From: Actinomycetota bacterium
Lineage (GTDB): Bacteria; Actinomycetota; Acidimicrobiia; Acidimicrobiales; CADCSY01
Length of the DNA: 63,986 nucleotides
Direction: 5' to 3'
NCBI GenBank assembly: GCA_016781135.1
Contig: JADDQY010000090.1
Location: 1-63,986 of the forward strand
Shown here: positions 1 through 63,986 of the stretch, piece by piece
Position numbering within the stretch: the first letter of the stretch is position 1
Layout: each line of letters begins with the position of its first letter
Position numbers and translations under genes: made by a program
Notes under the pieces: model-generated
The model's input: the letters and a program-made list of their open reading frames with translations, nothing else
The model's database searches: none
Told to the model about the DNA's origin: nothing

Positions 1-200
1 TCAGCTCCGCCTGAGACCTGATCAGCTCCGCCTGCGAGGCGACCACGGCTTCGAGGTCGGCAATGCGACGCTCGAGCTCCTCTGCCCAGGGCGCGTCGCT
101 TGCCATACACAAACTTTCGCGACCACCCCCCGCGACTGTGCTTACATCACTGGAATTTCTTCCGGGCTACCCCTCGCCCCGCCGGGACCTGAACAGTTAC
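1..200 (-). mobile_element. Left end of an IS66-family element (partial, runs off window) with transposase N-terminal coiled coil (ATG at 106)
   Basis: Minus strand from 200 reads GTAACTGTTCAGG, matching the GTAA-type IS66 terminus. ORF from 106: MASDAPWAEELERRIADLEAVVASQAELIRSQAEL, a coiled-coil start like IS66 TnpC/DUF6444. It directly abuts an IS256 fragment at 201. Confidence 0.6.
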
Positions 201-482
201 CAGGAACTGCACCTCGAGTCCTACCAGACCTTCGCCTCGGCCGACCTGCTCACCGCCCACACGGTGGCGGCCATGCAGGCCGGGCTGTCGACCCGCCGCT
301 ACGAGGGGCGCTCGGCCGGTGGGCGCAGAGTTCGAGGAGAGGTCGAGCTCACGTCGCGTTCGTCGGTCAGCCGGCGGTTCGTGGTCGCCACCGCCGAGCG
401 GCTGGCCGAGTTCCGCTCACGCCCCCTCGATGACGCGAAGTGGCTGGTCATCTTCGTCTACGGCTCCGACTTCGCCGGTGAC
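201..482 (+). pseudogene. IS256-family transposase internal fragment
   Basis: QELHLESYQTFASADLL..AAMQAGLSTRRY..SRSSVSRRFVVATAERLAEFRSRPL..WLVIFVYG resembles IS256 transposases. The expected first catalytic Asp (VDG) reads VYG. Both ends are truncated. Confidence 0.7.
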
Positions 483-495
483 ACGCCTCAACCGG

Positions 496-540
496 TCATA
501 AGCAGAGAGTTATGATTTCTGACTAAGTATTCACTTTACT
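496..540. promoter_or_regulatory. AT-rich cbbL upstream region with perfect inverted repeat TCATAA-N8-TTATGA; candidate CbbR/LysR-type operator
   Basis: Inverted repeat at 496-515 inside an AT-rich patch about 135 bp upstream of cbbL. It resembles the TNA-N7/8-TNA CbbR-type motif. Confidence 0.5.
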
Positions 541-650
541 CTGCGACCACCGCAGCCTAGGCTCTGGATTAGTATCCAGGACAAGCGTCAGACCCCGTAG
601 TGGGGAGTCCGAAACCCGGCCCAGACCGGGCTTCAGCCGAGGAGAACCGC

Positions 651-2084
651 GTGGCACAGAGTAACGGCAGTAACGGCAGTGGCGGCTACCAGGCCGGCGT
701 GAAGAAGTACGCCGACAACTACTGGACCCCGGATTACGTGCCGTTGGACACTGACCTCCTGGCCGTCTTCAAGGTGCTTCCCCAGCAGGGCGTGCCGCAC
801 GAGGAAGCGGCCGCGGCGGTGGCCGCCGAGTCATCCACCGGCACCTGGACGACGGTGTGGACCGACTACCTCACCGATCTCGACTTCTACAAGGGTCGGG
901 CCTACCGGATCGACCCGGTGAAGGACGACTCCGGCGCCTTCTTCGCCTTTGTCGCCTACCCGATGGACCTGTTTGAGGAAGGCTCGGTCGTCAACGTCCT
1001 GACCTCGCTCGTGGGCAACGTCTTCGGCTTCAAGGCAATCCGCAGCCTGCGCCTCGAAGACATTCGCTTCCCGGTGGCGTACGTGAAGACCTGCGGCGGC
1101 CCCCCCAACGGCATTCAGGTGGAGCGCGACCGCCTCGGCAAGTACGGGCGCGCGCTGCTGGGCTGTACGATCAAGCCCAAGCTCGGCCTGTCGGCCAAGA
1201 ACTACGGGCGCGCGGTCTACGAGTGCCTCCGAGGCGGGCTCGACTTCACCAAGGACGACGAGAACATCAACAGCCAGCCGTTCATGCGCTGGAACCACCG
1301 CTACGAGTTCGTGATGGAAGCGGTACACAAGGCCACCGCCGAGACGGGCGAGCGCAAGGGCCACTACCTCAACGTCACCGCGCCCACGCCGGAGGACATG
1401 TATGAGCGGGCCGAGTTCGCCAAGTCGCTCGGCGCCCCGATCATCATGCACGACTACCTCACCGGCGGCTTCTGCGCCAACACGGGTCTGGCGAACTGGT
1501 GTCGTCGGAACGGCATGCTGCTCCACATCCACCGCGCCATGCACGCGGTGATCGACCGCAACCCCATGCACGGCATTCACTTCCGGGTGCTCGCCAAGTG
1601 CCTGCGCCTGTCCGGGGGCGACCATCTCCACTCCGGCACCGTGGTCGGCAAGCTCGAAGGCGATCGCGAGGCCACGATGGGCTGGATCGATCTGATGCGG
1701 GAGTCCTTCGTGCCCGAGAACCGCAGGCGCGGCATCTTCTTCGACCAGGACTGGTCATCGATGCCCGGCGTCTTTCCCGTTGCCTCCGGAGGCATCCACG
1801 TCTGGCACATGCCCGCACTGGTGGCGATCTTCGGCGACGACGCCTGCCTGCAGTTCGGCGGCGGGACGCTCGGCCACCCGTGGGGCAACGCACCCGGCGC
1901 CCACGCCAACCGGGTAGCGCTCGAGGCCTGCGTGGAGGCACGGAACCAGGGTCGGGCGGTCGAACGCGAGGGTCGCGAGATCTTGACCGAGGCGGCCCGC
2001 CACAGTCCCGAGCTCGCGGTGGCGATGGACACCTGGAAGGAGATCAAGTTCGAGTTCGAAACCGTGGACAAGATCACCGCCTGA
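651..2084 (+). CDS. cbbL: RuBisCO large subunit, form IA
   Basis: [11 protein letters not shown] catalytic motif, [31 protein letters not shown] start at 651 follows GAGGAG (the ORF track starts at 600). Confidence 0.98.
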
Positions 2085-2167
2085 CCGCGCACTGGCCGCC
2101 GGTTCCATGCCCCCGGCGCCTCACCCCTCTGGCCCCGGAAGGAGAGGGCCCTAAAGGAGACATTGAC

Positions 2168-2506
2168 ATGCACATTGAACCCTACGGACCCACCCCCCGC
2201 CATGTGGAGACCTTCTCCTACCTGCCACAGATGACGCCCGAGCGGCTCCGCCACCAGATCGCCTACCTCATCCAGTCCGGCTGGGCCCCGGCCATCGAAC
2301 ACACCGAGCCCGAGAAGTCCCTCTCGAACTTCTGGTACCTGTGGGAGCTCCCGTACTTTGGTGAGCGGTCGGTGGACAGGGTCCTGGCCGAGCTCGACTC
2401 GTGCCACCGGGCCAATCCCGGTCACCACGTGCGCCTCCTCGGCTACGACAACTACATGCAGAGTCAGGGCACGGCCTTCATCGTCCACCGCGCTGGAGCC
2501 CGCTGA
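2168..2506 (+). CDS. cbbS: RuBisCO small subunit (carboxysomal form IA type)
   Basis: [53 protein letters not shown] 2168 follows AAAGGAGA. It lies in the 3' part of track ORF 1499..2506. Confidence 0.96.
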
Positions 2507-3055
2507 GAATGGGAAAGTACTGAGAAATGCGAATGTACGTGGTCCAGACCGCCGACAGCGGGGACCTGGCTGCGCTCCGAGATGCTGCCCGTGACGGCCG
2601 CGCCGCGGCGATGTCGCGGCGCCGGGCGCTCGCCGCCGGCCGGTCGGCTTTGGCGCCCGCGCACGAGCGGGTGCGCACCGGGTTCCGGGAGGCCGAGCTT
2701 CGTACTCCCGCAGCTGCGGTGGACGCGACGCCCCGCGCCGCTCCCAACGGTCAAGGGACGCCGAGCGGCGTGCAAGGGACTCCGGGGGGGACGGCGGTCG
2801 CGACCGACGGCGTGGCCGCCGCCCGCCTCGGCCGCGCCCTCTCCATGCAGCGACGCCGCCAGCTGTCCCAGGGCAAGCAGGCGCTGAACGGCGGTGGTGA
2901 CCGGACGGCGGCTGCAGCCGGCGCCGGCGCGCCGGTCTTCATCGTCCACCGCGGTGGAGGCCGCTGAGAATGGGAATGTACGCGGTCGACACCGCCGACA
3001 GCGCTGACCTGGCCGAGCTCGGAAATGCTGCCCGTGACGGTCGCGCCGCCGCGGC
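2472..3055 (+). repeat. Diverged direct duplication of the cbbS 3' end plus csoS2 5' start (copy 1 about 2472-2610, copy 2 about 2933-3055)
   Basis: cggccttcatcgtccaccgcgctggagcccgctgagaatgggaa versus cggtcttcatcgtccaccgcggtggaggccgctgagaatgggaa. Both continue tgtacg..accgccgacagcg..gacctggc..atgctgcccgtgacgg. Confidence 0.9.
2527..2967 (+). CDS. Short CsoS2-like protein with N-terminal motifs only (146 aa, two Rubisco-binding-type helices)
   Basis: Contains GRAAAMSRRRALAAGRSAL and GRALSMQRRRQLSQGKQAL (R-x5-RR N-peptide motif) and no [VI]TG repeats. Ends in a copy of the CbbS C-terminus (FIVHRGGGR). Confidence 0.7.
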   Translation: MRMYVVQTADSGDLAALRDAARDGRAAAMSRRRALAAGRSALAPAHERVRTGFREAELRTPAAAVDATPRAAPNGQGTPSGVQGTPGGTAVATDGVAAARLGRALSMQRRRQLSQGKQALNGGGDRTAAAAGAGAPVFIVHRGGGR

Positions 3056-3990
3056 GGCGCGACGTCGCCAGCTGTCCCAGGGCATGCAGGCGCTGAACGG
3101 CGCCGTCGGGTCCCCGGCCGCGGAGAACCTGCAGGCCAACGGCGCGGGAGCGCCGCCCGCCGCGGAGAACCTGGAGGCCAACGGCGCGGGAGCGCCCCCC
3201 GCCGCTCCCAACGGTCAAGGCGCGTCGAACGGCACGCAAGGGGCTCCGGGGGGGACCGACGGCGTGGCCGGCGCCCACCTCGGCCGCGCCCTCTCCGTGC
3301 AGCGCCGCCGCCAGCTGTCCCAGGGCAAGCAGGCGCTGAACGGCGGCGGGGCGCCGCCCGCCGGGGAGAACCTGCACGGCAACGGCGCGGGGGCGCCTCC
3401 CGCCGCTTCCAATGGTCAAGGGGCGCCGAACGGCGCGCAAGGGGCTCCGCAGGCGACGTCGGGCCCGACCAACGGCGTGGCCGCCGTCCACCTCGGCCGC
3501 GCCCTCTCCATGGAGCGCCGTCGTCAGCTGTCCCAGGGCAAGCAGGCGCTGAACGGCCACGGTGACCCGACGGCGGCTGCTCCCAACGGTCAAGGCGCCC
3601 CGAGCGGCGCGCAAGGGGCTCCGCAGGCGACGTCGGGCCCGACCAACGGCGTGGCCGCCGCCCACCTCGGCCGCGTCCTCTCCATGCAGCGCCGCCGCCA
3701 GCTGTCCCAGGGCAAGCAGGCGCTGAACGGCGACGGCGCACCGCCCGCCGGGGAGAACCTGCACGCCAACGGCGCGGGGGCGCCTCCCGCCGCTTCCAAC
3801 GGTCAAGGCGCGTCGAGCGGCGCGCAAGGGGCTCCGGGGGGGACGTCGGTCGCGAGCGACGGCGTGGCCGCCGCCCACCTCGGCCGCGTCCTCTCCATGC
3901 AGCGCCGCCGCCAGCTGTCCCAGGGCAAGCAGGCGCTGAACGGCGACGGCGCACCGCCCGCCGCAGAGAACGTCAACGGCGCGGGGGCGC
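2741..3990 (+). repeat. Imperfect coding tandem repeats (about 170-215 bp) forming the CsoS2 N-terminal motifs
   Basis: The core cctcggccgcg.cctctcc.tg.agcg.cgccgccagctgtcccagggcaagcaggcgctgaacggc recurs near 2825, 3278, 3491, 3665 and 3878. Confidence 0.9.
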
Positions 3991-5603
3991 CTCCCGCGGC
4001 GGAGAGCCTGCAGGTCGAAGGCACCGGCTCGGGTCGTGAGCAGGCCCGGGCTCGGCGCGCCGAGGCGAGCCGCTTCGGCAGCGCAGGGATCAGCAGGCCG
4101 CAGCGAGAGGGCCGGGTCACGCACCCACCCAAGGTCATCGTGTCTCCCACCCGCGGCGGCCAGCGGGTGACCGGGCTGGGGATCGGTCCGGGCGCGCGGG
4201 TCACGGGCGACGAGCCCGGCGCTGCGCTCCCGGTGTCGGGCACGCAGTACGTCGCGGCCGACGGGTCGGCCCCCGCGTCGGGCGCCGGGCCGAAGGTCGG
4301 CATGGTGCGCACGCCGCAGGGCCTCGTCGTCTCGGGCACCACGGTTCGCAACAAGGTGTCCATCACCGGTGACGAGGCCGGCGAGCACCTTCCCATCACC
4401 GGCGAAGCCGACCAGAAGTTCGACGACGACCTGACCCCACGCAGCGACGGCACCTTCCGTCCGGCGCAGTTCCCGCGCCGGGCCGACCCGCAGGGCGCGA
4501 CCGCCGTCGGCACGAGGCTGGGGCAACAGTCTCGAACGGCGGCTTCCAGCGGGGACGGCTCCTGGCAGCCGCTGGAGAACACCGACGGCGGGCTGGCCGT
4601 CACCGGCACGGTCGTCGGCCGCAGCGGGCGCGTCACCGGGAACGAGGCCGGCGCCTGCCGCCCGATCACCGGCGACCAGTACCAGCACCTCTCCTCCTAC
4701 TCCAGCGAGTGCGCCGGCACCGGTGGCGGTACCGCGCCGGGCGCGCACCTCAACCGGGCGCGTCTGGACCCGGCGACCGGCGGCAAGGTGACCGTGGCGC
4801 AGACCTGGGCGGGCCAGCTCATCACGGGTCCCAGCGTCGAGCACCGCCCCAACGCCACCGGCGGCGAGCCGGGTGCCTGCCGCCCGGTGACCGGCACGCC
4901 TTACCAGGGGCCATCCACCGTCTTCGGCTGGTGCGAGCCCGACGAGGGTGAGTCCGCGGCCCAGCGCCTCGAGTCCAGGCCGAATGGTGTGGCCGTGACC
5001 GGCGACGTCCCCATGCCCGCCGAGGCGGTCACCGGCACCGAGCGCGGCGAGGGGAAGAGCGTCACCGGGACGTCCTACTACGGCGATCTGCGGCCAGCGG
5101 AGCCAGCGGCCGACGACTGGGCCGGCGGGCGGGCCTTCCCGGTGGCTTTGGCCCGGCGCCTGGCCAGCGGGGAGAGCGACGACGCCGCCACGCAAAAGAC
5201 CGACGAGCCGGCGCCGTCCCCTTCCAGCGTGCCTGGCGGCATCACCGGGTCCTTCGCCATCGGCGAAGGCATGGTGACCGGCAACAACGAGTTCCTGTTC
5301 CGGCCCCGCCGGAACCGTGACGGCGAGCAACCGGCGGTCACGGGCGAGGGTCGCACCGAAGGGCGTACGGTCACTGGTTCCGCCTGGACGGCAAACGACC
5401 GGGTCACCGGCACCGAGGGCTACATCGCGGCCGGGCGCAACCCCAGCGAAGGCGGCGGCGGTCCCCACGGCTGGGCCGGCGCAGGCAGGTTCCGGGACCT
5501 GGCCATGCCCGCGAGGCCGCCGCGCGAGAACGTCACCGGCCGCTCCGGCGGGGGCGCGAAGGCGGCGGGACGCGTCACCGTCTCCGGCGGAGCCCAGGGA
5601 TGA
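2970..5603 (+). CDS. csoS2: Carboxysome assembly protein CsoS2 (full length)
   Basis: Six N-terminal R-x5-RR motifs, about five middle repeats (KV..T..G..VTG..VTGDEPG...VSGTQY), C-terminal VTG repeats and terminal VTVSGGAQG. GGAGG SD at 2956-2960. Confidence 0.95.
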   Translation: MGMYAVDTADSADLAELGNAARDGRAAAAARRRQLSQGMQALNGAVGSPAAENLQANGAGAPPAAENLEANGAGAPPAAPNGQGASNGTQGAPGGTDGVAGAHLGRALSVQRRRQLSQGKQALNGGGAPPAGENLHGNGAGAPPAASNGQGAPNGAQGAPQATSGPTNGVAAVHLGRALSMERRRQLSQGKQALNGHGDPTAAAPNGQGAPSGAQGAPQATSGPTNGVAAAHLGRVLSMQRRRQLSQGKQALNGDGAPPAGENLHANGAGAPPAASNGQGASSGAQGAPGGTSVASDGVAAAHLGRVLSMQRRRQLSQGKQALNGDGAPPAAENVNGAGAPPAAESLQVEGTGSGREQARARRAEASRFGSAGISRPQREGRVTHPPKVIVSPTRGGQRVTGLGIGPGARVTGDEPGAALPVSGTQYVAADGSAPASGAGPKVGMVRTPQGLVVSGTTVRNKVSITGDEAGEHLPITGEADQKFDDDLTPRSDGTFRPAQFPRRADPQGATAVGTRLGQQSRTAASSGDGSWQPLENTDGGLAVTGTVVGRSGRVTGNEAGACRPITGDQYQHLSSYSSECAGTGGGTAPGAHLNRARLDPATGGKVTVAQTWAGQLITGPSVEHRPNATGGEPGACRPVTGTPYQGPSTVFGWCEPDEGESAAQRLESRPNGVAVTGDVPMPAEAVTGTERGEGKSVTGTSYYGDLRPAEPAADDWAGGRAFPVALARRLASGESDDAATQKTDEPAPSPSSVPGGITGSFAIGEGMVTGNNEFLFRPRRNRDGEQPAVTGEGRTEGRTVTGSAWTANDRVTGTEGYIAAGRNPSEGGGGPHGWAGAGRFRDLAMPARPPRENVTGRSGGGAKAAGRVTVSGGAQG

Positions 5604-7183
5604 AGTCCCTGCTCCAGCCCGACGGACGCTGGCTCGCTCCCTGGGACCAGGCTGCGGCCTGGCCGCGCCCGGGCGCGGTGGCGACGGTGACGTCGCCGCC
5701 GGGCCAGCCGGCCCGGAATGTGGGGTTCGGGTTCAGCCTGCCGGCGGGTGGGCATCCGCTGGCCGAGCCGGCGCTCAGCGACGCCCTCAAGCAGCGAGCC
5801 GAGGAGATCGCGGCCGCCTTCGAGCTCATCGAACCCGTCCTGCGCCGGCTGGCACCGCGCCAGTTCGACGACGACTTCCCCGAGCAGGCGCACCGCGAGC
5901 TGGCCGACTCGCTCGGGGTCGACATCCCGGCGGCTGAGCTGGAGTCGTCCTGGAGCTCACCGCTGAACCTCGGCCGCATCCACGCCCGCTGCGTGCTCGG
6001 GACCTTCCGCAACCTGGTGGAGCGCGAGTTCGACCGGAACCTCGCACTGGTCGAGGAGGGCGAGAGCACCGAGGTGTTGATCCGGCGTTTCGGCTTCCAC
6101 GCGGTCGACATCACCGCCTGCGCCGACGGGCGCCTCGGGGGGGTGGTGGATTTCATCCTGCGGGTGCCGCCTGCGGTCGTGGTGTGGCACGACTCATATG
6201 CCGGCGCGATGTTCGACGTCGAGGATGCGTTGCACCGTTGGGAAGCGGTGGAGCTGCGACGCTGGCGCGAGGGCTGGCCGAACGACGCCAGCGAGCCCAC
6301 GCGCTACCTGAAGATCGGGCTCTACCACTTCAGCAGCGTCGACCCACGCCACCAAGGCTGTGCCGCATTCGGCAGTGACCAGGTGCGCGCCGCAACCGCC
6401 CTGCTGGCGCGGCTTCAGGAGCTCGAGGGTGCCGTCGAGTCCACCCAGTGCTGCGCGGCGAGCGTGGCCACGCTGCTCGTCGGGGTGGACACGGACACCG
6501 ACGCCATCCGCGTGCACGTTCCCGACGCCGCCGGTAAGACGGACGTGGACCGCTTCGTCTCCAGCGCCACGCTCTACGAACAGACGGCGAGCCTCGAGCG
6601 CGAGGCCGCCAAGGAGTTCATCCGCCAAGCGGTCGCCGACTGCGCCGGCGTGGACGCGGCCGACGCCGGAACCGAGGGCATGCGCTGGCTCTGCGGCTAC
6701 CTGCTGAAGAACAACATCGGCCAGGTCGATGCGGTTCGCGGCTGGAACGGCGGAAGGTACGCGGATTACGGCCACGCCGAGACGCTGATCGTGGCCGGCG
6801 ACGCGATCGACGACGTCCAACTGCGCAACCTCGTCTTTCAGGCGCAGATGGGCACGCTGGAAGTAGGTGCCGTCGACCTCGACGTCGGCATCGGGGTCCT
6901 CGCAAGGACGAATGCGCCGTACGGGCTTGCGGTGCCGGTGCTCGTGCACGTCGCCTACGACGAGCGCATCCCGGGCGCCAGGGCCGGGGCGCAAGCACGT
7001 GCTCGGCGCCTAGCCGCGGCGATCGAGACCCGGTATGCGGGTGCGGCCGGCCCTGCTGGCCTCGTCACCCAAGGGGTCGTGCGAGCGCGGGGCCGGTCGC
7101 GCCTAGAGGTGCTCGAGGCGGAGGACGACGGCCCGCCGAGCTCGCTCCCACCCGGAGCGCGACCCAAGGAGGCACAGCGATGA
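5600..7183 (+). CDS. csoSCA: Carboxysome carbonic anhydrase CsoSCA (CsoS3)
   Basis: GFHAVDITACADGRL, YHFSSVDP..GCAA, LLVGVDTDTDAIRVH, NNIGQ, GHAE. ATGA overlap with csoS2. Confidence 0.95.
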   Translation: MKSLLQPDGRWLAPWDQAAAWPRPGAVATVTSPPGQPARNVGFGFSLPAGGHPLAEPALSDALKQRAEEIAAAFELIEPVLRRLAPRQFDDDFPEQAHRELADSLGVDIPAAELESSWSSPLNLGRIHARCVLGTFRNLVEREFDRNLALVEEGESTEVLIRRFGFHAVDITACADGRLGGVVDFILRVPPAVVVWHDSYAGAMFDVEDALHRWEAVELRRWREGWPNDASEPTRYLKIGLYHFSSVDPRHQGCAAFGSDQVRAATALLARLQELEGAVESTQCCAASVATLLVGVDTDTDAIRVHVPDAAGKTDVDRFVSSATLYEQTASLEREAAKEFIRQAVADCAGVDAADAGTEGMRWLCGYLLKNNIGQVDAVRGWNGGRYADYGHAETLIVAGDAIDDVQLRNLVFQAQMGTLEVGAVDLDVGIGVLARTNAPYGLAVPVLVHVAYDERIPGARAGAQARARRLAAAIETRYAGAAGPAGLVTQGVVRARGRSRLEVLEAEDDGPPSSLPPGARPKEAQR

Positions 7184-7515
7184 AGATCTTCCGCGTCGAA
7201 GGCACGCTGGTCGCCACCGCCCGCATCGGCGGCCTCGAGAGCCACCGGCTGCTGGTCGTCCAGGACCGGAAGGGAGGCAAGCAGGTGGCGGTCGATCCCG
7301 TCGGCTGCAAGCCCGGCGACTGGGTGATCGCGTGTGGCAGCTCGGCGGCGCGCGACGCCGCCGGCAGCAAGGAGTACCCGAGCGACCTGACCATCGTCGG
7401 CATCATCGACTACTGGGACGAGGAGAGCGAGGAGCGGGCCGCCCCGTCTGCGAACGGTGAGGCGCGGTCTGCGGACGATAGGGCGCGGTCTGCGGGCGAT
7501 GGGGCGCGACGATGA
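7180..7515 (+). CDS. csoS4A: Carboxysome vertex pentamer CsoS4A with C-terminal repeat extension
   Basis: MKIFRVEGTLVAT..VAVDPVGCKPGDWVI..GSSAAR.AAG...PSDLTIVGIIDYW. Confidence 0.95.
   Translation: MKIFRVEGTLVATARIGGLESHRLLVVQDRKGGKQVAVDPVGCKPGDWVIACGSSAARDAAGSKEYPSDLTIVGIIDYWDEESEERAAPSANGEARSADDRARSAGDGARR
7440..7515 (+). repeat. 21-bp tandem repeat (about 3.5 copies) in the csoS4A 3' end
   Basis: cgccccgtctgcgaacggtga / ggcgcggtctgcggacgatag / ggcgcggtctgcgggcgatgg / ggcgcgacgatga. Confidence 0.8.
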
Positions 7516-7772
7516 AGATCCACCGCGTCGTCCGCGACCTCGTCACCACCGCTCGAACCCCCACGCTCCAAGCCAAGTCGCTGCGGGTGGTCGAAGACGA
7601 CAGCGGCGACCTGGAAGTGGCACTCGACTCGGTCGGCGCAAAGCCGGGCGACTTCGTCATCACCATCAGCACCTCGGCGGCCCGCCATGCCACCGGCGAT
7701 CCGAAGATCACCACCGACCTGACCATCGGGGGGATCATCGACCACTGGAGCGAGGAGCGCTGGCACGACTGA
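7512..7772 (+). CDS. csoS4B: Carboxysome vertex pentamer CsoS4B
   Basis: LVTT.R...L..KSLRVV....G.L.VA.D.VGAKPG.FV.T...SAARHA.G.....TDLTIGGIIDHW. Confidence 0.95.
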   Translation: MKIHRVVRDLVTTARTPTLQAKSLRVVEDDSGDLEVALDSVGAKPGDFVITISTSAARHATGDPKITTDLTIGGIIDHWSEERWHD

Positions 7773-7831
7773 CTCGGTCCAACCCCTTCACCCTGTAACA
7801 CCCGAACTCAACTCATCTACGGAGGAAACAA

Positions 7832-8167
7832 ATGGCCACCAACAATGGAAGTGACATTCCGGGCATTGCCCTGGGCATGATCGAGACCCGTGGGCTCGTC
7901 CCGGCGATCGAGGCTGCCGACGCCATGACCAAGGCGTCAGAGGTGCGGCTGATCGGCCGCCAGTTCGTCGGCGGCGGCTACGTCACCGTGCTGGTCCGTG
8001 GCGAGACGGGCGCCGTCAACGCCGCAGTCCGTGCCGGTGCTGACGCGTGCGAGCGCGTGGGCGACGGCCTGGCTGCGGCACACATCATCGCCCGGCCGCA
8101 CAGCGAGGTTGAGCAGATCCTTCCCGACGGTACCCGCGACCCCCAGTACTCCGGGGCGGTGAGCTGA
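7832..8167 (+). CDS. csoS1: Carboxysome shell hexamer CsoS1 (BMC-H)
   Basis: GIALGMIETRGLVPAIEAADAMTKA..VGGGYVTVLVRGETGAVNAAVRAGADACERVGDGL.AAHIIARPH. Strong GGAGGA SD. Confidence 0.98.
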   Translation: MATNNGSDIPGIALGMIETRGLVPAIEAADAMTKASEVRLIGRQFVGGGYVTVLVRGETGAVNAAVRAGADACERVGDGLAAAHIIARPHSEVEQILPDGTRDPQYSGAVS

Positions 8168-8193
8168 GCACAGGCGCCCAGCTCGGGCGGGGC

Positions 8194-8218
8194 GACGCCA
8201 GGCAGCCCGGCTGGCGTT
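8194..8218 (+). terminator. Possible stem-loop after csoS1
   Basis: gacgccag..ctggcgtt inverted repeat with no U-tract. It could be a stabiliser or attenuator. Confidence 0.3.
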
Positions 8219-8250
8219 GAGGATCCCCATTCACCGACGAGGAGAACCAG

Positions 8251-8526
8251 ATGACCACGGAACCCCGATGGCCGGAGGGCTGGACGGAGGTCGAGAAACC
8301 ATCGTTGCTTCACCGCCGCTTCGAGTTCGCCGCCTACCCCGAGACACGAGCCTTCCTCGACCGGCTCGCGGGCCTGTCGAAGGAGACCGGGCTCTATCCG
8401 GATCTGAGCTTCAGCCGGACACACGTCAACGTCACGGTGTATGGCTGGGGTGGAGCGGCCGTCGGCGCGGAGGCAAGGGAGTTCGCCGCCCGCGCCGAGG
8501 CACTCGCCAGCGTGGACGCAGCTTGA
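8251..8526 (+). CDS. Pterin-4a-carbinolamine dehydratase-like Rubisco assembly factor (acRAF)
   Basis: W......L.RRFEF..Y..TR.FLD.LA.LS...G.YPDLSF.RT.VNVT matches the cso-linked PCD-like family. Confidence 0.88.
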   Translation: MTTEPRWPEGWTEVEKPSLLHRRFEFAAYPETRAFLDRLAGLSKETGLYPDLSFSRTHVNVTVYGWGGAAVGAEAREFAARAEALASVDAA

Positions 8527-8527
8527 C

Positions 8528-8806
8528 GTGACCCCCGCCAAACGCGGCCCGGCCACCCCCGCGAGCCAGGGGCCGACGAGGGCGGCGGCGAAGGACAGCA
8601 CCCAAGAAGCTCCGACGGAGGATGCCAGTGGGGGCAGCCTCGGTGAGCGCATCGAGGAGAAGCTGGCCGAGCTGCTGGACCGCACCGAGGTGGTGGACTC
8701 GGCCCCTCCGACGGAGACCGGGCGAGTGGACCCTGAGGACCGGGCGACGACCCAGTCGCCAGGGCGATCTCGTCCGCTCCACCCGGAACGCGTGTGGCCG
8801 GACTGA
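8528..8806 (+). CDS. mcdB: McdB-like carboxysome positioning adaptor (92 aa)
   Basis: GTG start 1 nt after the acRAF stop, in the frame of track ORF 8441..8806. Basic N-terminus, disordered P/T/E-rich body, C-terminal LHPERVWPD ([IV]WPD signature). Its stop overlaps the next ATG. Confidence 0.75.
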   Translation: MTPAKRGPATPASQGPTRAAAKDSTQEAPTEDASGGSLGERIEEKLAELLDRTEVVDSAPPTETGRVDPEDRATTQSPGRSRPLHPERVWPD

Positions 8807-9804
8807 TGCTGCCTGGCCGCCGTCTACCCCTCGTCGGTCGTCCCGTGGTCGACGTGGCGGTCGGCGTGCTCCGCGCGCCCGACGGGCGCGTGTTGCTGGC
8901 AGAACGCAAGGCCGGCAGTGACGCGGCCGGCTTCTGGGAGCTCCCTGGGGGCCAGATCGAACCGGGTGAGAGCGCGGCCCAGGCCGCCGCGCGCGAGCTG
9001 CTCGAGGAGGTCGGCGTCCGCGCCCTCGAACTCGCGCCCTGGCGGGTCTACGAGCACGACTTCCCGGCCAAGCGGCTGCGGTTGCACTGGTTCCACGTGC
9101 GCCGGTGGTCGGGCGAGCCGAACGGCAGGGAAGGCCAGCGGCTGGCATGGGTGGACCCCGCCCGTCCGACGGTCGGGCCACTGCTGGCGAGCAACGAGCT
9201 CGCCTTCGCGACGTTGGCGCTCCCCGAGCTGGTGGCAGTCGCCCGGGTGAGCCGTGCGCCGGGCGCTCCTGACGAGCTGATGGCGAGGATGCCGTCGTTG
9301 GTGGCCGACGGCCTGCGGCTCCTGATCGTGCGAGCACTGGAGCTCGCGCCTGGTCAGCGCGTCCAGCTCACCCGCCGGCTGCGCCAGCTCAGGCGGGGGA
9401 CGGGGCTGCGCCTCCTCCTGTCCGGGACGGCGCTCGAGGCACGCCAGGCCGGTGCCTGCGGGTTGCACAGCAGCGCCGCCGCGCTGGCCGGCCTTACAGA
9501 GCGGCCGCCGACGCGCCTGTGGGCGGTGTCAGCTCACAACGCGCGGGACCTCGAGCGCGCCAGTGCACTGGGTGCCGACGTCGCCATCGTGTCGCCGGTT
9601 CTCCCCACGGCTTCGCACCCCACAGACCAGGCGCTGGGTTGGGACGGCCTGCAGGAGCTGGTCGCGGCCAGCCCGTTGCCCGTCTACGCCCAAGGGGGCC
9701 TGGGGCCTGGTGACATCGGCGCAGCGCGCTCTGCAGGGGCGCTGGGTGTGGCGGTCGACATCCGCCGCCTCTCGGGGTCAGGCGGCAATGGCACCACGCC
9801 GTGA
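8806..9804 (+). CDS. Nudix (MutT-like) hydrolase / thiamine-phosphate-synthase-like fusion
   Basis: Nudix box GGQIEPGESAAQAAARELLEEVG. C-terminal ThiE-like SAHN..L..A..LGAD..SPV.PT.SHP..PVYAQGG. TGATG overlap with the upstream gene. Confidence 0.88.
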   Translation: MLPGRRLPLVGRPVVDVAVGVLRAPDGRVLLAERKAGSDAAGFWELPGGQIEPGESAAQAAARELLEEVGVRALELAPWRVYEHDFPAKRLRLHWFHVRRWSGEPNGREGQRLAWVDPARPTVGPLLASNELAFATLALPELVAVARVSRAPGAPDELMARMPSLVADGLRLLIVRALELAPGQRVQLTRRLRQLRRGTGLRLLLSGTALEARQAGACGLHSSAAALAGLTERPPTRLWAVSAHNARDLERASALGADVAIVSPVLPTASHPTDQALGWDGLQELVAASPLPVYAQGGLGPGDIGAARSAGALGVAVDIRRLSGSGGNGTTP

Positions 9805-9865
9805 TCGAGCGGCAATCACAGGTGTCTCCTGGTTGACGGAACGGACTGACTGAGGATCGAGTCGT

Positions 9866-9985
9866 AAAAGCAGCCTGCTCGACCCGGTGATCATCTTCTT
9901 CGTGCTCGGGGTAGCGATCGGCTCTCTCCGCTCCAATCTGGAGTTACCGCAGGCCCTGGCGAAGTTCTTCTCGCTCTACTCCTGA
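9866..9985 (+). pseudogene. sbtA: N-terminal remnant of an SbtA-family Na+-dependent bicarbonate transporter
   Basis: Reads SLLDPVIIFFVLGVAIGSLRSNLELPQALAKFFSLY then stops, resembling the SbtA N-terminus. There is no in-frame start and the rest of the gene is absent. Confidence 0.7.
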
Positions 9986-10054
9986 CCAGCTGGCCGCACT
10001 CCAAGGCGGGCGACGGTAGATGGAGCGCTCAGGTCACGAACCCGAACCATCGCT

Positions 10055-10389
10055 TCAGCGAGTCGGATCGCGGTCGGTACTGTGCTCGATAGCTTCGAGG
10101 AGTTCCCCGACTTGATGATGCGCCTCGCGTGGGTGACGCAAGGGTCTTGACCGGTCGAGGACGTACTGGTTGCGCCGGCCCACCTTTTCGCGCTCGATGT
10201 AGCCGGCCTCCTCCAGGTCCGAGAGGATGCCCACGATGGCCGGCTCGGTGATCCCACGATCGCGGCGATGTCGCGGAGCCGCAGCGTCGGATTCGAAGCG
10301 ATTGCCAGGAGGACGTGGGCGTGGTTGGTGAGGAAGGTCCAGTCGACGTCTGTGAGGTTGGCTGACTTGGCTCACGATTCGAGTCCCAT
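10055..10389 (-). pseudogene. Winged-helix regulator (WTFLTNHAHVL family), frameshifted
   Basis: One frame gives WTFLTNHAHVLLAIASNPTLRLRDIAAIVG. The next gives ITEPAIVGILSDLEEAGYIEREKVGRRNQY..PLRHP. The shift falls in a G-run near 10253, and the start region is also disrupted. Confidence 0.75.
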
Positions 10390-11150
10390 CTCACTGTGGG
10401 AAATCCATTACCAGCATCGTAGGGCAGGCTTGCGGTGATGAGGTGAAGGGGTGGAGGTCCATCCGCCTTCATGGCGTCGGACGCGTTCGTCGGCTCGCCC
10501 ATGGTCGGTCGACCGAGGTCACGGTCGCTTTATTATGCAGACATTTGCCGGCAAGAACTTTCCACGAGTTGTCGTTCGACTGTTCAGGCACCCGCCTCGC
10601 CGTCGCTCCAACGCTCAGCCCTCGGAAAGACCCTGACATCTCTCGCTTTGCCACCGCAGGCAGCGCCCTACCGGAATGAGCGGGCCGTGCTCGCGACTAG
10701 GCACGGCAAGCTCGAGTGCATCGGGCCGCCCCTGGAAGCGGACATCGAGGCGGCCGTGATTGCGTGGCGCTGCGGCCTCATCCGACGGGCTCGCCCGTGT
10801 TGACACCGACTTTCGCGCCCATTGCTGCCCGCGGCGACGAGCCGTCATCGGTGAGGCCGCGTTGGACCTCGCGGCGCGCTCGATGCATCCTGCCCGGCCT
10901 GCGAATCGCCGGGCTGGGGACGTTTCGATGTCGTCCTCGGCGTGCCGTGCTCCTGGTGCGGTGCAGCGGTCGAGCAGGTCCGAGCTGAGAAACGACAGTT
11001 GTCCCGTGTGCCATCACCGGGCGGAACGCGCAGTCGTGCCGGAAGGGACCCTCGCCGACCCCGGGACCTGCCTCCGGTGCTACCCGTGACCGCCATCCGG
11101 GTGCTGCCGCCCTCCGACGAGGTCGCCGTCGACGCGTGCCGGGAGGGCGC

Positions 11151-11470
11151 TCAGCGGAAGTAGTGGCGGCGGCTCACGTGGGTCTGGTGACAAAGAAGAC
11201 CCCGTGCCGGTCCTCGAGCAGGCGCCGGAGGCCCGTGACTAGCGACGGGACCTTGTCTTGGGGCACGACGGTGATGAGCATGGACAGGCTGGCACGGTCG
11301 TCGAACAGCGGCCGGCCCTGGTGGTGGCCGTGGTGACCGAACCCGGAGACGCCCGAGACGCCCGTGTAGCCGGTGCGCCGGCTCCGATGAAGAGATCTCG
11401 CACGGCTGGGACCTGGTCGCCGCCGACGACCTCGATCTTGGCCATGGGAGCCAGGCCTTCCCCAGCTCAT
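11151..11470 (-). pseudogene. P-II-like (SbtB-like) signalling protein, several frameshifts
   Basis: Stitched across frames: MAKIEVVGGDQVPAVRDLFIGAGA/TGYTGVSGVSGFGHHGHHQGRPLFDD..MLITVVP..LRRLLEDRHGVFFV/..THVSRRHYFR. The ATG overlaps the dabA stop. Confidence 0.72.
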
Positions 11471-14058
11471 CGAACCTCCAGCGATGCGTTGGTGTGATCC
11501 ACGCTGTCGTCGGCCGGGTACCACGTCATCCACGTGCCGCCCGGGCTGCGGATGGACCAGTGCTCGTCCCCGTGCGAACGGCCGGCCATGGTGATCCACT
11601 TCCCACCGATCAGTTCTCGGAGCACCTGGTGGCGCTGGATGATCGCCTCGGTGCGCTCGAGGGGCGCCTGGACGACCGCGAGCAGGCGCAGCGGTTCATG
11701 GATGCGCCGCTCTCCAACGCCCACTGCCTGCGCCGGGAGGCCGACCTGGAGGTCGCCGCCCTCGCCGAGGACGACGCCGATGCCGCCCACCGGGTTGTGC
11801 AGCGTCTTGTCTCCCGCGCCGAACTGGTCGGGGTCGACCGACGAGAAGTAGTACTGAGCGGAGATCCACTGGCCGACGATGAGCGGCGCGGTGAGGATCG
11901 TCTCCAGGGCGTCGCCGTCGCCATCGCCCTCGGCGTCGTAGGAGTGCAGGAACACGCGACATGCCAAGTCGAGTTCGGCGGTGATCGAGCGGGGTCCGAT
12001 GACGAACGCAGCATTGCCGGCGAGCCCCCACTCCGGACGCACCTGCGCCCAGTCGTGCCCACGGATCCGGACCTTCTTCGGATCTCCCGGGAGGCGCCCG
12101 GCGCGCTCGCGTGCGAGCCGTTCACCGGCCAGCGCGACGTCCCGCTCGAAGGCCGCGACCAGCCGTTCGTGGCTGTCCGGCACGGCCTCGCGGTCGAGAA
12201 CGGTCACTTCGTCGGAGACGGTGTCGTGCTGGGCGGCAACGAAGCGGGTGTCGTCGGGCACCATGATGCCTCGCTCTTCGAGGCCGGCACGGACCCCAGG
12301 GTCGTTGAGGATGGCAACTGCCACTCGGGCGCTTGGCCCACCGGGGGCGCCGCCGCACGCGCCGCAGTCATAGGACGATCCGTGCGGGTTGTTGACGTTG
12401 TGGCTGCCGTGCCCGCAGAGCACGATGAGCCGGGCGAAGCGGGTCAGGCCCATGGTCCGGACGATGCTCTCGGCGGACGAGGTCCGCTCCTCGAGCGCCA
12501 AGCCGGAGCTGTCGTCGTGTTCCGCCTCGACAGCCGGTCGTGTTTGCAGGGAGGCGACTCGGCGCGTCGTCAGTCCCGTCAGGCGACGCGCCAAGCCTGG
12601 TGCCAGCGTCCTGGCCGCGGCCACAGGACCCATGATGTAACCCGCCGCCTCGGCGAGCGCGAACGGACCGGCCAGGCTCCCTTTGGGGGCGTGGAAGGCC
12701 TCGTGTCCTGCGCCGGCGGCTCGCTGCGCTATGAGGTAGCCGAGGGCGTCGTCAGGGACGAGCGGCTGCTCGGCGACCTCGTGGTCAGCCGTCAGCAGCG
12801 GCGGGCAGCGCGGATGGCTCTCCGTCGACCCCAGCGGCCGCCAGCGCACGGGAACGCCGAAGAACCCTGCGAACCCGAGGGTGTCGTAGGGGCCGCACGC
12901 CTCCAGGTGCCGTCGCAGGCCCTCCGAGCGTGCGTCGATGCAGAAGGCCGCTTGCACGTCCGGCCGCTCGGCCGCCGGCCCGGGGTCCGGGCGGCTCAGC
13001 AGTCCCAGCAGACGATCGCGGAAGTTGCCCTCCTGCGCCTCGAGCCACATCGACTTCCGCACCGGCGGCGGCACCTGCTGCAGGACGCCACGCACGGCGG
13101 AGGTGACGAAGGGATCGTCGGAGGTGCTGCCCAGAGCGGCGAGCACCGCCGCCGCCCGGTGCTCGAGGAGGTTCTCGACCACCTGATCCTGGTCCTGCGG
13201 GGGCTGCTGGTCAGCGGCACCATGGGCCGCCGCTGCCGTTGCGGCCACCTGCGCGGCGAGCAGGTCCACGAGGCGCAACGGGGGACGATGGTGGTCGGGC
13301 GGAGCCCACTCGTCGTGCCAGCGCGCGTACCCGGCCCAGCCCGGAAGCCGGCCGAGGTGTTCGCGAAGGGCGTCGACGCGATCGCCGCCGACACCCAGCG
13401 CATCGAGGGAAGCGGCGAGTGCCTCGACCGGATGATCAGGTAGTTGCGCCAGCCACTGCATGCCGGTCGGGCCAGCGAGGCGCCGGAGCCGCCGGTCGTG
13501 TTGCGTGAGCTCTCGCCACGCACGGAAGAACCCGTGCTCGCGGCGGGGCATGGGCCACGGAACCCCGGCCTCGTCGACGAAGACTGCACACCACGCGGCC
13601 ACGAGCTGGCTCACCGCCCGGACGGTCTGGACATCCGTACGGCCGACCCGATCGTGGGCGGTGTCCCGGGGCTTGTCGTCCGGTCCCACGAGGAGGTCCA
13701 ATCGGACGATCTCCACCGCATCGACCGTTGGCTCCCCGATCTCGACGCTGGGCTGCGACGCGAGCTTCGAGTCGACTTCGATGATGGCACGCCGGAGATC
13801 AGCATCGGTGATGGCCCCGAGCGCGTGGGCCTCGCGGAACGCGGCGAGCGTCAGGTGGGTGCGTGCCCGCAACCACCGTCGGGCGACGGCGGCGGCGTCG
13901 TCGAAGGGCAGGTGCTGCAGGCCGAGGAGGGGATTGACCGCCACGAAGCTGGTCAGCGGCCAGAGCGGAGCGATGATCTCCGCCGCTTTGGAGACATCGG
14001 CGAGGAGTTCGGTGTGGCGGGCAGATCGTCCGCGGTGGTCGTCGTTTCGGTTGCTCAT
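11467..14058 (-). CDS. dabA: Inorganic-carbon transporter subunit DabA (DUF2309)
   Basis: IAPLWPL.SFVAVNP, Zn-site motifs FCIDARSE, LCGHGS and DCGACGG, DWAQVRPEWGLAGNA, FLHSYD, HEPLRL. Start ATG 14058 overlaps the dabB stop. Confidence 0.95.
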   Translation of the reverse strand: MSNRNDDHRGRSARHTELLADVSKAAEIIAPLWPLTSFVAVNPLLGLQHLPFDDAAAVARRWLRARTHLTLAAFREAHALGAITDADLRRAIIEVDSKLASQPSVEIGEPTVDAVEIVRLDLLVGPDDKPRDTAHDRVGRTDVQTVRAVSQLVAAWCAVFVDEAGVPWPMPRREHGFFRAWRELTQHDRRLRRLAGPTGMQWLAQLPDHPVEALAASLDALGVGGDRVDALREHLGRLPGWAGYARWHDEWAPPDHHRPPLRLVDLLAAQVAATAAAAHGAADQQPPQDQDQVVENLLEHRAAAVLAALGSTSDDPFVTSAVRGVLQQVPPPVRKSMWLEAQEGNFRDRLLGLLSRPDPGPAAERPDVQAAFCIDARSEGLRRHLEACGPYDTLGFAGFFGVPVRWRPLGSTESHPRCPPLLTADHEVAEQPLVPDDALGYLIAQRAAGAGHEAFHAPKGSLAGPFALAEAAGYIMGPVAAARTLAPGLARRLTGLTTRRVASLQTRPAVEAEHDDSSGLALEERTSSAESIVRTMGLTRFARLIVLCGHGSHNVNNPHGSSYDCGACGGAPGGPSARVAVAILNDPGVRAGLEERGIMVPDDTRFVAAQHDTVSDEVTVLDREAVPDSHERLVAAFERDVALAGERLARERAGRLPGDPKKVRIRGHDWAQVRPEWGLAGNAAFVIGPRSITAELDLACRVFLHSYDAEGDGDGDALETILTAPLIVGQWISAQYYFSSVDPDQFGAGDKTLHNPVGGIGVVLGEGGDLQVGLPAQAVGVGERRIHEPLRLLAVVQAPLERTEAIIQRHQVLRELIGGKWITMAGRSHGDEHWSIRSPGGTWMTWYPADDSVDHTNASLEVR

Positions 14059-15692
14059 GTCGATCGTGTGGCAAGCTCCACGTCCGGCCGAAGCTGGCGG
14101 GATTCTGGCACGGGCGCTACCCCGGTCGAACTGCCTCGGGTCGTCAACCGGGAGGCGACGGGCGCCGAGGTGAGCACGAGGGCGTACACCCGGCTGCGCA
14201 ACCTGCGCATCCGCTCCCCTGGAGTGAGCCAGACGACGGCGACCACAAGCGCGATCGCCGCGAGCGTCGCAACGAGGAGAGCGGAGCTGACCGGCTCGGC
14301 GACCGCGGCGGGAAGCGCGGGAGCGACGAAGGTCTCCACGGCGGTTAGCCCACCGACGTAGGCGAACACTCCGGCGGCGGCACCGAATGCCGCGGTTGCG
14401 ACCGCCGGGACGGGCCGGAACGGCGCCGAGCGCAGCCACCCATCGACGGCCCGGGCTGCCGTTGCCCACGCGAACACCGTCACGAGCACGCGCGCCGCCG
14501 TCGACAGGTGCGGGTGGATGACCAGGAATGCGGCCGAAAGTGCCGCGGCCGGCACGAGCAGCGCGACGCCCAGCCGAACGCTCCGGGCGACGACATGTGG
14601 GGCAGGGCGTTGCTCGTGGTGGAGATGGTCCGTTACCGCGCTGCCGGCCCCGAGGAACAGCGCTGCCTTGTACATCCCGTGCCCGACGACGTGGAGCAAC
14701 GCCGCGGCCAACGCTCCTATGGCCACCTGCACCGTCATGAACCCCATCTGCCCTGCCGTGGACCACGCCAGGTTCCCCTTCACGTCGCTGCGCACCAGCA
14801 TCACGGTCGTCGCGTACCAGGCAGTGACGGCACCCGCTGCGAAGGCCAGGTGCGTCGCTGCGGCCGACGACCCGAACACCGGAGCGAGTCGCACCAACAG
14901 GACGCCGGCGCCGTTGACCACGCCTGCGTGGAGCAGCGCCGACACCGGCGTGGGCGCTGCGATCGTGGCCGGCAGCCACTGGTGCACGGGTACGAGCGCG
15001 GACCGGGAGATGCCGGCAACGGTCAGGAGCACGGCGACCACCGACAACACGTTCCCACCGAGCACCGGGATAGACGCGTTGGCGAGTTCATTGGCGGCCC
15101 CGGCCGGCGAGCGGAGGTCGATCTCGCCGACGGAGACGACGGCGAGCAGTGTGGCCACCAGTAGCGCGCCGTCTCCCACCCAGAGGCTGCGCAGGGTCCG
15201 CCGGGCCGAGCGCCGCGCCGGTCGCCAGGTGCTCCGGTGGGTCACCAGCGCAGCCAACGCGAGGCCGGCCACGATCCAGGAGGCGCACAGCAGGCCGAGG
15301 GTGGCGGCGAAGGCCACCGACGTCGTCGCCGCTGTCAGCAGCGAGGCCAGTACGAAGAAGCGGCGCTCCCGAAGATCCCCCTGCAGGTTACGGCCGGCGA
15401 AGGACTGCACGACCAAGCCGACGCCGGTGGTGAGCAAGCCCAACAAAGTGGTGACGCGAGTTGCATGCAGGCCAACGAGCGCATCGCCATCGCCCCCCTC
15501 GACCACGGCTGCGACCGGTCCGCCCACAGCCACGACGACCGCCATGACGATCGCCGCGGCGAACGCGGCAGAGGCCGCTCGTACCGCCCATCGGGAGGAC
15601 CGCTCTCCGACGGGGCGCGCGACAGCGATCGCCGCGGCGGCGATCGCGGGCAGCGCGGGGACAACGATCAACAACGTCTCGGGCGGCGTCAT
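14055..15692 (-). CDS. dabB: Inorganic-carbon transporter subunit DabB (NuoL/ND5-like membrane protein)
   Basis: Multiple TM segments; SALVPVHQWLP...APTPVSALLHAGVVNGAG, DVKGNLAWST.GQMGFM, HGMYKAALFL. Coupled to dabA. Confidence 0.93.
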   Translation of the reverse strand: MTPPETLLIVVPALPAIAAAAIAVARPVGERSSRWAVRAASAAFAAAIVMAVVVAVGGPVAAVVEGGDGDALVGLHATRVTTLLGLLTTGVGLVVQSFAGRNLQGDLRERRFFVLASLLTAATTSVAFAATLGLLCASWIVAGLALAALVTHRSTWRPARRSARRTLRSLWVGDGALLVATLLAVVSVGEIDLRSPAGAANELANASIPVLGGNVLSVVAVLLTVAGISRSALVPVHQWLPATIAAPTPVSALLHAGVVNGAGVLLVRLAPVFGSSAAATHLAFAAGAVTAWYATTVMLVRSDVKGNLAWSTAGQMGFMTVQVAIGALAAALLHVVGHGMYKAALFLGAGSAVTDHLHHEQRPAPHVVARSVRLGVALLVPAAALSAAFLVIHPHLSTAARVLVTVFAWATAARAVDGWLRSAPFRPVPAVATAAFGAAAGVFAYVGGLTAVETFVAPALPAAVAEPVSSALLVATLAAIALVVAVVWLTPGERMRRLRSRVYALVLTSAPVASRLTTRGSSTGVAPVPESRQLRPDVELATRST

Positions 15693-15889
15693 CTCGAGCG
15701 AGGCACCCTAGGCAGCAAAACGTTGGACTGCCATTCAATCGTCAGGTGCTGTCTCGCCAGCCGCGCCTCCCGACGTGAAGAGAACCTTCCGAAAAGGCAG
15801 TCCTCGTCGGAAGGATCTCCAAGGAGGGCGGATCGGGTCGCAAGCGATAATAGTGAAGAAATACTAGCGTTCTCGCGAGCCCCACCTGC

Positions 15890-16158
15890 CGCCCACCAAG
15901 AGTAGTCAACAGCGTGGGAGGCAAGGACCTGGATGATGTGGGCGACGTCGAGCGACGGCCCGTCAACCTTGCTCGTCACCGAAGTCCGCCCACCGACCAA
16001 CGGCCCGCTCGGCTCGACGTCAGCCCAAAAGTCCAGCACCGGTTCGAGTCGAGTCGGCGTCCGTCGACCGTGATCGACACGTCGTCGGGGCTCCGCCGCC
16101 CACCCCGCCGCATCTTCGCCTCGAGGTCAGCGACGCTCGACTCGGTCCTGTCAACCAC
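15890..16158 (-). pseudogene. Degraded small gene pair (DDVSITVDGRRLDS peptide followed by a nucleotidyltransferase-like N-terminus)
   Basis: Frameshifted fragments SPDDVSITVDGRRLDS../LDFWADVE and LDVAHIIQVLASHAVDY. The family assignment is from memory only. Confidence 0.3.
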
Positions 16159-16320
16159 GAGCCAAGGCTACGGTGCGACCAGATTCGGCCGACCAAGCGG
16201 GGTTCGGCCTTCGCCGCGTTCACGCTGCGCGAGTTCGCGGATACCAGGCGGTACCGGGTCGCATGCTGCCGCGCCGTCGGCGCTCCGTACCTCTCACTGC
16301 CGCGCTGTGCCGGCTCGACG

Positions 16321-16350
16321 TGTGGGACCGTTGTGGGACGAGTGTGGGAC
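16321..16350. repeat. Three TGTGGGAC direct repeats at 11-bp spacing (integrase arm-site-like)
   Basis: TGTGGGAC at 16321, 16332 and 16343, 60-90 bp beyond the tRNA 3' end. Confidence 0.7.
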
Positions 16351-16409
16351 CGAAGCAGAATGGGAGGCGGCTCGGCCTCCCCTTCTTAGCCCTGACCAGC
16401 AGTTTTCTC

Positions 16410-16484
16410 TGGAGCGGACGACGGGATTCGAACCCGCGACCCTCACCTTGGCAAGGTGATGCTCTACCACTGAGCCACGTCCGC
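16410..16484 (-). tRNA. tRNA-Gly (GCC)
   Basis: GCGGACGTGGCTCAGTGGTAGAGCATCACCTTGCCAAGGTGAGGGTCGCGGGTTCGAATCCCGTCGTCCGCTCCA: cloverleaf, GCC anticodon, encoded CCA. Confidence 0.98.
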
Positions 16485-16537
16485 GTCGAACTCCGATCCT
16501 AGCAACCGGTCGCCGGCTCGTCAGTCGTCCCCCGGGA

Positions 16538-16780
16538 TCAGGCTGGTGGGGCGCCCTCACCCCGCGGTCGCAGGTCGATGCGTAGCACGAGCACGCCGTC
16601 CTCGACGCTGGCCTGGGCCTCGCCGACCATGGCGTAGTCCTGGAAGTCGAGCTGGGCCTGTTCGATGAACTGCTGGCGCTCGGGGCCGCCGACGGGCGGC
16701 AGGGTTCGCCGCCTCACCGCCTGGGCCCGCTCCCGGAACCGCTGGATCATGCCCTCGACGTCGAGCTCCTCGGCCACCAC
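16538..16780 (-). CDS. Small hypothetical protein
   Basis: 80-aa ORF with coding-like codon use: LDV..MI.RFRERA.AV..R.LPPV.G.ER..FI.QA..DF.DYAM..DGVLVLRIDLRP. Confidence 0.7.
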   Translation of the reverse strand: MVAEELDVEGMIQRFRERAQAVRRRTLPPVGGPERQQFIEQAQLDFQDYAMVGEAQASVEDGVLVLRIDLRPRGEGAPPA

Positions 16781-16820
16781 CGCACCCTACCGAGTCTCCG
16801 TCTCCGAGTACCCCACCGCC

Positions 16821-17507
16821 TCAACCGGTGGGGAGACCCCCTCCGGGCCGGGTTGCCCGCCAGTAGCGCAGCGTCAGCACGGACAACCCGGCAGCCACCG
16901 CCAGCAGGCCTCCGATGACCACCGCCACCAGCCTGCCGGTGCTCAACCCCGAGGTGCTCGCCGCCTGCTCGGCCGACAACCTCGACGAGGTGGTCGACGT
17001 CGGGGCGTCGACCACGGGCTGCACCGACGTGGTGGTCAGCATGTCGAGCGACGGGGACGTCGTCGTGCTGCGACCGGTGCCCGAGCGAGAGCTGGCCCCG
17101 GCGGTCGCCGCCGTCGTCGTCGTGTTCCGCCGGACCGACCGCGCCGTCGAGGTCGATGTCGGTGCGCGCCGTGCCGTGGTGGTCGAGGTCTTGCTCGCCG
17201 AGGCGCTGCCGGCGGTGGTCGTGGTGTTGTCGAGGGTCGTCGTCCCGCGCAGCGTGGTCGACGTCGCCTCTGCGTCGGGCCTGGAGGTGGTCGACGAGGA
17301 CGGCACCGAGGTCGGGGGGAGGCTGACCACCTGGGCGGGAGCCGGGGCGGCCGACCCCGCGGCGAAGACCACGACCAGGGCAGCGGCGACGGCGGCGAGG
17401 TGCGCCCGCCGGGCCGCGACCGTGCCGGGCGGCTGGGGAGGCTCGAGGCTGCGGCTGTCCCGCCACCGCCGTGGCCCCGCGCGCCGCTGCCCCCCCACCT
17501 CGAGCAT
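16821..17507 (-). CDS. Secreted or membrane-anchored Thr/Ser-rich protein
   Basis: Signal-like AAVAAALVVVFAAGSAAPAPA, long T/S-rich stalk, C-terminal TM then RYWRATRP. Start uncertain. Confidence 0.65.
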   Translation of the reverse strand: MLEVGGQRRAGPRRWRDSRSLEPPQPPGTVAARRAHLAAVAAALVVVFAAGSAAPAPAQVVSLPPTSVPSSSTTSRPDAEATSTTLRGTTTLDNTTTTAGSASASKTSTTTARRAPTSTSTARSVRRNTTTTAATAGASSRSGTGRSTTTSPSLDMLTTTSVQPVVDAPTSTTSSRLSAEQAASTSGLSTGRLVAVVIGGLLAVAAGLSVLTLRYWRATRPGGGLPTG

Positions 17508-17533
17508 GGTAGGAGCTGCCGGGCCCCGACGGC

Positions 17534-18316
17534 CTACACCTGGTGGCGCGGGCACGACCACGTCGTCCGCCCGCCGATGGTCCGTCGCACCAGGGAGGCG
17601 CCGTCGCGCGGGCACCGGCCGCCGGGCACACGGCTGGCCTGGAGGCTCCCGGTGTGCGAGCCGCCGCCGGCGATGAGGTCGGCCAGGGTCCCGACGAGAT
17701 GGCGGTGGAGCCGGCGCAGCTCGGCCGGGCTCAACGACCCCGCGGGCCGCCCGGGGTCGAGCCCGGCCCGGAACAGGATCTCGTCGGCGGCGAGGTTCCC
17801 CACTCCGGCGAGGCGCGCCTGGTCCATGAGCCGGGCCTTCAGTGGAGCGGTGCTGGCATCCAGCACCCGGCGCAGCCCGCTGGCGGTCACGGCCAGGCCG
17901 TCGACGCCCAGCCGGGATTCGTCGGGGTCGAGGAACACCCCGCCGAGGCGCCGGGGATCGCGCACTCGCAGATCCCCGCCGTCGACGAACTCGACCCGGA
18001 GGCGGTCCCAGCCGACCTCGTCGCGAGTGCTGGCGTACACCAGGTCATCCACTCCGGCGGACCCGTCGACCAGCAGTCGCCCGGTCATGCCGAAGCGCAG
18101 GCCGAGGGTCTGTCCGCCGGCGACGTCGAGCAGCAGCAGCTTGCCGATGCGGCGAACGGCCACGAAGGACCGACCGGTGAGCGCCTCCTCCAACCCCGCC
18201 GTCGACAACCCGCCCTTCAGGTACCAGGCATCAGGCGCGACCACCGCCGCCACCGGGCGCCCGAGGGCGCCGGCGGCCAGTCGCCGGTAGTGCTCGACCT
18301 CGGCCAGTTCGGGCAG
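17534..18316 (-). CDS. Fpg/Nei-family DNA glycosylase (probable CTG start)
   Basis: PELAEVE N-terminus, R.GKLL, RFGMTG, DPRRLG, H2TH LMDQ..LAGVGNL.ADE.LF, C-terminal CPRD..CPRH finger. Confidence 0.9.
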   Translation of the reverse strand: MPELAEVEHYRRLAAGALGRPVAAVVAPDAWYLKGGLSTAGLEEALTGRSFVAVRRIGKLLLLDVAGGQTLGLRFGMTGRLLVDGSAGVDDLVYASTRDEVGWDRLRVEFVDGGDLRVRDPRRLGGVFLDPDESRLGVDGLAVTASGLRRVLDASTAPLKARLMDQARLAGVGNLAADEILFRAGLDPGRPAGSLSPAELRRLHRHLVGTLADLIAGGGSHTGSLQASRVPGGRCPRDGASLVRRTIGGRTTWSCPRHQV

Positions 18317-18350
18317 GTGGAGCCCCGGGCTCAGCGCAGCGGCGGGCGGA

Positions 18351-19580
18351 TCAGCACCGGCGGTCGGGGTCGGCGAGCGACGGGGCTTCGGCGACGGTGG
18401 CCAGGGCGCCGGCGACGTCGCCGACGATGTCGTCGGCGTGCTCGAGGCCGATCGACATCCGCACCAGGCCGTCGCCGATCTCCATGGCGGCGCGCTCCTC
18501 TGGGGAGAGGTTGGCCGCGGTGGTGGATGCGGGATGGGTGACCAGGGTCTCGGGCCCGCCCAGGGAAGGCGCCAGGTGGGCGAGGGTGACGGACTCGACG
18601 AAGCGCCGGCCCGCCTCCCACCCCCCCGCCAGCTCGAAGCTGACCATCCCACCGCCGGTGACCATCTGGCGCTTGGCCAGGTCGCGCTGGGGGTGCGAAT
18701 CGAGCCCGGGGTAGCTCACTCTCAGCACGACCGGGTGCCCTTCCAGGAACTCCGCCACTCGCTGCGCCGACTCGCTCTGCTGCCGGGCGCGCACAGGAAG
18801 TGTGCGCAGCCCGCGCAAGGCGTTGTGAGCGTCGTACGGCGAGGCAGTGGCGCCGTGGATCGTGTGGTAGCTCCAGATCCACTGGACGAGATCCTCGGCC
18901 CCGGCGACGACGCCGAGGGTGGCGTCGTTGTGCCCGGCCAGGCCCTTGGTGGCCGAGTGGACGACGAGATCGCAGCCGTGCTCGAGCGGGCGCTGCACCA
19001 GCGGGCCGGCGAGGGTGGAGTCGACCACTCGCAAGGGCCCCCGCAGCGCCCCGAGGGCATCGAGGTCGACGAGTTGGAGCAGGGGGTTGGCGGGCGTCTC
19101 CACGAAGACCATGACGGTGCGCCCGGGGATGACGGCGGCGGCCATAGCGGCGGCGTCAGTCCCGTCGACCAGGGTGACATCGATGCCGAAGCGGGGGCAC
19201 ACGGCTTGGAACAACAGCGCAGTCGAGGAGAAAAGCTGGCGCTGGGCGACGATGTGGTCGCCGCTCGAGCACAGGGCCAGCGCCAGCGACGAGATCGCGC
19301 CCATGCCCGAGGCGAAGGCCTGCGCCGCCTCGGCTCCCTCCAGCTCGGCCACCGCGTCCTCGAACGACCGCACCGTCGGATTGCCGTAACGGCTGTAGAA
19401 GCTCTTCGGTCGGGGCGAGGTGGCCAGGCGCAGGCTCTCCTCGACGGTGGAGGTCTCAAAGGTGCTCGACGCCCACAACGGGGGGGCCAGCGACCTTCCA
19501 TGCTCGGCCCTCCCGGCCACGATGGCACGGGTCTCGATGTGACAGGTCGCCGGGCGTCGGTGCTCGTGGTCTTCGGTCAC
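18351..19580 (-). CDS. PLP-dependent Cys/Met metabolism enzyme (cystathionine gamma-synthase / O-acylhomoserine sulfhydrylase family)
   Basis: YSRYGNPT, FASGMGA, ETPANP, HSATK.L.GH, SLGGPETL..HPA, RMSIGLE. GTG start overlaps the metX stop. Confidence 0.92.
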   Translation of the reverse strand: MTEDHEHRRPATCHIETRAIVAGRAEHGRSLAPPLWASSTFETSTVEESLRLATSPRPKSFYSRYGNPTVRSFEDAVAELEGAEAAQAFASGMGAISSLALALCSSGDHIVAQRQLFSSTALLFQAVCPRFGIDVTLVDGTDAAAMAAAVIPGRTVMVFVETPANPLLQLVDLDALGALRGPLRVVDSTLAGPLVQRPLEHGCDLVVHSATKGLAGHNDATLGVVAGAEDLVQWIWSYHTIHGATASPYDAHNALRGLRTLPVRARQQSESAQRVAEFLEGHPVVLRVSYPGLDSHPQRDLAKRQMVTGGGMVSFELAGGWEAGRRFVESVTLAHLAPSLGGPETLVTHPASTTAANLSPEERAAMEIGDGLVRMSIGLEHADDIVGDVAGALATVAEAPSLADPDRRC

Positions 19581-20755
19581 CGGTGCTCCGACTTCTCCAC
19601 CCCGGCGAGGAACGGGGACAACGCCGCGCCGACCTGATCGAGCTCGAGGAGGAACCCGTCGTGGCCGTGACGACTGTCGATCTCCACGTATTCGCTGGCG
19701 CAGCCCCCGCCGGCGAGCAGCTCGCACAGCTGGCGCTGCTGGTAGGTGGGGTACAGGGTGTCCGAGGAGATCCCCATGATCAAGGTCGGCGCCGAGATGC
19801 GGGCGAGCGCCTCCCGCAGGCCGCCTCGGCCCCGGGCCAGGTCGTGCAGGTCCATCGCCTTGGTCAGGCAAAGGTAGGAGTTGGCATCGAATCGCCGGGC
19901 CAGCTTGGCCCCGTGGTACTCGAGGTAACGCTCCACCTGGAAGCGCTGCCACAACGAGAAGCCGTCGAGCGGCTCGACCACCTCGCGCCCGAAACGGTCG
20001 GTGAAGACGTCGTCGCTGCGGTAGGTAATCTGGGCGATGCTGCGGGCCAGGGCCAGACCCTCGGCCGGCCCCTCACCAGGGAGGGCGTCGTAGTAGTCGC
20101 CCCCCCGCCACCGGGGATCGAGGCGGATGGCCTTGCGCCCGGCGCTGCCGAAGGCGATCTGCTGAGCGCTGGCCGCGGCCGAGGTGGCGATGGGTACGAG
20201 CGAGCGCACCCGCTCGGGGAACATCACCCCCCACTCGAGCACCTGCATCCCGCCCATCGAGCCTCCAACCACGCACAGCCAGCGGTCGACGCCGAGGTCA
20301 CGGGCCACCGCCACCTGGGTGCGGACCATGTCGCGCACCGACACCACCGGGAACGCCGACCCGTAGGGGCGGGCGTCGGGATCGCCGGACACCGGCGAGG
20401 CGGGCCCGGTGCTGCCCTGGCACCCACCGAGCACGTTGGCGCAGACCACGAACCAACGGTCGGTGTCGAGCGCTCGACCGGGCCCGATGAGCCCGTCCCA
20501 CCAACCCGGGGCGGCGTGGCCGGGGCCAGCGCCGCCCGCGGCATGCGAGTCACCGGTGAGGGCGTGGCACACCAATACGGCGTTGCCGGCATCGGGCGCC
20601 AGCTCGCCCCAGGTCTCGTAGGCCACCGAGATGGACCGCAGCTGGCCGCCGCCTTCGAGGACGAAGGGCCGATCGACGGCCACCGTGGCGAAGCGGCGCC
20701 GCCCGACCGGGTCGCCCGGGCGCCAGGCACCGGTGGCAGGAAGGGCGGCGGGCAT
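19577..20755 (-). CDS. metX: Homoserine O-acetyltransferase
   Basis: CHALTGDSH, NVLGGCQGSTGP, GGSMGGMQ, RFDANSY, HGHDGFL. Confidence 0.93.
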   Translation of the reverse strand: MPAALPATGAWRPGDPVGRRRFATVAVDRPFVLEGGGQLRSISVAYETWGELAPDAGNAVLVCHALTGDSHAAGGAGPGHAAPGWWDGLIGPGRALDTDRWFVVCANVLGGCQGSTGPASPVSGDPDARPYGSAFPVVSVRDMVRTQVAVARDLGVDRWLCVVGGSMGGMQVLEWGVMFPERVRSLVPIATSAAASAQQIAFGSAGRKAIRLDPRWRGGDYYDALPGEGPAEGLALARSIAQITYRSDDVFTDRFGREVVEPLDGFSLWQRFQVERYLEYHGAKLARRFDANSYLCLTKAMDLHDLARGRGGLREALARISAPTLIMGISSDTLYPTYQQRQLCELLAGGGCASEYVEIDSRHGHDGFLLELDQVGAALSPFLAGVEKSEHR

Positions 20756-20859
20756 CGTCGCCGAGCGTACTTGCGGGTGCCTACCTCCCCCAGCGGATAG
20801 CGCCGCGCCGGGACGCACCGACACCGGCCGGGCCACATCCCCCGGGTAGCGTCGCCCGG

Positions 20860-21798
20860 GTGCCGGCGCTGCGACCGTTCCGCTTCGGGCTGTCGCTCGC
20901 CGGCTTCGACCACGGCCACGACTGGCCCGAGACGGCGCGCCGGGTGGAGGAGCTCGGCTACTCGACCATGGCTGTGCCCGACCACCTCGGCGACCAGCTG
21001 GCCCCCCTTCCGGCCATCGCCGTGGCCGCCGCCGCCACCACCACGCTGCGGGTGGGCACCTTCGTCCTCGACAACGACTACCGCCACCCGGTGGTCCTGG
21101 CGAAGGAGGCGGCCACCGTCGACCTCCTCTCGGGCGGACGTCTCGAGCTCGGCATCGGCGCGGGGTGGCGCAAGGAGGAGTACGACCGGGCGGGCATCGC
21201 CTTCGAGCCCGGCCGGTTGCGGGTCGAGCGGCTGGAGGAGGCGGTGGCCGTGCTCAAAGGACTGTGGTCGGGCGAGCCCTTCAGCTTCTCGGGTCGTCAC
21301 TACCAGGTGGCTGGGATGGAGGGACGCCCCCTGCCCGCTCGAGCCGGTGGGCCCCCGTTGTTCATCGGCGGCGGCGGCCCTCGCCTCCTGGCCCTCGCCG
21401 GCCACCACGCCGACATCGTCGGGCTGGCACCGCGTGCCCGACGGGACGGCGTGCTGGAGCTTGACATCTCGCCCGATGCCACCGAGGCGAAGCTGGCTGC
21501 GGTGCGCAGCGCCGCCGGCGAGCGCTTCGCCGGACTCGAGGTGCACGTGCTCATCCTGGTGGTGGAGGTGACCGATGACCGGGCCCGCCGCCAGCAGCGA
21601 GCCGAGGAGCTGGCCGGGCGGTGGGGCATGGCGCCGGAGGCGGTGCTCGCCAGCCCCCACGTCGTGCTCGGCTCGGTCGCCCAGGCCGCCGAGCACCTGT
21701 ACGCCGCTCGCGAGCGCTATGGGATCTCCTATGTCACCGTGCCCGAACCGGCGCTGTCGTCGTTCGCGCCAGTGGTGGACCGCCTCGCCGGGACCTGA
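20860..21798 (+). CDS. LLM-class F420-dependent oxidoreductase
   Basis: PFRFG..PDHLGDQLAP..GTFVLDNDYRHPVVLAKEAATVD.LSGGRLELGIGAGW. Confidence 0.9.
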   Translation: MPALRPFRFGLSLAGFDHGHDWPETARRVEELGYSTMAVPDHLGDQLAPLPAIAVAAAATTTLRVGTFVLDNDYRHPVVLAKEAATVDLLSGGRLELGIGAGWRKEEYDRAGIAFEPGRLRVERLEEAVAVLKGLWSGEPFSFSGRHYQVAGMEGRPLPARAGGPPLFIGGGGPRLLALAGHHADIVGLAPRARRDGVLELDISPDATEAKLAAVRSAAGERFAGLEVHVLILVVEVTDDRARRQQRAEELAGRWGMAPEAVLASPHVVLGSVAQAAEHLYAARERYGISYVTVPEPALSSFAPVVDRLAGT

Positions 21799-21819
21799 CG
21801 AGCGACGGGATTGCGTGGA

Positions 21820-23592
21820 TCAGGAGCCGAGCCGGGAGGTACGGGGCAGACGAGCGGCCCACCACGGGCACAGGGTCGACGGGTCGGCCCGGAAGGCCCG
21901 GCAGCTGGCGGCGGCGGCGGCGAGCAGCTCCCGGTGGCGTTCGGCCTCGTTCCCCGCTGCCGACGCCCGACACACGGCGGCGGCGGCGGCGTCCCAGTCG
22001 GGTCCGGCGGCGGGAAGGGGCACGGCCCGCAGCTGGGCGGCGCCGAGCTTGATGGCATCGGCGGCGAGCGCCGCCCCTCCCCAGTGACGCAGCGCCCAGG
22101 CGGTCACCACCGGCGACAGCAGCACGGCGGCGGCGTGCCAGAGACGCCCGACGGGCGCGACCACGCTCAACAGTGGCGTCGACGGAAGCCAGGTGCCGGA
22201 CACGTCGACGGCGGCCTCGACCACCCGGGTCTGGGTGGCGACGACGATCTTGGGCACCAGGCGGGCCCGGCCCCAGGCGCCGAGGTCGCTCTCGAGCTCA
22301 AGGCGAGCCAGGTCGACCCGGGGAGCGCGCCAACGGCACCCGTGGTGGCGGGTGACGCGATGCCCCCAGCGGCAGACGGCGGGGTCGACAAGGCCGCTGG
22401 TGACCAGGCGGGGGTAGAGCGAGTCGGCGAGGGAGCCGCCGGGATCGTCGACGACGAAAGGAGCTACGCCGTAGTACTGCTGGCGGAAGTCGGCGTACAC
22501 CCCGCACCACTGCCCAAGGGTGCCGAAGGACGAGAACCGGCACTCGGGCACCTCGGCGATGGCGACCACCAGGTGGGACCACGTCGTGGCCGCCGCCAGC
22601 GCACGGGGGTCGACGTCGACCTCGTCCACCACTGCCGCCGGCAGCCCCCGGCACACCCGCAGGGTGCTGGGACGAGCACCGCCACGGCGCACCACGGCGA
22701 CGCACACTTGCACGGAAGCGTCGAAGACTGGCGTCGACGGGAGCCACAGCACCTCCAGGGAGGCCTCGCTGGCCACCGCCGTCCGGGCCGGGGCGGCGTC
22801 GCGGGTGGCGAGGAACGACTGGGGTAACACGAGGGCGACGGTCCCGCCCGGTCGCACCAGGCGGGTGCCAGCGACGAGGAACAGCACGGCGGCGTCGACC
22901 AAGCCCCGGGCGAGCGGACCGAAGCGCCGGCGGAGCTCGGCGGCCTCGACCCGGCTCCGAGCCGTCGCCCGGGAGAGCTGGCCGAGGAACGGGGGGTTGC
23001 CGACCACGACGTGCGGGCGCGCCGGCCAGTCGCCGGGGTCGAGCACCAAGGCGTCATCCACCACCACCCGGGGGACGGCGCTCCCGCCGCACCACAGCGC
23101 CAGTGCCGCCTCGCTCACCGCTGCCGCCACCGGATCGATGTCGGCGCCGATGAGGCACCGCTGCACCACCCGGGCCGGGGACAGCCCCTGTCCGGCCAGG
23201 GCGGCGGCGGCGGCGAGGAGGAACGCGCCCCCACCTACCGCCGGATCGCAGATCACCGGCTCGTCGACCTGGAGGCCGTCGAGGGCCCAGGCCACCATCG
23301 TGGCCGCTACCACCGAAGGGGTGTAGAAGGCGCCTCCAGCCCGTCGTCCCTCGACATCGAGCAGCGACTCGTAGACGGCACCGAGGAGCCACGGCGTGGG
23401 CTCGCACCCCTCGAGCTCGACGTCAACGGGAGGCCCCCATCGCGACACCAGGCTCAGGGCGGGCAGCTCCACGGCCAGGGCCCCCTGGACCGCGGTGGCA
23501 ACGCCCGCCACCACTCGGGCCCGGGCCGTCGCCGGAGTGCAACCGCCGGCGACGAGGCCGGCGTAGGCCTGCCGTGGCCCGGAAGGGAGCAC
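21820..23592 (-). CDS. N6-adenine DNA methyltransferase with TaqI-like C-terminal domain
   Basis: GAFYTP, DPAVGGGAFL (motif I), GADID, VGNPPF (motif IV), PKIVVATQ. Confidence 0.85.
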   Translation of the reverse strand: MLPSGPRQAYAGLVAGGCTPATARARVVAGVATAVQGALAVELPALSLVSRWGPPVDVELEGCEPTPWLLGAVYESLLDVEGRRAGGAFYTPSVVAATMVAWALDGLQVDEPVICDPAVGGGAFLLAAAAALAGQGLSPARVVQRCLIGADIDPVAAAVSEAALALWCGGSAVPRVVVDDALVLDPGDWPARPHVVVGNPPFLGQLSRATARSRVEAAELRRRFGPLARGLVDAAVLFLVAGTRLVRPGGTVALVLPQSFLATRDAAPARTAVASEASLEVLWLPSTPVFDASVQVCVAVVRRGGARPSTLRVCRGLPAAVVDEVDVDPRALAAATTWSHLVVAIAEVPECRFSSFGTLGQWCGVYADFRQQYYGVAPFVVDDPGGSLADSLYPRLVTSGLVDPAVCRWGHRVTRHHGCRWRAPRVDLARLELESDLGAWGRARLVPKIVVATQTRVVEAAVDVSGTWLPSTPLLSVVAPVGRLWHAAAVLLSPVVTAWALRHWGGAALAADAIKLGAAQLRAVPLPAAGPDWDAAAAAVCRASAAGNEAERHRELLAAAAASCRAFRADPSTLCPWWAARLPRTSRLGS

Positions 23593-23614
23593 GGGCCCGG
23601 TCAGAGGCGGGCCG

Positions 23615-24793
23615 TCAGACGAGGGTGCCGGTCTCGGTGAGCTCGTCCTTCCAGGCAGCCAGATCGGCCAGGCGGGCGTCGTTGGAGAAGACCTCCACGA
23701 GCGGAAGGTCGAGGCCCAGGCGCTTCTGCATCTGGCGCACGTCGCGCTCCTGGTCCCACAGGACCAGCGTGGCCGCCACGCCCGTGGTGCCGGCCCGGGC
23801 GGTACGCCCCGATCGGTGGACGTAGGCCTTGTGGTCCTCGGGCGGGTCGTAGTGCACCACTACGTCGATCTCGTCGACGTGGATGCCTCGGGCGGCCACG
23901 TCGGTGGCCACCAGCACGTGCAGCTTCCCGGCGGCGAAGTCCCGCAGCGCCCGCTCCCTGGCGCTCTGGCGCAGGTCGCCGTGGATGGGCTGGGCGGCGA
24001 CGCCTTCACGGGCGAGCTGGAGGGCAAGGCGGTCGGCCCCCCGCTTGGTGCGCACGAAGATCAGGCAGCGCTCGCTGCCCCGGGCGATCGCCGCCGCCAC
24101 CCGCACCTTGTCCATCTGGTGCACGAGGAAGAAGCGGTGCTCCATGTCATCGACGTCGACGCGATCGGACTCGACCTCGTGGAACGCCGGCTCGTGCATG
24201 TGCACCCGGACCACGTGATCGACGTCGCCGTCGAGCGTGGCCGAGAACAGCATGGTCTGGTGGGGGCCGACGACACGGCGGAGGATCCATTCGACCTGGG
24301 GCAGGAAGCCCATGTCGGCCATCCGGTCGGCCTCGTCGAGCACGACGGTGCCGACGTCGGCGAGGGAGACCGCGCCCCGGTCGATGAGGTCGATGAGCCG
24401 GCCCGGCGTGGCCACGACGATGTCGATGCCGCGCCGCAGCGCCGTCGACTGGCGGTCGAGGTCGGTGCCGCCGTAGACCGCCCTCACCGTACGGCCCCGG
24501 ACCTTGCCCAGGGGAGCGAGCTCGGCGGCGACCTGGGTGGCCAGCTCCCTGGTAGGCACGAGGACCAGGGCACGAGGCCGGCCCGGCGCGGCCGAGTCGA
24601 CCCGCTCGACGAGGGCAAGGCCGAAGGCGAGGGTCTTGCCCGAGCCGGTCTTGGCCCTGCCGCACACGTCACGCCCGGCCAGGGCGTCGGGCAGGGTCAG
24701 GCGCTGCACGGGGAACGGCTCGGTGATCCCCCGCTCGGCGAGGGCATGGACGAGGTCGGCCGAGATGCCGAGCGCGTCGAAGGTGACGTTCAT
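23615..24793 (-). CDS. DEAD-box RNA helicase
   Basis: Q motif, TGSGKT, PTRELA, DEAD, SAT, HRSGRTAR. ATG 24793. Confidence 0.95.
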   Translation of the reverse strand: MNVTFDALGISADLVHALAERGITEPFPVQRLTLPDALAGRDVCGRAKTGSGKTLAFGLALVERVDSAAPGRPRALVLVPTRELATQVAAELAPLGKVRGRTVRAVYGGTDLDRQSTALRRGIDIVVATPGRLIDLIDRGAVSLADVGTVVLDEADRMADMGFLPQVEWILRRVVGPHQTMLFSATLDGDVDHVVRVHMHEPAFHEVESDRVDVDDMEHRFFLVHQMDKVRVAAAIARGSERCLIFVRTKRGADRLALQLAREGVAAQPIHGDLRQSARERALRDFAAGKLHVLVATDVAARGIHVDEIDVVVHYDPPEDHKAYVHRSGRTARAGTTGVAATLVLWDQERDVRQMQKRLGLDLPLVEVFSNDARLADLAAWKDELTETGTLV

Positions 24794-24927
24794 GATCTGC
24801 TCCTGTCGGATCGTGCAATGCGGTGGGTCGGCCTCGGCGACTCCGCACAGAAGCGAGAGGAGCAAGTGAGGTGACCCGCGAGGCCCGCCGGATGCAGGAC
24901 TCGCAGAACTGTCGGCCAGCCTACCCG

Positions 24928-25764
24928 TTACTCCCAGAAGTCGAGGGCACGGCGTACGGTCTGTTCGAAGTCGGCGTCGTCGAGGTCTCGGCGCAACTGG
25001 GCGATGAGCTCGGCGTCGGCGCCAACCAGTCGGCGCAGGGGGTGGGCGTGGCTCGTGGCCGCCTCGTAGACGGCGGCTGCCACGGTGGCGGGGTCACCCG
25101 GGCGGTCCCGCCCGGGCAGCCTGGCCGACGCCGCCTCCCAGCGCCGCCGCAGCCCGGCATAGGCAGAGGCATCGTCGGGGTCGGCGATCAGGCGTTGGTC
25201 GTGGAAGCCGGTGGCGAAGGTGCCGGGCTCGATGATCGCCACGCGGATCCCGAAGGGCTTGACCTCGTAGTGCAACGCCTCGCTCATCGCCTCCAGGGCG
25301 AACTTGGTGGCCGAGTAGACGCCACCGAACGGAGACGCCACCCGTCCGGCGATCGACGACACGTTGACGATCACCCCGCTTCCCTGGCGGCGCATGGCCG
25401 GGAGCACCGCCCGGCAGACCCGGAGGGGGCCGAACACGTTCGTCTCGAACAGGATCCGGGCGTAGGCATCCTCGGTCTCTTCAACTGCTCCCCACAGCCC
25501 CACGCCGGCGTTGTTCACCACTATGTCGAGGCGCCCGTAGCCGTCGAGGAGCCGGGCGACGGCGGTGTCGACCGACGCGGCATCGGTGACGTCGAGGGCG
25601 ACCACGTCGAGGTCGACCGCTTGTGCGGCGGCGGCACGACCGAGTGCGTTCGCTCGGGCGCGGTGGCGCACCCCGGCCACGACGGTCTCGCCCATCCGGG
25701 CGAAGTGCAGCGCCGTGGCCAATCCCAAGCCCCGGCTCGCACCGGTGACGAGGGCGACGCCCAT
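24928..25764 (-). CDS. SDR-family oxidoreductase
   Basis: TGASRGLG, NNAG, YSATK. Confidence 0.92.
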   Translation of the reverse strand: MGVALVTGASRGLGLATALHFARMGETVVAGVRHRARANALGRAAAAQAVDLDVVALDVTDAASVDTAVARLLDGYGRLDIVVNNAGVGLWGAVEETEDAYARILFETNVFGPLRVCRAVLPAMRRQGSGVIVNVSSIAGRVASPFGGVYSATKFALEAMSEALHYEVKPFGIRVAIIEPGTFATGFHDQRLIADPDDASAYAGLRRRWEAASARLPGRDRPGDPATVAAAVYEAATSHAHPLRRLVGADAELIAQLRRDLDDADFEQTVRRALDFWE

Positions 25765-25866
25765 CAGTGGCCGACGCCGGCCGCGGCGGGCCGACAGGAC
25801 CACGGCAGCGCTGACGCCACCGCTGCGGTCGTCGACGCCGGCTGCGGTGGCTGCATGGGCGGCTCC

Positions 25867-26847
25867 TCAGGTCGGAAGCGACAGGGTGGCGCGGGTGGAG
25901 AAGTTGGGGGAGGCCGTCCGGGCGATGACCCACTCCAGGGCGGCGACGGTCGCCGCCTCGAAGCGGTGAGGCTCGAGCCAGCACGCCCGGTGGTTGCCGA
26001 CGAGGCTGAAGACGGCGGCGCCGGGCACCGCCGCCGCCAGAGCCCGCTGCTTGGAGGGCGACACGAGCTCGTCCTCGGTGGTGACGACCACGGCGGTGGG
26101 TACGTCGATGCAAGGAGCGAACCCAGAGGGGTCGAACTCTCCCATCGCCCGCCCGGCGTCGGCAAACTGCCGGCTGTTGCCCCGCTGCAGCTCCCCGTTC
26201 AGCCACGCCTGCCAGGGGGCGAGATCGGGGGAGCGCTCCAGCGCGTCTCGCACCACCCGCTCGGCGAACCCCTCCGACGCACCGAGGCGCGACATGAGCT
26301 CGACCAGGCCGATGATCTTCCACAACACGCGCTCCCGGCGCCGGGCCCGCCAGTCGAGGCTGGTGGCCTCCAGCACCAGCCCACTGACGAGCTCGGGGTG
26401 GCGTCGCCACAGGGTCAGGGCGATCGAGCCGCCCATCGAGTAGCCGCAGACCACCGCCGGGGCGGTCCCCAGATGGCGCAGCAGCCCGGCGGCGTCGTCG
26501 GCGGCGGCCTCGAGGGAGAAGTGCTGCTGGGTGCGCAGGCCTCGCCCGTGTCCCCGGTGATCCGGGGCCACCACCTGACCGAGCGCTGACAGCGGTTCGT
26601 AGACCCGCCACCAGTTGAGGTCGGCGGAGATCACCCAGCCGTGCAGCAGCAACACCGCCGGACCACCAGCAGGGCCGGCGGTCCGGCGGTAGAACATCTC
26701 CCCTCGACCGGGAACGGTGGCCACCCGACCTTCGGGCAACGGCGGCGGTAGTGGAGGCGCTCCACCCCCGGCCTCGACCCGGCGGAGGAAGCGCCGGGCC
26801 CGAACCCAGCCCTCCCGCCAGCGGTGATGATCGACGCCCGTCCCCAT
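25867..26847 (-). CDS. Alpha/beta hydrolase
   Basis: LLLHGW, DHRGHG, GYSMGG nucleophile elbow. Confidence 0.9.
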   Translation of the reverse strand: MGTGVDHHRWREGWVRARRFLRRVEAGGGAPPLPPPLPEGRVATVPGRGEMFYRRTAGPAGGPAVLLLHGWVISADLNWWRVYEPLSALGQVVAPDHRGHGRGLRTQQHFSLEAAADDAAGLLRHLGTAPAVVCGYSMGGSIALTLWRRHPELVSGLVLEATSLDWRARRRERVLWKIIGLVELMSRLGASEGFAERVVRDALERSPDLAPWQAWLNGELQRGNSRQFADAGRAMGEFDPSGFAPCIDVPTAVVVTTEDELVSPSKQRALAAAVPGAAVFSLVGNHRACWLEPHRFEAATVAALEWVIARTASPNFSTRATLSLPT

Positions 26848-26856
26848 CCCCGGTGA

Positions 26857-27129
26857 TCAGCGCCGCGCGTAGCGGCCTCCGGCAGCGACCCGATATACGG
26901 CCAGCACGATCAGCGCCCCGACGATCGCCGAGACCCATGTGGCCAGGTCGAAGAATTGCTCGTTCACGTCGCGGCCCAGCAGGGCGTTGGCGAGGAACCC
27001 ACCGATGAGCGCCCCGACGATGCCGAGGAGCATGGTGACGATGATCCCGCCGGGGTCGTCACCGGGCATGACCGCCTTGGCGATGAGCCCGGCCAGCAGT
27101 CCCAGCACGATCCATCCGATGATGCCCAT
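26857..27129 (-). CDS. GlsB/YeaQ/YmgE transglycosylase-associated membrane protein
   Basis: MGIIGWIVLGLLAGLIAKAVMPG.DPGG...T.LLGIVGALIGG. Confidence 0.92.
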   Translation of the reverse strand: MGIIGWIVLGLLAGLIAKAVMPGDDPGGIIVTMLLGIVGALIGGFLANALLGRDVNEQFFDLATWVSAIVGALIVLAVYRVAAGGRYARR

Positions 27130-27254
27130 CTCGATCATCCTCCTTCGCCGCCGGCGCTGATCGCCGGCATGGACAACCAGTGTTCCCGTGAACGCGCGGA
27201 GTGAAACTCGTTGGACTACACCCTCCCTCCCGGATGGGTGAGGGGTGGCCGACG

Positions 27255-28214
27255 TCAGCAGGTCGCAACCGCCTCGAGCACCCGGCCGAAGCGCTCGAGC
27301 ACGTCGGGTTCGAGGTCGAGGTCGGCGGCGGCGGCGTTGTCGTCGACGTGGCTGATCCGGGTGGCCCCCACGATCACGCTGGCGACGTCGGGCTGGCGCA
27401 GGCACCAGGCCAGGGCCAGCTGTGACAGGGTGCAACCGGCCTCCTCGGCCACGTGGCGGGCTCGGGCAACAGCGGCGAGGGTCTCCGGGGTCAGCCACGA
27501 GGCCATGAACTGGCGTCCGCGCCCAGCGGCCCGGCTGCCTTCGGGTACGTCGTCGGGGGTCTGGTACTTCCCGGTCAACACCCCCTGGGCGAGCGGCGAC
27601 CACACCACGTTGCCGATGCCGAGCTCGGTCGAGGCCGGCAGCACCGAGCGTTCAATGCGGCGCTGGAGGGCGCTGTACTGCGGCTGGTTGCTGATCGGCG
27701 GGGCCCAGTGCTCGGCTCGGCACAGCGCGACCACGTCGCGCAACTGGTCGGCCGACCACTCCGACGTGCCCCAGTAGACGATCTTGCCCTGACGCACCAG
27801 ATCGTCCATGACCCGACAGGTCTCCGCCAAGGGAATGTCGACATCGAAACGGTGGCACTGGTAGAGGTCGAGGTAGTCGACGCCCAGGCGTCGCAGCGAA
27901 TGATGGACCTGCTCCCACACGTGCTTGCGGGACAACCCCGAGTCGTTGGGGCCCTCCCCCATCGGGAAGTAGACCTTGCTGGCGAGCACGTAATCGTCGC
28001 GCCGTACGCCGGCCAGGGCCCGACCGAGCACCTGCTCGGCCCGACCGCGGGCGTAGACGTTGGCGGTGTCGAAGAAGTTGATCCCGAGCTCGAGGGCCCG
28101 GCGCACGCACGCCATCGCGATGTCCTCGGCAACCGTGCCGCCATAGGTGAGCCACGACCCGAGGCTCACCGCCGACACCTGGACCCCGGAGTTGCCCAAC
28201 CGGCGATAGCGCAT
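27255..28214 (-). CDS. Aldo/keto reductase
   Basis: MRYRRLG.SG..VS..SLGSW, FFDTANVY, DLYQCHR, WSPLAQG.LTGKY. Confidence 0.93.
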   Translation of the reverse strand: MRYRRLGNSGVQVSAVSLGSWLTYGGTVAEDIAMACVRRALELGINFFDTANVYARGRAEQVLGRALAGVRRDDYVLASKVYFPMGEGPNDSGLSRKHVWEQVHHSLRRLGVDYLDLYQCHRFDVDIPLAETCRVMDDLVRQGKIVYWGTSEWSADQLRDVVALCRAEHWAPPISNQPQYSALQRRIERSVLPASTELGIGNVVWSPLAQGVLTGKYQTPDDVPEGSRAAGRGRQFMASWLTPETLAAVARARHVAEEAGCTLSQLALAWCLRQPDVASVIVGATRISHVDDNAAAADLDLEPDVLERFGRVLEAVATC

Positions 28215-28403
28215 GCCTCCGCCTACCCGCCTCTCCCCCGAAGCGCACCGCCGTGCGTCGCCGTGGAGCCGGGGGGACCCGTCGGATGGAGGCCCGCCCG
28301 GCGGCAAGTGGGCGACCGAGCGTCGAGCACCAACCTGGTGACCAGGCGATGGCGACCTCAGGGGGTGGCTGGAACCCCAGGCCCGACCGGGGTAGCCCGG
28401 GGA

Positions 28404-29375
28404 TCAGCCTCCGAAGCCGTGCTCGGCCAGCCAACGGGCGGCAACCACGGCCGCGTCCTGCTCCTCGATGGTCATCTGGCGGTTGAGATCGGACAGCTCA
28501 GCGGTGGTGAGTTGGGCCGACACCCGGTCGAGACGCTCGACGAGCGTCGCGCCGTAACGCTCGACCATCTGACGGCGGGCCACCGGCACTACGTTCTCGG
28601 CGGGCTGGAGCGACCGGTCGTCGGCGAGCAGTACCAGGTCGCCAGCGGCCAGATGGCCGTCGGTGGTGAACAGCAGCCCCACGTCGATCTCGCCACCGCT
28701 GAGCGCCGCCCGGGTGCCACGCCCCCCGCTGTCGAGGGGGACGAAGCGCTCGAAGTCCAGGCCGTAGACGTTGCGCAACCCGATCAGGCAGTAGGGCCGC
28801 TCGCGACACTCCGGGGGGCCGCCGAAGACGAGCTCGCCGGCCACGGGGGCCAGGTCACTGATCGAGCGCAGGCCGAAGCGCTCGGCGGTGTCCCGACGCA
28901 CCACCACGCCGTTCTGGTTCTCTGCAGGGGCGAGCGACAACACGACCAGCTCCCGCTCGGCGAGCACGTCGGACAGGCGCTGGCGGGCCGAGGCGGCGTC
29001 GAGGGACGGCTCGGCGGCATCGGGCTCGAGGTAGGCGAGCGCCGATCCGAGGTACTCGGGCACCAGGTCGACCAGACCCTGCTCGAGGGCCGGCCCCATG
29101 ATCTCGCGAGGGCCGACGTGGAGCTGGCGGGCCACGGGTACCCCGACGTTCTCCATCGCCTGGGCGTACAGCTCGGCCAACAGCCCGCTTTCGGGGAAGT
29201 TGAACGAGCCGACGGTGACCGCGTCCGGCCGGACGGCGGCCTCCGGAGAGCGCTCCGGGCCCCTCGGCCCGCAGCCGGCAGCGGCCACCACCAGCACCAC
29301 CACGGCGGCTGCCAGCGAGGACCACGACCCGCGCCGACGGCGGCCGGCCCAGACCCTCGCCGCCCGTGCGCTCAG
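28404..29375 (-). CDS. ABC substrate-binding lipoprotein, glycine-betaine/OsmF family (probable CTG start)
   Basis: Lipobox AAGC, VTVGSFNFPES.LLAELY, PEY.GS, LADD..LQPAENVVP. GAGGAGG lies 6 nt upstream of CTG 29375. Confidence 0.85.
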   Translation of the reverse strand: MSARAARVWAGRRRRGSWSSLAAAVVVLVVAAAGCGPRGPERSPEAAVRPDAVTVGSFNFPESGLLAELYAQAMENVGVPVARQLHVGPREIMGPALEQGLVDLVPEYLGSALAYLEPDAAEPSLDAASARQRLSDVLAERELVVLSLAPAENQNGVVVRRDTAERFGLRSISDLAPVAGELVFGGPPECRERPYCLIGLRNVYGLDFERFVPLDSGGRGTRAALSGGEIDVGLLFTTDGHLAAGDLVLLADDRSLQPAENVVPVARRQMVERYGATLVERLDRVSAQLTTAELSDLNRQMTIEEQDAAVVAARWLAEHGFGG

Positions 29376-29469
29376 GTGCGACCTCCTCGTCGGCTGGCCC
29401 CGGAAGCGTCGGACCAGGGTCCTCTCCGACCGGTACCATACCGGCCGAACCGACCCCGGCGGGTGAGGC

Positions 29470-31182
29470 ATGACGACAGTGCAAGGCCATTCGAGCAGTG
29501 CGACTGGCAGCGCGACCGCCGGCCTGGCCGTCGTCTCCCGAACGGGACGGCGCCGGCGGCCCTCGGGCGAGGCACCGCCGCTGCCCCACCCCATCAACGC
29601 CAGCGGATGGTTCTCCCTCAGCGTGGCTGCCGCCATCGCCCTGGTGTGGCTGCTGCTGTACCTCGGCACCGGCACCAGCCCGGTGCGGGCGGTGGTCAGG
29701 GCAGACATCGCCGTCCTGCAGTGGATCGAGCAGCAGCGCACCGACGCCCTCACCGCGGTCATGCTCGATCTGCACGCGCTCGGGTCCCACTGGCTGGTGC
29801 GGGCGCTGCGGTGGGGCACGTTGCTGGCGCTACTCGTGCTGCGCCGGTTCCGTCACCTGGCGGTGTTCCTCGGCCTCATCCTGGCCGTGGCCGCAGTCAC
29901 CGCCACCAGCTCGCTCGCCGTGGGCCGGCTCCGTCCCGTCGGCGTGGAGATCCTCGGCTCCTGGGACGGCTACTCCCACCCGTCGGCGCCGGTGGCGGCG
30001 CTGGGCCTGAGCCTCATGGGCGCGCTGTACACGCTGGTGCCCGGGGGGACGTGGCGCAACCGGGCGAAGTGGCTGGTGGCGGCCCCGGTGGCGGTCCTGT
30101 CGGTGGCCCGGCTCTACCTCGCCGTCGACCACCCGAGCGACGTCCTCGTGGGCGCCGTGCTCGGCATGGCCGTGCCCGTCGTCGCCTTCCGCGTGCTGAC
30201 CCCAAACCAGATCTTTCCTGTCTCCTACCGCCGGGGGCGTACCGCCCACCTCGACATCGGCGGGCGCCGGGGCGAGGCCATCGCCTTGGCCCTGTACCAG
30301 CAACTCGGGCTCACCCTGGTCGACGTGCAGCCGTTCCACCTCGAGGGCTCGGCCGGGTCCACGCCGCTGCTACTGCGGGTCTGCCGGGGCGGTGACGGCG
30401 AGGAAGCCCAGCTGTTCGGCAAGCTCTACGCCGGGGCCCATCTGCGGTCGGACCGCTGGTACAAGCTCGGACGGGCCATCCTCTACGGCCGACTGGAGGA
30501 CGAGGGGACCTTTTCCAGCGTACGGCGGCTGGTCGAGTACGAGGACTACCTGTTGCGGGTGATGGGCGACGCCGGGCTTCCGGTGCCGTTGTCGTACGGG
30601 TTCGTCGAGATCACCCCCGAGCGGGAGTACCTGTTGGTCACCGAGTTCCTGGCCGGAGCGGTGGAGCTCGACGCCGCCGAGGTCGACGACGGGGTGATCG
30701 ACAGCGGCCTCGCCGTGGTGCGCCGGATGTGGGACGCCGGCCTCGCCCACCGCGACATCAAGCCGGCCAACGTGTTGGTGCGGGGCGGGAAGGTGCTGCT
30801 GATCGACCTCGCCTTCGCCACCGTCCGCCCGTCGCCGTGGCGCCAAGCCGTCGACCTCACCAACATGATGCTCACCCTGGCCCTGCGCAGCAGTCCCGAG
30901 CAGGTCTACGAGCGGGCGCTGCTGCTGTTCTCCCCCGACGACATCGCCGAGGCACTGGCCGCCAGCCGCAGCGTCACCATCCCCTCCCAGTTGCGTCACC
31001 GCCTGGCCAGCGACGGCCGCAACCTCCTTGGTCGCCTGTGCCAGCTGGCGCCCCAGCGTCCTCCCATCTCCATCCAGCGCTGGAGCATCCGCCGCATCGG
31101 GCTCGCCCTCGGCGTCGTCGGCGCGGTGGCGTTCGGGCTCGGGTTGCTGGCGATCAGCCTCCACACCACCGGGATGTTGTGA
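29470..31182 (+). CDS. Membrane PAP2-like domain / protein-kinase-like fusion
   Basis: TM region with R.RP..SHPS..ARLYLAVDHPSDV. Cytoplasmic FGKLY, HRDIKPANVL, LIDLAF. Confidence 0.8.
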   Translation: MTTVQGHSSSATGSATAGLAVVSRTGRRRRPSGEAPPLPHPINASGWFSLSVAAAIALVWLLLYLGTGTSPVRAVVRADIAVLQWIEQQRTDALTAVMLDLHALGSHWLVRALRWGTLLALLVLRRFRHLAVFLGLILAVAAVTATSSLAVGRLRPVGVEILGSWDGYSHPSAPVAALGLSLMGALYTLVPGGTWRNRAKWLVAAPVAVLSVARLYLAVDHPSDVLVGAVLGMAVPVVAFRVLTPNQIFPVSYRRGRTAHLDIGGRRGEAIALALYQQLGLTLVDVQPFHLEGSAGSTPLLLRVCRGGDGEEAQLFGKLYAGAHLRSDRWYKLGRAILYGRLEDEGTFSSVRRLVEYEDYLLRVMGDAGLPVPLSYGFVEITPEREYLLVTEFLAGAVELDAAEVDDGVIDSGLAVVRRMWDAGLAHRDIKPANVLVRGGKVLLIDLAFATVRPSPWRQAVDLTNMMLTLALRSSPEQVYERALLLFSPDDIAEALAASRSVTIPSQLRHRLASDGRNLLGRLCQLAPQRPPISIQRWSIRRIGLALGVVGAVAFGLGLLAISLHTTGML

Positions 31183-31799
31183 CGCCGGCCGCCAGCCCGG
31201 TACGCGGCGGCACCGAGCTCGCCGAGCGGGGACGACCGGTGCACGTGTTCGACCCCAGGCTCCTGGCCGGCCTCACGCTGCTGGCGGCGGCGCTCGCCGG
31301 CGGCTGCGCCCGGCCGGCGACCACCATGCCCGGTTGCGAGCCGGGCGGGCGGCTCGGGATCCTCGCCCAGGCCGTGCCCACGGCGTCCCGCGTGCCGTGC
31401 CTCAAGGAGATGCCGGTGGGGTGGAACTTCGACGCCCTCGACGTCGACAGCGAGAGAGCGCGCTTCTGGCTCGACTCGGACCGTGCCGGGGTCCGGGCCG
31501 CCGAGGTGGAGCTGTCGTCCACCTGCGACGTCGGGGGGGCCACCCCCGTCGCCGTCGAGGAGGAGGCCACCCGGCGCTACCAACGCCTGACCTCGCTGTC
31601 GCCCCGCTTCGTCGGCACCACCTACGACGTCTTCGACGGCGGGTGCGTCACCTACCGCTACGACCTCGTCAACGGTCCGCACATCGTGCTCTATCAAGAG
31701 CTGCACGAGGCGGTGTCGCTCTTCTCGCGCCACGGGCTGGCCGAGGACGTGCGGGCCGACCTCGGCGTCGACCTCGATCCGAAGGGACGTCGGCGATGA
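31179..31799 (+). CDS. Putative lipoprotein, unknown function
   Basis: LLAGLTLLAAALAGGC lipobox, QAVPTA..VPCL..MP.GW. It overlaps both neighbours; start uncertain. Confidence 0.7.
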   Translation: MTPAASPVRGGTELAERGRPVHVFDPRLLAGLTLLAAALAGGCARPATTMPGCEPGGRLGILAQAVPTASRVPCLKEMPVGWNFDALDVDSERARFWLDSDRAGVRAAEVELSSTCDVGGATPVAVEEEATRRYQRLTSLSPRFVGTTYDVFDGGCVTYRYDLVNGPHIVLYQELHEAVSLFSRHGLAEDVRADLGVDLDPKGRRR

Positions 31800-32515
31800 T
31801 GTTCCGCGACCACCGCCGGGCGGTGGAGATCGCCGCCGGCTCCGTCGTGGCCACGGTGGTGCTCATGCTGATGGTGGCCTTCGACGCCACCCGAGCGGCG
31901 ATCCAGCCCCTCGACGACGCCTGGCTCGACGCCATGGACGCCATCCAGTTCCCGCCCTTGGTGGCCCTGGCCGAGGTGCTCGACGTGGCCGGGAGCGCCT
32001 GGGTCACCGCCCCGCTGCGCCTAGCGGTCGCCCTCTGGCTGCTGAAGCGACGCCGGTGGGCCCACTTCGGAGCCCTGGCCCTGGCCGTCGCCGTCTCCGA
32101 GGTCGGCATCGGCCTGCTCAAGGGCGCCATCGCCCGACCCCGCCCCCCGGGAGGGCTGGTGCAGACCACTGGCTTCTCCTTCCCCTCGGGCCACGCCACG
32201 GCGTCGGCGGTGACCGCCATCACCCTGGTGGTCGTGTTGCTTCCCCCGGGTCCGGCGCGCTGGCGATGGGAGCTGCGGGCCGGTCTGTTCGTGTTCGCCA
32301 TGGCCCTGAGCCGGACCTACCTCAACGCCCACTGGCTGTCCGACGCCGTTGCCGGCACCCTGTTCGGCACCGCCGCCGTGCTGGCCGCGGTGGTCACCGT
32401 GATCGGGCTGCGCAACCGGCTGCGGCCCCGGTTCGCCCATGCCCCTACGGGCCGACCCCCGCCATCTCCGTGGGGTGCTTCCAGCTCGCCCGGCGACGCC
32501 ACACCAGATAGGTGA
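31796..32515 (+). CDS. PAP2-family phosphatase
   Basis: K..IARPRP, SFPSGH, SRTYLNAHWLSD. Confidence 0.92.
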   Translation: MMFRDHRRAVEIAAGSVVATVVLMLMVAFDATRAAIQPLDDAWLDAMDAIQFPPLVALAEVLDVAGSAWVTAPLRLAVALWLLKRRRWAHFGALALAVAVSEVGIGLLKGAIARPRPPGGLVQTTGFSFPSGHATASAVTAITLVVVLLPPGPARWRWELRAGLFVFAMALSRTYLNAHWLSDAVAGTLFGTAAVLAAVVTVIGLRNRLRPRFAHAPTGRPPPSPWGASSSPGDATPDR

Positions 32516-33512
32516 GCGCACCGAGCGGGATCGGCAGCAGGTAGGTCAGCGCGCGGTACACCAGCACGGCAGCGACCACCGCTTCACGGTCACCGCCGGC
32601 CACCGCCAGCGCCGCGGTCAGCCCGAGCTCGACGACGCCCAGCCCTCCGGGGGTGATGGGCAGCGCCGAGAGCAGGCGGACGAAAGCGAACGCGCCGAGG
32701 GCCTCGGCCCAGGTCACCTCGGTGGCGGCGACGCCCACGTGGCGCAGCACCACGAGCAGCACGAGGTACAGCGACAAGTGGCTCACCACGGTGCTGGCGG
32801 TGAGGGCCAGCCACCGCGCCCGCAACACGTCGATGGTCTGGGTCCGGAAGCGCACGGCGGCCTCGCCCCAGTCCCCCACCGCAGGGCGCCCGGCCAGACG
32901 CCGGAGCCGCGAGGCCAACGTCCCCAGCGACAGGCCGATCCGCCGGGCCAGGGGGTCGCTGCGCAACAGCAGGCCGAAGACGGCCACGGCCACCACGATC
33001 ATGCCCACCCCGGCCAGGGCGGCCATGACCAGGGCGGCGGTGGCGTCGCCCTGGACCACCAGCAGGGCCAGGGCGAGCAGGGGCATGCCCACCTTGGCGA
33101 ACGTGTTCCAGATGCCCGAGAGCAGCAGCGACAGCGTCACCGCCGAGCGCGGGAACCCCCAGGAGGAGTAGATGGCGTAGCTGAGCCCGATGCCGGCGGC
33201 GGCACCGGCCGGCACCGAGTTGGCCAACGCTGTCGACGACTGGCTGGCCACCGCCGCCTGCCAGGGACGCAGTCCGGGAAGCACGCTGACCTGGACCAGC
33301 CAGTAGCTGACCAGGTTCCAGCCGGCCACGGCCAGGGCGCTGGTCAGCTCCAGGCCGGTCATGTCCGCCACCGTCGCCCACACCTCGGAGAGATCGGCGA
33401 CCCGAGGCAGCACCCCGACGAACACGGCCACGACCACCGCCAACGACATGGCGGTCCGCAGCGCCTGGCGCCGAGGGGCGTCCCCCGCAGCCGGCGGGTC
33501 GGAATCGACCAT
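32445..33512 (-). CDS. YbhN / lysylphosphatidylglycerol-synthase TM-domain (flippase-like) protein
   Basis: Multi-TM; ANSVPAG, PITPGGLGVVE, AAVLVYR.LTY. Confidence 0.85.
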   Translation of the reverse strand: MVDSDPPAAGDAPRRQALRTAMSLAVVVAVFVGVLPRVADLSEVWATVADMTGLELTSALAVAGWNLVSYWLVQVSVLPGLRPWQAAVASQSSTALANSVPAGAAAGIGLSYAIYSSWGFPRSAVTLSLLLSGIWNTFAKVGMPLLALALLVVQGDATAALVMAALAGVGMIVVAVAVFGLLLRSDPLARRIGLSLGTLASRLRRLAGRPAVGDWGEAAVRFRTQTIDVLRARWLALTASTVVSHLSLYLVLLVVLRHVGVAATEVTWAEALGAFAFVRLLSALPITPGGLGVVELGLTAALAVAGGDREAVVAAVLVYRALTYLLPIPLGALTYLVWRRRASWKHPTEMAGVGP

Positions 33513-33606
33513 GGCCACTACTTCAGCACGTTCCTGTTCGGCTTCGAGACCCCGAACAAGGCTGGCGTAGTGTACGAACGCTCTCCTCAGACGGGACGAG
33601 CGGAGA

Positions 33607-34262
33607 ATGGACCGTGCCGTGCAGCTCCCCCACACCTCAGCGCCCCACCCCCGCCGGCGACGCGACCTCGCCCTGATGCTCGTCGGTGCTGCGGTGCTGG
33701 TGCTGTGCACGCTGGCCGTCGACCCGCTGGCGGTGAGCACGACGGAGGTCTCGGCCCTTCGGGCAGTCAACGACGTCCCCGAGGTGCCGTTCGCCCTGGC
33801 GTGGGCCCCGATGCAGCTCGGCAGCCTCGCCGCCGTACCCGCTGCGGCACTCGTCGCCGTCGCCGCCCGACGGTGGCGCCTCGGCGGCGGCCTGGCCGCC
33901 GCCGGCATCCTGGCGTGGCTGCTCGCCAAGCTCGTCAAGAGCGTGGTGGAGCGGGGTCGACCAGGTGCGCTGGTCGAGGGTGTCATCCTCCGTGACGCCC
34001 CGTCGGCGGCCTCGGGTTCGTCTCCGGCCACGTCGCCGTGGCCACCGCCCTGGCCATCGCCGCCTGGCCCTACCTCGCGCTGCCGGCGCGTTGGGCCGTC
34101 GTCGTGCTGGCGGCGCTGGTGGGGGTGCTGCGGATGTACGTGGGTGCCCACCTCCCCCTCGACGTCGTGGGCGGGGCTTCCCTCGGCCTGGCGACCGGCG
34201 CCGCCGCCCACCTCGTGCTCGGCCGGCCGGCACTGGCCCCCACCGAAGGAGGCAAGGCGTGA
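33607..34262 (+). pseudogene. PAP2-family phosphatase, frameshift near 34005
   Basis: K.VVERGRP in one frame; GLGFVSGHVAVATA..RMYVGAHLPLDVVGG in another. Confidence 0.75.
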
Positions 34263-35532
34263 CCCCGCAGCGGGTGGTCATCGTCGGAGGTGGCTTCGGC
34301 GGGCTGAAGCTGGCGCAGGCCCTGGCCGAGGACCCCGTCGAGGTCACCCTCGTCGATCGGCAACTTCCACCTCTTCCAGCCCCTGCTCTACCAGGTGGCC
34401 ACGGCCATGCTCGAGCCCGGAGCCATCGCCCGCTCGTTGCAGGCCATCCTCCAGGACCAGGACAACGTGGTGGTGCGCCTGGCCGACGTGGTGGGGGTCG
34501 ACTGGGCGGCCCGAGCGGTGCTGACCGCTGAGGGCGACCCGATCCCGTTCGACACCCTGGTGCTCGCCGCCGGCGCGGTGACCAGCGACTACGGGATCGA
34601 AGGGGTGGAGGAGCACGCCTTCCCCCTCGAGTCGCCCGACGAGGCCCTGCAGCTCCGCTCCCACGTGCTGGCGTGCTTCGAGCAGGCCGACGCCCACCCC
34701 GAGCTCGTCGAGGCCGGGATCTTGACGTTCGTGGTGGTGGGCGGGGGCCCCACCGGCGTGGAGCTGGCCGGAGCGCTCATCGAGCTGATCGATCGCGTCC
34801 TCCGCAAGGACTTCCCGCGGGTGGACGTGGAGCGGGCGCGGGTGGTGCTGTGGAGGCCACCGGCCACCTCCTCGGCGCCTTCGGCGCCAAGTCCCAGCGC
34901 AACGCCTACGAGACCCTGCGGTCCCGGGGCATCGAGGTGCGACTCCACGCGAAGGTGGTGGCGGCCAGCGCCACCGCCGTCGACCTCGGTGACGACGTCA
35001 TCCCCACCCGCACCCTCGTGTGGACCGCGGGCGTACGGGCCAACCCCCTGGCCGACGCCCTCGGGCTGGTGCAGACCAGTGGCGGGCGGATCGTGGTCAA
35101 CGACGACCTGAGCGTCCCCGGCCATCCCGACGTCTACGTCATCGGCGACCTGGCTGCGGGCCGCGAACCCGACGGGGACCTGCACCCCCAGATGGCTCAG
35201 GTGGCACAGCAGGGGGCCACGCGCGTCGCCGCCAGCTCCGCCGCCGGCGCCACGGTCTCGCTCCCACCCCGTTCAGGTACGAGAACAAGGGGATCATGGC
35301 CACCATCGGCCGAAACGCCGCCGTGGTGGGAGGTGCCGGGAGGGCTGCCCCTCGGGGGCCGTCTGGCCTGGGTGATGTGGCTCGCCCTGCACCTCCAGCG
35401 CCTGGTGGGCTTCCGGAACCGCGGGAGGTGCTCAGCCAGTGGGCGTGGAACTACGTCTCCTACGATCGCACCGCCCGCCTCATGGTCGAGGCCGCCGACG
35501 ACCTCCCCGCCCGTCCTGGCGCCGGGGTCTAG
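34259..35532 (+). pseudogene. ndh: Type II NADH dehydrogenase (NDH-2), multiple frameshifts
   Basis: VVIVGGGFGG, HLFQPLLYQVAT, VVVGGGPTGVELAG, VWTAGV, YVIGD, G.MATIGR, LVGFRNR are spread over all three frames. Confidence 0.85.
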
Positions 35533-35559
35533 GGCGTAGGCTGCCGGCACCGGCGGCGG

Positions 35560-35915
35560 CCAGCCAACCGTCACCAAGAGCTCCACGCGTGCCCCCGGCC
35601 CTGACCCGGCAGCCGGTTGAGCGACGTTGTCGAGCACGTCGAGGTGAGGGAACAGCAGGTAGTTCTGGAACAAGTAGCCGATCGACCGCTGCTCGGGGGG
35701 CACCCGCCGCGAGACCGCCGGGTCGTCGAGCACCTGCCGTCGAGCACGACCCGTCCGCCCGACAGCGGGACCAGCCCGGCGAGGGCCCGCAGCAAGGTGG
35801 TCTTGCCCGCCTCGTTCGCCCCGACCAGGGCGACGGGCTCCCCGGCGGCCGCCTCGACGCGGGCGTCGAGCTCCAGGTTGCCGACGGCGAGCCGGACCTC
35901 CGCCGACAGGCTCAC
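35560..35915 (-). pseudogene. modC: Molybdate ABC ATPase, frameshifted and truncated
   Basis: Walker A GANEAGKTT, then R.IGYLFQ.Y.LFPHL.V.DNVA in another frame. No ABC signature or Walker B follows. Confidence 0.75.
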
Positions 35916-36718
35916 CGCAGCACCCACCACCGGTGGCGCAGCACCACCAGCACCACGAGCGAGAGCGCCACCAGCACCAGGCTGAGGGCGACGGCGGCGT
36001 CGCGGTCGCTCTCCAGCGCACCGAAGACGGCGAGGGGAAGGGTCTGGGTCCGGCCCTGGAGGTTGCCGGCAAAGGTGATGGTCGCCCCGAACTCGCCCAG
36101 TGCCCGGGCCCAGCACAGCAGCGCTCCGGCGGCGATGCCGGGCGCCACCAGGGGGAGGGTGATCCGGCGGAACGCGGTCCACGGGCTGGCGCCCAACGTC
36201 GCTGCCACCTCCTCGTAACGCCGGTCGGCGCCTCGCAGCGCCGCCTCGACGGTGATGACGAGGAAGGGCATGGCGACGAAGGTCTGGGCGACCACCACCC
36301 CCGCGGTGGAGAAGGGAAGCAGAACCCCGAGCTGGGCGTCGAGCCACTGACCGACGAGCCCTCGTCGGCCGAGGGCGAACAGGAGCGCTACCCCTCCCAC
36401 CACCGGCGGGAGCACCATCGGCAGGGTCACCAGGGCCCTCACCAGCGAGCGTCCCGGGAACTCGACTCGAGCCAGCACCCAGGCCAGGGGCACGCCCAAT
36501 AGCAACGACACACCCGTGGTGGCCGCGGCGGTGACCATCGAGAGCCGGAGGGCGTCGGCCACGGCCGGGCGGACGAGCAGTGAGCCGAGCTCGCGCCAGG
36601 GGGCCCGCTGTGCCAGCGCCAGCAACGGCAGGGCCACGAACGCCACCGCGCTGGCGGCCAGGACGACGAGGGCCAGCGGCGGGCGAGAGGTTCCCCGCCT
36701 GGGCACCGGCCCCGTCAC
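35912..36718 (-). CDS. modB: Molybdate ABC permease
   Basis: LPMVLPPVVGG, FVAMPF, RALGEFGATITFAGN..G.TQTLPL. Confidence 0.93.
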   Translation of the reverse strand: MTGPVPRRGTSRPPLALVVLAASAVAFVALPLLALAQRAPWRELGSLLVRPAVADALRLSMVTAAATTGVSLLLGVPLAWVLARVEFPGRSLVRALVTLPMVLPPVVGGVALLFALGRRGLVGQWLDAQLGVLLPFSTAGVVVAQTFVAMPFLVITVEAALRGADRRYEEVAATLGASPWTAFRRITLPLVAPGIAAGALLCWARALGEFGATITFAGNLQGRTQTLPLAVFGALESDRDAAVALSLVLVALSLVVLVVLRHRWWVLR

Positions 36719-36724
36719 CTCACG

Positions 36725-37549
36725 TCACCGGGCGAGGAGCCCGTGACCGGTCAGGATCCGTTGCCCCTCACCAGAGCGCACGAAGGCCACGAAGGCCTGG
36801 GCCTCCTCCCGAGCGGTCGCTCCCGCCAACGCCACGATCGGGTAGGAGGCCAATACCTCGGCGGCCCCGGCGACCTCGATGCCCTCCACCGCACCTTCGC
36901 CCGCCATCACGTCGCTGCGGTAGACCAGGCCGGCGTCGAGCTCACCCGCCTCGATCTTGGTGAGCAGTGATCGCACATCGGCCTCGTTGGTGTCGATCGC
37001 CGGTGCCACGCTCGCCCGGTGGAGGAGGCGCCGGCCGATCCGCCCGCACGGGACCTCCTCAGCGCACGCGCCGATGAGCAGTTCGGGCCGGGCGAAGTCG
37101 CCCAAGCCCGTGACCCCGCCGGGGTTGCCCACCGGCACGGCGATCTCCATCGAGTTGTGGGCGAACACCTGCGGAGCTGCGCTGGCCTCGCCCGCCGCCA
37201 CCACCGCGTCGGCGGCCGCCTGGTCGGCCACGGCGAGGATGTCGCCGGGCGCGCCCTGCAGCACCTGGGTGGCGAGGCCCGAGCTGGCGCCGAAGTTGAA
37301 CCGCACCTGCACCTCGGGGTGCTCGGCCGAGAACGCCTCGCCCATCTCGGTGAAGGCGTCGGTGAGCGACGCCGCCGCCAACACGGTGATCGTCACCGGC
37401 TTCTCGACGGCACCGCCGGCACAGCTCACGCCCAGCACCGCAGCGAGGCCGGCGGTGAGCGCTGCCCGCAGCGGGCACGCCGCCGACTTCGTCTGGCGGC
37501 GGCTCGGGCCGCGCCTGTGCCTCCCGGCGCCGCCTCCCACCCGCGTCAT
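36725..37549 (-). CDS. modA: Molybdate-binding lipoprotein
   Basis: AAASLTDAF, FGASS.LA.Q, VPCG, DAGLVY.SD. Confidence 0.93.
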   Translation of the reverse strand: MTRVGGGAGRHRRGPSRRQTKSAACPLRAALTAGLAAVLGVSCAGGAVEKPVTITVLAAASLTDAFTEMGEAFSAEHPEVQVRFNFGASSGLATQVLQGAPGDILAVADQAAADAVVAAGEASAAPQVFAHNSMEIAVPVGNPGGVTGLGDFARPELLIGACAEEVPCGRIGRRLLHRASVAPAIDTNEADVRSLLTKIEAGELDAGLVYRSDVMAGEGAVEGIEVAGAAEVLASYPIVALAGATAREEAQAFVAFVRSGEGQRILTGHGLLAR

Positions 37550-37980
37550 CCCTCGGCCGGGAGCTCGACGACCACGTTGGTCGACTTGACCGACGCCACG
37601 GCGAGGACGCCGGGTGCCAAGGCCAGCTCCTCGGCCGCCTCCCGGGTCATGAGCGAGACGAGGCGGTGCGGCCCGACCCGCATCTCGACCTGGGCCATCA
37701 CCGTGTCGGTGGTCACCCGGGTGACGATGCCCGGGAGCCGGTTGCGGGCCGAGGCGGGAACCCGCTGGTGCTCCCGGTCGTGCCCGTGCTCGGTTGCCAG
37801 CTCCTCAGCCAGGCGAGCCAGGTCGCGGCCGTCGATCAGTCGCTGCCCACCCTCGGTGCGGCGGGTGTGCAGCCGGCCGGCATCGGCCCAACGGCGCACG
37901 GTGTCGACACCGACCTCGAGCAACGCCGCTGCCTGTCCGATGCGGTACACCGGACGGGACGCGGAAGGGTTTCCGGCCAA
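37546..37980 (-). CDS. HTH-TOBE molybdenum regulator
   Basis: YRIGQAA.LL.V..DTVRRWAD plus SARNRL.G.V..MAQVE..VKSTNV. Alternative start GTG 37950. Confidence 0.9.
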   Translation of the reverse strand: MAGNPSASRPVYRIGQAAALLEVGVDTVRRWADAGRLHTRRTEGGQRLIDGRDLARLAEELATEHGHDREHQRVPASARNRLPGIVTRVTTDTVMAQVEMRVGPHRLVSLMTREAAEELALAPGVLAVASVKSTNVVVELPAEG

Positions 37981-38023
37981 TTCTCCCGTAGGGGCAACGC
38001 TAGACGAGAGAAAACCTCGCGCG

Positions 38024-39235
38024 CTACCGGCGCCGGCCCTTCTTGCGAGGTCGGGGCGCGATCGGGCCAGACGCCGGGGGCGCGGCCTTGGGCGGGGTGG
38101 GTGGCGTGGGTGGCGTGGGTGCCGCCGGCGTCGGTGCCTTCCCGTTGCTTCCGACCGCCCCGTTCCCCGACCTGGTGCTGGCGCCGACGCCCGCCGGGGC
38201 CGGCTCCGCCGCTCCGCCGGTGGGGATCAGCGGCGTGGTCCGTCCCTCGAGACGATGACGCAGGGACAGGTAGCGGGGCTCGCTCTCCTTGAGCACGGCC
38301 AGGAGAGGCGAGGCGATGAAGATCGAGGAGTAGGCGCTGGCCCCGAGACCGATGAGCAGCGCCAGGGCGAACTCCTGGAGGGTGGCGGCACCGAGCACGA
38401 ACGAGCCGATCACCAAAAGCGAGGCGATCGGCAGCAAGGCGGTGATGGACGTGTTGAGGGTGCGCATGAGCACCTGGTTCAAGGAGTCGTTCACCATCTG
38501 GCTGTAGGTGGTGCGGCCGGTGGTGGCGAGGACCTGGGCATTCTCGTCGACCTTGTCGAACACCACGATGCCGTCGTAGATCGAGTAGCCGAGGACGGTC
38601 AGGATGGCGATGACCGTGGCCGGCGTGACCTCGAACCCGGTGAGGGCGTAGACCCCGACGGTGACGAGGATGTCGTGCACCAGGGCGGCGAGGGTGGCCA
38701 GGGCCATCTTCCACTCGAAGCGCACGGTGATGTACAAGGTGATGGCCACGAGGAAGAACGCCAGCGCCCGCTGTGCCTTGCTGGTGATCTCCGAGCCCCA
38801 AGAAGGGCTCACCTCCGAGACCTGCACGTCGGTGACGTCCAACCCGGCGAGCTCGGCCAGGGCGCGGCTCACCTCGTCGCGGTCGGCGGCGTTGCCCGGC
38901 TCCGCTTGGACCCGCAGCCGCTGGCCCTGGTCCTCACCAAGCGTCTGGATCTCGACATCGGGCAGACCGACCGACGCCAGGGCCTGGCGGGCCTCACCGA
39001 CCGACACGTCGGTGGGCACCACCCACGAGCTGCCGCCCTGGAAGTCGATACCGAGGTTGAGCCCCCGGGTGGCCAGCCCCCCCAGGCCGACGAGGATGAC
39101 CAGCCCGGAGACGGCGAACCACAGCTTCTTGCGACCGACGAAGTTGATGTGGGTCTCGCCGTGGTAGAGGCGGCCGAGACGGCTCCGGCGGTGGCCGTTG
39201 ACCGCGGGCGTGAGCTTCCCCCGTCGGCGGCTCAC
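38024..39235 (-). CDS. secF: Protein translocase subunit SecF
   Basis: GLNLGIDF.GG, HD, GYSIYD..VVFD.V.EN, R.LNTS, YSSIFIASP. Confidence 0.95.
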   Translation of the reverse strand: MSRRRGKLTPAVNGHRRSRLGRLYHGETHINFVGRKKLWFAVSGLVILVGLGGLATRGLNLGIDFQGGSSWVVPTDVSVGEARQALASVGLPDVEIQTLGEDQGQRLRVQAEPGNAADRDEVSRALAELAGLDVTDVQVSEVSPSWGSEITSKAQRALAFFLVAITLYITVRFEWKMALATLAALVHDILVTVGVYALTGFEVTPATVIAILTVLGYSIYDGIVVFDKVDENAQVLATTGRTTYSQMVNDSLNQVLMRTLNTSITALLPIASLLVIGSFVLGAATLQEFALALLIGLGASAYSSIFIASPLLAVLKESEPRYLSLRHRLEGRTTPLIPTGGAAEPAPAGVGASTRSGNGAVGSNGKAPTPAAPTPPTPPTPPKAAPPASGPIAPRPRKKGRRR

Positions 39236-40647
39236 GACACCCCCACCGGAGCTCGGGTGCGACGGGCGGGCCCGGACACGCCGAGGAACCGACCCGAGGT
39301 GAACTTCCGCCGGCGAGCGAGTAGGGCGACGAGGGGACGGGTGAAGAAGTAGGCCACGATGACGTCGAGGACGGTGGACAGGCCGAGGAAGAACGCGAAG
39401 CCCCGCACCGCGCCCACGGTGAGCCAGTAGAGGAGCGCGGCGCCGAGGAACGCCGAGAAGTCGGCGGCCAGGATCGTGCGGAACGCTCGCTTGAAGCCAC
39501 GGTCGACCGACGAGCGCAAGCTCCGCCCGGCACGCATCTCGTCCTTGAGCCGCTCGAAGTAGACGATGTAGGAGTCGACGGTGACGCCCACCGAGACGAT
39601 GATGCCGGTGGCGCCGGCCAGGCTGAGCGCCAGACCCTGGGCCGCTCCCAGGTAGCTGATGACCGACCACTGCAGCGCCGCCCACACCAACAGCCCGAGG
39701 ACCACCACCAGGCCCAGGGTCCGGTAGTACAAGATCAGGTACAGCAGCACCAGGCCGGTGCCGATGGCCCCGGCGAGCAGCCCGGCGCGCAGCGAGTCGG
39801 CCCCGAGGGTGGGCGACACCGTCGACACCGACTCCTGCTCGAGCTGCACGGGCAACGCACCGAAGCGCAGCACCGTGGCCAGGTCCTTGGCCGCCGCCTC
39901 GTCGAAGTCGCCGGTGATGTTCACCTCGTCGCGCTGGTACTCGGGGTTCTGCACGGAAGGGGCCGACACCACCTTGCCATCGAGCACGATGGCCACGCTG
40001 CGCTGGGCGCAGGTGGGCTGGCCGTTGAAGCACGCATCGGCGACCTGGTTGAAGCGGGCGATCCCCTCGTCGGTGAACTCGAGCAGCACCGCCCACTCCG
40101 CCGACGTCGGCTCGAACACCGCCTGGGCGCCGGCGATGTCGCGCCCGAGGGACCCGGCCGGGCCGAGCCGGTACAGGACCTCGGTCTTGTCGTCGGCGAG
40201 CGTGCCCCCCAGGATCACCTCGCTGTCGGGAACGTCTTCCGCTTGCGGGGTGGGCGTGGGCAACGTCGTGGGCGGAGCGTCGGGGGGCGCCTCGAGCGGG
40301 ATGACCTCGAGCACCGGCCGGAACCGCAGCTCGGCGGTCTGGCCGACGGCTTCGAGGGCCCGGCGTTGGTCCTTCACCCCCGGGAGCTCGACCACGATGG
40401 CGTCACCCTGGCGGGTGATGTCGGCCTCGGCGACGCCGAGGGCGTCGACCCGGTCCCGGATCACCTCGATGGCCTGGTCGATGACCTCGGGGTCATCGAC
40501 CCCCCCGGGTGGCTGGAGCACCACCGAGGCACCGCCCTGCAGGTCGAGGCCGAGCTCGGGGGCGTTGCCGACGGCGATGGTGGCGGCCAGCAGACCGAAG
40601 GCGACGATGCAGATGCCCAGCAGTGAGACGAGGAGGCGGCGACGCAC
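39232..40647 (-). CDS. secD: Protein translocase subunit SecD
   Basis: LGLDLQGG, RVDALGVAE, AIVLDG.V.SAP, GALP, VDS.IV.FER, VRGFA. Confidence 0.95.
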   Translation of the reverse strand: MRRRLLVSLLGICIVAFGLLAATIAVGNAPELGLDLQGGASVVLQPPGGVDDPEVIDQAIEVIRDRVDALGVAEADITRQGDAIVVELPGVKDQRRALEAVGQTAELRFRPVLEVIPLEAPPDAPPTTLPTPTPQAEDVPDSEVILGGTLADDKTEVLYRLGPAGSLGRDIAGAQAVFEPTSAEWAVLLEFTDEGIARFNQVADACFNGQPTCAQRSVAIVLDGKVVSAPSVQNPEYQRDEVNITGDFDEAAAKDLATVLRFGALPVQLEQESVSTVSPTLGADSLRAGLLAGAIGTGLVLLYLILYYRTLGLVVVLGLLVWAALQWSVISYLGAAQGLALSLAGATGIIVSVGVTVDSYIVYFERLKDEMRAGRSLRSSVDRGFKRAFRTILAADFSAFLGAALLYWLTVGAVRGFAFFLGLSTVLDVIVAYFFTRPLVALLARRRKFTSGRFLGVSGPARRTRAPVGVS

Positions 40648-40929
40648 TCAGCCCTCCTGGTCCGGAGATCCGGCGGCAGGCTCGGGGTCGAGACGGCGGC
40701 TGACCGCCATGCGCAACAGGCGGATCTCCACCCCGGGGCTCACCTCGAGTCGCAGCTCGTCGTCGGTCACCACCCGCACCGTGCCCACGATGCCCCCGGC
40801 GGTGACGACCTCGTCGCCGGCGGCGATCGACGCCACCAGCTCTCGCTGCTTGCGCAACCGCGCCTGCTGGGGCCGGATGAGTAGGAGCCACATGAGGGCC
40901 AGGAGCAAGACGAAGGGGATGAGTTCCAT
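40648..40929 (-). CDS. yajC: Preprotein translocase subunit YajC
   Basis: N-terminal TM, IRPQQ, GDEVVTAGGIVG. Confidence 0.93.
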   Translation of the reverse strand: MELIPFVLLLALMWLLLIRPQQARLRKQRELVASIAAGDEVVTAGGIVGTVRVVTDDELRLEVSPGVEIRLLRMAVSRRLDPEPAAGSPDQEG

Positions 40930-41076
40930 AGGCGAGGTGAAACCGGCCCGCCGAACACGGCGAGCAGCGGGTCACGACCCTAGCGCGGCGAGCAACGACC
41001 CGATCAGTCGCGCCGGGCACGGCAAGGACACGGGGCGCGCGCGAAATCGTCGGCAGGTCCGGTACCGTGGCCGGCC

Positions 41077-41937
41077 ATGACCCGACTTCGCCTCGTGCTG
41101 GTGCTCGCAATCGCCCTCGCCACCGTCGGGCTGGCCACACCAGCGCGCGCCGGGCTGTTGGACTCGCTTCTTGGAGGGTCCTCCGGAGAAGGGACCAGCA
41201 CCGCCAGCGAGGCGACCACCGCCGAGGCCTGCCGGCCCTTCGCGGTCCCCGTCCTCGATCTCGGGCTCGGTTCGTGCCCGGGGGTGCGCCCCGGCGCCCG
41301 AGTGCAGACCGACAACGGTTCGTGCACCCTCAACTTCCTCTTCAGGGGGAGCGACGGCGAGCGCTACATGGGCACCGCCGGCCACTGCATCCTCTCCACG
41401 CTGCCGATCAGCCAGAACATCGGCGAGCAGTCCTTCGCTGCCGGCGAGGGGCCCGAGGCCCGCGACGGCGACGGAAACCGCATCGGTGAGTTCACCTACG
41501 CCATCCAAGACAACGCCAGGGACTTCGGCCTCGTCCGCCTCGACGACAACGTCGTCGCCAGCCCCCAGGTGGCCCAGTTCGGCGGGCCCACCGGGGTGAA
41601 CGACGAGCTCACCACCGGGCCGACGACGCTTTCGCTGTTCGGCAACCCCCTTGGCATCGGCGGTCCGCTGGCCAGCGGCAGAACCCTGTTGGCCCCCGGC
41701 GGCCTGCCCGACCCCGACACGGTGGGGGCGATCGGCGTCGCCTTGCCCGGCGACAGCGGGGGGCCGGTGCTCGACGAGCAGGGCCGGGCGGTGGGGGTGC
41801 TGGTCTCGGTGGGGGTCGGCCTCTCCCCGATCTCCAACCCCGGTCCCATCGGCATCACCCGGCTCACCCCCCAGGTGGACCAGGCCGAGCGGGTCATCGG
41901 CGTCGACCTCACGCTGCAGACCGCCCCGCAGCTGTAG
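41077..41937 (+). CDS. Secreted trypsin-like (S1) serine protease
   Basis: Signal peptide, CTLNF, TAGHC, DFGLVRL, GDSGGP catalytic motifs. Confidence 0.88.
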   Translation: MTRLRLVLVLAIALATVGLATPARAGLLDSLLGGSSGEGTSTASEATTAEACRPFAVPVLDLGLGSCPGVRPGARVQTDNGSCTLNFLFRGSDGERYMGTAGHCILSTLPISQNIGEQSFAAGEGPEARDGDGNRIGEFTYAIQDNARDFGLVRLDDNVVASPQVAQFGGPTGVNDELTTGPTTLSLFGNPLGIGGPLASGRTLLAPGGLPDPDTVGAIGVALPGDSGGPVLDEQGRAVGVLVSVGVGLSPISNPGPIGITRLTPQVDQAERVIGVDLTLQTAPQL

Positions 41938-41946
41938 AAGAACGAG

Positions 41947-42978
41947 TCAGTCGAACAGGCCGGGGGGTCCGCCCTGGGGCGCCGCAAGCCCCAGGCGGGA
42001 CCACGCCGCCGGGGTGGCCACCCGTCCCCGAGGAGTCCGCATGAGCAGACCCTGGCGGATGAGGAAGGGCTCGTAGACGTCTTCCACTGTCTCGGTGGGC
42101 TCGCTGACGCTGATGGCCAGCGTCGACAGCCCCACCGGTCCGCCGGCGAAGCGCTGGCACAGGGCCTCGAGGATCGCCCGGTCGACCTTGTCGAGCCCGA
42201 GCTCGTCGACCCCGAACACGGCCAACCCCTCGGCAGCGACAGCAGCATCGACCACCCCTTTGCCCCGCACCTCGGCGAAGTCGCGCACCCGGCGCAGCAG
42301 CCGGTTGGCGATGCGGGGGGTGCCCCGGGCCCTCCCGGCGATCTCTGCGGCGCCGTCGGTGGTGACCGGGACCCCGAGGATGGCGGCGGCCCGCAACACG
42401 ATGGTCTCGAGGTCGCCCGCCGGGTAGTGGTCGAGGCGCTCGACCAGGCCGAAGCGATCGCGCAACGGCCCGGTGATGAGCCCCGTCCGGGTGGTGGCAC
42501 CCACCAGGGTGAAGCGGGGCAACTCGAGGCGGATCGAACGGGCCGAGGGGCCCTGGCCCAGCACGATGTCGAGCTGGAAGTCCTCCATCGCCGGGTAGAG
42601 CACCTCCTCCACGGCCCGCGGGAGGCGGTGGACCTCGTCGACGAAGAGGACCTCACCTTCCTCGAGGTTGGTGAGGATGGCGGCCAGGTCGCCGGGGCGG
42701 GAGAGCGCCGGCCCCGAGGTGACGCGCAGGCCTACCTCCATCTCCGCGGCGACGATGCCGGCGAGCGTCGTCTTGCCCAACCCCGGGGGCCCGGCGAAGA
42801 GGAGGTGGTCAGCAGCCTGGCCCCGGAGACGGGCGGCCTCGAGGACGATCGACAGGTGTTGCTTGAGCTCGGCCTGGCCCACGAAGTCGACCAGGCGTCG
42901 AGGGCGCAACCCCGACTCCTCCACCTCGTCGCCATCGACGGCGGTGGCGGTGAGTGCCTCGTTGCGACCCGAGGTCAT
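41947..42978 (-). CDS. ruvB: Holliday junction branch-migration ATPase RuvB
   Basis: [48 protein letters not shown]. Confidence 0.97.
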
Positions 42979-43595
42979 CGGGCCCCGCCGAGGTTGGCCA
43001 GCGCCGTTCTGAGCAGCTGTCCGGCGTCGTCGCCGTCGGGGAGGTCGCGCACCGCTTCGGCCACCTCGTCGGGACCGTAGCCCAAGGCGACCAGCGCTTG
43101 GCGCACGTCTGCCCTCGCCGAAGCGGGGGACCCGCCGTGTCCGGGCGCCTGCGTCGGCGGCGCCGGCAGGCCACCGACGGGGACGGCGGTGGCACCGAGG
43201 CGGTCCTTGAGCTCCAGCAACAAGCGGGCGGCGGTCTTGCGCCCCACGCCGGGCACCAGACACAACGCAGCGACGTCGTCGTCGGCGACCGCTCGGCGCA
43301 GGTCGTCGGGCCGGTGCACCGACAGCACCGCCAGAGCCAGCGCCGGCCCGACGCCGTGGGCTCCGATGAGCGCCTCGAAGCAGGCCCGCTCGTCGCGTGT
43401 GGCGAAGCCGTAGAGGGTGAGGGCGTCCTCCCTCACGGCCAGGTGGGTGTGGAGCACGACGTCGTCACCCGGTTCTCCGAGGCCGGGCACGGTGGGCGGC
43501 GGCACCAGCAACCGGTAGCCGACCCCGGCCACCTCCACCAGCACCGCCCCGTCGAGGCCGCGCTCGACGAGGGCCCCGCGCAGCGAGCCGATCAC
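42975..43595 (-). CDS. ruvA: RuvA
   Basis: [24 protein letters not shown] HhH motifs, ALVALGY. Confidence 0.95.
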
Positions 43596-44101
43596 CGGGC
43601 CGCCCGGTACGCCCGAGCAACGGTGGCCCGGAACGGCGCCATGGCGTGGTGGCACAGGGCCAGGGCCAGGGCGTCGGCCACGTCGGCCGGGTGGGGCCGC
43701 CGAGCGAGGCCGAGCTGGGCCTGGACCATGCGCTGCACCTGCTCCTTGGGCGCTCCGCCGAACCCGGTCACCGCCTGCTTGACCTCGTTGGCGGTGTACT
43801 GGGCCACACCACAGCCGGCGGCGGCGGCCTCGGCCAGGGCCAGGCCGCTGGCCTGGCCGACCGACATGGCGGTGCGGGCGTTGACCTGGAAGAAGACCCG
43901 CTCCACCGCTACCACCGCGGGCGCCAGGTCGGCGATCAGGCCCCGGAGGCCGCCCTGGAGCTGGGCCAGGCGATCAGGCAGCCCGTCGGCGGCCGACGTG
44001 GCCAACACCCCGGCCGCCACCGCCCGCAGGGCGGAACGCTCGCGCACCACCGCCCCGTAACCGCACCGGGTCAGCCCGGGGTCGATGCCGAGGACGAACA
44101 T
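43592..44101 (-). CDS. ruvC: Holliday junction resolvase RuvC
   Basis: VLGIDPGLTRCGYG, ERVFF, VKQAVTG.G.A.K.QV, DVADALALA. Confidence 0.96.
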   Translation of the reverse strand: MFVLGIDPGLTRCGYGAVVRERSALRAVAAGVLATSAADGLPDRLAQLQGGLRGLIADLAPAVVAVERVFFQVNARTAMSVGQASGLALAEAAAAGCGVAQYTANEVKQAVTGFGGAPKEQVQRMVQAQLGLARRPHPADVADALALALCHHAMAPFRATVARAYRAAR

Positions 44102-44197
44102 CGGTTCGTCACCGTAGCGGGCCGGTCCGCCCAGAGCGCGGATCGTCGGGGTCCGAGCACGTCCCCCTCGCCCACCGCTGACGAGGGGGAGGCCGAG

Positions 44198-44947
44198 TCA
44201 GGCCTCCACCGCTTGGAGCACGTCGTCGGGCACGTCGAAGTTGGCGTAGACGCCCTGCACGTCGTCGTGGTCGTCGAGGGCGTCGATGACCCGCAGCACC
44301 CGCTTGGCGTCGTCGCCCGATCCGAGCGGCACGGTCGTCGTGGGCACCATGGTCAGCTCGGCCGACTCCACCTCGATGTCCGCCTCCTGCAGGGCGGCGG
44401 TCACCGACCCGAGCGCCCCCGGCTCGCAGGTGATCCGCCAGGTGTCGCCCTCGGCAGTCAGATCGTCGGCCCCGGCCTCGAGGACGACGAGCATGAGCTC
44501 GTCCTCACTGACCCGGCCGGGCAGCAGCACCACACCCTTGCGCTCGAACTGCCAGGCCACCGCCCCGGGCTCGGCCAGCGACCCGCCGTTGCGAGTGAAC
44601 AGGGAGCGGATGTCGGCCCCGGTGCGGTTGCGGTTGTCGGTGAGCGCCTCGACGTAGACCGCCACCCCGCAGGGGGCGTAGCCCTCGTAGGACACCGGCT
44701 CGTAGCGCACGCCCTCGAGCTCGCCCGTGCCCCGCTTGATCGCTCGCTCGATGGTGTCGAGGGGCACCGAGGCGTCTCGGGCCTTCTGGTACATCGTGCG
44801 CAGGGTGGCGTTCGACTCGAGATCGCCACCTCCTTGACGGGCGGTGACCTCGACCTGGCGGATCAGCTTGGCGAAGAGCTTGCCTCGGGCTTTGTCCTTG
44901 GCCCCCTTCTGGTGCTTGATGCTGGCCCACTTGGAGTGACCGGACAT
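44198..44947 (-). CDS. yebC: YebC/PmpR family protein
   Basis: MSGHSKWASIKH.KG, YEGY.P.GVA, TDNRNRT, DDVQ.VY.N. Confidence 0.95.
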   Translation of the reverse strand: MSGHSKWASIKHQKGAKDKARGKLFAKLIRQVEVTARQGGGDLESNATLRTMYQKARDASVPLDTIERAIKRGTGELEGVRYEPVSYEGYAPCGVAVYVEALTDNRNRTGADIRSLFTRNGGSLAEPGAVAWQFERKGVVLLPGRVSEDELMLVVLEAGADDLTAEGDTWRITCEPGALGSVTAALQEADIEVESAELTMVPTTTVPLGSGDDAKRVLRVIDALDDHDDVQGVYANFDVPDDVLQAVEA

Positions 44948-45540
44948 GGAATTTCCATCCTTTCTAGGAACAGCTGGTGGATGCGCTGGTCGCCTCCGAG
45001 CTCCGGGTGGAAAGAGCACACGACGACAGAGCCGGCGGCGCAGAGCACCGGGCCCTGCTCGACGCGCGCCAGCACCTCGACCCCGTCACCGACCCGCTCC
45101 ACCACGGGGGCCCGGATGAACACCGCCGGGAACGGGCCACCGGCGAGCCCGTCGACGTCGAGGTCGGCTTCGAACGAGTCGCGCTGGCGCCCAAAGGCGT
45201 TCCGGCGCACCGCGAGGTCGATGATCCCGAGGCTGCGCTGGTCGGGGCGGCCGTCGAGCACCTCGGTGGCGCTCAGGATCATCCCTGCGCAGGTGCCGAG
45301 CACGGGGAGCCCCTCGGCCACCCGCTCTTCGAGGGGCCGCTGCAGCCCCGAGGAGTCGAGCAGCATCGACATCGTGGTCGACTCCCCGCCGGGCACGACC
45401 AGGGCGTCGATGCCGGCCAGGTCGGCGGGCTGGCGGACCTCGACGGGATGGGCGCCGAGCTCAGCGAGGGCGGACGCGTGCAGCCGGGCGGCGCCCTGCA
45501 AGGCCAGCACGCCCACGCGGGGGGCGATGGCGGCTCGCAC
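44863..45540 (-). CDS. pdxT: PLP synthase glutaminase subunit
   Basis: GVLALQG, PGGESTT, GTCAG, RNAFGRQ, FHPEL. The C-terminal tail overlaps the yebC start. Confidence 0.93.
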   Translation of the reverse strand: MRAAIAPRVGVLALQGAARLHASALAELGAHPVEVRQPADLAGIDALVVPGGESTTMSMLLDSSGLQRPLEERVAEGLPVLGTCAGMILSATEVLDGRPDQRSLGIIDLAVRRNAFGRQRDSFEADLDVDGLAGGPFPAVFIRAPVVERVGDGVEVLARVEQGPVLCAAGSVVVCSFHPELGGDQRIHQLFLERMEIPCPVTPSGPASSTRRGPRTKPEASSSPS

Positions 45541-45570
45541 CTGGCGGCCTCCCAGCCCGGACGCTCACGG

Positions 45571-46476
45571 CTACCAGCCCCGCTCGGCCAGCTTGGTGTC
45601 GAGGTCGCCGACTTCGAGGCCAGGCATGGCGGCGCCGAGGCCGCGGCTCACCTTGGCCACCAACTCGGCGTCAGCGAAGTGAGTGGTGGCCTCGACGATG
45701 GCCCGAGCGGTCCGCGGCGGGTCGGCGCTCTTGAAGATGCCCGAGCCGACGAACACCGCCTGGGCACCGAGCTGCATGACCAGCGAGGCGTCGGCCGGCG
45801 TGGCGATGCCGCCGGCGCAGAACAAGGGGACGGGCAGGATGCCGCTGCCGGCGACCTCTTGAACCAGCCCGACGGGGGCGCCCAGGCGCTTGGCCCAGTC
45901 GTAGAGCTCGGCGGCGTCGGCCACACCGAGGCGCCGCAGGTCGCCGAGGATCGAACGTAGGTGGCGCACCGCCTCGACGATGTTGCCGGTGCCGGCCTCG
46001 CCCTTGGAGCGGATCATGGCCGCGCCCTCGCTGATCCGCCGCAGCGCCTCGCCCAGGCTGGTGGCACCGCACACGAAGGGCACGGTGAAGGCCCACTTGT
46101 CGATGTGGTGGGCCTCGTCGGCGGGGGTCAGCACTTCGGACTCGTCGATGAAGTCGACCCCCAGGGCTTCGAGGACCTGGGCCTCGGCGAAGTGACCGAT
46201 GCGGGCCTTGGCCATCACCGGGATGGTGACCGCCGCCTTGATCCCCTCGATGAGCGCCGGATCGCTCATCCGGGCGACCCCACCGTCGCGGCGGATGTCG
46301 GCAGGCACCCGCTCCAGCGCCATCACCGCCACCGCTCCGGCGTCTTCGGCCACCTTGGCCTGCTCGGCGTCGACCACGTCCATGATCACGCCGCCCTCGA
46401 GCATCGCGGCCAGCCCCCGCTTGAGCCGGTCCGTGCCCGTCGATGCCCGGGGAGTTGATTCGGGAGCAGCTGTCAT
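45571..46476 (-). CDS. pdxS: PLP synthase lyase subunit
   Basis: [46 protein letters not shown]. Confidence 0.97.
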
Positions 46477-46608
46477 CCGTCCAGTGTACGAGCCCGGCCC
46501 GAGCATGATCCCCTCAGTTCTCGGCCGGTGACTCGCGCTCGACGCCTCGTGGGCACCTCTGCACCTCCACGGCGGCGAACGCCCACAGAGTCGAGGAGCG
46601 AGGGGTGC

Positions 46609-47649
46609 TCATCTCGGCCACGACGTCGTGCCCGTCGATCCGACCTCGGGCGAGATTCGTCGCACAGCTCCCGACGAGGGGTGCAAGCGCCAGCCTCGAA
46701 CGGGGCTGTCGGGCTCGGCCAGCGCCACCACCGCCCCGCCGAAGCCCCCACCGGTGAGGCGGGCGCCGTAGACCCCCGGCGTGCCCGCCAGCTCGGTCAC
46801 CAACCGGTCGAGAACCGGCGTCGACACCTCCATGTCGTCGCGCAGGCTGGCGTGGCTTGCGCCCATCAGGGCCCCGGCTGTGGCCAGGTCACCCGAGCGG
46901 AGGCAGTCGACGAAGCGAGCGACGCGCTCGTTCTCGCCCACCACGTGTCGGGCCCGCCGGCGCACCAGCTCGTCGTCGAGGGTGGCCACGTCGGCAAGCG
47001 AGGCCTCCCGCAGCGGGCCGATGAGCCGGGCGGCGGCCTCGCAGTCGGCCCGCCGCTCGGCGTACGCCGACCCGGCGAGGGTCCGGCTGGCCCCGGAGTC
47101 GACGACCACCACCTCGACCTCAGCGGGCACCACCACCGGGGTCACCTCCAGCGACGTGCAATCGATGAGCAGCGCGTGGCCGGCGACGCCGGCCGCCGAC
47201 ACCAACTGGTCCATCACTCCCGAGGGCACGCCACTGGCGACATGCTCGGCCCGCTGGCAGGCCAGGGCCAGCTCGAGCGCCGACCCCTCGAAGCCGAGCG
47301 CCAACGCCACCGCCACCTCGAGGGCGGCGCTCGACGACAGTCCCACCCCTACCGGCAACGAGGTCTGCACGGTGCCCGTCGCTCCCGTGGTGGGCCGCAG
47401 CACGGCCACCACGCCGGCCACGTAGCGGGCCCACGGGGGCCAGACGGCTGCGGGCTCGGCGACGGCGAGGTCGACCACCGCGGACTGGGGCTCGACCGAG
47501 GATCGCAGCTCCACACGGTGGCCGCCGTGGTCGACCTCCACGGTGGTGCCCCACTCGATGGCCATGGGCAGCACGAGGCCGCCGGTGTAGTCGGTGTGGT
47601 CACCGATGAGGTTGACCCGACCGGGAGCGTGCGCTTGGACCACGGGCAT
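46609..47649 (-). CDS. galK: Galactokinase
   Basis: APGRVNLIGDHTDY, GLSSSAA, G.MDQ, GARLTGGGFGG. Confidence 0.93.
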   Translation of the reverse strand: MPVVQAHAPGRVNLIGDHTDYTGGLVLPMAIEWGTTVEVDHGGHRVELRSSVEPQSAVVDLAVAEPAAVWPPWARYVAGVVAVLRPTTGATGTVQTSLPVGVGLSSSAALEVAVALALGFEGSALELALACQRAEHVASGVPSGVMDQLVSAAGVAGHALLIDCTSLEVTPVVVPAEVEVVVVDSGASRTLAGSAYAERRADCEAAARLIGPLREASLADVATLDDELVRRRARHVVGENERVARFVDCLRSGDLATAGALMGASHASLRDDMEVSTPVLDRLVTELAGTPGVYGARLTGGGFGGAVVALAEPDSPVRGWRLHPSSGAVRRISPEVGSTGTTSWPR

Positions 47650-47868
47650 GGCCACCGATGGTACGAACGGCGCTGTCAGGACCCTCCAGCCTTCTGCCGC
47701 GCCGACGGCGCCGAGATCGGCCGCTCGGACCGGCGGAGACAGGGCGCTCCCGGCCCCGCGGTTTCGGGTTCCGGTCACGCGGGGTAGTGGCCGGGCGGTT
47801 CCGTCCCGCGGCCACAGTCACCGGACACGTTGTCACCACCGAGGGCTCGGCCCCACGAAGGAGTATGC

Positions 47869-49005
47869 ATGGCACTAGAGCAACCGCCCGAGCTGGTCGT
47901 GTTCTCCCACCTGCGGTGGACGTTCGTGTGGCAACGACCACAGCACCTCGTGTCCCGGCTGGCCCGCCAGCGGCCCACCTGGTTCGTCGAAGAACCGGTG
48001 ACGAGCGATGTCCCTGCTCCCCGCTTGTGCCGGGAGCACCACGGCGACATCACCCGGGTGTGGCTGGAGGTCCCGCCCAGCGAGGGCAACGTCCTGTTCG
48101 ACAGCCAGGGCTACGCCGATGAGCTCGGCGAGCTGCTCGGCGAGAACGACGACCGGACGGTGTGGCTCTACACCCCGATGGCACTGTCGATTGCCCGCGC
48201 CCTGAACCCAGCCACGTTGGTCTACGACGTGATGGACGACCTGGCTTCGTTCCGTGGTGCGCCTGCCGCTTTGAGCCTGCGCCACCGGCAAGCGCTGCGC
48301 GAGGCCGACGTCGTCTTCACCGGCGGCCGATCGCTGCACCAGGGCGTCCTCCAGCACCGGCCGCACCAGACCCACCTGTTCGCCAGCGGTGTCGAGCCCG
48401 AACACTTCTCCCCGGCTCGACGCCTGCGGTCGTCACGATGCAAGCGGGACGGGGTCGAGCGGCGGCCGGTGTGCGGCTACGTCGGCGTGATCGACGAACG
48501 CGTCGACCTGGATCTGGTCGCCGACTTGGCGGCGGCGCTGCCCGACTGGGACCTGCGCATGGTGGGACCGGTCGTCAAGATCCACCCGGAGACGTTGCCC
48601 CAGGCACCGAACCTCACCTACCCGGGCCCGGTGCGCTACCAGGACCTCCCGGTGGCCTTGGCTGGCTTCGACGTGGCTCTCATGCCCTTCGCCCTCAACG
48701 AGGCGACCCGCTCGATCAGCCCGACCAAGACCCTCGAGTACCTCGCCGCCGGGTTGCCCGTGGTGTCGACACGGGTGCCCGACGTGGTGGCCGACCACAA
48801 GGGCGTGGTCGAGCTCGAAGACGACGGGGAGGGCTTCGCCGTTGCCTGCCGCCGCCTGCACCGCCAGGCGCCGGCGGCCCGAGAGGCGGTCGCCGCGTCG
48901 GTGCTGGCCCGGACCCACTGGAACACCATCGCCGAACGGATGGACAACCTGATGGTGAGGGCCGGCTCCGCAGCGGGCACCGGCTCGCGCGAAGACACGG
49001 GGTGA
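47869..49005 (+). CDS. Glycosyltransferase (GT-B; family often linked to UDP-galactopyranose mutase)
   Basis: FSHLRW.FVWQRPQHL, YDVMDDL, GY.GVIDER, PFALNEATR.ISPTKT.EYLA.G.PVVST. Confidence 0.88.
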   Translation: MALEQPPELVVFSHLRWTFVWQRPQHLVSRLARQRPTWFVEEPVTSDVPAPRLCREHHGDITRVWLEVPPSEGNVLFDSQGYADELGELLGENDDRTVWLYTPMALSIARALNPATLVYDVMDDLASFRGAPAALSLRHRQALREADVVFTGGRSLHQGVLQHRPHQTHLFASGVEPEHFSPARRLRSSRCKRDGVERRPVCGYVGVIDERVDLDLVADLAAALPDWDLRMVGPVVKIHPETLPQAPNLTYPGPVRYQDLPVALAGFDVALMPFALNEATRSISPTKTLEYLAAGLPVVSTRVPDVVADHKGVVELEDDGEGFAVACRRLHRQAPAAREAVAASVLARTHWNTIAERMDNLMVRAGSAAGTGSREDTG

Positions 49006-49220
49006 AGCCCGACCCTCGCGTCGTCATCATCGCAGCAGGCCCCACCGGCCTCGCAACGAGCCACCGCCCCGGGTGATCGACGGTTGATCGACGATCGGCT
49101 CATGACGAGAGCGACTGGGAGCTGGTGGCGACCAGGTGGTTCGACCACGTCTTGTCGGGCGAGCCCGAGACGGTGTGGATCTCCCGCGGCGAGGGCGACG
49201 AGGGCGGCGGTATTCGCTGA
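49002..49220 (+). pseudogene. Internally deleted FAD-dependent oxidoreductase remnant
   Basis: GTG overlapping the GT stop gives VKPDPRVVIIAAGPTGLA (degenerate GxGxxG), then a stop. A C-terminal-like WFDHVLSGEPETVW follows about 70 bp later. Confidence 0.5.
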
Positions 49221-49324
49221 CGCCACTTGCCGCTGCCGGCGAAGGCCATCACTGCCGCGGCCCCCGGGGGAGCGCACGCAGGCGTAGGGTCGTGCACCCC
49301 GAGCACGGTCATGGTGATGATGCG

Positions 49325-52117
49325 ATGAGCACCCTCGAGTTCGACGACTGGCGCACCGCCTCCCTGGACGGCGAGTGGGACTTCTACCCTGGCAACCACC
49401 AGCTGGCCGACCTCGACCGAACCGCCCCCCAGGCGATCCGGGTCCCCGGCCTTTGGGAGGCGCAGGGCTACCTCGACCTCGACGGCACGGCCTGGTACCG
49501 GCGGCGCTTCCGCCTCGACGACATCTCCGGCGGCTGGACCCTGCGCTTCGCCGCGGTGATGGACCTGTCCGAGGTGTACCTGAACGGCCGCTCCCTCGGC
49601 GGTCACGACCAGCCCTTCACCCCCTTCGAGGTCGACCCTGGCCCGGCGCTCGGGGAGGACAACGACCTGGCCGTGCGGGTCGAAGACCCTGCTCTCGACG
49701 ACGAGCGTCACCTGCGCATGGCGCACGGCAAGCAGGGTTGGGCCAACCACGTGTTCCCGAGCCGACCCAGCCTCTACATGACCTACGGGGGCATCTGGCA
49801 GCCGGTCACCCTGCGGCGCCACGGCCCAGCGGTGCTCGCCGACGTTTTCGTCAACGGCGATCCCGACGACCTGGTGGTGATCGTGGAGGTCGAGAACAGG
49901 GGCCCAGCGGTGGACGCCCGGCTGGGGGTACGCACGCTCGGCCTCGTCCGGGAGCTCGAACTGCAGCTCGACGCCAACACCTGCCACCGCTTCGAGGTCG
50001 GCTTCGGCGTCACCGAGGCGCTTCGCTGGCGCCCGGAGAGCCCCCACCTCCACCAGGCCCTCGTCGACCTTCGGGCGGGAGACGTGTTGAGCGATTCGCG
50101 AGCCGTGCGCTACGGGCTGCGCACGGTCCGGATCGAGGGTCGTCAGATGCTCGTCAACGACCAGCCCTATCGCATGAAGAGCGTGCTCGTGCAGGGCTTC
50201 GGGGCCGACGAGCTCTACGCCGAACCCAGCCGGCCCCAGATCGAGCGCGAGGTGGCGGCGGCCCGGGAGATGGGGTTCAACACCCTGCGCCTGCACATCA
50301 AGGCCTTCGACCCGGCGTACCTCGACGTGTGCGACGAGGTCGGCATGCTGTTGCACTGCGACATCCCCGTGGCCGAACCGATCGTCCACGAGGAGATGGG
50401 CGGCGACACCGAGCTCACCCGGCGCAGCGTCGCCGCCGCTCGCCAGCAGGTGCGGCGGGACCGCAACCACCCGAGCATCGTGTTGTGGTCGGCGATGAAC
50501 GAGGTGTGCCTCGAGCGCTTCGAAGCCCGGGGGTGGCCGGGCTACGAGGCCTTCGTGCGGACCGTCGCCGGCGCGGTGCGCGACGAGGACCCCACCCGGG
50601 CGATCATCGAGAACGACTGGATCGAGCCCGAAGCCGACCGCGTGTTCGTCTCGCCCATCCTCACCGCCCACTGGTACGGCCGGTTGCACCGCGAGTACCT
50701 CGACAAGATCGAACGCCGATCGTCGCAGTGGGCGGACCTGCCCCGCCCACTGTTCGTCACCGAGTTCGGGGACTGGGGCCTGCCCGACATGCCCGTGCTC
50801 CCCGACCCCCCGTTCTGGGACGCGCGCGAGACCTACGCCTCGTCGCTGGCTCGGACCCGGTGGCCGGCGAGCGTGGCCCGGTTCGTGCAGGAGACCCAGC
50901 GCTACCAGGGCATCTCCGACCGACTGCAGGCGGAGGTGTTCCGCCGCCACGACCACATCGGGGGTTACTGCGTCACCGAGCTGACCGACGTGCCCCAGGA
51001 GCTCAACGGCCTGCTCGACCTGCACCGCCGCCCCAAGCCCATCGCCGTGGCCGAGCTGACCCGGGCGAACCAGACGGTGCTGCCGATGCTGCGCCTGCAC
51101 AGCCTGGTGGTGCCCGCCGGAGGCCTGCTACGGGCGCCGCTCCACGTCGCCAACGACGGGGGCCCGCTCGACGACGTGACTGTGGAGGCCCGATTCGGTG
51201 AGTCGGTGGGCAGTATGACCCTGGATGAGCTGCTGGCTGTAGACACCCGGTCTCTCCCCGCCGCCCAAGTGGAGGCCCGGTTCCGGGAGACGGTGGCCGA
51301 GCGGCGTCTCGGCTCCCTGCCGAGCCACCAGGCGAGCGCATGCGGCCACCTCGATGTGGTGGCCCCCGAGGTACCGGGAACCCACGACCTCGTGCTGCGG
51401 CTGTTCGAGGGCAAAGTGCAGGTGGCCGAGAACCGCTATCCGATCCACGTGGTGGTCCACCCGCCCGTCCCCGTACCGGTGCGGCTGGTGGGCGGGGGCC
51501 CGACCGTCGAGGCCCTCCGCCTGGTCGGCGCCGAGCCCGACGACGACGGGGTCACCGTGGTGGCCGAGGGAGCCCTCGACGCCGCTGCCGGCGACGACCT
51601 CGGCCGACGCCTGGAACGGGGCGAGGTGGTCCTCGTGCTGGCGCAGACGACCGCCGCCGCCAAGCACTTCCCGGTCCCGGTCGACCTGGCCGAGCTGGCC
51701 ACCGCCTGGGGGTCCACCGACTTCCGCTTCTCGACCGACCACGGCGCCATCCCGTCGCTGCCCCGCCGTACCGTGCTGGTGGCCGAGGACTCGACCGTCC
51801 AGGCGACGGTCGTGGTCGCCGGCGTCGACGGCCAGCCGTTCCCGGACACGCCCGTGATCATCGCCTACAAGCCCGTGCCGGGCGCCCTGACCGGCACGGT
51901 GCTCGGCTCCCACGCCGTCGCCTCCGGCCGCCTGGTGTTCTGCCAGTACCGCCTGTCGGCCCGCGCCGCGTCCGGTGACGCCGCCGCCTGCGCCCTGCTC
52001 GCCGACCTGCTGCGCTGGGCGAGCGAGCCGCAAGCGGTGATGGGTCGCCACGAGCATCTCAAGGACGACGGGCGCCGGCTGCTCGAGTACGGGTGGCGCG
52101 ACGAGGTGGCCCGGTGA
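49325..52117 (+). CDS. Glycoside hydrolase family 2 with C-terminal extension
   Basis: SLDGEW.F, I.VPG.W, YGGIWQ.V, GFNTLRLH, RNHPSIVLWS..NE (acid/base), TEFG (nucleophile). Confidence 0.9.
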   Translation: MSTLEFDDWRTASLDGEWDFYPGNHQLADLDRTAPQAIRVPGLWEAQGYLDLDGTAWYRRRFRLDDISGGWTLRFAAVMDLSEVYLNGRSLGGHDQPFTPFEVDPGPALGEDNDLAVRVEDPALDDERHLRMAHGKQGWANHVFPSRPSLYMTYGGIWQPVTLRRHGPAVLADVFVNGDPDDLVVIVEVENRGPAVDARLGVRTLGLVRELELQLDANTCHRFEVGFGVTEALRWRPESPHLHQALVDLRAGDVLSDSRAVRYGLRTVRIEGRQMLVNDQPYRMKSVLVQGFGADELYAEPSRPQIEREVAAAREMGFNTLRLHIKAFDPAYLDVCDEVGMLLHCDIPVAEPIVHEEMGGDTELTRRSVAAARQQVRRDRNHPSIVLWSAMNEVCLERFEARGWPGYEAFVRTVAGAVRDEDPTRAIIENDWIEPEADRVFVSPILTAHWYGRLHREYLDKIERRSSQWADLPRPLFVTEFGDWGLPDMPVLPDPPFWDARETYASSLARTRWPASVARFVQETQRYQGISDRLQAEVFRRHDHIGGYCVTELTDVPQELNGLLDLHRRPKPIAVAELTRANQTVLPMLRLHSLVVPAGGLLRAPLHVANDGGPLDDVTVEARFGESVGSMTLDELLAVDTRSLPAAQVEARFRETVAERRLGSLPSHQASACGHLDVVAPEVPGTHDLVLRLFEGKVQVAENRYPIHVVVHPPVPVPVRLVGGGPTVEALRLVGAEPDDDGVTVVAEGALDAAAGDDLGRRLERGEVVLVLAQTTAAAKHFPVPVDLAELATAWGSTDFRFSTDHGAIPSLPRRTVLVAEDSTVQATVVVAGVDGQPFPDTPVIIAYKPVPGALTGTVLGSHAVASGRLVFCQYRLSARAASGDAAACALLADLLRWASEPQAVMGRHEHLKDDGRRLLEYGWRDEVAR

Positions 52118-53115
52118 CCGAGCGGCGGAGGGACCCCCTCACCGGCGAGTGGCGGATGTTCGCCAGCCACCGCCAGGACCGCACCTTCCTGCCGCCCGAC
52201 GAGTACTGCCCCCTCTGCCCCAGCCGCCCGGGGGGGCTCCCCACCGAGATCCCGCTGCCCCACTTCGACGTGGTCGTGTTCGAGAACCGCTTCCCCTCGC
52301 TGGTGCGCGAGCCCCCCCCACCCGAGGTCGTCGGGTCCGAGCTGTACCCCGTTGCCCCGTCGGTGGGCGCCAACGAGGTCGTCGTCTACTCCGACGACCA
52401 CACCTTGACCCTGGCCGACATGAAGGTCGAGCGCGTCGCCCGGCTGGTGGCGGTGTGGGCCGATCGGTACGCCGACCTCGGCGCACGGGAGGAGGTCGCC
52501 TACGTCTTCATCTTCGAGAACCGGGGCGTGGCGGTGGGGGTGACCCTCCATCACCCCCACGGGCAGATCTACGCCTACCCGGAGATTCCCCCCCGCCCCC
52601 GGCTCGAGCTCGAGACGGCCGCCGCCCATCTCGAGCGGCACGGCACGTGCGTGCTGTGCGACGTCGTCGGGCGCGAGCGGGCCGACGGCATCCGGGTGGT
52701 CGGGCACAACCTCAGCTTCTTGGCGTTCGTGCCCTTCGCCGCCCGCTTCCCCTACGAGGTGCACATCGTCTCCCAGCGTCACGCCGCCAGCCTGCTCGAC
52801 CTCACCGACCCCGAGCGGCTGGCGCTGGCCGAGATGTTGCAGGCGGTGGCCGCCGGCTACGACCGCCTCTTCGGGTTCCCCCTCCCCTACATCATGTCGA
52901 TGCACCAGGCTCCGACCGACGACGGCCAGCACCAGGCCATCAGCCACCTCCACCTCGAGCTGACCCCTCTCCACCGCAGCGCCGACCGGCTGAAGTACCT
53001 CGCCGGCTCCGAGCTGGGCGCCGGCGCCTTCATCAACGACACCGCGCCCGAGGCCACCGCCATGCGGCTGCGAGCGGCGATAGGCGAGGTGGGTGCCGGC
53101 CACTTCGCCCGGTGA
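52114..53115 (+). CDS. galT: Galactose-1-phosphate uridylyltransferase
   Basis: R.DPLTGEW, CPLCP, FENRFP, FENRG..GVTLHHPHGQ, KYLAGSE. Confidence 0.95.
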   Translation: MTERRRDPLTGEWRMFASHRQDRTFLPPDEYCPLCPSRPGGLPTEIPLPHFDVVVFENRFPSLVREPPPPEVVGSELYPVAPSVGANEVVVYSDDHTLTLADMKVERVARLVAVWADRYADLGAREEVAYVFIFENRGVAVGVTLHHPHGQIYAYPEIPPRPRLELETAAAHLERHGTCVLCDVVGRERADGIRVVGHNLSFLAFVPFAARFPYEVHIVSQRHAASLLDLTDPERLALAEMLQAVAAGYDRLFGFPLPYIMSMHQAPTDDGQHQAISHLHLELTPLHRSADRLKYLAGSELGAGAFINDTAPEATAMRLRAAIGEVGAGHFAR

Positions 53116-53217
53116 GGACCGAGCGGGAAGCTTCCCGGCAAACGGCGGGCGGCGGCGTCAACAGCACCGGCAGACCACCACGGTGTTGCCGGTTGACCGG
53201 CCCAGCCTGCCTCGCTG

Positions 53218-54288
53218 CTACAGGGGCGCCGCCGAGCCGATCGGAGCCAGCTCGATCCACGTGCGACCGGGGGTGAGGGCGACGGGCGCACCGGCGCTGT
53301 CGGTGTAGGTGGTGACCGCTGCCGGGTCAGGACGCGACCAGCGACCCCGGATGAGCTTGCCCCCGGTGAGCACCCAGGCCTCGCCCTCGCCCACGGTGAC
53401 CGCCTCCGGCGAAGGTGATCCGACCACATCGACGAAGCCCGAGTCGCGGTACTCGCTGAACTGCACGATGACGTTGGGGGGTACCACCTGGGCACCGGAG
53501 GCGTCGACGTAGGGGGTCCCGTCCTGACTGCGTGCCCACCCCTCGGGGACGGCCTGGTAGCTCACCTGGGTGTTGGTCACACCGCCGTAGCCCATGCGGA
53601 TTCCGGCGGTGTCCTCGGCGCCGGTCGCGGTCACCGCCGGACCCTGGCCTCGATGGGCGAACAGCGCCGGGGGCGGGCCGGTGCCGGGCGGGGCGAAGCC
53701 GAAGAAGGCGGCGGTGTCGATGAAGAAGCGCAACACGCCGCTCCCCCGCACCTGGTAGTCACCGGGGCGGACGTCGTAGCCCAGGTCGACCAGGTTCGCT
53801 CCTCGGACTTGCTCCAGTACCCCCTGATTGGCGCCGGAGTGGGCGAACAGGGGCCGATTGAGGTTGGCGGTGAGGCCGACGTCGGTGGTACGAGCCGAGC
53901 GCACCGGTCCTACGTCGGAGTCAGTGGAGTGGAACACGGCGGCCAGCCGGGTAACGCCTCCCTCGACCCCCTCGACGTAGACGACGTCGGCGCGGTTCAC
54001 CCCGGCGAGGCGGTCCCGGGCCTTCCCGGAGTTGTCGACCTTGACCACCAACGCCGGTCGGGCGGCGACGGCCACCGCGTCTCCCACCGGCAGCCCGGTG
54101 AGGGGGAAGACGGGAGGAGCGGTGGTCGTGGTGGTCGGCACCTCCGCCGTCGTGGTCGGGGGTGGCGCCGCCGCGCCGCCCCCGCTCGAGACGAGCAAGG
54201 CGGCGACCAGCCCGGCGAGGAAGACCACGCCGGCCGTGACGGCACCGATGACGTTGCGCCGGCTCACGGCACGAGTATGGCGAACCAC
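53218..54288 (-). CDS. DUF3048 family membrane-anchored protein
   Basis: TM anchor, PLTG.P, RPALVVKVDN, ADVVY.E.VEGG.TRL, GPVRSAR, L.PG.TWIEL. Confidence 0.88.
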   Translation of the reverse strand: MVRHTRAVSRRNVIGAVTAGVVFLAGLVAALLVSSGGGAAAPPPTTTAEVPTTTTTAPPVFPLTGLPVGDAVAVAARPALVVKVDNSGKARDRLAGVNRADVVYVEGVEGGVTRLAAVFHSTDSDVGPVRSARTTDVGLTANLNRPLFAHSGANQGVLEQVRGANLVDLGYDVRPGDYQVRGSGVLRFFIDTAAFFGFAPPGTGPPPALFAHRGQGPAVTATGAEDTAGIRMGYGGVTNTQVSYQAVPEGWARSQDGTPYVDASGAQVVPPNVIVQFSEYRDSGFVDVVGSPSPEAVTVGEGEAWVLTGGKLIRGRWSRPDPAAVTTYTDSAGAPVALTPGRTWIELAPIGSAAPL

Positions 54289-54309
54289 CGCCGCCCGGCG
54301 CAGGCCGGG

Positions 54310-55218
54310 TCACAGCTCCCGCAGCCCGGCGATGCGCTCGTCGAGGGGAGGATGGGTGTCGAAGAGCCGGTTGAGCCAGGCCATCCGCCCCTCCGACGGC
54401 ACCCGGGCGAGCGGCGACTCGATCCACAGGTGGGCCGTCGCCCGGGACGCCGAGTGCACGACGGCGCCGTCGTCGCGCAGCTTCTCCAGCGCCGAGATCA
54501 GCCCCGGTGGGTAGCGGGTGAGGCCCACTCCGCTCACGTCGGCCAGGAGCTCTCGCCGCCGGCTCACCGCCAACTGCATCAGCCGGCCCACCAGCGGGGC
54601 GACCACGAGCAGGACCAACCCGACCACGCCGAGGACGGCTGCCGGCCCCGCCCCGCCCTTGCGGTCGTCTCGGTGGCGGGGACCGCCCCACCACAAGAAG
54701 CGCAGGGCCACGTCGGCCAGCAGGGTGATCATCCCCACCAGGGTCACCGCCAGGGTGGACACCAGCGTGTCGCGGTTCTTGATGTGGCTCAGCTCGTGGG
54801 CCAGCACGCCCTCGAGCTCGACCCGGGTGAGCTTGTCGAGCAACCCGGTGGTGACCGCCACCGCCGCGTGCCGCGGATCGCGGCCGGTGGCGAAGGCGTT
54901 GGGGGCCGGATCGTCGACCACGTAGACACCGGGCTTGGGCAGGCCGGCGGCGATGCAGAGCCCCTCGACCAGGTTGTGCAGGCGGGCGTGGGCCGCGGGG
55001 TCGGCAGGCCGGGCCTGGCTCATCCGCAGGGCGATGACGTCACTCTTCCACCACGCGCCGAAGCTCCCGGCGACGGCCACGGCGAGGGCGAGCACAGGAC
55101 CGGCTGCCCCGTAGCCGAACACGGCACCGAACGCCCAGCCCACGGCGACCACCAGGGCCACGAAGGCGACCACCAGGGCCACCGAGCGCCGCCTGTTGGC
55201 GGTGACCTGGTCGTACAG
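54310..55218 (-). CDS. htpX: M48 zinc metalloprotease HtpX (probable CTG start)
   Basis: PNAFATG, HELSH, SRRRE.LAD, THPP..ERI. The N-terminus (M)YDQVTANRRRS begins at CTG 55218. Confidence 0.93.
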   Translation of the reverse strand: MYDQVTANRRRSVALVVAFVALVVAVGWAFGAVFGYGAAGPVLALAVAVAGSFGAWWKSDVIALRMSQARPADPAAHARLHNLVEGLCIAAGLPKPGVYVVDDPAPNAFATGRDPRHAAVAVTTGLLDKLTRVELEGVLAHELSHIKNRDTLVSTLAVTLVGMITLLADVALRFLWWGGPRHRDDRKGGAGPAAVLGVVGLVLLVVAPLVGRLMQLAVSRRRELLADVSGVGLTRYPPGLISALEKLRDDGAVVHSASRATAHLWIESPLARVPSEGRMAWLNRLFDTHPPLDERIAGLREL

Positions 55219-55239
55219 GATGCCCCCCGGGGTGGGCGC

Positions 55240-55788
55240 CTAGAAGTCGACCTGGACGGGACCCCGAGCCGAGCCGTCGGCTTCGAAGTACTCCCGGGGG
55301 CGGAACTGGAGCGGGCCGGCGAGCACCAGCGACGGAAAGGAGTGGATGCTGGTGTTGTAGCGAAAGACGGTGTCGTTGTAGAACTGCCGGGCGTAGGCGA
55401 CGCGCCCCTCGGTGGCGCTGAGCTCCTCCTGGAGCTGGAGGAACGCCTGGTTGGCCTCGAGGTCGGGGTAGGCCTCGGACACCGCAAACAGCGACCTGAG
55501 CGCCGAGCTCAGCTCGTCGTCAGCCTTGGCCTGCTCGGCCACCCCGCCGGCGTCGAGGGCGGCGGCCCGGGCTCGGGTGACGGCCTCGATCGTGTCGCGC
55601 TCGTGGGTGGCGTAGCCATTGACCGTCTCGATGAGGTTGGGGATGAGGTCATAGCGCCGGCGTAGCTGGACGTCGATCTGAGCCCACGCGCGCTCGATGC
55701 GGTTGCGCAGCTTGACCAGGCCGTTGTAGAGCGCGACCACATAGACCACGAGCACGATGCCGAGGCCGAGCAGGATCCACCGGACCAT
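55240..55788 (-). CDS. lemA: LemA family protein
   Basis: YN.LV.LRN...AW.QIDVQL.RR.DLIPNL, EAYPDL.A, RQFYN. Confidence 0.95.
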   Translation of the reverse strand: MVRWILLGLGIVLVVYVVALYNGLVKLRNRIERAWAQIDVQLRRRYDLIPNLIETVNGYATHERDTIEAVTRARAAALDAGGVAEQAKADDELSSALRSLFAVSEAYPDLEANQAFLQLQEELSATEGRVAYARQFYNDTVFRYNTSIHSFPSLVLAGPLQFRPREYFEADGSARGPVQVDF

Positions 55789-56008
55789 CGGCCGAGCGTA
55801 CCGCTGGCACCCCGCTCGCCTGGGGTGCTCCCCCGGGATACCACCCAAGCCACCGCTGCTTGTCATGGAAACGACACAATGCGACCCTTGCGGCCCCTAA
55901 AGGCGGCGTTCATACTTCACGACACTTAGCGTGACTGATCCACCACATCACGCGCTTCCCCAGGGTCGCGCATGTCCGCCCGGGCGGGATGACCGATGAG
56001 GAGTTCTC

Positions 56009-57700
56009 ATGCACCTGAAGCGTCTGCTCGGGACCGCCACCGCCGCGGCCGTCCTGCTCGCCGGGCCGCTGCCGGCGGCGGCAGAGGAGCCGGCGGCGGC
56101 GGCGCCGACCGGCGTCGGGTCGAGCGTGGTCCGCTCCACCCTCCTCGGCGTCGATCTCGGCGACCTGCTCAACCTCGACATCCTCGATGACGAGAGCCTG
56201 TCGACGATCGACCCGGTGGACGGCGAGCCGATCTCCTCGGCTGTGCTCAACCCGGTCAAGCTGACATCCTCGGTGCTCGGCCCGCTGTCGCTCGGGACTG
56301 TGGCCACCAGCACCACCGGCGCCGAGGACCGCAAGACGGTCGACGCCAACACCGCTGGCAACGTCCCGGTGCCGATTGTCAGCGGGCTGCTCAACGGCAC
56401 CCTCTCGTCGATCGTCGACGCCGACGGCGCCCGGTCCAGCCTGCTCGTCGGCATCGGTGGAGGCGGGCTCGACCTGGTGGGCGGCCTGCTCGACCTGGGC
56501 AAGACACCTGAGGCCATGACCTTCATCACCAACGCCGCTCCCGCCCGGGCCGAAGGCGTGCGGGGCCTCAACATCCCCTCGCTCTCGCTGCTCAACCTCG
56601 GCAACCTGCTGGAGGGCCTCGGCCTGCCGCTGGGCGACATGCCCCTCACCGACCTGACCGGACTGCTGAAGGGGCTCGGCATCAACAGCGTGCCCGTGGC
56701 CGGCGAGGACATGGACACCGACGACATCATCGGCACGGTCACCGACCTGGTCGAGGGCCTGGACGTACTCGAAGCGGTTCCGGCCGTCGACCAGCCACTG
56801 ACCGGCGAGCTCTGCGGGACCCTCGAGGGTGCCGTCGGTGGGCTCCTCGGTCCCGTCCTCGGCGGGGGCGGCATGGACGACGACGAGACCTGCACCACCG
56901 CGCTGGACACCAGCGATGGCGCGGTTCCGGTCGTCGGTGACCTCGCCGAGAACGTCGACGGGCTGCTCGAGGACATCCTCGAGGGCGTGCTGCCCACCCT
57001 CGACGGGCTCAGCCTGCTCGAGGTCAGGGACGTCAAGGCCGGGATGGTGGCCACCGCCACCGACTCGGTCGAGGCTTCGGTGGCCGACGTGGTCGCCTCC
57101 ATCGGCTCGCTCAAGGTCGCCAACCTCGACATCCTCCGCAACATCGACCTGACCAAGGACCTCGATGTCCTGAGCGGGTTGGGCGACACCGTGACCAACC
57201 TGCTCAACACCGGGCTCGGCCTGGGCGACCTGCTCGACATCGACCTGCTGAAGATCGAGGAGCTGGTGGCTCCCGACGGTGACTACACCAAGGCGCTGTC
57301 GTCGCTGACCGCCCTGGGCGTCGGCATCAAGCCGCTCGGCCTGGTCGGCATCGCCTCCAGCCACGACGAGCCCACCGCGCGGGGGATCCTCGGCAACGTG
57401 CCCCTGCTGGGCGGCGGCGACATGCTCGAGCTCGAGAGCCTGCTCGGCGGCGTCACGTCGGTCCTCACCGAGGGCGTCGACATCAAGGTCGGCGAGATGG
57501 CCAGCGAGGGCTTCTTCACCCCGGTAGCGGCGCTCACGCCCAACCTGGTCGACCCGCCGGCCAAGCTCGTGACCACCCCTGACGGGAAGCTGCCCCGCAC
57601 CGGTGGCAGCACCGCCCTCCCGGCCGTCCTGGCCGTGCTCCTGGCCAGCACCGCCGTGGTCATCCGCCGGACGGTTCGCACCGAAAAGGTCGGCAGCTGA
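56009..57700 (+). CDS. Secreted Leu/Gly/Asp-rich surface protein with LPXTG-type anchor
   Basis: Signal peptide ending PAAA, low-complexity L/D/G-rich body, C-terminal LPRTG plus hydrophobic segment plus RRTVRTEK tail. Confidence 0.8.
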   Translation: MHLKRLLGTATAAAVLLAGPLPAAAEEPAAAAPTGVGSSVVRSTLLGVDLGDLLNLDILDDESLSTIDPVDGEPISSAVLNPVKLTSSVLGPLSLGTVATSTTGAEDRKTVDANTAGNVPVPIVSGLLNGTLSSIVDADGARSSLLVGIGGGGLDLVGGLLDLGKTPEAMTFITNAAPARAEGVRGLNIPSLSLLNLGNLLEGLGLPLGDMPLTDLTGLLKGLGINSVPVAGEDMDTDDIIGTVTDLVEGLDVLEAVPAVDQPLTGELCGTLEGAVGGLLGPVLGGGGMDDDETCTTALDTSDGAVPVVGDLAENVDGLLEDILEGVLPTLDGLSLLEVRDVKAGMVATATDSVEASVADVVASIGSLKVANLDILRNIDLTKDLDVLSGLGDTVTNLLNTGLGLGDLLDIDLLKIEELVAPDGDYTKALSSLTALGVGIKPLGLVGIASSHDEPTARGILGNVPLLGGGDMLELESLLGGVTSVLTEGVDIKVGEMASEGFFTPVAALTPNLVDPPAKLVTTPDGKLPRTGGSTALPAVLAVLLASTAVVIRRTVRTEKVGS

Positions 57701-57722
57701 CCACCGCACCACGATCCAGCTC

Positions 57723-57761
57723 CGCGAGAAAGGGCCCTCCGAGGAGGGCCCTTTCCTCGCG
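57723..57761. terminator. Strong GC hairpin / intrinsic terminator
   Basis: cgcgagaaagggccctc-cgag-gagggccctttcctcgcg just after the LPXTG gene. Confidence 0.75.
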
Positions 57762-57783
57762 TCGCCCCCGGCGCAGCCTGGCC

Positions 57784-58422
57784 GTGACCCTGGTGGTGCT
57801 GCTGAGCACGGCGGCCTGTGGCGGGTCCGACGGTGGTGGCGACGGCGAGCGCACGGCGGCAAGCTCCACGACGTTGACCACGGCGGCCACCTCCACCTCC
57901 GAATCCACCCTTGGTGACGGCGGCGGCGGCGCCACCTCGTCCACCAGCTCCACCACGGCTGGTGACGGCTTCGAGGGGAGGACGACGCCGACCTCGGCTC
58001 CGGCCCCTTCCGGCACCGACGCCGCGCTGCTGTCGGCCGTGCGGGTCACCGGCGAACGAGGCTTCGACCGGGTGGTGTTCGAGTTCACCGACGACCAGCT
58101 TCCCGGCTACGACATCGCCTACCTCGACGGCCCCGCCCGCCAGGACGGGTCGGGCGAGGAGGTCCCCGTCGCCGGCGAGGCCCTGCTCGAGGTTCGCCTG
58201 GCCCCGGCGTCAGGCGTCAACCTGCTCGACGGCACCTTCGAGCAGACCTACACCGGGCCGGATCGGGTGCATGGCGACACCGGGGTGGTCACCGAGGTGG
58301 TCCGGATCGGCGACTTCGAGGCCAACCTCACCTGGGTCATCGGGCTCGACGACGAGGCCGCTTACCGGGTCGAGGTCCTCAGGGACCCACCCCGCATCGT
58401 GATCGACCTGGCCACCACCTGA
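57784..58422 (+). CDS. Lipoprotein with AMIN-like domain
   Basis: Lipobox TAAC, S/T linker, FDRVVFEF, GDFEA..TWVIG, PPRIVID. Confidence 0.82.
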   Translation: MTLVVLLSTAACGGSDGGGDGERTAASSTTLTTAATSTSESTLGDGGGGATSSTSSTTAGDGFEGRTTPTSAPAPSGTDAALLSAVRVTGERGFDRVVFEFTDDQLPGYDIAYLDGPARQDGSGEEVPVAGEALLEVRLAPASGVNLLDGTFEQTYTGPDRVHGDTGVVTEVVRIGDFEANLTWVIGLDDEAAYRVEVLRDPPRIVIDLATT

Positions 58423-58491
58423 CCCGACCGTGCCCGGCGCGGTGCCGGCGGCTCCGCTTTCCGAGCCGGCGAGTGCGCTCGCCGTTCACGG

Positions 58492-59571
58492 TCAGAGGCC
58501 GGAACCTCCGGTGAGGGAGGCGTAGCGCTCCAGGTAGCGCTCGGCCATGCGGTCGGTGGAGAGCTCCCGGGCACGGACGAGGCCGGCCGCCACCAGTGCC
58601 GGAGCCAGGTCAGGGTCTTCGAGCACCCGGTGCAGCGCCTGGCCGAGCGCCCGGGGGTCACCGGCGGGCACGAGCAGGGCCTCCCGGCCCGGTCTGGCCA
58701 CCGCCGCGTAGCCGGGGATGTCGCTGGCCACCACCGCCGTGCCCGCGGCCATGGCCTCGAGCAGCACCATCCCGAACGACTCGCCGCTCAGGCTCGGGGC
58801 GCACAGCACGTCGGCTCCGGCGAGGCGGCGGACCAGCTCGTCGTCGGCAACCCGCCCCAGCCAGCGCACCCGGATGTCGCCACGGCACGCCGCTCGCAGC
58901 CGCTCGGTCTCGGGGCCCTCCCCCACCACCCAGACCTGGGCGTCGACCGGCAGCTCGGGGAGGGCAGCGACGAGCACGGCGAGGCCCTTGCGGGGCTCGT
59001 GGCGGCCCACGAACAGCACCGTGGGCGCCTCCGCTGGCCACGGTTCGGCACCAGCGAAGCGAGCCTCGTCGACTCCGTTGGGCACCACGTCGTAGCACCC
59101 TCCCAGGTGGCGCCGAGCGAGGTCGGCGGCCTGCGCCGACACCGCGCAGCGCCGGGCGAGGCGCCGAGCCAGGCGGCCGAGCACGGGACCGGCCCAGCGG
59201 TACGAGGCGCTGGTGCCGGCAGCGTGGAAGGTGCCGAGCAGCGGGCGCGGGCCGGCCACCAGCGCGGCGAGGCACGGTCCCGGCACCAGAGGCTCGTGCA
59301 GGTGGACGACGTCCACGTCGGCCCGCGCCAGGGCCCGGATGGTGCGGGCCATGCTGGCCGGGCCGAGGGCGATCGGTGCGACCGAGCCATTGGCCGGCAG
59401 GGCCACGGAGCGGCCGACGGACGTCACCCCGACCGGGGCGTCACTGTCGCTCGGGCCCAAGACCTCGACCTCCTGGCCGAGTCGCCGCAATGCCCCGGCC
59501 AGTCCGAGGACCTGGCCCTGCACCCCACCGGGAACGCTGAGCGAGTACGCGCTCACCACGGCGACGCGCAC
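58492..59571 (-). CDS. GT4 glycosyltransferase, PimA-like
   Basis: YSLSVPGGVQ.QV, NGSVAP, HLHEP, RKG, GESFGMVLLEAMAAG. Confidence 0.88.
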   Translation of the reverse strand: MRVAVVSAYSLSVPGGVQGQVLGLAGALRRLGQEVEVLGPSDSDAPVGVTSVGRSVALPANGSVAPIALGPASMARTIRALARADVDVVHLHEPLVPGPCLAALVAGPRPLLGTFHAAGTSASYRWAGPVLGRLARRLARRCAVSAQAADLARRHLGGCYDVVPNGVDEARFAGAEPWPAEAPTVLFVGRHEPRKGLAVLVAALPELPVDAQVWVVGEGPETERLRAACRGDIRVRWLGRVADDELVRRLAGADVLCAPSLSGESFGMVLLEAMAAGTAVVASDIPGYAAVARPGREALLVPAGDPRALGQALHRVLEDPDLAPALVAAGLVRARELSTDRMAERYLERYASLTGGSGL

Positions 59572-59848
59572 GGTCAGGAGCGTTTCGGAGTAGACGTGGC
59601 GAGCACGGCGTTGCTCGCCGGGGCACACCGAGGAAGCAGATGTGGTGCGCACGGTCGGCGAGGAAGGACGCGGCGAGAGGCATCGACCGTCGGGGAGATG
59701 GGCACGGCCTCTTACTTCAGCACGTCCTGGGCGAGACGCCGGGAAGCTACGGCGACCGGGGCGGCGACGGGGCCGCTACTAGGCGCGGGATCGAGGAGGC
59801 GCTGGCCGGCCCAGCCCGCTCCAGGCTCCACGGCAGCGAAAGTGGACG

Positions 59849-60925
59849 TCAGCACCGGCGTGTCCGCGGGGTCGAGCGCCGGCCGATGCCGGTCACCAGC
59901 TCCCCCAGCCGCAGCCTGCCCCCGGCGTCGGGATCGAGGGGTGGCGTCTCCATGCCTGCCCCCTCCCTGATCCCCTCGAGCACCTCGCCCATGGCATCGA
60001 GCGCGCTGTGGGTGGGGCTCCATCCGAGTTCGGAGCGGGCCCTGGTGGTGTCCATGACCGGCAGGCTCAGGGCCAGGTCGACCAGCATCGGGCTCGCCGG
60101 CACCAGATGCAGCCGCCAGGCGGCGGCGACGGCGGTCCGCACCGGCCACACCGGCACCTTGACCGGTCGGGCGCCGAGGAGCTCACCGAGGGTGCGGGCG
60201 TCGATCACGGGATCGGCGGCGAGGTTGAACGCGCCCCGGACGGGCCGCAGGATGGCCAGCCGGTAGGCCTCGGCGGCGTCGCTCGAGTGCAGGGCCTGGA
60301 AGCGCAGCCCGGGGAGGTCGGGGACCACGGGCACCAGACCGGGGCGCACGAGCCGGTTGGGCAGGAGCGGACCGGCGAAGAGCCGGCGTTGCTCGGAGGC
60401 CGCCTGGCGCTTGAAGATGAAGCCCGGGCGCAACCGCACCACCCGGACCTCGGGATGAGCGAGCTCGAAGGCGTCGAGCACCCGCTCCAGGTAGGACTTC
60501 TCCCGGCCATAGGCGGCGTGGGGGAGCGCGTGCGTGGGCCAGGCCTCGTCGACCGGGCGGTCCTGGGGCCCGGGCGCGTAGGCGCCGACCGACGAGGCGT
60601 AGACCAACGCCGGGACCTCGGCGGCGACCACGGCATCGAACACGCGGATGCTTCCGAGGACGTTGGTGCGCCACGTCTCCAGCTGGTCATGGGTCGGCTG
60701 GAAGATCCACGCCAGGTGCACCACGACGTCGGCGCCCCGCAGGTGGGGCTCGAGGTCGTCGACGGAGACATCGACCTCGGCCCAGGTTGTCTTCGCCGGC
60801 TGCCACCTCGGTGCCCGACGAGCAAGGCCCACCACGGCCTCGACCTCGGGCTCAGCGGCAAGGGCCTCGATCAGGCTGGTACCAACGTTGCCCGTCGCCC
60901 CGACGATCACCACGCGCATGGTCAC
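59849..60925 (-). CDS. NAD-dependent epimerase/dehydratase
   Basis: VGATGNVG, VHLAW, ASSVGAY, YGREK. Confidence 0.9.
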   Translation of the reverse strand: MTMRVVIVGATGNVGTSLIEALAAEPEVEAVVGLARRAPRWQPAKTTWAEVDVSVDDLEPHLRGADVVVHLAWIFQPTHDQLETWRTNVLGSIRVFDAVVAAEVPALVYASSVGAYAPGPQDRPVDEAWPTHALPHAAYGREKSYLERVLDAFELAHPEVRVVRLRPGFIFKRQAASEQRRLFAGPLLPNRLVRPGLVPVVPDLPGLRFQALHSSDAAEAYRLAILRPVRGAFNLAADPVIDARTLGELLGARPVKVPVWPVRTAVAAAWRLHLVPASPMLVDLALSLPVMDTTRARSELGWSPTHSALDAMGEVLEGIREGAGMETPPLDPDAGGRLRLGELVTGIGRRSTPRTRRC

Positions 60926-61021
60926 CTCGCCCTCCTGTGCCGCATCGTCACGAACCCCTGACTACGACCAGTCTCGGCGCGTCGCCGGACCGGGACCACG
61001 ACCACCCGAGCGAGAGGGAGC

Positions 61022-61489
61022 TCATAACCGGGTGCCGACGAGCGCCCGCCTCGCCCGTCGCTCCGCCACGTGCTTCAGGCGCCGCAGCAACTCCTGGCTG
61101 CGCAGCCACAGCAGGCCCTCGAGTACCGGGTTCCATACCGCCGCCGCCGGCCCCTCGATGGCGTGCTCCTCGATATCGAAGTGGGTGCCGGTGCCCGTCT
61201 CCGAGGGTCGCAGCTCGAAGGCCACGCGGTTGACGGCGAAGGGGCGCATCTGGGCCCGAAGGACGAGCCGGCGGCCCTCGTCGAGCTCGACCACCCGGCT
61301 CAGGTCGTGCAGGATCAAAGGGCCGACGCCGAGGGTGTGGTGGAAGACGCTGCCGACCTCGGGCCACCTCGGGTCGAAGCCCCGGATCCGCTTGGTGCCG
61401 ACGGTGAACTGGGCGTAGGTACGAGGGTCGGAGAGGACGGTGAACACCACCTCCGGTGGGGCGGCGACCAAGGTCCGGTTGCGGGACAC
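61022..61489 (-). CDS. SRPBCC / polyketide-cyclase-like protein
   Basis: APPEVVF.VL.D...Y....VG...IR..D..WP.VG..FHH..G. Confidence 0.8.
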   Translation of the reverse strand: MSRNRTLVAAPPEVVFTVLSDPRTYAQFTVGTKRIRGFDPRWPEVGSVFHHTLGVGPLILHDLSRVVELDEGRRLVLRAQMRPFAVNRVAFELRPSETGTGTHFDIEEHAIEGPAAAVWNPVLEGLLWLRSQELLRRLKHVAERRARRALVGTRL

Positions 61490-61495
61490 GCCTGG

Positions 61496-62314
61496 CTACT
61501 CCCCCAGCACGGCACGGGCCAGCCGGTCGCGCAGGCGCTCGGGGACGACGGCTCCGGCCAGGGGGACGGCGGTGGCGCCGGGCCCCACCGGGTAGCGGGC
61601 ACGGGGACGCCCGGCGGTCAAGGCGGTGCCGATGACCTCGGCCACCACCGAGGGCGGGGCCATGTGCGGGCGGGCCGCCTGCAGGATCCGCAACGAGCGG
61701 TCGTAGGAGACCGGCGACGCCGAGGTCTGCCGCCGGCGGCGCAGCTCGTCGGCCGCCTTGTCCCAGATCGCGGTGCTCAAGGCCCCGGGCTCGACGAGCA
61801 CGACGTCGATCCCGTCGGCCCCCACCTCCCGGCGCAGGGCGTCGGTGACGGCCGACAGGCCGTGCTTGGACGCCTGGTACCAGCCGCTCATCGCCGCCGT
61901 GACCCGGGCGGCCACCGACGACACGTTCACGATCCGGCCCTCGCCCCGGCGCCGCATGGCTGGGACGGCCAGGGTGGCCAAGCGCATCGGTGACACCACC
62001 ATGGCGTCGAGCTGGAGCAGGGCGTCCTCGGCGGGAACGTCGACCACCTGGCCCAAGTTCATGTAGCCGGCGTTGTTCACCACCGCCCACGGCTCGAGCT
62101 CGCGCACCAGGGCCTCGCTGCGGGCGCCGTCGGTCACGTCGAGCACCGCCGTCTCCACGGGCACACCCGCCTCGCTGGCCGCCTTGGCCAGCAGCTCCGC
62201 CTTTTCGTCGGACCGGACGGTGCCGACGACACCGAAGCCGAGCCCGGCCAGGTGCAGAGCGGTCTCGAGGCCCACGCCGGAGTTGGCCCCGGTGACGAGG
62301 ACCGTGCGGAGCAT
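61496..62314 (-). CDS. SDR-family oxidoreductase
   Basis: TGANSGVG, NNAG, YQASK. Confidence 0.9.
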   Translation of the reverse strand: MLRTVLVTGANSGVGLETALHLAGLGFGVVGTVRSDEKAELLAKAASEAGVPVETAVLDVTDGARSEALVRELEPWAVVNNAGYMNLGQVVDVPAEDALLQLDAMVVSPMRLATLAVPAMRRRGEGRIVNVSSVAARVTAAMSGWYQASKHGLSAVTDALRREVGADGIDVVLVEPGALSTAIWDKAADELRRRRQTSASPVSYDRSLRILQAARPHMAPPSVVAEVIGTALTAGRPRARYPVGPGATAVPLAGAVVPERLRDRLARAVLGE

Positions 62315-62424
62315 GGCTGGCCTCTACCCCGGCCGATTGACGGCGATGCCGGGCGTCGGTCGCCCCGACGTTGCCACCCGGCGGCGAGGAGGTACACCTC
62401 GTGCATGACCCCCGGTTGCGGGAG

Positions 62425-63986
62425 ATGAGCGACCCCGAGGAGCGGCTCCGAACCTACCGGGCCAAGCGCGACTTCTCCATCACCGGCGAGCCCGCCGGCT
62501 CAGCGGCCCGCTCGCCATCCCGGCGCTTCGTGGTGCAGCGCCACCGGGCCCGGCGCCGCCACTACGACCTGCGCCTCGAGGTGGACGGGGTTCTGGCGAG
62601 CTGGGCGGTGCCCAAGGGGCCGACCCTCGACCCGGCGGCCAAGCAGTTGGCGGTCCACGTCGAGGACCACCCCATCGAGTACTTCAACTTCGAAGGGGTG
62701 ATCCCCAAGGGCCAGTACGGCGGTGGCGACGTCATCGTGTGGGACTGGGGGACGTGGCACCCGGTACGGACCGACGACCCGGCGCGAGCCATCGAACGGG
62801 GGGAGCTGCACTTCGACCTCGACGGCGAGAAGCTCGCCGGTCGCTTCGTGCTCGTCCGCCGCGACCGGGACCGGTCGGGCAAGGAGCAGTGGCTGCTGCT
62901 CCACAAGCACGACGACCACGCCCGAGCGGGGTGGGACCCCGAGGACCACCCCCGGTCGGTGAAGAGCGGACGCACCAACGACGAGGTCGCCGCCGCACCC
63001 GACGCGCTGTGGCGCAGCGACCTCCCTGCCGCCGACGCCGCCGTCAGGCTGGGGGGCCCGACACGGTCCTGGGACCCGACCACCCCCGAGGAGCTGTCGA
63101 TCCTCGACGAGCTGGGGGCGGGAGGTCGGTGGCTGTTCCAGGGCCACGAGGTGAAGCTGACCAACCTCGACAAGGTGCTGTTCCCGGCCAGAGACGGCGG
63201 TTCCCCGGTCACCAAGCGCGACCTCGTCCGCTACCACGCCACGGTCGCCCCCTACATGCTCCCGTACCTGGCCGATCGCCCGGTCAACATGCACCGCTAC
63301 CCCGATGGGGTCGAGCGCCCGGGCTTCTGGCACAAGGAGGTCCCGAGCCACGCGCCGGAGTGGCTCACCCGGTGGCGCAACGCGGAAGCCGACCCCGGAG
63401 AGACCGAGTGCTACGCGTCGTCGACAGCCTGCCCGCCCTCGTGTGGATGGCGAACTACGGCGCCGTGGAGCTGCACCCGTGGACGTCGCGCCTCCCCGAC
63501 GTGCACCAGCCCACTTGGGCCCTCATCGACATAGATCCCGGGGAGCGAACCAGCTTCGACGACGTCCTCGTGCTTGCCCGCCTGTACCGGGCCGCCCTCG
63601 AGCACCTGAAAGTGGCCGCCATGCCCAAGGTCACCGGCAAGCGGGGGGTGCAGATCTGGGTTCCCATCGCGCCGGACTACCGCTTCGACGACACCCGGGG
63701 TTGGGTCGAGCAGGTCTCGCGGGCGATCGGCCACACCGTCCCCGACCTGGTGAGCTGGGAGTGGCACAAGGACCGACGCAAGGGCCTGGCCCGTCTCGAC
63801 TTCACTCAGAACGCCATCAACAAGACGCTGGTCGCCCCCTTCAGCGCTCGGCCCGCGGCCGGTGCCCCGGTGTCGGTTCCCATCCGGTGGGACGAGCTCG
63901 ACGATCCCGACCTGAGCCCCGACCGGTGGACGATCGGCACCGTCCTCGACCGGCTGGAGGACGCCGGCGACCCTCTCGCCCCCCTC
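62425..63986 (+). CDS. ligD: LigD 3'-phosphoesterase plus polymerase (AEP) domains; frameshift near 63417; runs off window
   Basis: YRAKRDF.T.EP, FVVQRH, HYDLRLE, SWAVPKGP, HVEDHP. Then TNLDKVLFP, RYPDG, and in the shifted frame ELHPW, IDIDPG, KVTG.RG, D..QN..KTLVAPFS.R..PGAPVS.P. Confidence 0.9.

Follow-up and report, generated by a model that had tools for sequence, protein, structure and literature searches.

A separate gene for CsoS2-type Rubisco-binding motifs, derived from a duplicated cbbS/csoS2 junction in an actinobacterial carboxysome operon

We analysed a 63,986-nucleotide stretch of DNA (hereafter the window) from a soil actinobacterium. The host genome is a draft of 133 contigs, and the window begins at a contig end. 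It carries a cso operon that runs from cbbL to a pterin-dehydratase-like gene, entirely on the + strand; no terminator-like sites were found on this strand within positions 1-9000. Between cbbS and csoS2 lies an additional small gene (ORF1, or mini-CsoS2). The genes and features are:

600-2084, + strand: cbbL, Form IA Rubisco large subunit (PF00016, PF02788)
2168-2506, + strand: cbbS, Rubisco small subunit, C-terminus FIVHRAGAR, stop codon at 2504-2506 (PF00101, E 5.7e-35)
2472-2624, + strand: junction copy 1, with the cbbS tail, the stop and a start with a CsoS2-type N-terminus (repeat search, pairwise alignment)
2509-2523, + strand: four-codon mini-ORF, MGKY and stop (sequence; a gap in copy 2 of the junction alignment)
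2527-2967, + strand: ORF1, mini-CsoS2, 146 aa, pI 11.9, 21 Arg (sequence)
2578-2658, + strand: ORF1 motif 1, residues 18-44, G-R-x5-RRR-x-L-x2-G-R-x-A-L helix (predicted helix, pN/pS)
2806-2892, + strand: ORF1 motif 2, residues 94-122, LGRALSMQRRRQLSQGKQAL (predicted helix, pN/pS)
2933-3067, + strand: junction copy 2 (repeat search, pairwise alignment)
2935-2967, + strand: CbbS-like tail of ORF1, VFIVHRGGGR and stop, at the start of junction copy 2 (sequence, repeat search)
2956-2960, + strand: GGAGG, Shine-Dalgarno site of csoS2, 9 nt ahead of the ATG at 2970
2970-5603, + strand: csoS2, complete, 877 aa (PF12288, E 1.7e-45; motif scan)
5600-7183, + strand: csoSCA (Pfam match)
7180-7515, + strand: csoS4A (Pfam match)
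7512-7772, + strand: csoS4B (Pfam match)
7832-8167, + strand: csoS1 (Pfam match)
8251-8526, + strand: pterin-4a-dehydratase-like gene (Pfam match)

An earlier, sequence-only reading of this DNA had proposed that the cbbS tail, its stop and the csoS2 start are doubled about 460 bp apart, and that the csoS2 Shine-Dalgarno site lies inside the duplicated tail. Both proposals were confirmed. The repeat search returned two direct repeats, 2472-2520 against 2933-2981 (92% identity, spacing 461) and 2526-2624 against 2969-3067 (83% identity, spacing 443), and the 500-nt stretches 2440-2940 and 2900-3400, which hold the ~460-bp unit, have a mean column identity of 83%. ORF1 ends in FIVHRGGGR and CbbS in FIVHRAGAR, and the two N-termini are as quoted earlier. 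Loci without a mini gene have the same junction in a single copy, and their cbbS-csoS2 junction corresponds to the cbbS-ORF1 junction described here. The position of the csoS2 Shine-Dalgarno site is kept in 17/17 loci. In copy 1 the interval from the cbbS stop to the start of ORF1 is 18 bp longer, owing to a local tandem duplication, and the resulting mini-ORF, which sits between cbbS and ORF1 in the source genome, occupies the ancestral start position. This insert is absent from the 16 other mini-bearing loci; with its four codons ahead of ORF1, it may lower ORF1 translation.

The downstream ORF was rightly called a complete CsoS2: it has five N-motifs, 21 [VI][TS]G triplets, four Cys and the C-terminal region, and it matches NF050159 and NF050161 of NCBIfam, in both cases under the cut-off. 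ORF1 matches the N-domain of this protein (E 4e-26) and no family in Pfam at E<=0.01 or NCBIfam at E<=1. It has the repeats expected of a CsoS2 (at least two N-peptide repeats) and none of the other CsoS2 features: there is no PF12288-type middle region and no [VI][TS]G run, in agreement with the claim that shell-binding repeats are missing, and the C-terminal shell-binding region is absent, ORF1 stopping 24 residues past motif 2, in the copy of the CbbS tail. The two R-x5-RR helices of the sequence-only reading correspond to the two motifs and to the two helices modelled by AlphaFold2 from a 32-row alignment (residues 11-42, pLDDT 77-88, and residues 93-121). The remainder has pLDDT <50, including the tail (<50 at residues 143-146; block means 45-49 over residues 121-146).

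Motif 2 reads G-R-x5-RRR-x4-G-K and motif 1 G-R-x5-RRR-x4-G-R, with R at the place of K18. Compared with the N-peptide of Halothiobacillus neapolitanus (R3/R9/R10/G17/K18), both are one residue shorter between RR and GK, a spacing that each of the five cognate csoS2 repeats shares; a repeat of canonical spacing was seen in G323. Motif 1 is an ancestral-type first N-repeat followed by ERVRTGFRE; the same repeat and extension open distant full-length CsoS2 proteins, and motif 1 differs from every csoS2 repeat of the same genomes. Motif 2 is near-identical to csoS2 repeats 2-5: the repeat copy that holds it (2729-2931) is 78-85% identical to the copies at 3394, 3568 and 3781, and 64% identical to the copy at 3181.

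N-only csoS2 ORFs also occur in other genomes. ORF1 had matches in 4 of 41 genomes (G000 and 40 relatives), all four with the order cbbS-mini-csoS2. We also surveyed contigs, one genome per species, with 24 related loci: 16 had this order with an intact mini gene, six had cbbS abutting csoS2 (that is, the mini gene is absent from 6/22 informative loci), and two were cut by a contig end. None of the 24 had a disrupted mini gene. A 401-genome sample of the class gave two other csoS2-bearing genomes, both without a mini gene. Among proteins of 80-256 aa there were 198 matches to ORF1, full-length homologues among them; among the 120 listed, all that have a name in the source are named "hypothetical protein". 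The family is narrow, with 47 cluster representatives among 1.84 billion.

The mini products are 72-146 aa long, very basic and mostly disordered, and ~50-85% identical across lineages, most of which have a pair of helical N-peptide motifs (15/17 non-redundant minis). The linker varies from ~10 to ~50 residues, and in 15/15 two-motif forms every indel in the stretches that separate motif 1, motif 2 and the tail is frame-preserving. The two motifs that a bivalent linker would need are present in the source genome but not throughout the family, which includes forms with one motif (L032, L036 and P0134) and with three (P0086).

Selection was tested in 8 non-overlapping, independent pairs. The two motifs jointly had a pN/pS of 0.32 (Nd 59, Sd 77, binomial p 2.8e-11), against 0.82 (p 0.12) for the remainder of ORF1 (Fisher p 8.7e-6). 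The constraint was strongest in motif 1 (0.18; Nd 15, Sd 40, p 6e-10), followed by motif 2 (0.44, p 2.7e-4); the CbbS-like tail had 0.91 (p 0.46). Purifying selection is limited to the two motifs. Values for the linker, the N-terminus and the tail are close to neutrality (0.6-1.1), and evolution is approximately neutral over more than half of the protein. In pooled comparisons, ORF1 had 0.66 in its own frame versus 1.13 and 1.22 in the other two, and motifs 1 and 2 had 0.29 and 0.52; benchmarks from the same loci were 0.34 for cbbS and 0.72 for csoS2's own first repeat. The constraint on motif 2 could be a false signal left by gene conversion from csoS2 repeats; that on motif 1 could not, since motif 1 is unlike every csoS2 repeat of the same genomes. 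The tail is best read as a passenger with the csoS2 Shine-Dalgarno site in it, because it has no protein-level constraint, is unstructured in the model and overlaps that site; its codons CGC GGT GGA G are near-invariant, third positions included.

In a tree of the 5' ends, the split between 17 csoS2 sequences (and one mini) and 14 minis (and two Pseudonocardia csoS2) has 100/99 support. The duplication is therefore old, as the paralogues group by type and not by genome. In the cbbL tree, one branch (100/97 support) separates 15 mini-bearing from four mini-less loci. The repeats and their conservation support the proposal of a separate N-only CsoS2 paralogue upstream of the complete csoS2, generated by tandem duplication of the junction. 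The duplication copied the last ~10 cbbS codons through just past the second N-repeat of csoS2; the reading frame of the upstream copy continues through the copied cbbS tail and ends at the duplicated stop. The mini gene inherited the original csoS2 initiation region (Shine-Dalgarno site in the cbbS tail, TGA-nn-ATG coupling), and the complete csoS2 uses the second copy. The CbbS-like tail would be a by-product, kept for carrying the csoS2 ribosome-binding site.

A topical literature search found no description of this architecture, in line with the novelty suggested for it. One close system is the N-terminal CsoS2 domain of alpha-carboxysomes, known from work on H. neapolitanus, of which ORF1 is a sequence paralogue: both have a repeated Arg-rich helical motif and disordered linkers, belong to the same operon, and have the Rubisco contact residues conserved in the cognate enzyme. 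Unlike that domain, ORF1 is a gene of its own without the middle and C-terminal regions, and a copied CbbS tail forms its C-terminus. The full scaffold has two or more motifs; mini genes have one to three. CsoS2A of H. neapolitanus, produced by -1 programmed ribosomal frameshifting, is likewise a second scaffold form from the same operon without a shell anchor, and in the published passages it is thought to act on luminal Rubisco. However, CsoS2A (570 aa) retains the N-domain plus most of the middle region and is a recoding product of the same gene, whereas ORF1 is a separate upstream ORF with N-motifs only, and not a frameshift product of this type. A script scan of the window csoS2 from 2970 on found no in-frame XXXYYYZ heptamers in the middle region; the four present were all in N-domain linkers.

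CcmM35, the short form (M35/M38) of beta-carboxysomal CcmM, consists of Rubisco-binding modules only, folded small-subunit-like domains made by internal initiation in one gene. It is likewise a cargo-only linker beside a full-length, shell-connected form. ORF1 differs in being a duplicated gene for short helical peptides, and its 9-residue CbbS-like tail is no SSUL domain: only the last 9-10 residues of ORF1 are CbbS-like, unstructured in the model and without a PF00101 match. The algal pyrenoid Rubisco linker EPYC1 is eukaryotic, disordered and basic, with five repeated short helical stickers that bind the small subunit and no compartment anchor; its sequence is unrelated to that of ORF1. The N-terminal peptide of the carboxysomal carbonic anhydrase CsoSCA belongs to an enzyme, with each chain monovalent, and is not a CsoS2 paralogue. 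It is a short Rubisco-binding peptide outside CsoS2, serving encapsulation according to PMC10614612; the short CcmM form alongside the full-length one is described in passages of PMC4499774.

The partner site on Rubisco is preserved. CbbL aligns gap-free to H. neapolitanus CbbL (1svd/6uew) with an offset of +24. Six of the seven N-peptide contact residues are identical, namely D26, D69, F346 and D360 of CbbL and D94 and Y96 of CbbS (compared with 1svd_M), the exception being Y72 of CbbL, here F; the CbbS residue at 96 varies between Y and F among relatives. The frameshift isoforms and the N-peptide/Rubisco demixing invoked in the sequence-only reading agree with the published passages. Those of 10.1101/708164 give a KD of 75 nM at 20 mM NaCl for [N1-N2]-GFP and Rubisco, and report that a single N-peptide has no detectable binding and that NTD-GFP and Rubisco demix.

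Taken with the duplication and the selection on its motifs, mini-CsoS2 is probably a scaffold piece that touches the cargo and is free of the shell: a small duplication-born gene that encodes only two Rubisco-binding-type helices and is kept by selection. From the conserved contact residues, its product would be expected to bind the N-peptide groove of L8S8 Rubisco and, having no shell anchor, to act on the cargo alone. It could serve as an extra soluble linker that helps to condense or pack Rubisco, which would make it, by analogy, a gene-encoded counterpart of the short isoforms CsoS2A and CcmM35. Alternatively, it could tune the number of Rubisco sites left free for shell-tethered CsoS2. 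Contigs from two RNA libraries, ~90% alike, fall on 2533-2999, which is no more than a weak hint in favour. A more specific version, which we put forward tentatively, is a dedicated Rubisco condenser, a minimal two-sticker linker packaged with the cargo that, without involving shell-tethered CsoS2, would set how densely the lumen is packed or how large the carboxysome becomes. Here the two genes would have shared out the ancestral N-domain, the ancestral first repeat with ERVRTGFRE being left only in the mini gene and the csoS2 first repeat having been overwritten; the number of stickers (1-3) and the length of the linker would be a natural tuning knob that evolves fast. Cross-linking would not be a universal role, because by the published data the one-motif forms should bind Rubisco only very weakly. 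The shorter motif spacing, the R at K18 in motif 1, the loci without the gene, the near-neutral evolution outside the motifs and the insert ahead of ORF1 also count against the main reading.

In a rival explanation the mini protein is a site-blocking tuner and not a cross-linker. It would wrap one holoenzyme with both motifs, or occupy it with the single motif of one-motif forms, and compete with the N-peptides of CsoS2 and CsoSCA for the eight sites, delaying premature aggregation or setting the scaffold:cargo ratio. In passages of 10.1101/708164, [N1-N2]-GFP is modelled as filling two of a single Rubisco's eight sites, and those of PMC9314367 discuss a "wrap-around" mode for native carboxysomes; the natural one-motif forms and the neutrally evolving linker of ~10 to ~50 residues are also in keeping with such a role. 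However, a blocker is expected to be deleterious to encapsulation unless tightly dosed, two-motif forms dominate, and the N-domain alone demixes with Rubisco in vitro in the published passages. We consider this explanation rather unlikely.

We give still less credence to a functionless by-product, in which the duplication is kept only since its second copy carries the ribosome-binding site and start of csoS2. The near-neutral linker, N-terminus and tail, the ancestral ERVRTGFRE segment that is decaying or deleted, the variable motif number, the loci without the gene, and the ease with which frames stay open in DNA so G+C-rich would all fit. Against this, both motifs are constrained, in pooled data more tightly than the first repeat of csoS2 and, for motif 1, about as tightly as cbbS; indels preserve the frame, none of 16 copies is disrupted, and the gene persists across divergent lineages even though direct repeats that are 83-92% alike, with 460 bp from one to the next, should be prone to deletion.

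It is very improbable that recoding at the junction, by stop read-through or frameshift, fuses ORF1 to csoS2, so that the product would be a longer CsoS2 having seven N-motifs. Upstream of its ATG the csoS2 frame stays open as far as 2901, overlapping the 3' end of ORF1, and in L018 and L021 the two genes share a frame with TGA plus one codon between them, but the frame relation is not conserved (the spacer from the ORF1 stop to the csoS2 ATG is 1, 2 or 3 nt depending on the genome), 2901-2967 has no slippery heptamer on reading by eye, and the strong csoS2 Shine-Dalgarno site and ATG are conserved.

An assembly artefact, a repeat mis-joined or falsely expanded in a metagenome-assembled draft whose contig end opens the window, is for practical purposes already refuted. 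The sequence-only reading had reached this conclusion from the open frames, a weak argument because G+C-rich DNA has long ORFs in all six frames; the conclusion itself was borne out by contigs of other samples and, as the real evidence, by conservation across genomes, with the same arrangement, in diverged sequence, in 16 further genomes from many projects. The junction copies also differ at 8-17% of positions. Run X2 (another sample of the study with the likely source) gave contigs over 2411-2812 and 2896-3327 with 0 differences, and run X5 (another study) gave one over 2486-2595 with 0 differences, the 18-bp insert included, and a further one over 2883-2996 with seven. None of the contigs listed spans both junctions, but at each junction they run on into ORF1-specific sequence.

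The alpha-carboxysome (cso) operon fills the first 8.5 kb of the window on the + strand, and no terminator-like site was found on that strand within positions 1-9000. The window is the beginning of contig C83, in a draft genome of 2.67 Mb in 133 contigs. The genes of the operon are:

Genes of the cso operon
600-2084, + strand, cbbL
2168-2506, + strand, cbbS
2527-2967, + strand, ORF1, 146 aa
2970-5603, + strand, csoS2, 877 aa (PF12288, E 1.7e-45)
5600-7183, + strand, csoSCA
7180-7515, + strand, csoS4A
7512-7772, + strand, csoS4B
7832-8167, + strand, csoS1
8251-8526, + strand, pterin-dehydratase-like gene

The sequence-only reading had placed two copies of the cbbS tail, stop codon and csoS2 start about 460 bp apart, and this was confirmed. 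A repeat search paired 2472-2520 with 2933-2981 (92% identity, 461 bp apart) and 2526-2624 with 2969-3067 (83%, 443 bp apart), and alignment of the 500-nt stretches 2440-2940 and 2900-3400, which hold the unit of about 460 bp, gave a mean column identity of 83%. The two spacings differ by 18 bp because of a local tandem duplication in the first copy (window 2509-2529), which leaves a 4-codon mini-ORF (MGKY and a stop, 2509-2523) at the ancestral start, with the ATG of ORF1 at 2527. This 18-bp duplication is restricted to this genome; it is also present in a contig of an independent study.

ORF1 consists of a CsoS2-type N-terminus, an Arg-rich motif 1 (residues 18-44), a linker, motif 2 (residues 94-122), a short spacer and a copied CbbS tail, which it enters in frame to end at the copied cbbS stop codon. 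Motif 2 is almost identical to csoS2 repeats 2-5. Pfam and NCBIfam searches gave no match and [VI][TS]G repeats are absent, so that translation, domain searches and repeat search all bear out the earlier description of two Arg-rich motifs and a CbbS-like tail without [VI]TG repeats. AlphaFold2, run on a 32-row alignment, predicted helices at residues 11-42 and 93-121 (block pLDDT 63-88) and disorder elsewhere, including the tail; the pI is 11.9. Sequence searches of the PDB returned chance-level matches for the whole ORF1 (flagellins, E at least 0.08) and no match for motif 2 alone, and a protein atlas search gave no usable match. As had been claimed, the downstream csoS2 is complete (five N-motifs, 21 [VI][TS]G triplets, four Cys and the C-terminal region), and its Shine-Dalgarno sequence GGAGG (2956-2960, 9 nt upstream of the ATG) lies inside the duplicated tail. 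Since csoS2 is complete behind it, ORF1 is an extra gene, not a split one.

The open frames of both copies had been offered as the argument against an assembly artefact. An artefact is excluded, but not by that argument: open frames alone mean little, because DNA so G+C-rich has long ORFs in all six frames. It is excluded instead by independent assemblies and by the recurrence of the gene order in related genomes and loci, described below. Contigs from another sample (X2) span 2411-2812 and 2896-3327 with 0 differences, and contigs from another study (X5) span 2486-2595 with 0 differences and 2883-2996 with 7; thus both junctions are tied to ORF1-specific sequence, and none of the contigs listed spans both. 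Two RNA libraries (X15 and X16) yielded only contigs about 90% alike to the window.

We found a match to ORF1 in four of 41 genomes (the window's own, G000, and 40 relatives), all four with the order cbbS-mini-csoS2, where "mini" denotes the homologous N-only gene. They comprise three of 11 sampled genus members (G000, G007 and G008) plus a single genome from a different genus. Within the genus the carboxysome operon therefore seems patchily distributed; the remaining members (G001-G006, G009 and G010; genome completeness 71-98%) had no match to ORF1 or to the csoS2 N-domain. A scan of one genome per species detected a relative encoded at 24 loci: 16 have an intact mini between cbbS and csoS2, at six cbbS abuts csoS2, leaving no space where a remnant could lie, and a contig end truncates the other two. 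No disrupted mini was found among the 24. Three of the 16 belong to genomes already in the 41-genome search; the non-redundant minis therefore number 17 and measure 72-146 aa.

A large protein collection contained 198 matches of 80-256 aa to ORF1. Among the 120 matches listed, about the top 85 nearly all align over 97-100% of the query. Wherever a source name is given it is "hypothetical protein", and the bins are metagenomic ones assigned to Acidimicrobiales or Actinomycetota. The mini family is narrow, since a profile run against 1.84 billion cluster representatives returned 47 proteins; beyond this actinobacterial family and CsoS2 proteins it picked up P0149 alone. P0149 (115 aa, on a 1156-bp contig) has two canonical-looking N-peptide motifs and an ERVRTG extension but lacks the CbbS-like tail. 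It may represent an N-only protein from some other lineage, or else a fragment of a gene, and a metagenome scan for its locus found none. Among 401 genomes sampled evenly across the class, csoS2 occurred in three, and the mini turned up in none outside this lineage: in the other two, G086 and G323, csoS2 is of a different, shorter kind and a mini is absent.

Mini-less loci carry a single junction, ...TTCA(T/C)(C/T)GT(C/T)CACCGCGC(T/C)GGAGCCCGCTGA-n3-ATGGG(A/C)ATGTA..., and mini-bearing loci carry the same junction twice, before ORF1 and before csoS2, which is the signature of a tandem duplication. The duplicated unit starts about ten codons ahead of the cbbS stop and extends to the linker past the second N-repeat of csoS2. 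In a tree of the first 144 nt, built without the one-motif minis L032 and L036, a branch supported at 100/99 separates 17 csoS2 5' ends, together with the mini of locus L023, from 14 minis; the minis' side also holds two Pseudonocardia csoS2. The paralogues cluster by type, not by genome, and the duplication is therefore older than these lineages. The placement of the L023 mini hints at a later conversion or a second event. In the cbbL tree, which omits the loci without a usable cbbL (L020, L025, L026, L030, L031 and L035), one branch (100/97 support) parts 15 mini-bearing from four mini-less loci, a split compatible with one gain or one loss of the mini.

Within their first ~50 residues, distant full-length CsoS2 proteins (P0138, P0143-P0146, P0157 and P0158) have a first N-repeat followed by ALPPPxERVRTGFREAxLP. 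ORF1 shares this arrangement (ALAPAHERVRTGFREAELRTP; window 2650-2700), and the csoS2 of the same genomes is without it; ORF1 therefore keeps an ancestral-type first repeat. The extension is deleted in short minis, and no mention of strings of this type was found in the literature. We rejected ERVRTGFRE for now as a functional element of the mini: residues 45-60 have a pN/pS of ~2, on few sites, in 9 long forms, and the short forms do without the segment. Several minis (P0086, a three-motif form of 207 aa; P0090, 151 aa; P0128, 130 aa; and L023 3688-3999) combine a csoS2-type N-terminus and motif 1 with the CbbS-like tail, which suggests repeated conversion or re-duplication between mini and csoS2.

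When all pairs of the 17 minis were pooled, pN/pS was 0.66 in the ORF1 frame versus 1.13 and 1.22 in the other frames. By region, the pooled values were 0.29 for motif 1, 0.52 for motif 2, 0.88 for the N-terminus, 1.13 for the linker, 0.65 for the spacer and 0.79 for the tail; on the same loci, cbbS scored 0.34 by this measure and csoS2's own first repeat 0.72. L019, L007 and L012 were taken as duplicates of L006, L028 and L020. In 8 non-overlapping pairs (L024 unpaired), the joined motifs had a pN/pS of 0.32 (Nd 59, Sd 77; binomial p 2.8e-11 versus neutrality) and the rest of ORF1 0.82 (p 0.12), with motifs versus rest at Fisher p 8.7e-6. Taken singly in these pairs, motif 1 had 0.18 (15 versus 40, p 6e-10) and motif 2 0.44 (p 2.7e-4). 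In the minis compared, no change in length between motif 1, motif 2 and the tail breaks the reading frame. These substitution patterns indicate that ORF1 is a gene under selection, but only in part, namely in its two motifs. Gene conversion cannot explain the conservation of motif 1, because this motif is unlike every csoS2 repeat of its own genome; for motif 2 conversion is possible.

The tail alone had a pN/pS of 0.91 in the 8 pairs (p 0.46). Its conserved letters, CGC GGT GGA G, third positions included, are the Shine-Dalgarno region of csoS2, and its F/L, I/V/T and H/Y/R/L positions vary freely. We read the tail as a passenger of the duplication; a functional mimic of the small subunit was rejected on its pN/pS, predicted disorder and free residue changes. 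Depending on the genome, ORF1's stop and the start of csoS2 are 1, 2 or 3 nt apart, which makes a conserved recoding fusion unlikely. In loci L021 and L028 the cbbS tail itself reads RGGAR (GGT), as in the mini tail, not RAGAR (GCT), a hint of gene conversion between the two junction copies. At L023, L026 and L027, CbbS has a C-terminal extension of ~10-13 residues after FIVHRAG. At three loci (L037 3998-6080, which has an N run; L038 3998-5877; L023 3947-6482) csoS2 lies over two overlapping reading frames; a frameshift, recoding or a mistake in the assembly may explain this.

Architecture, origin and reality of the gene are well supported. ORF1 follows the original csoS2 initiation region, so its translation is expected to be about that of csoS2 in mini-less relatives; in this genome the extra MGKY mini-ORF might damp it and lower output. 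The most likely product would be a basic, disordered, two-sticker Rubisco binder without a shell anchor. According to published work on H. neapolitanus, the N-peptide is a helix in the groove of two CbbL (of different dimers) and one CbbS, where R3, R9, R10, G17 and K18 contact CbbL D26, D69, Y72, F346 and D360 and CbbS D94 and Y96; a tandem motif pair binds Rubisco at 75 nM in low salt, one motif gives no detectable binding, and the N-domain by itself demixes with Rubisco (10.1101/708164). Six of the seven contact residues are identical in the window's Rubisco, with Y72 replaced by F. The ORF1 motifs retain G-R, the Arg cluster, L, G-K/R and A-L; their RR-to-G spacing is one residue shorter than in the published numbering, as it is in the five repeats of the cognate csoS2. 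A Rubisco-binding function is strongly inferred. Complex prediction of CbbL, CbbS and ORF1 residues 12-48 scored 0.00, which counts neither for nor against it; the full groove takes two CbbL chains from different dimers plus CbbS.

The protein would either bridge Rubiscos or fill two sites on one enzyme; bridging and wrap-type modes are both discussed for CsoS2 itself (PMC9314367). The "bivalent linker" of the earlier reading stands as far as the two motifs of the window's ORF1 go, but not as a universal property: the one-motif forms L032, L036 and P0134 speak against cross-linking in every case.

ORF1 is paralogous to the N-domain of CsoS2. Of the three features that define CsoS2 it lacks two, the middle and C-terminal regions, and is therefore not classed as CsoS2. 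In function it would resemble CsoS2A and CcmM35, as an anchor-less short form. CsoS2A differs as a frameshifting product that keeps the N-domain and middle region, and CcmM35 is an internal initiation product built of small-subunit-like domains. In contrast, ORF1 arose through gene duplication and is reduced to peptide stickers. The middle region of the window's csoS2 has no in-frame slippery heptamer; the doubled junction agrees with the proposal of a different route to two isoforms, the third to a cargo-only scaffold form beside frameshifting and internal initiation.

The statement that this architecture was not known to be described also held: neither literature on the topic nor searches with sequence strings gave a description, and no mention of a separate N-only gene was found, including in PMC9164163, PMC4499774, 10.1101/708164, PMC12918739, PMC5009743 and PMC9314367. 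Surveys of 165 and 231 CsoS2 sequences (PMC4499774, 10.1101/708164) treat full-length proteins only, and their supplementary tables might list short ones. The mini bears on whether the N-domain gathers Rubisco by cross-linking many enzymes or wrapping one, a question raised in 10.1101/708164 and PMC9314367, and on the reason for a second scaffold isoform without an anchor in some bacteria. Here the N-domain has been cut out by evolution as a gene of its own, kept under selection across a whole actinobacterial lineage. Natural variants with one, two or three stickers and very different linker lengths form a ready-made set in which to test what valency and linker length do to Rubisco condensation and carboxysome size. 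For carboxysome engineering as well as biology, the mini is a very small natural part (~100-146 aa) for building Rubisco condensates or carboxysomes in heterologous hosts.

A DabA/DabB-type inorganic-carbon pump is encoded on the opposite strand, some 3 kb away from the operon:

11470-15692, - strand, DabA (PF10070, E 1e-237) and a DabB-like proton-antiporter-type membrane subunit

With this pump, the locus encodes a complete CO2-concentrating mechanism. Right behind the cso operon, 8794-9804 encodes a fusion of a NUDIX domain with a thiamine-phosphate-synthase-like (TMP-TENI) domain.
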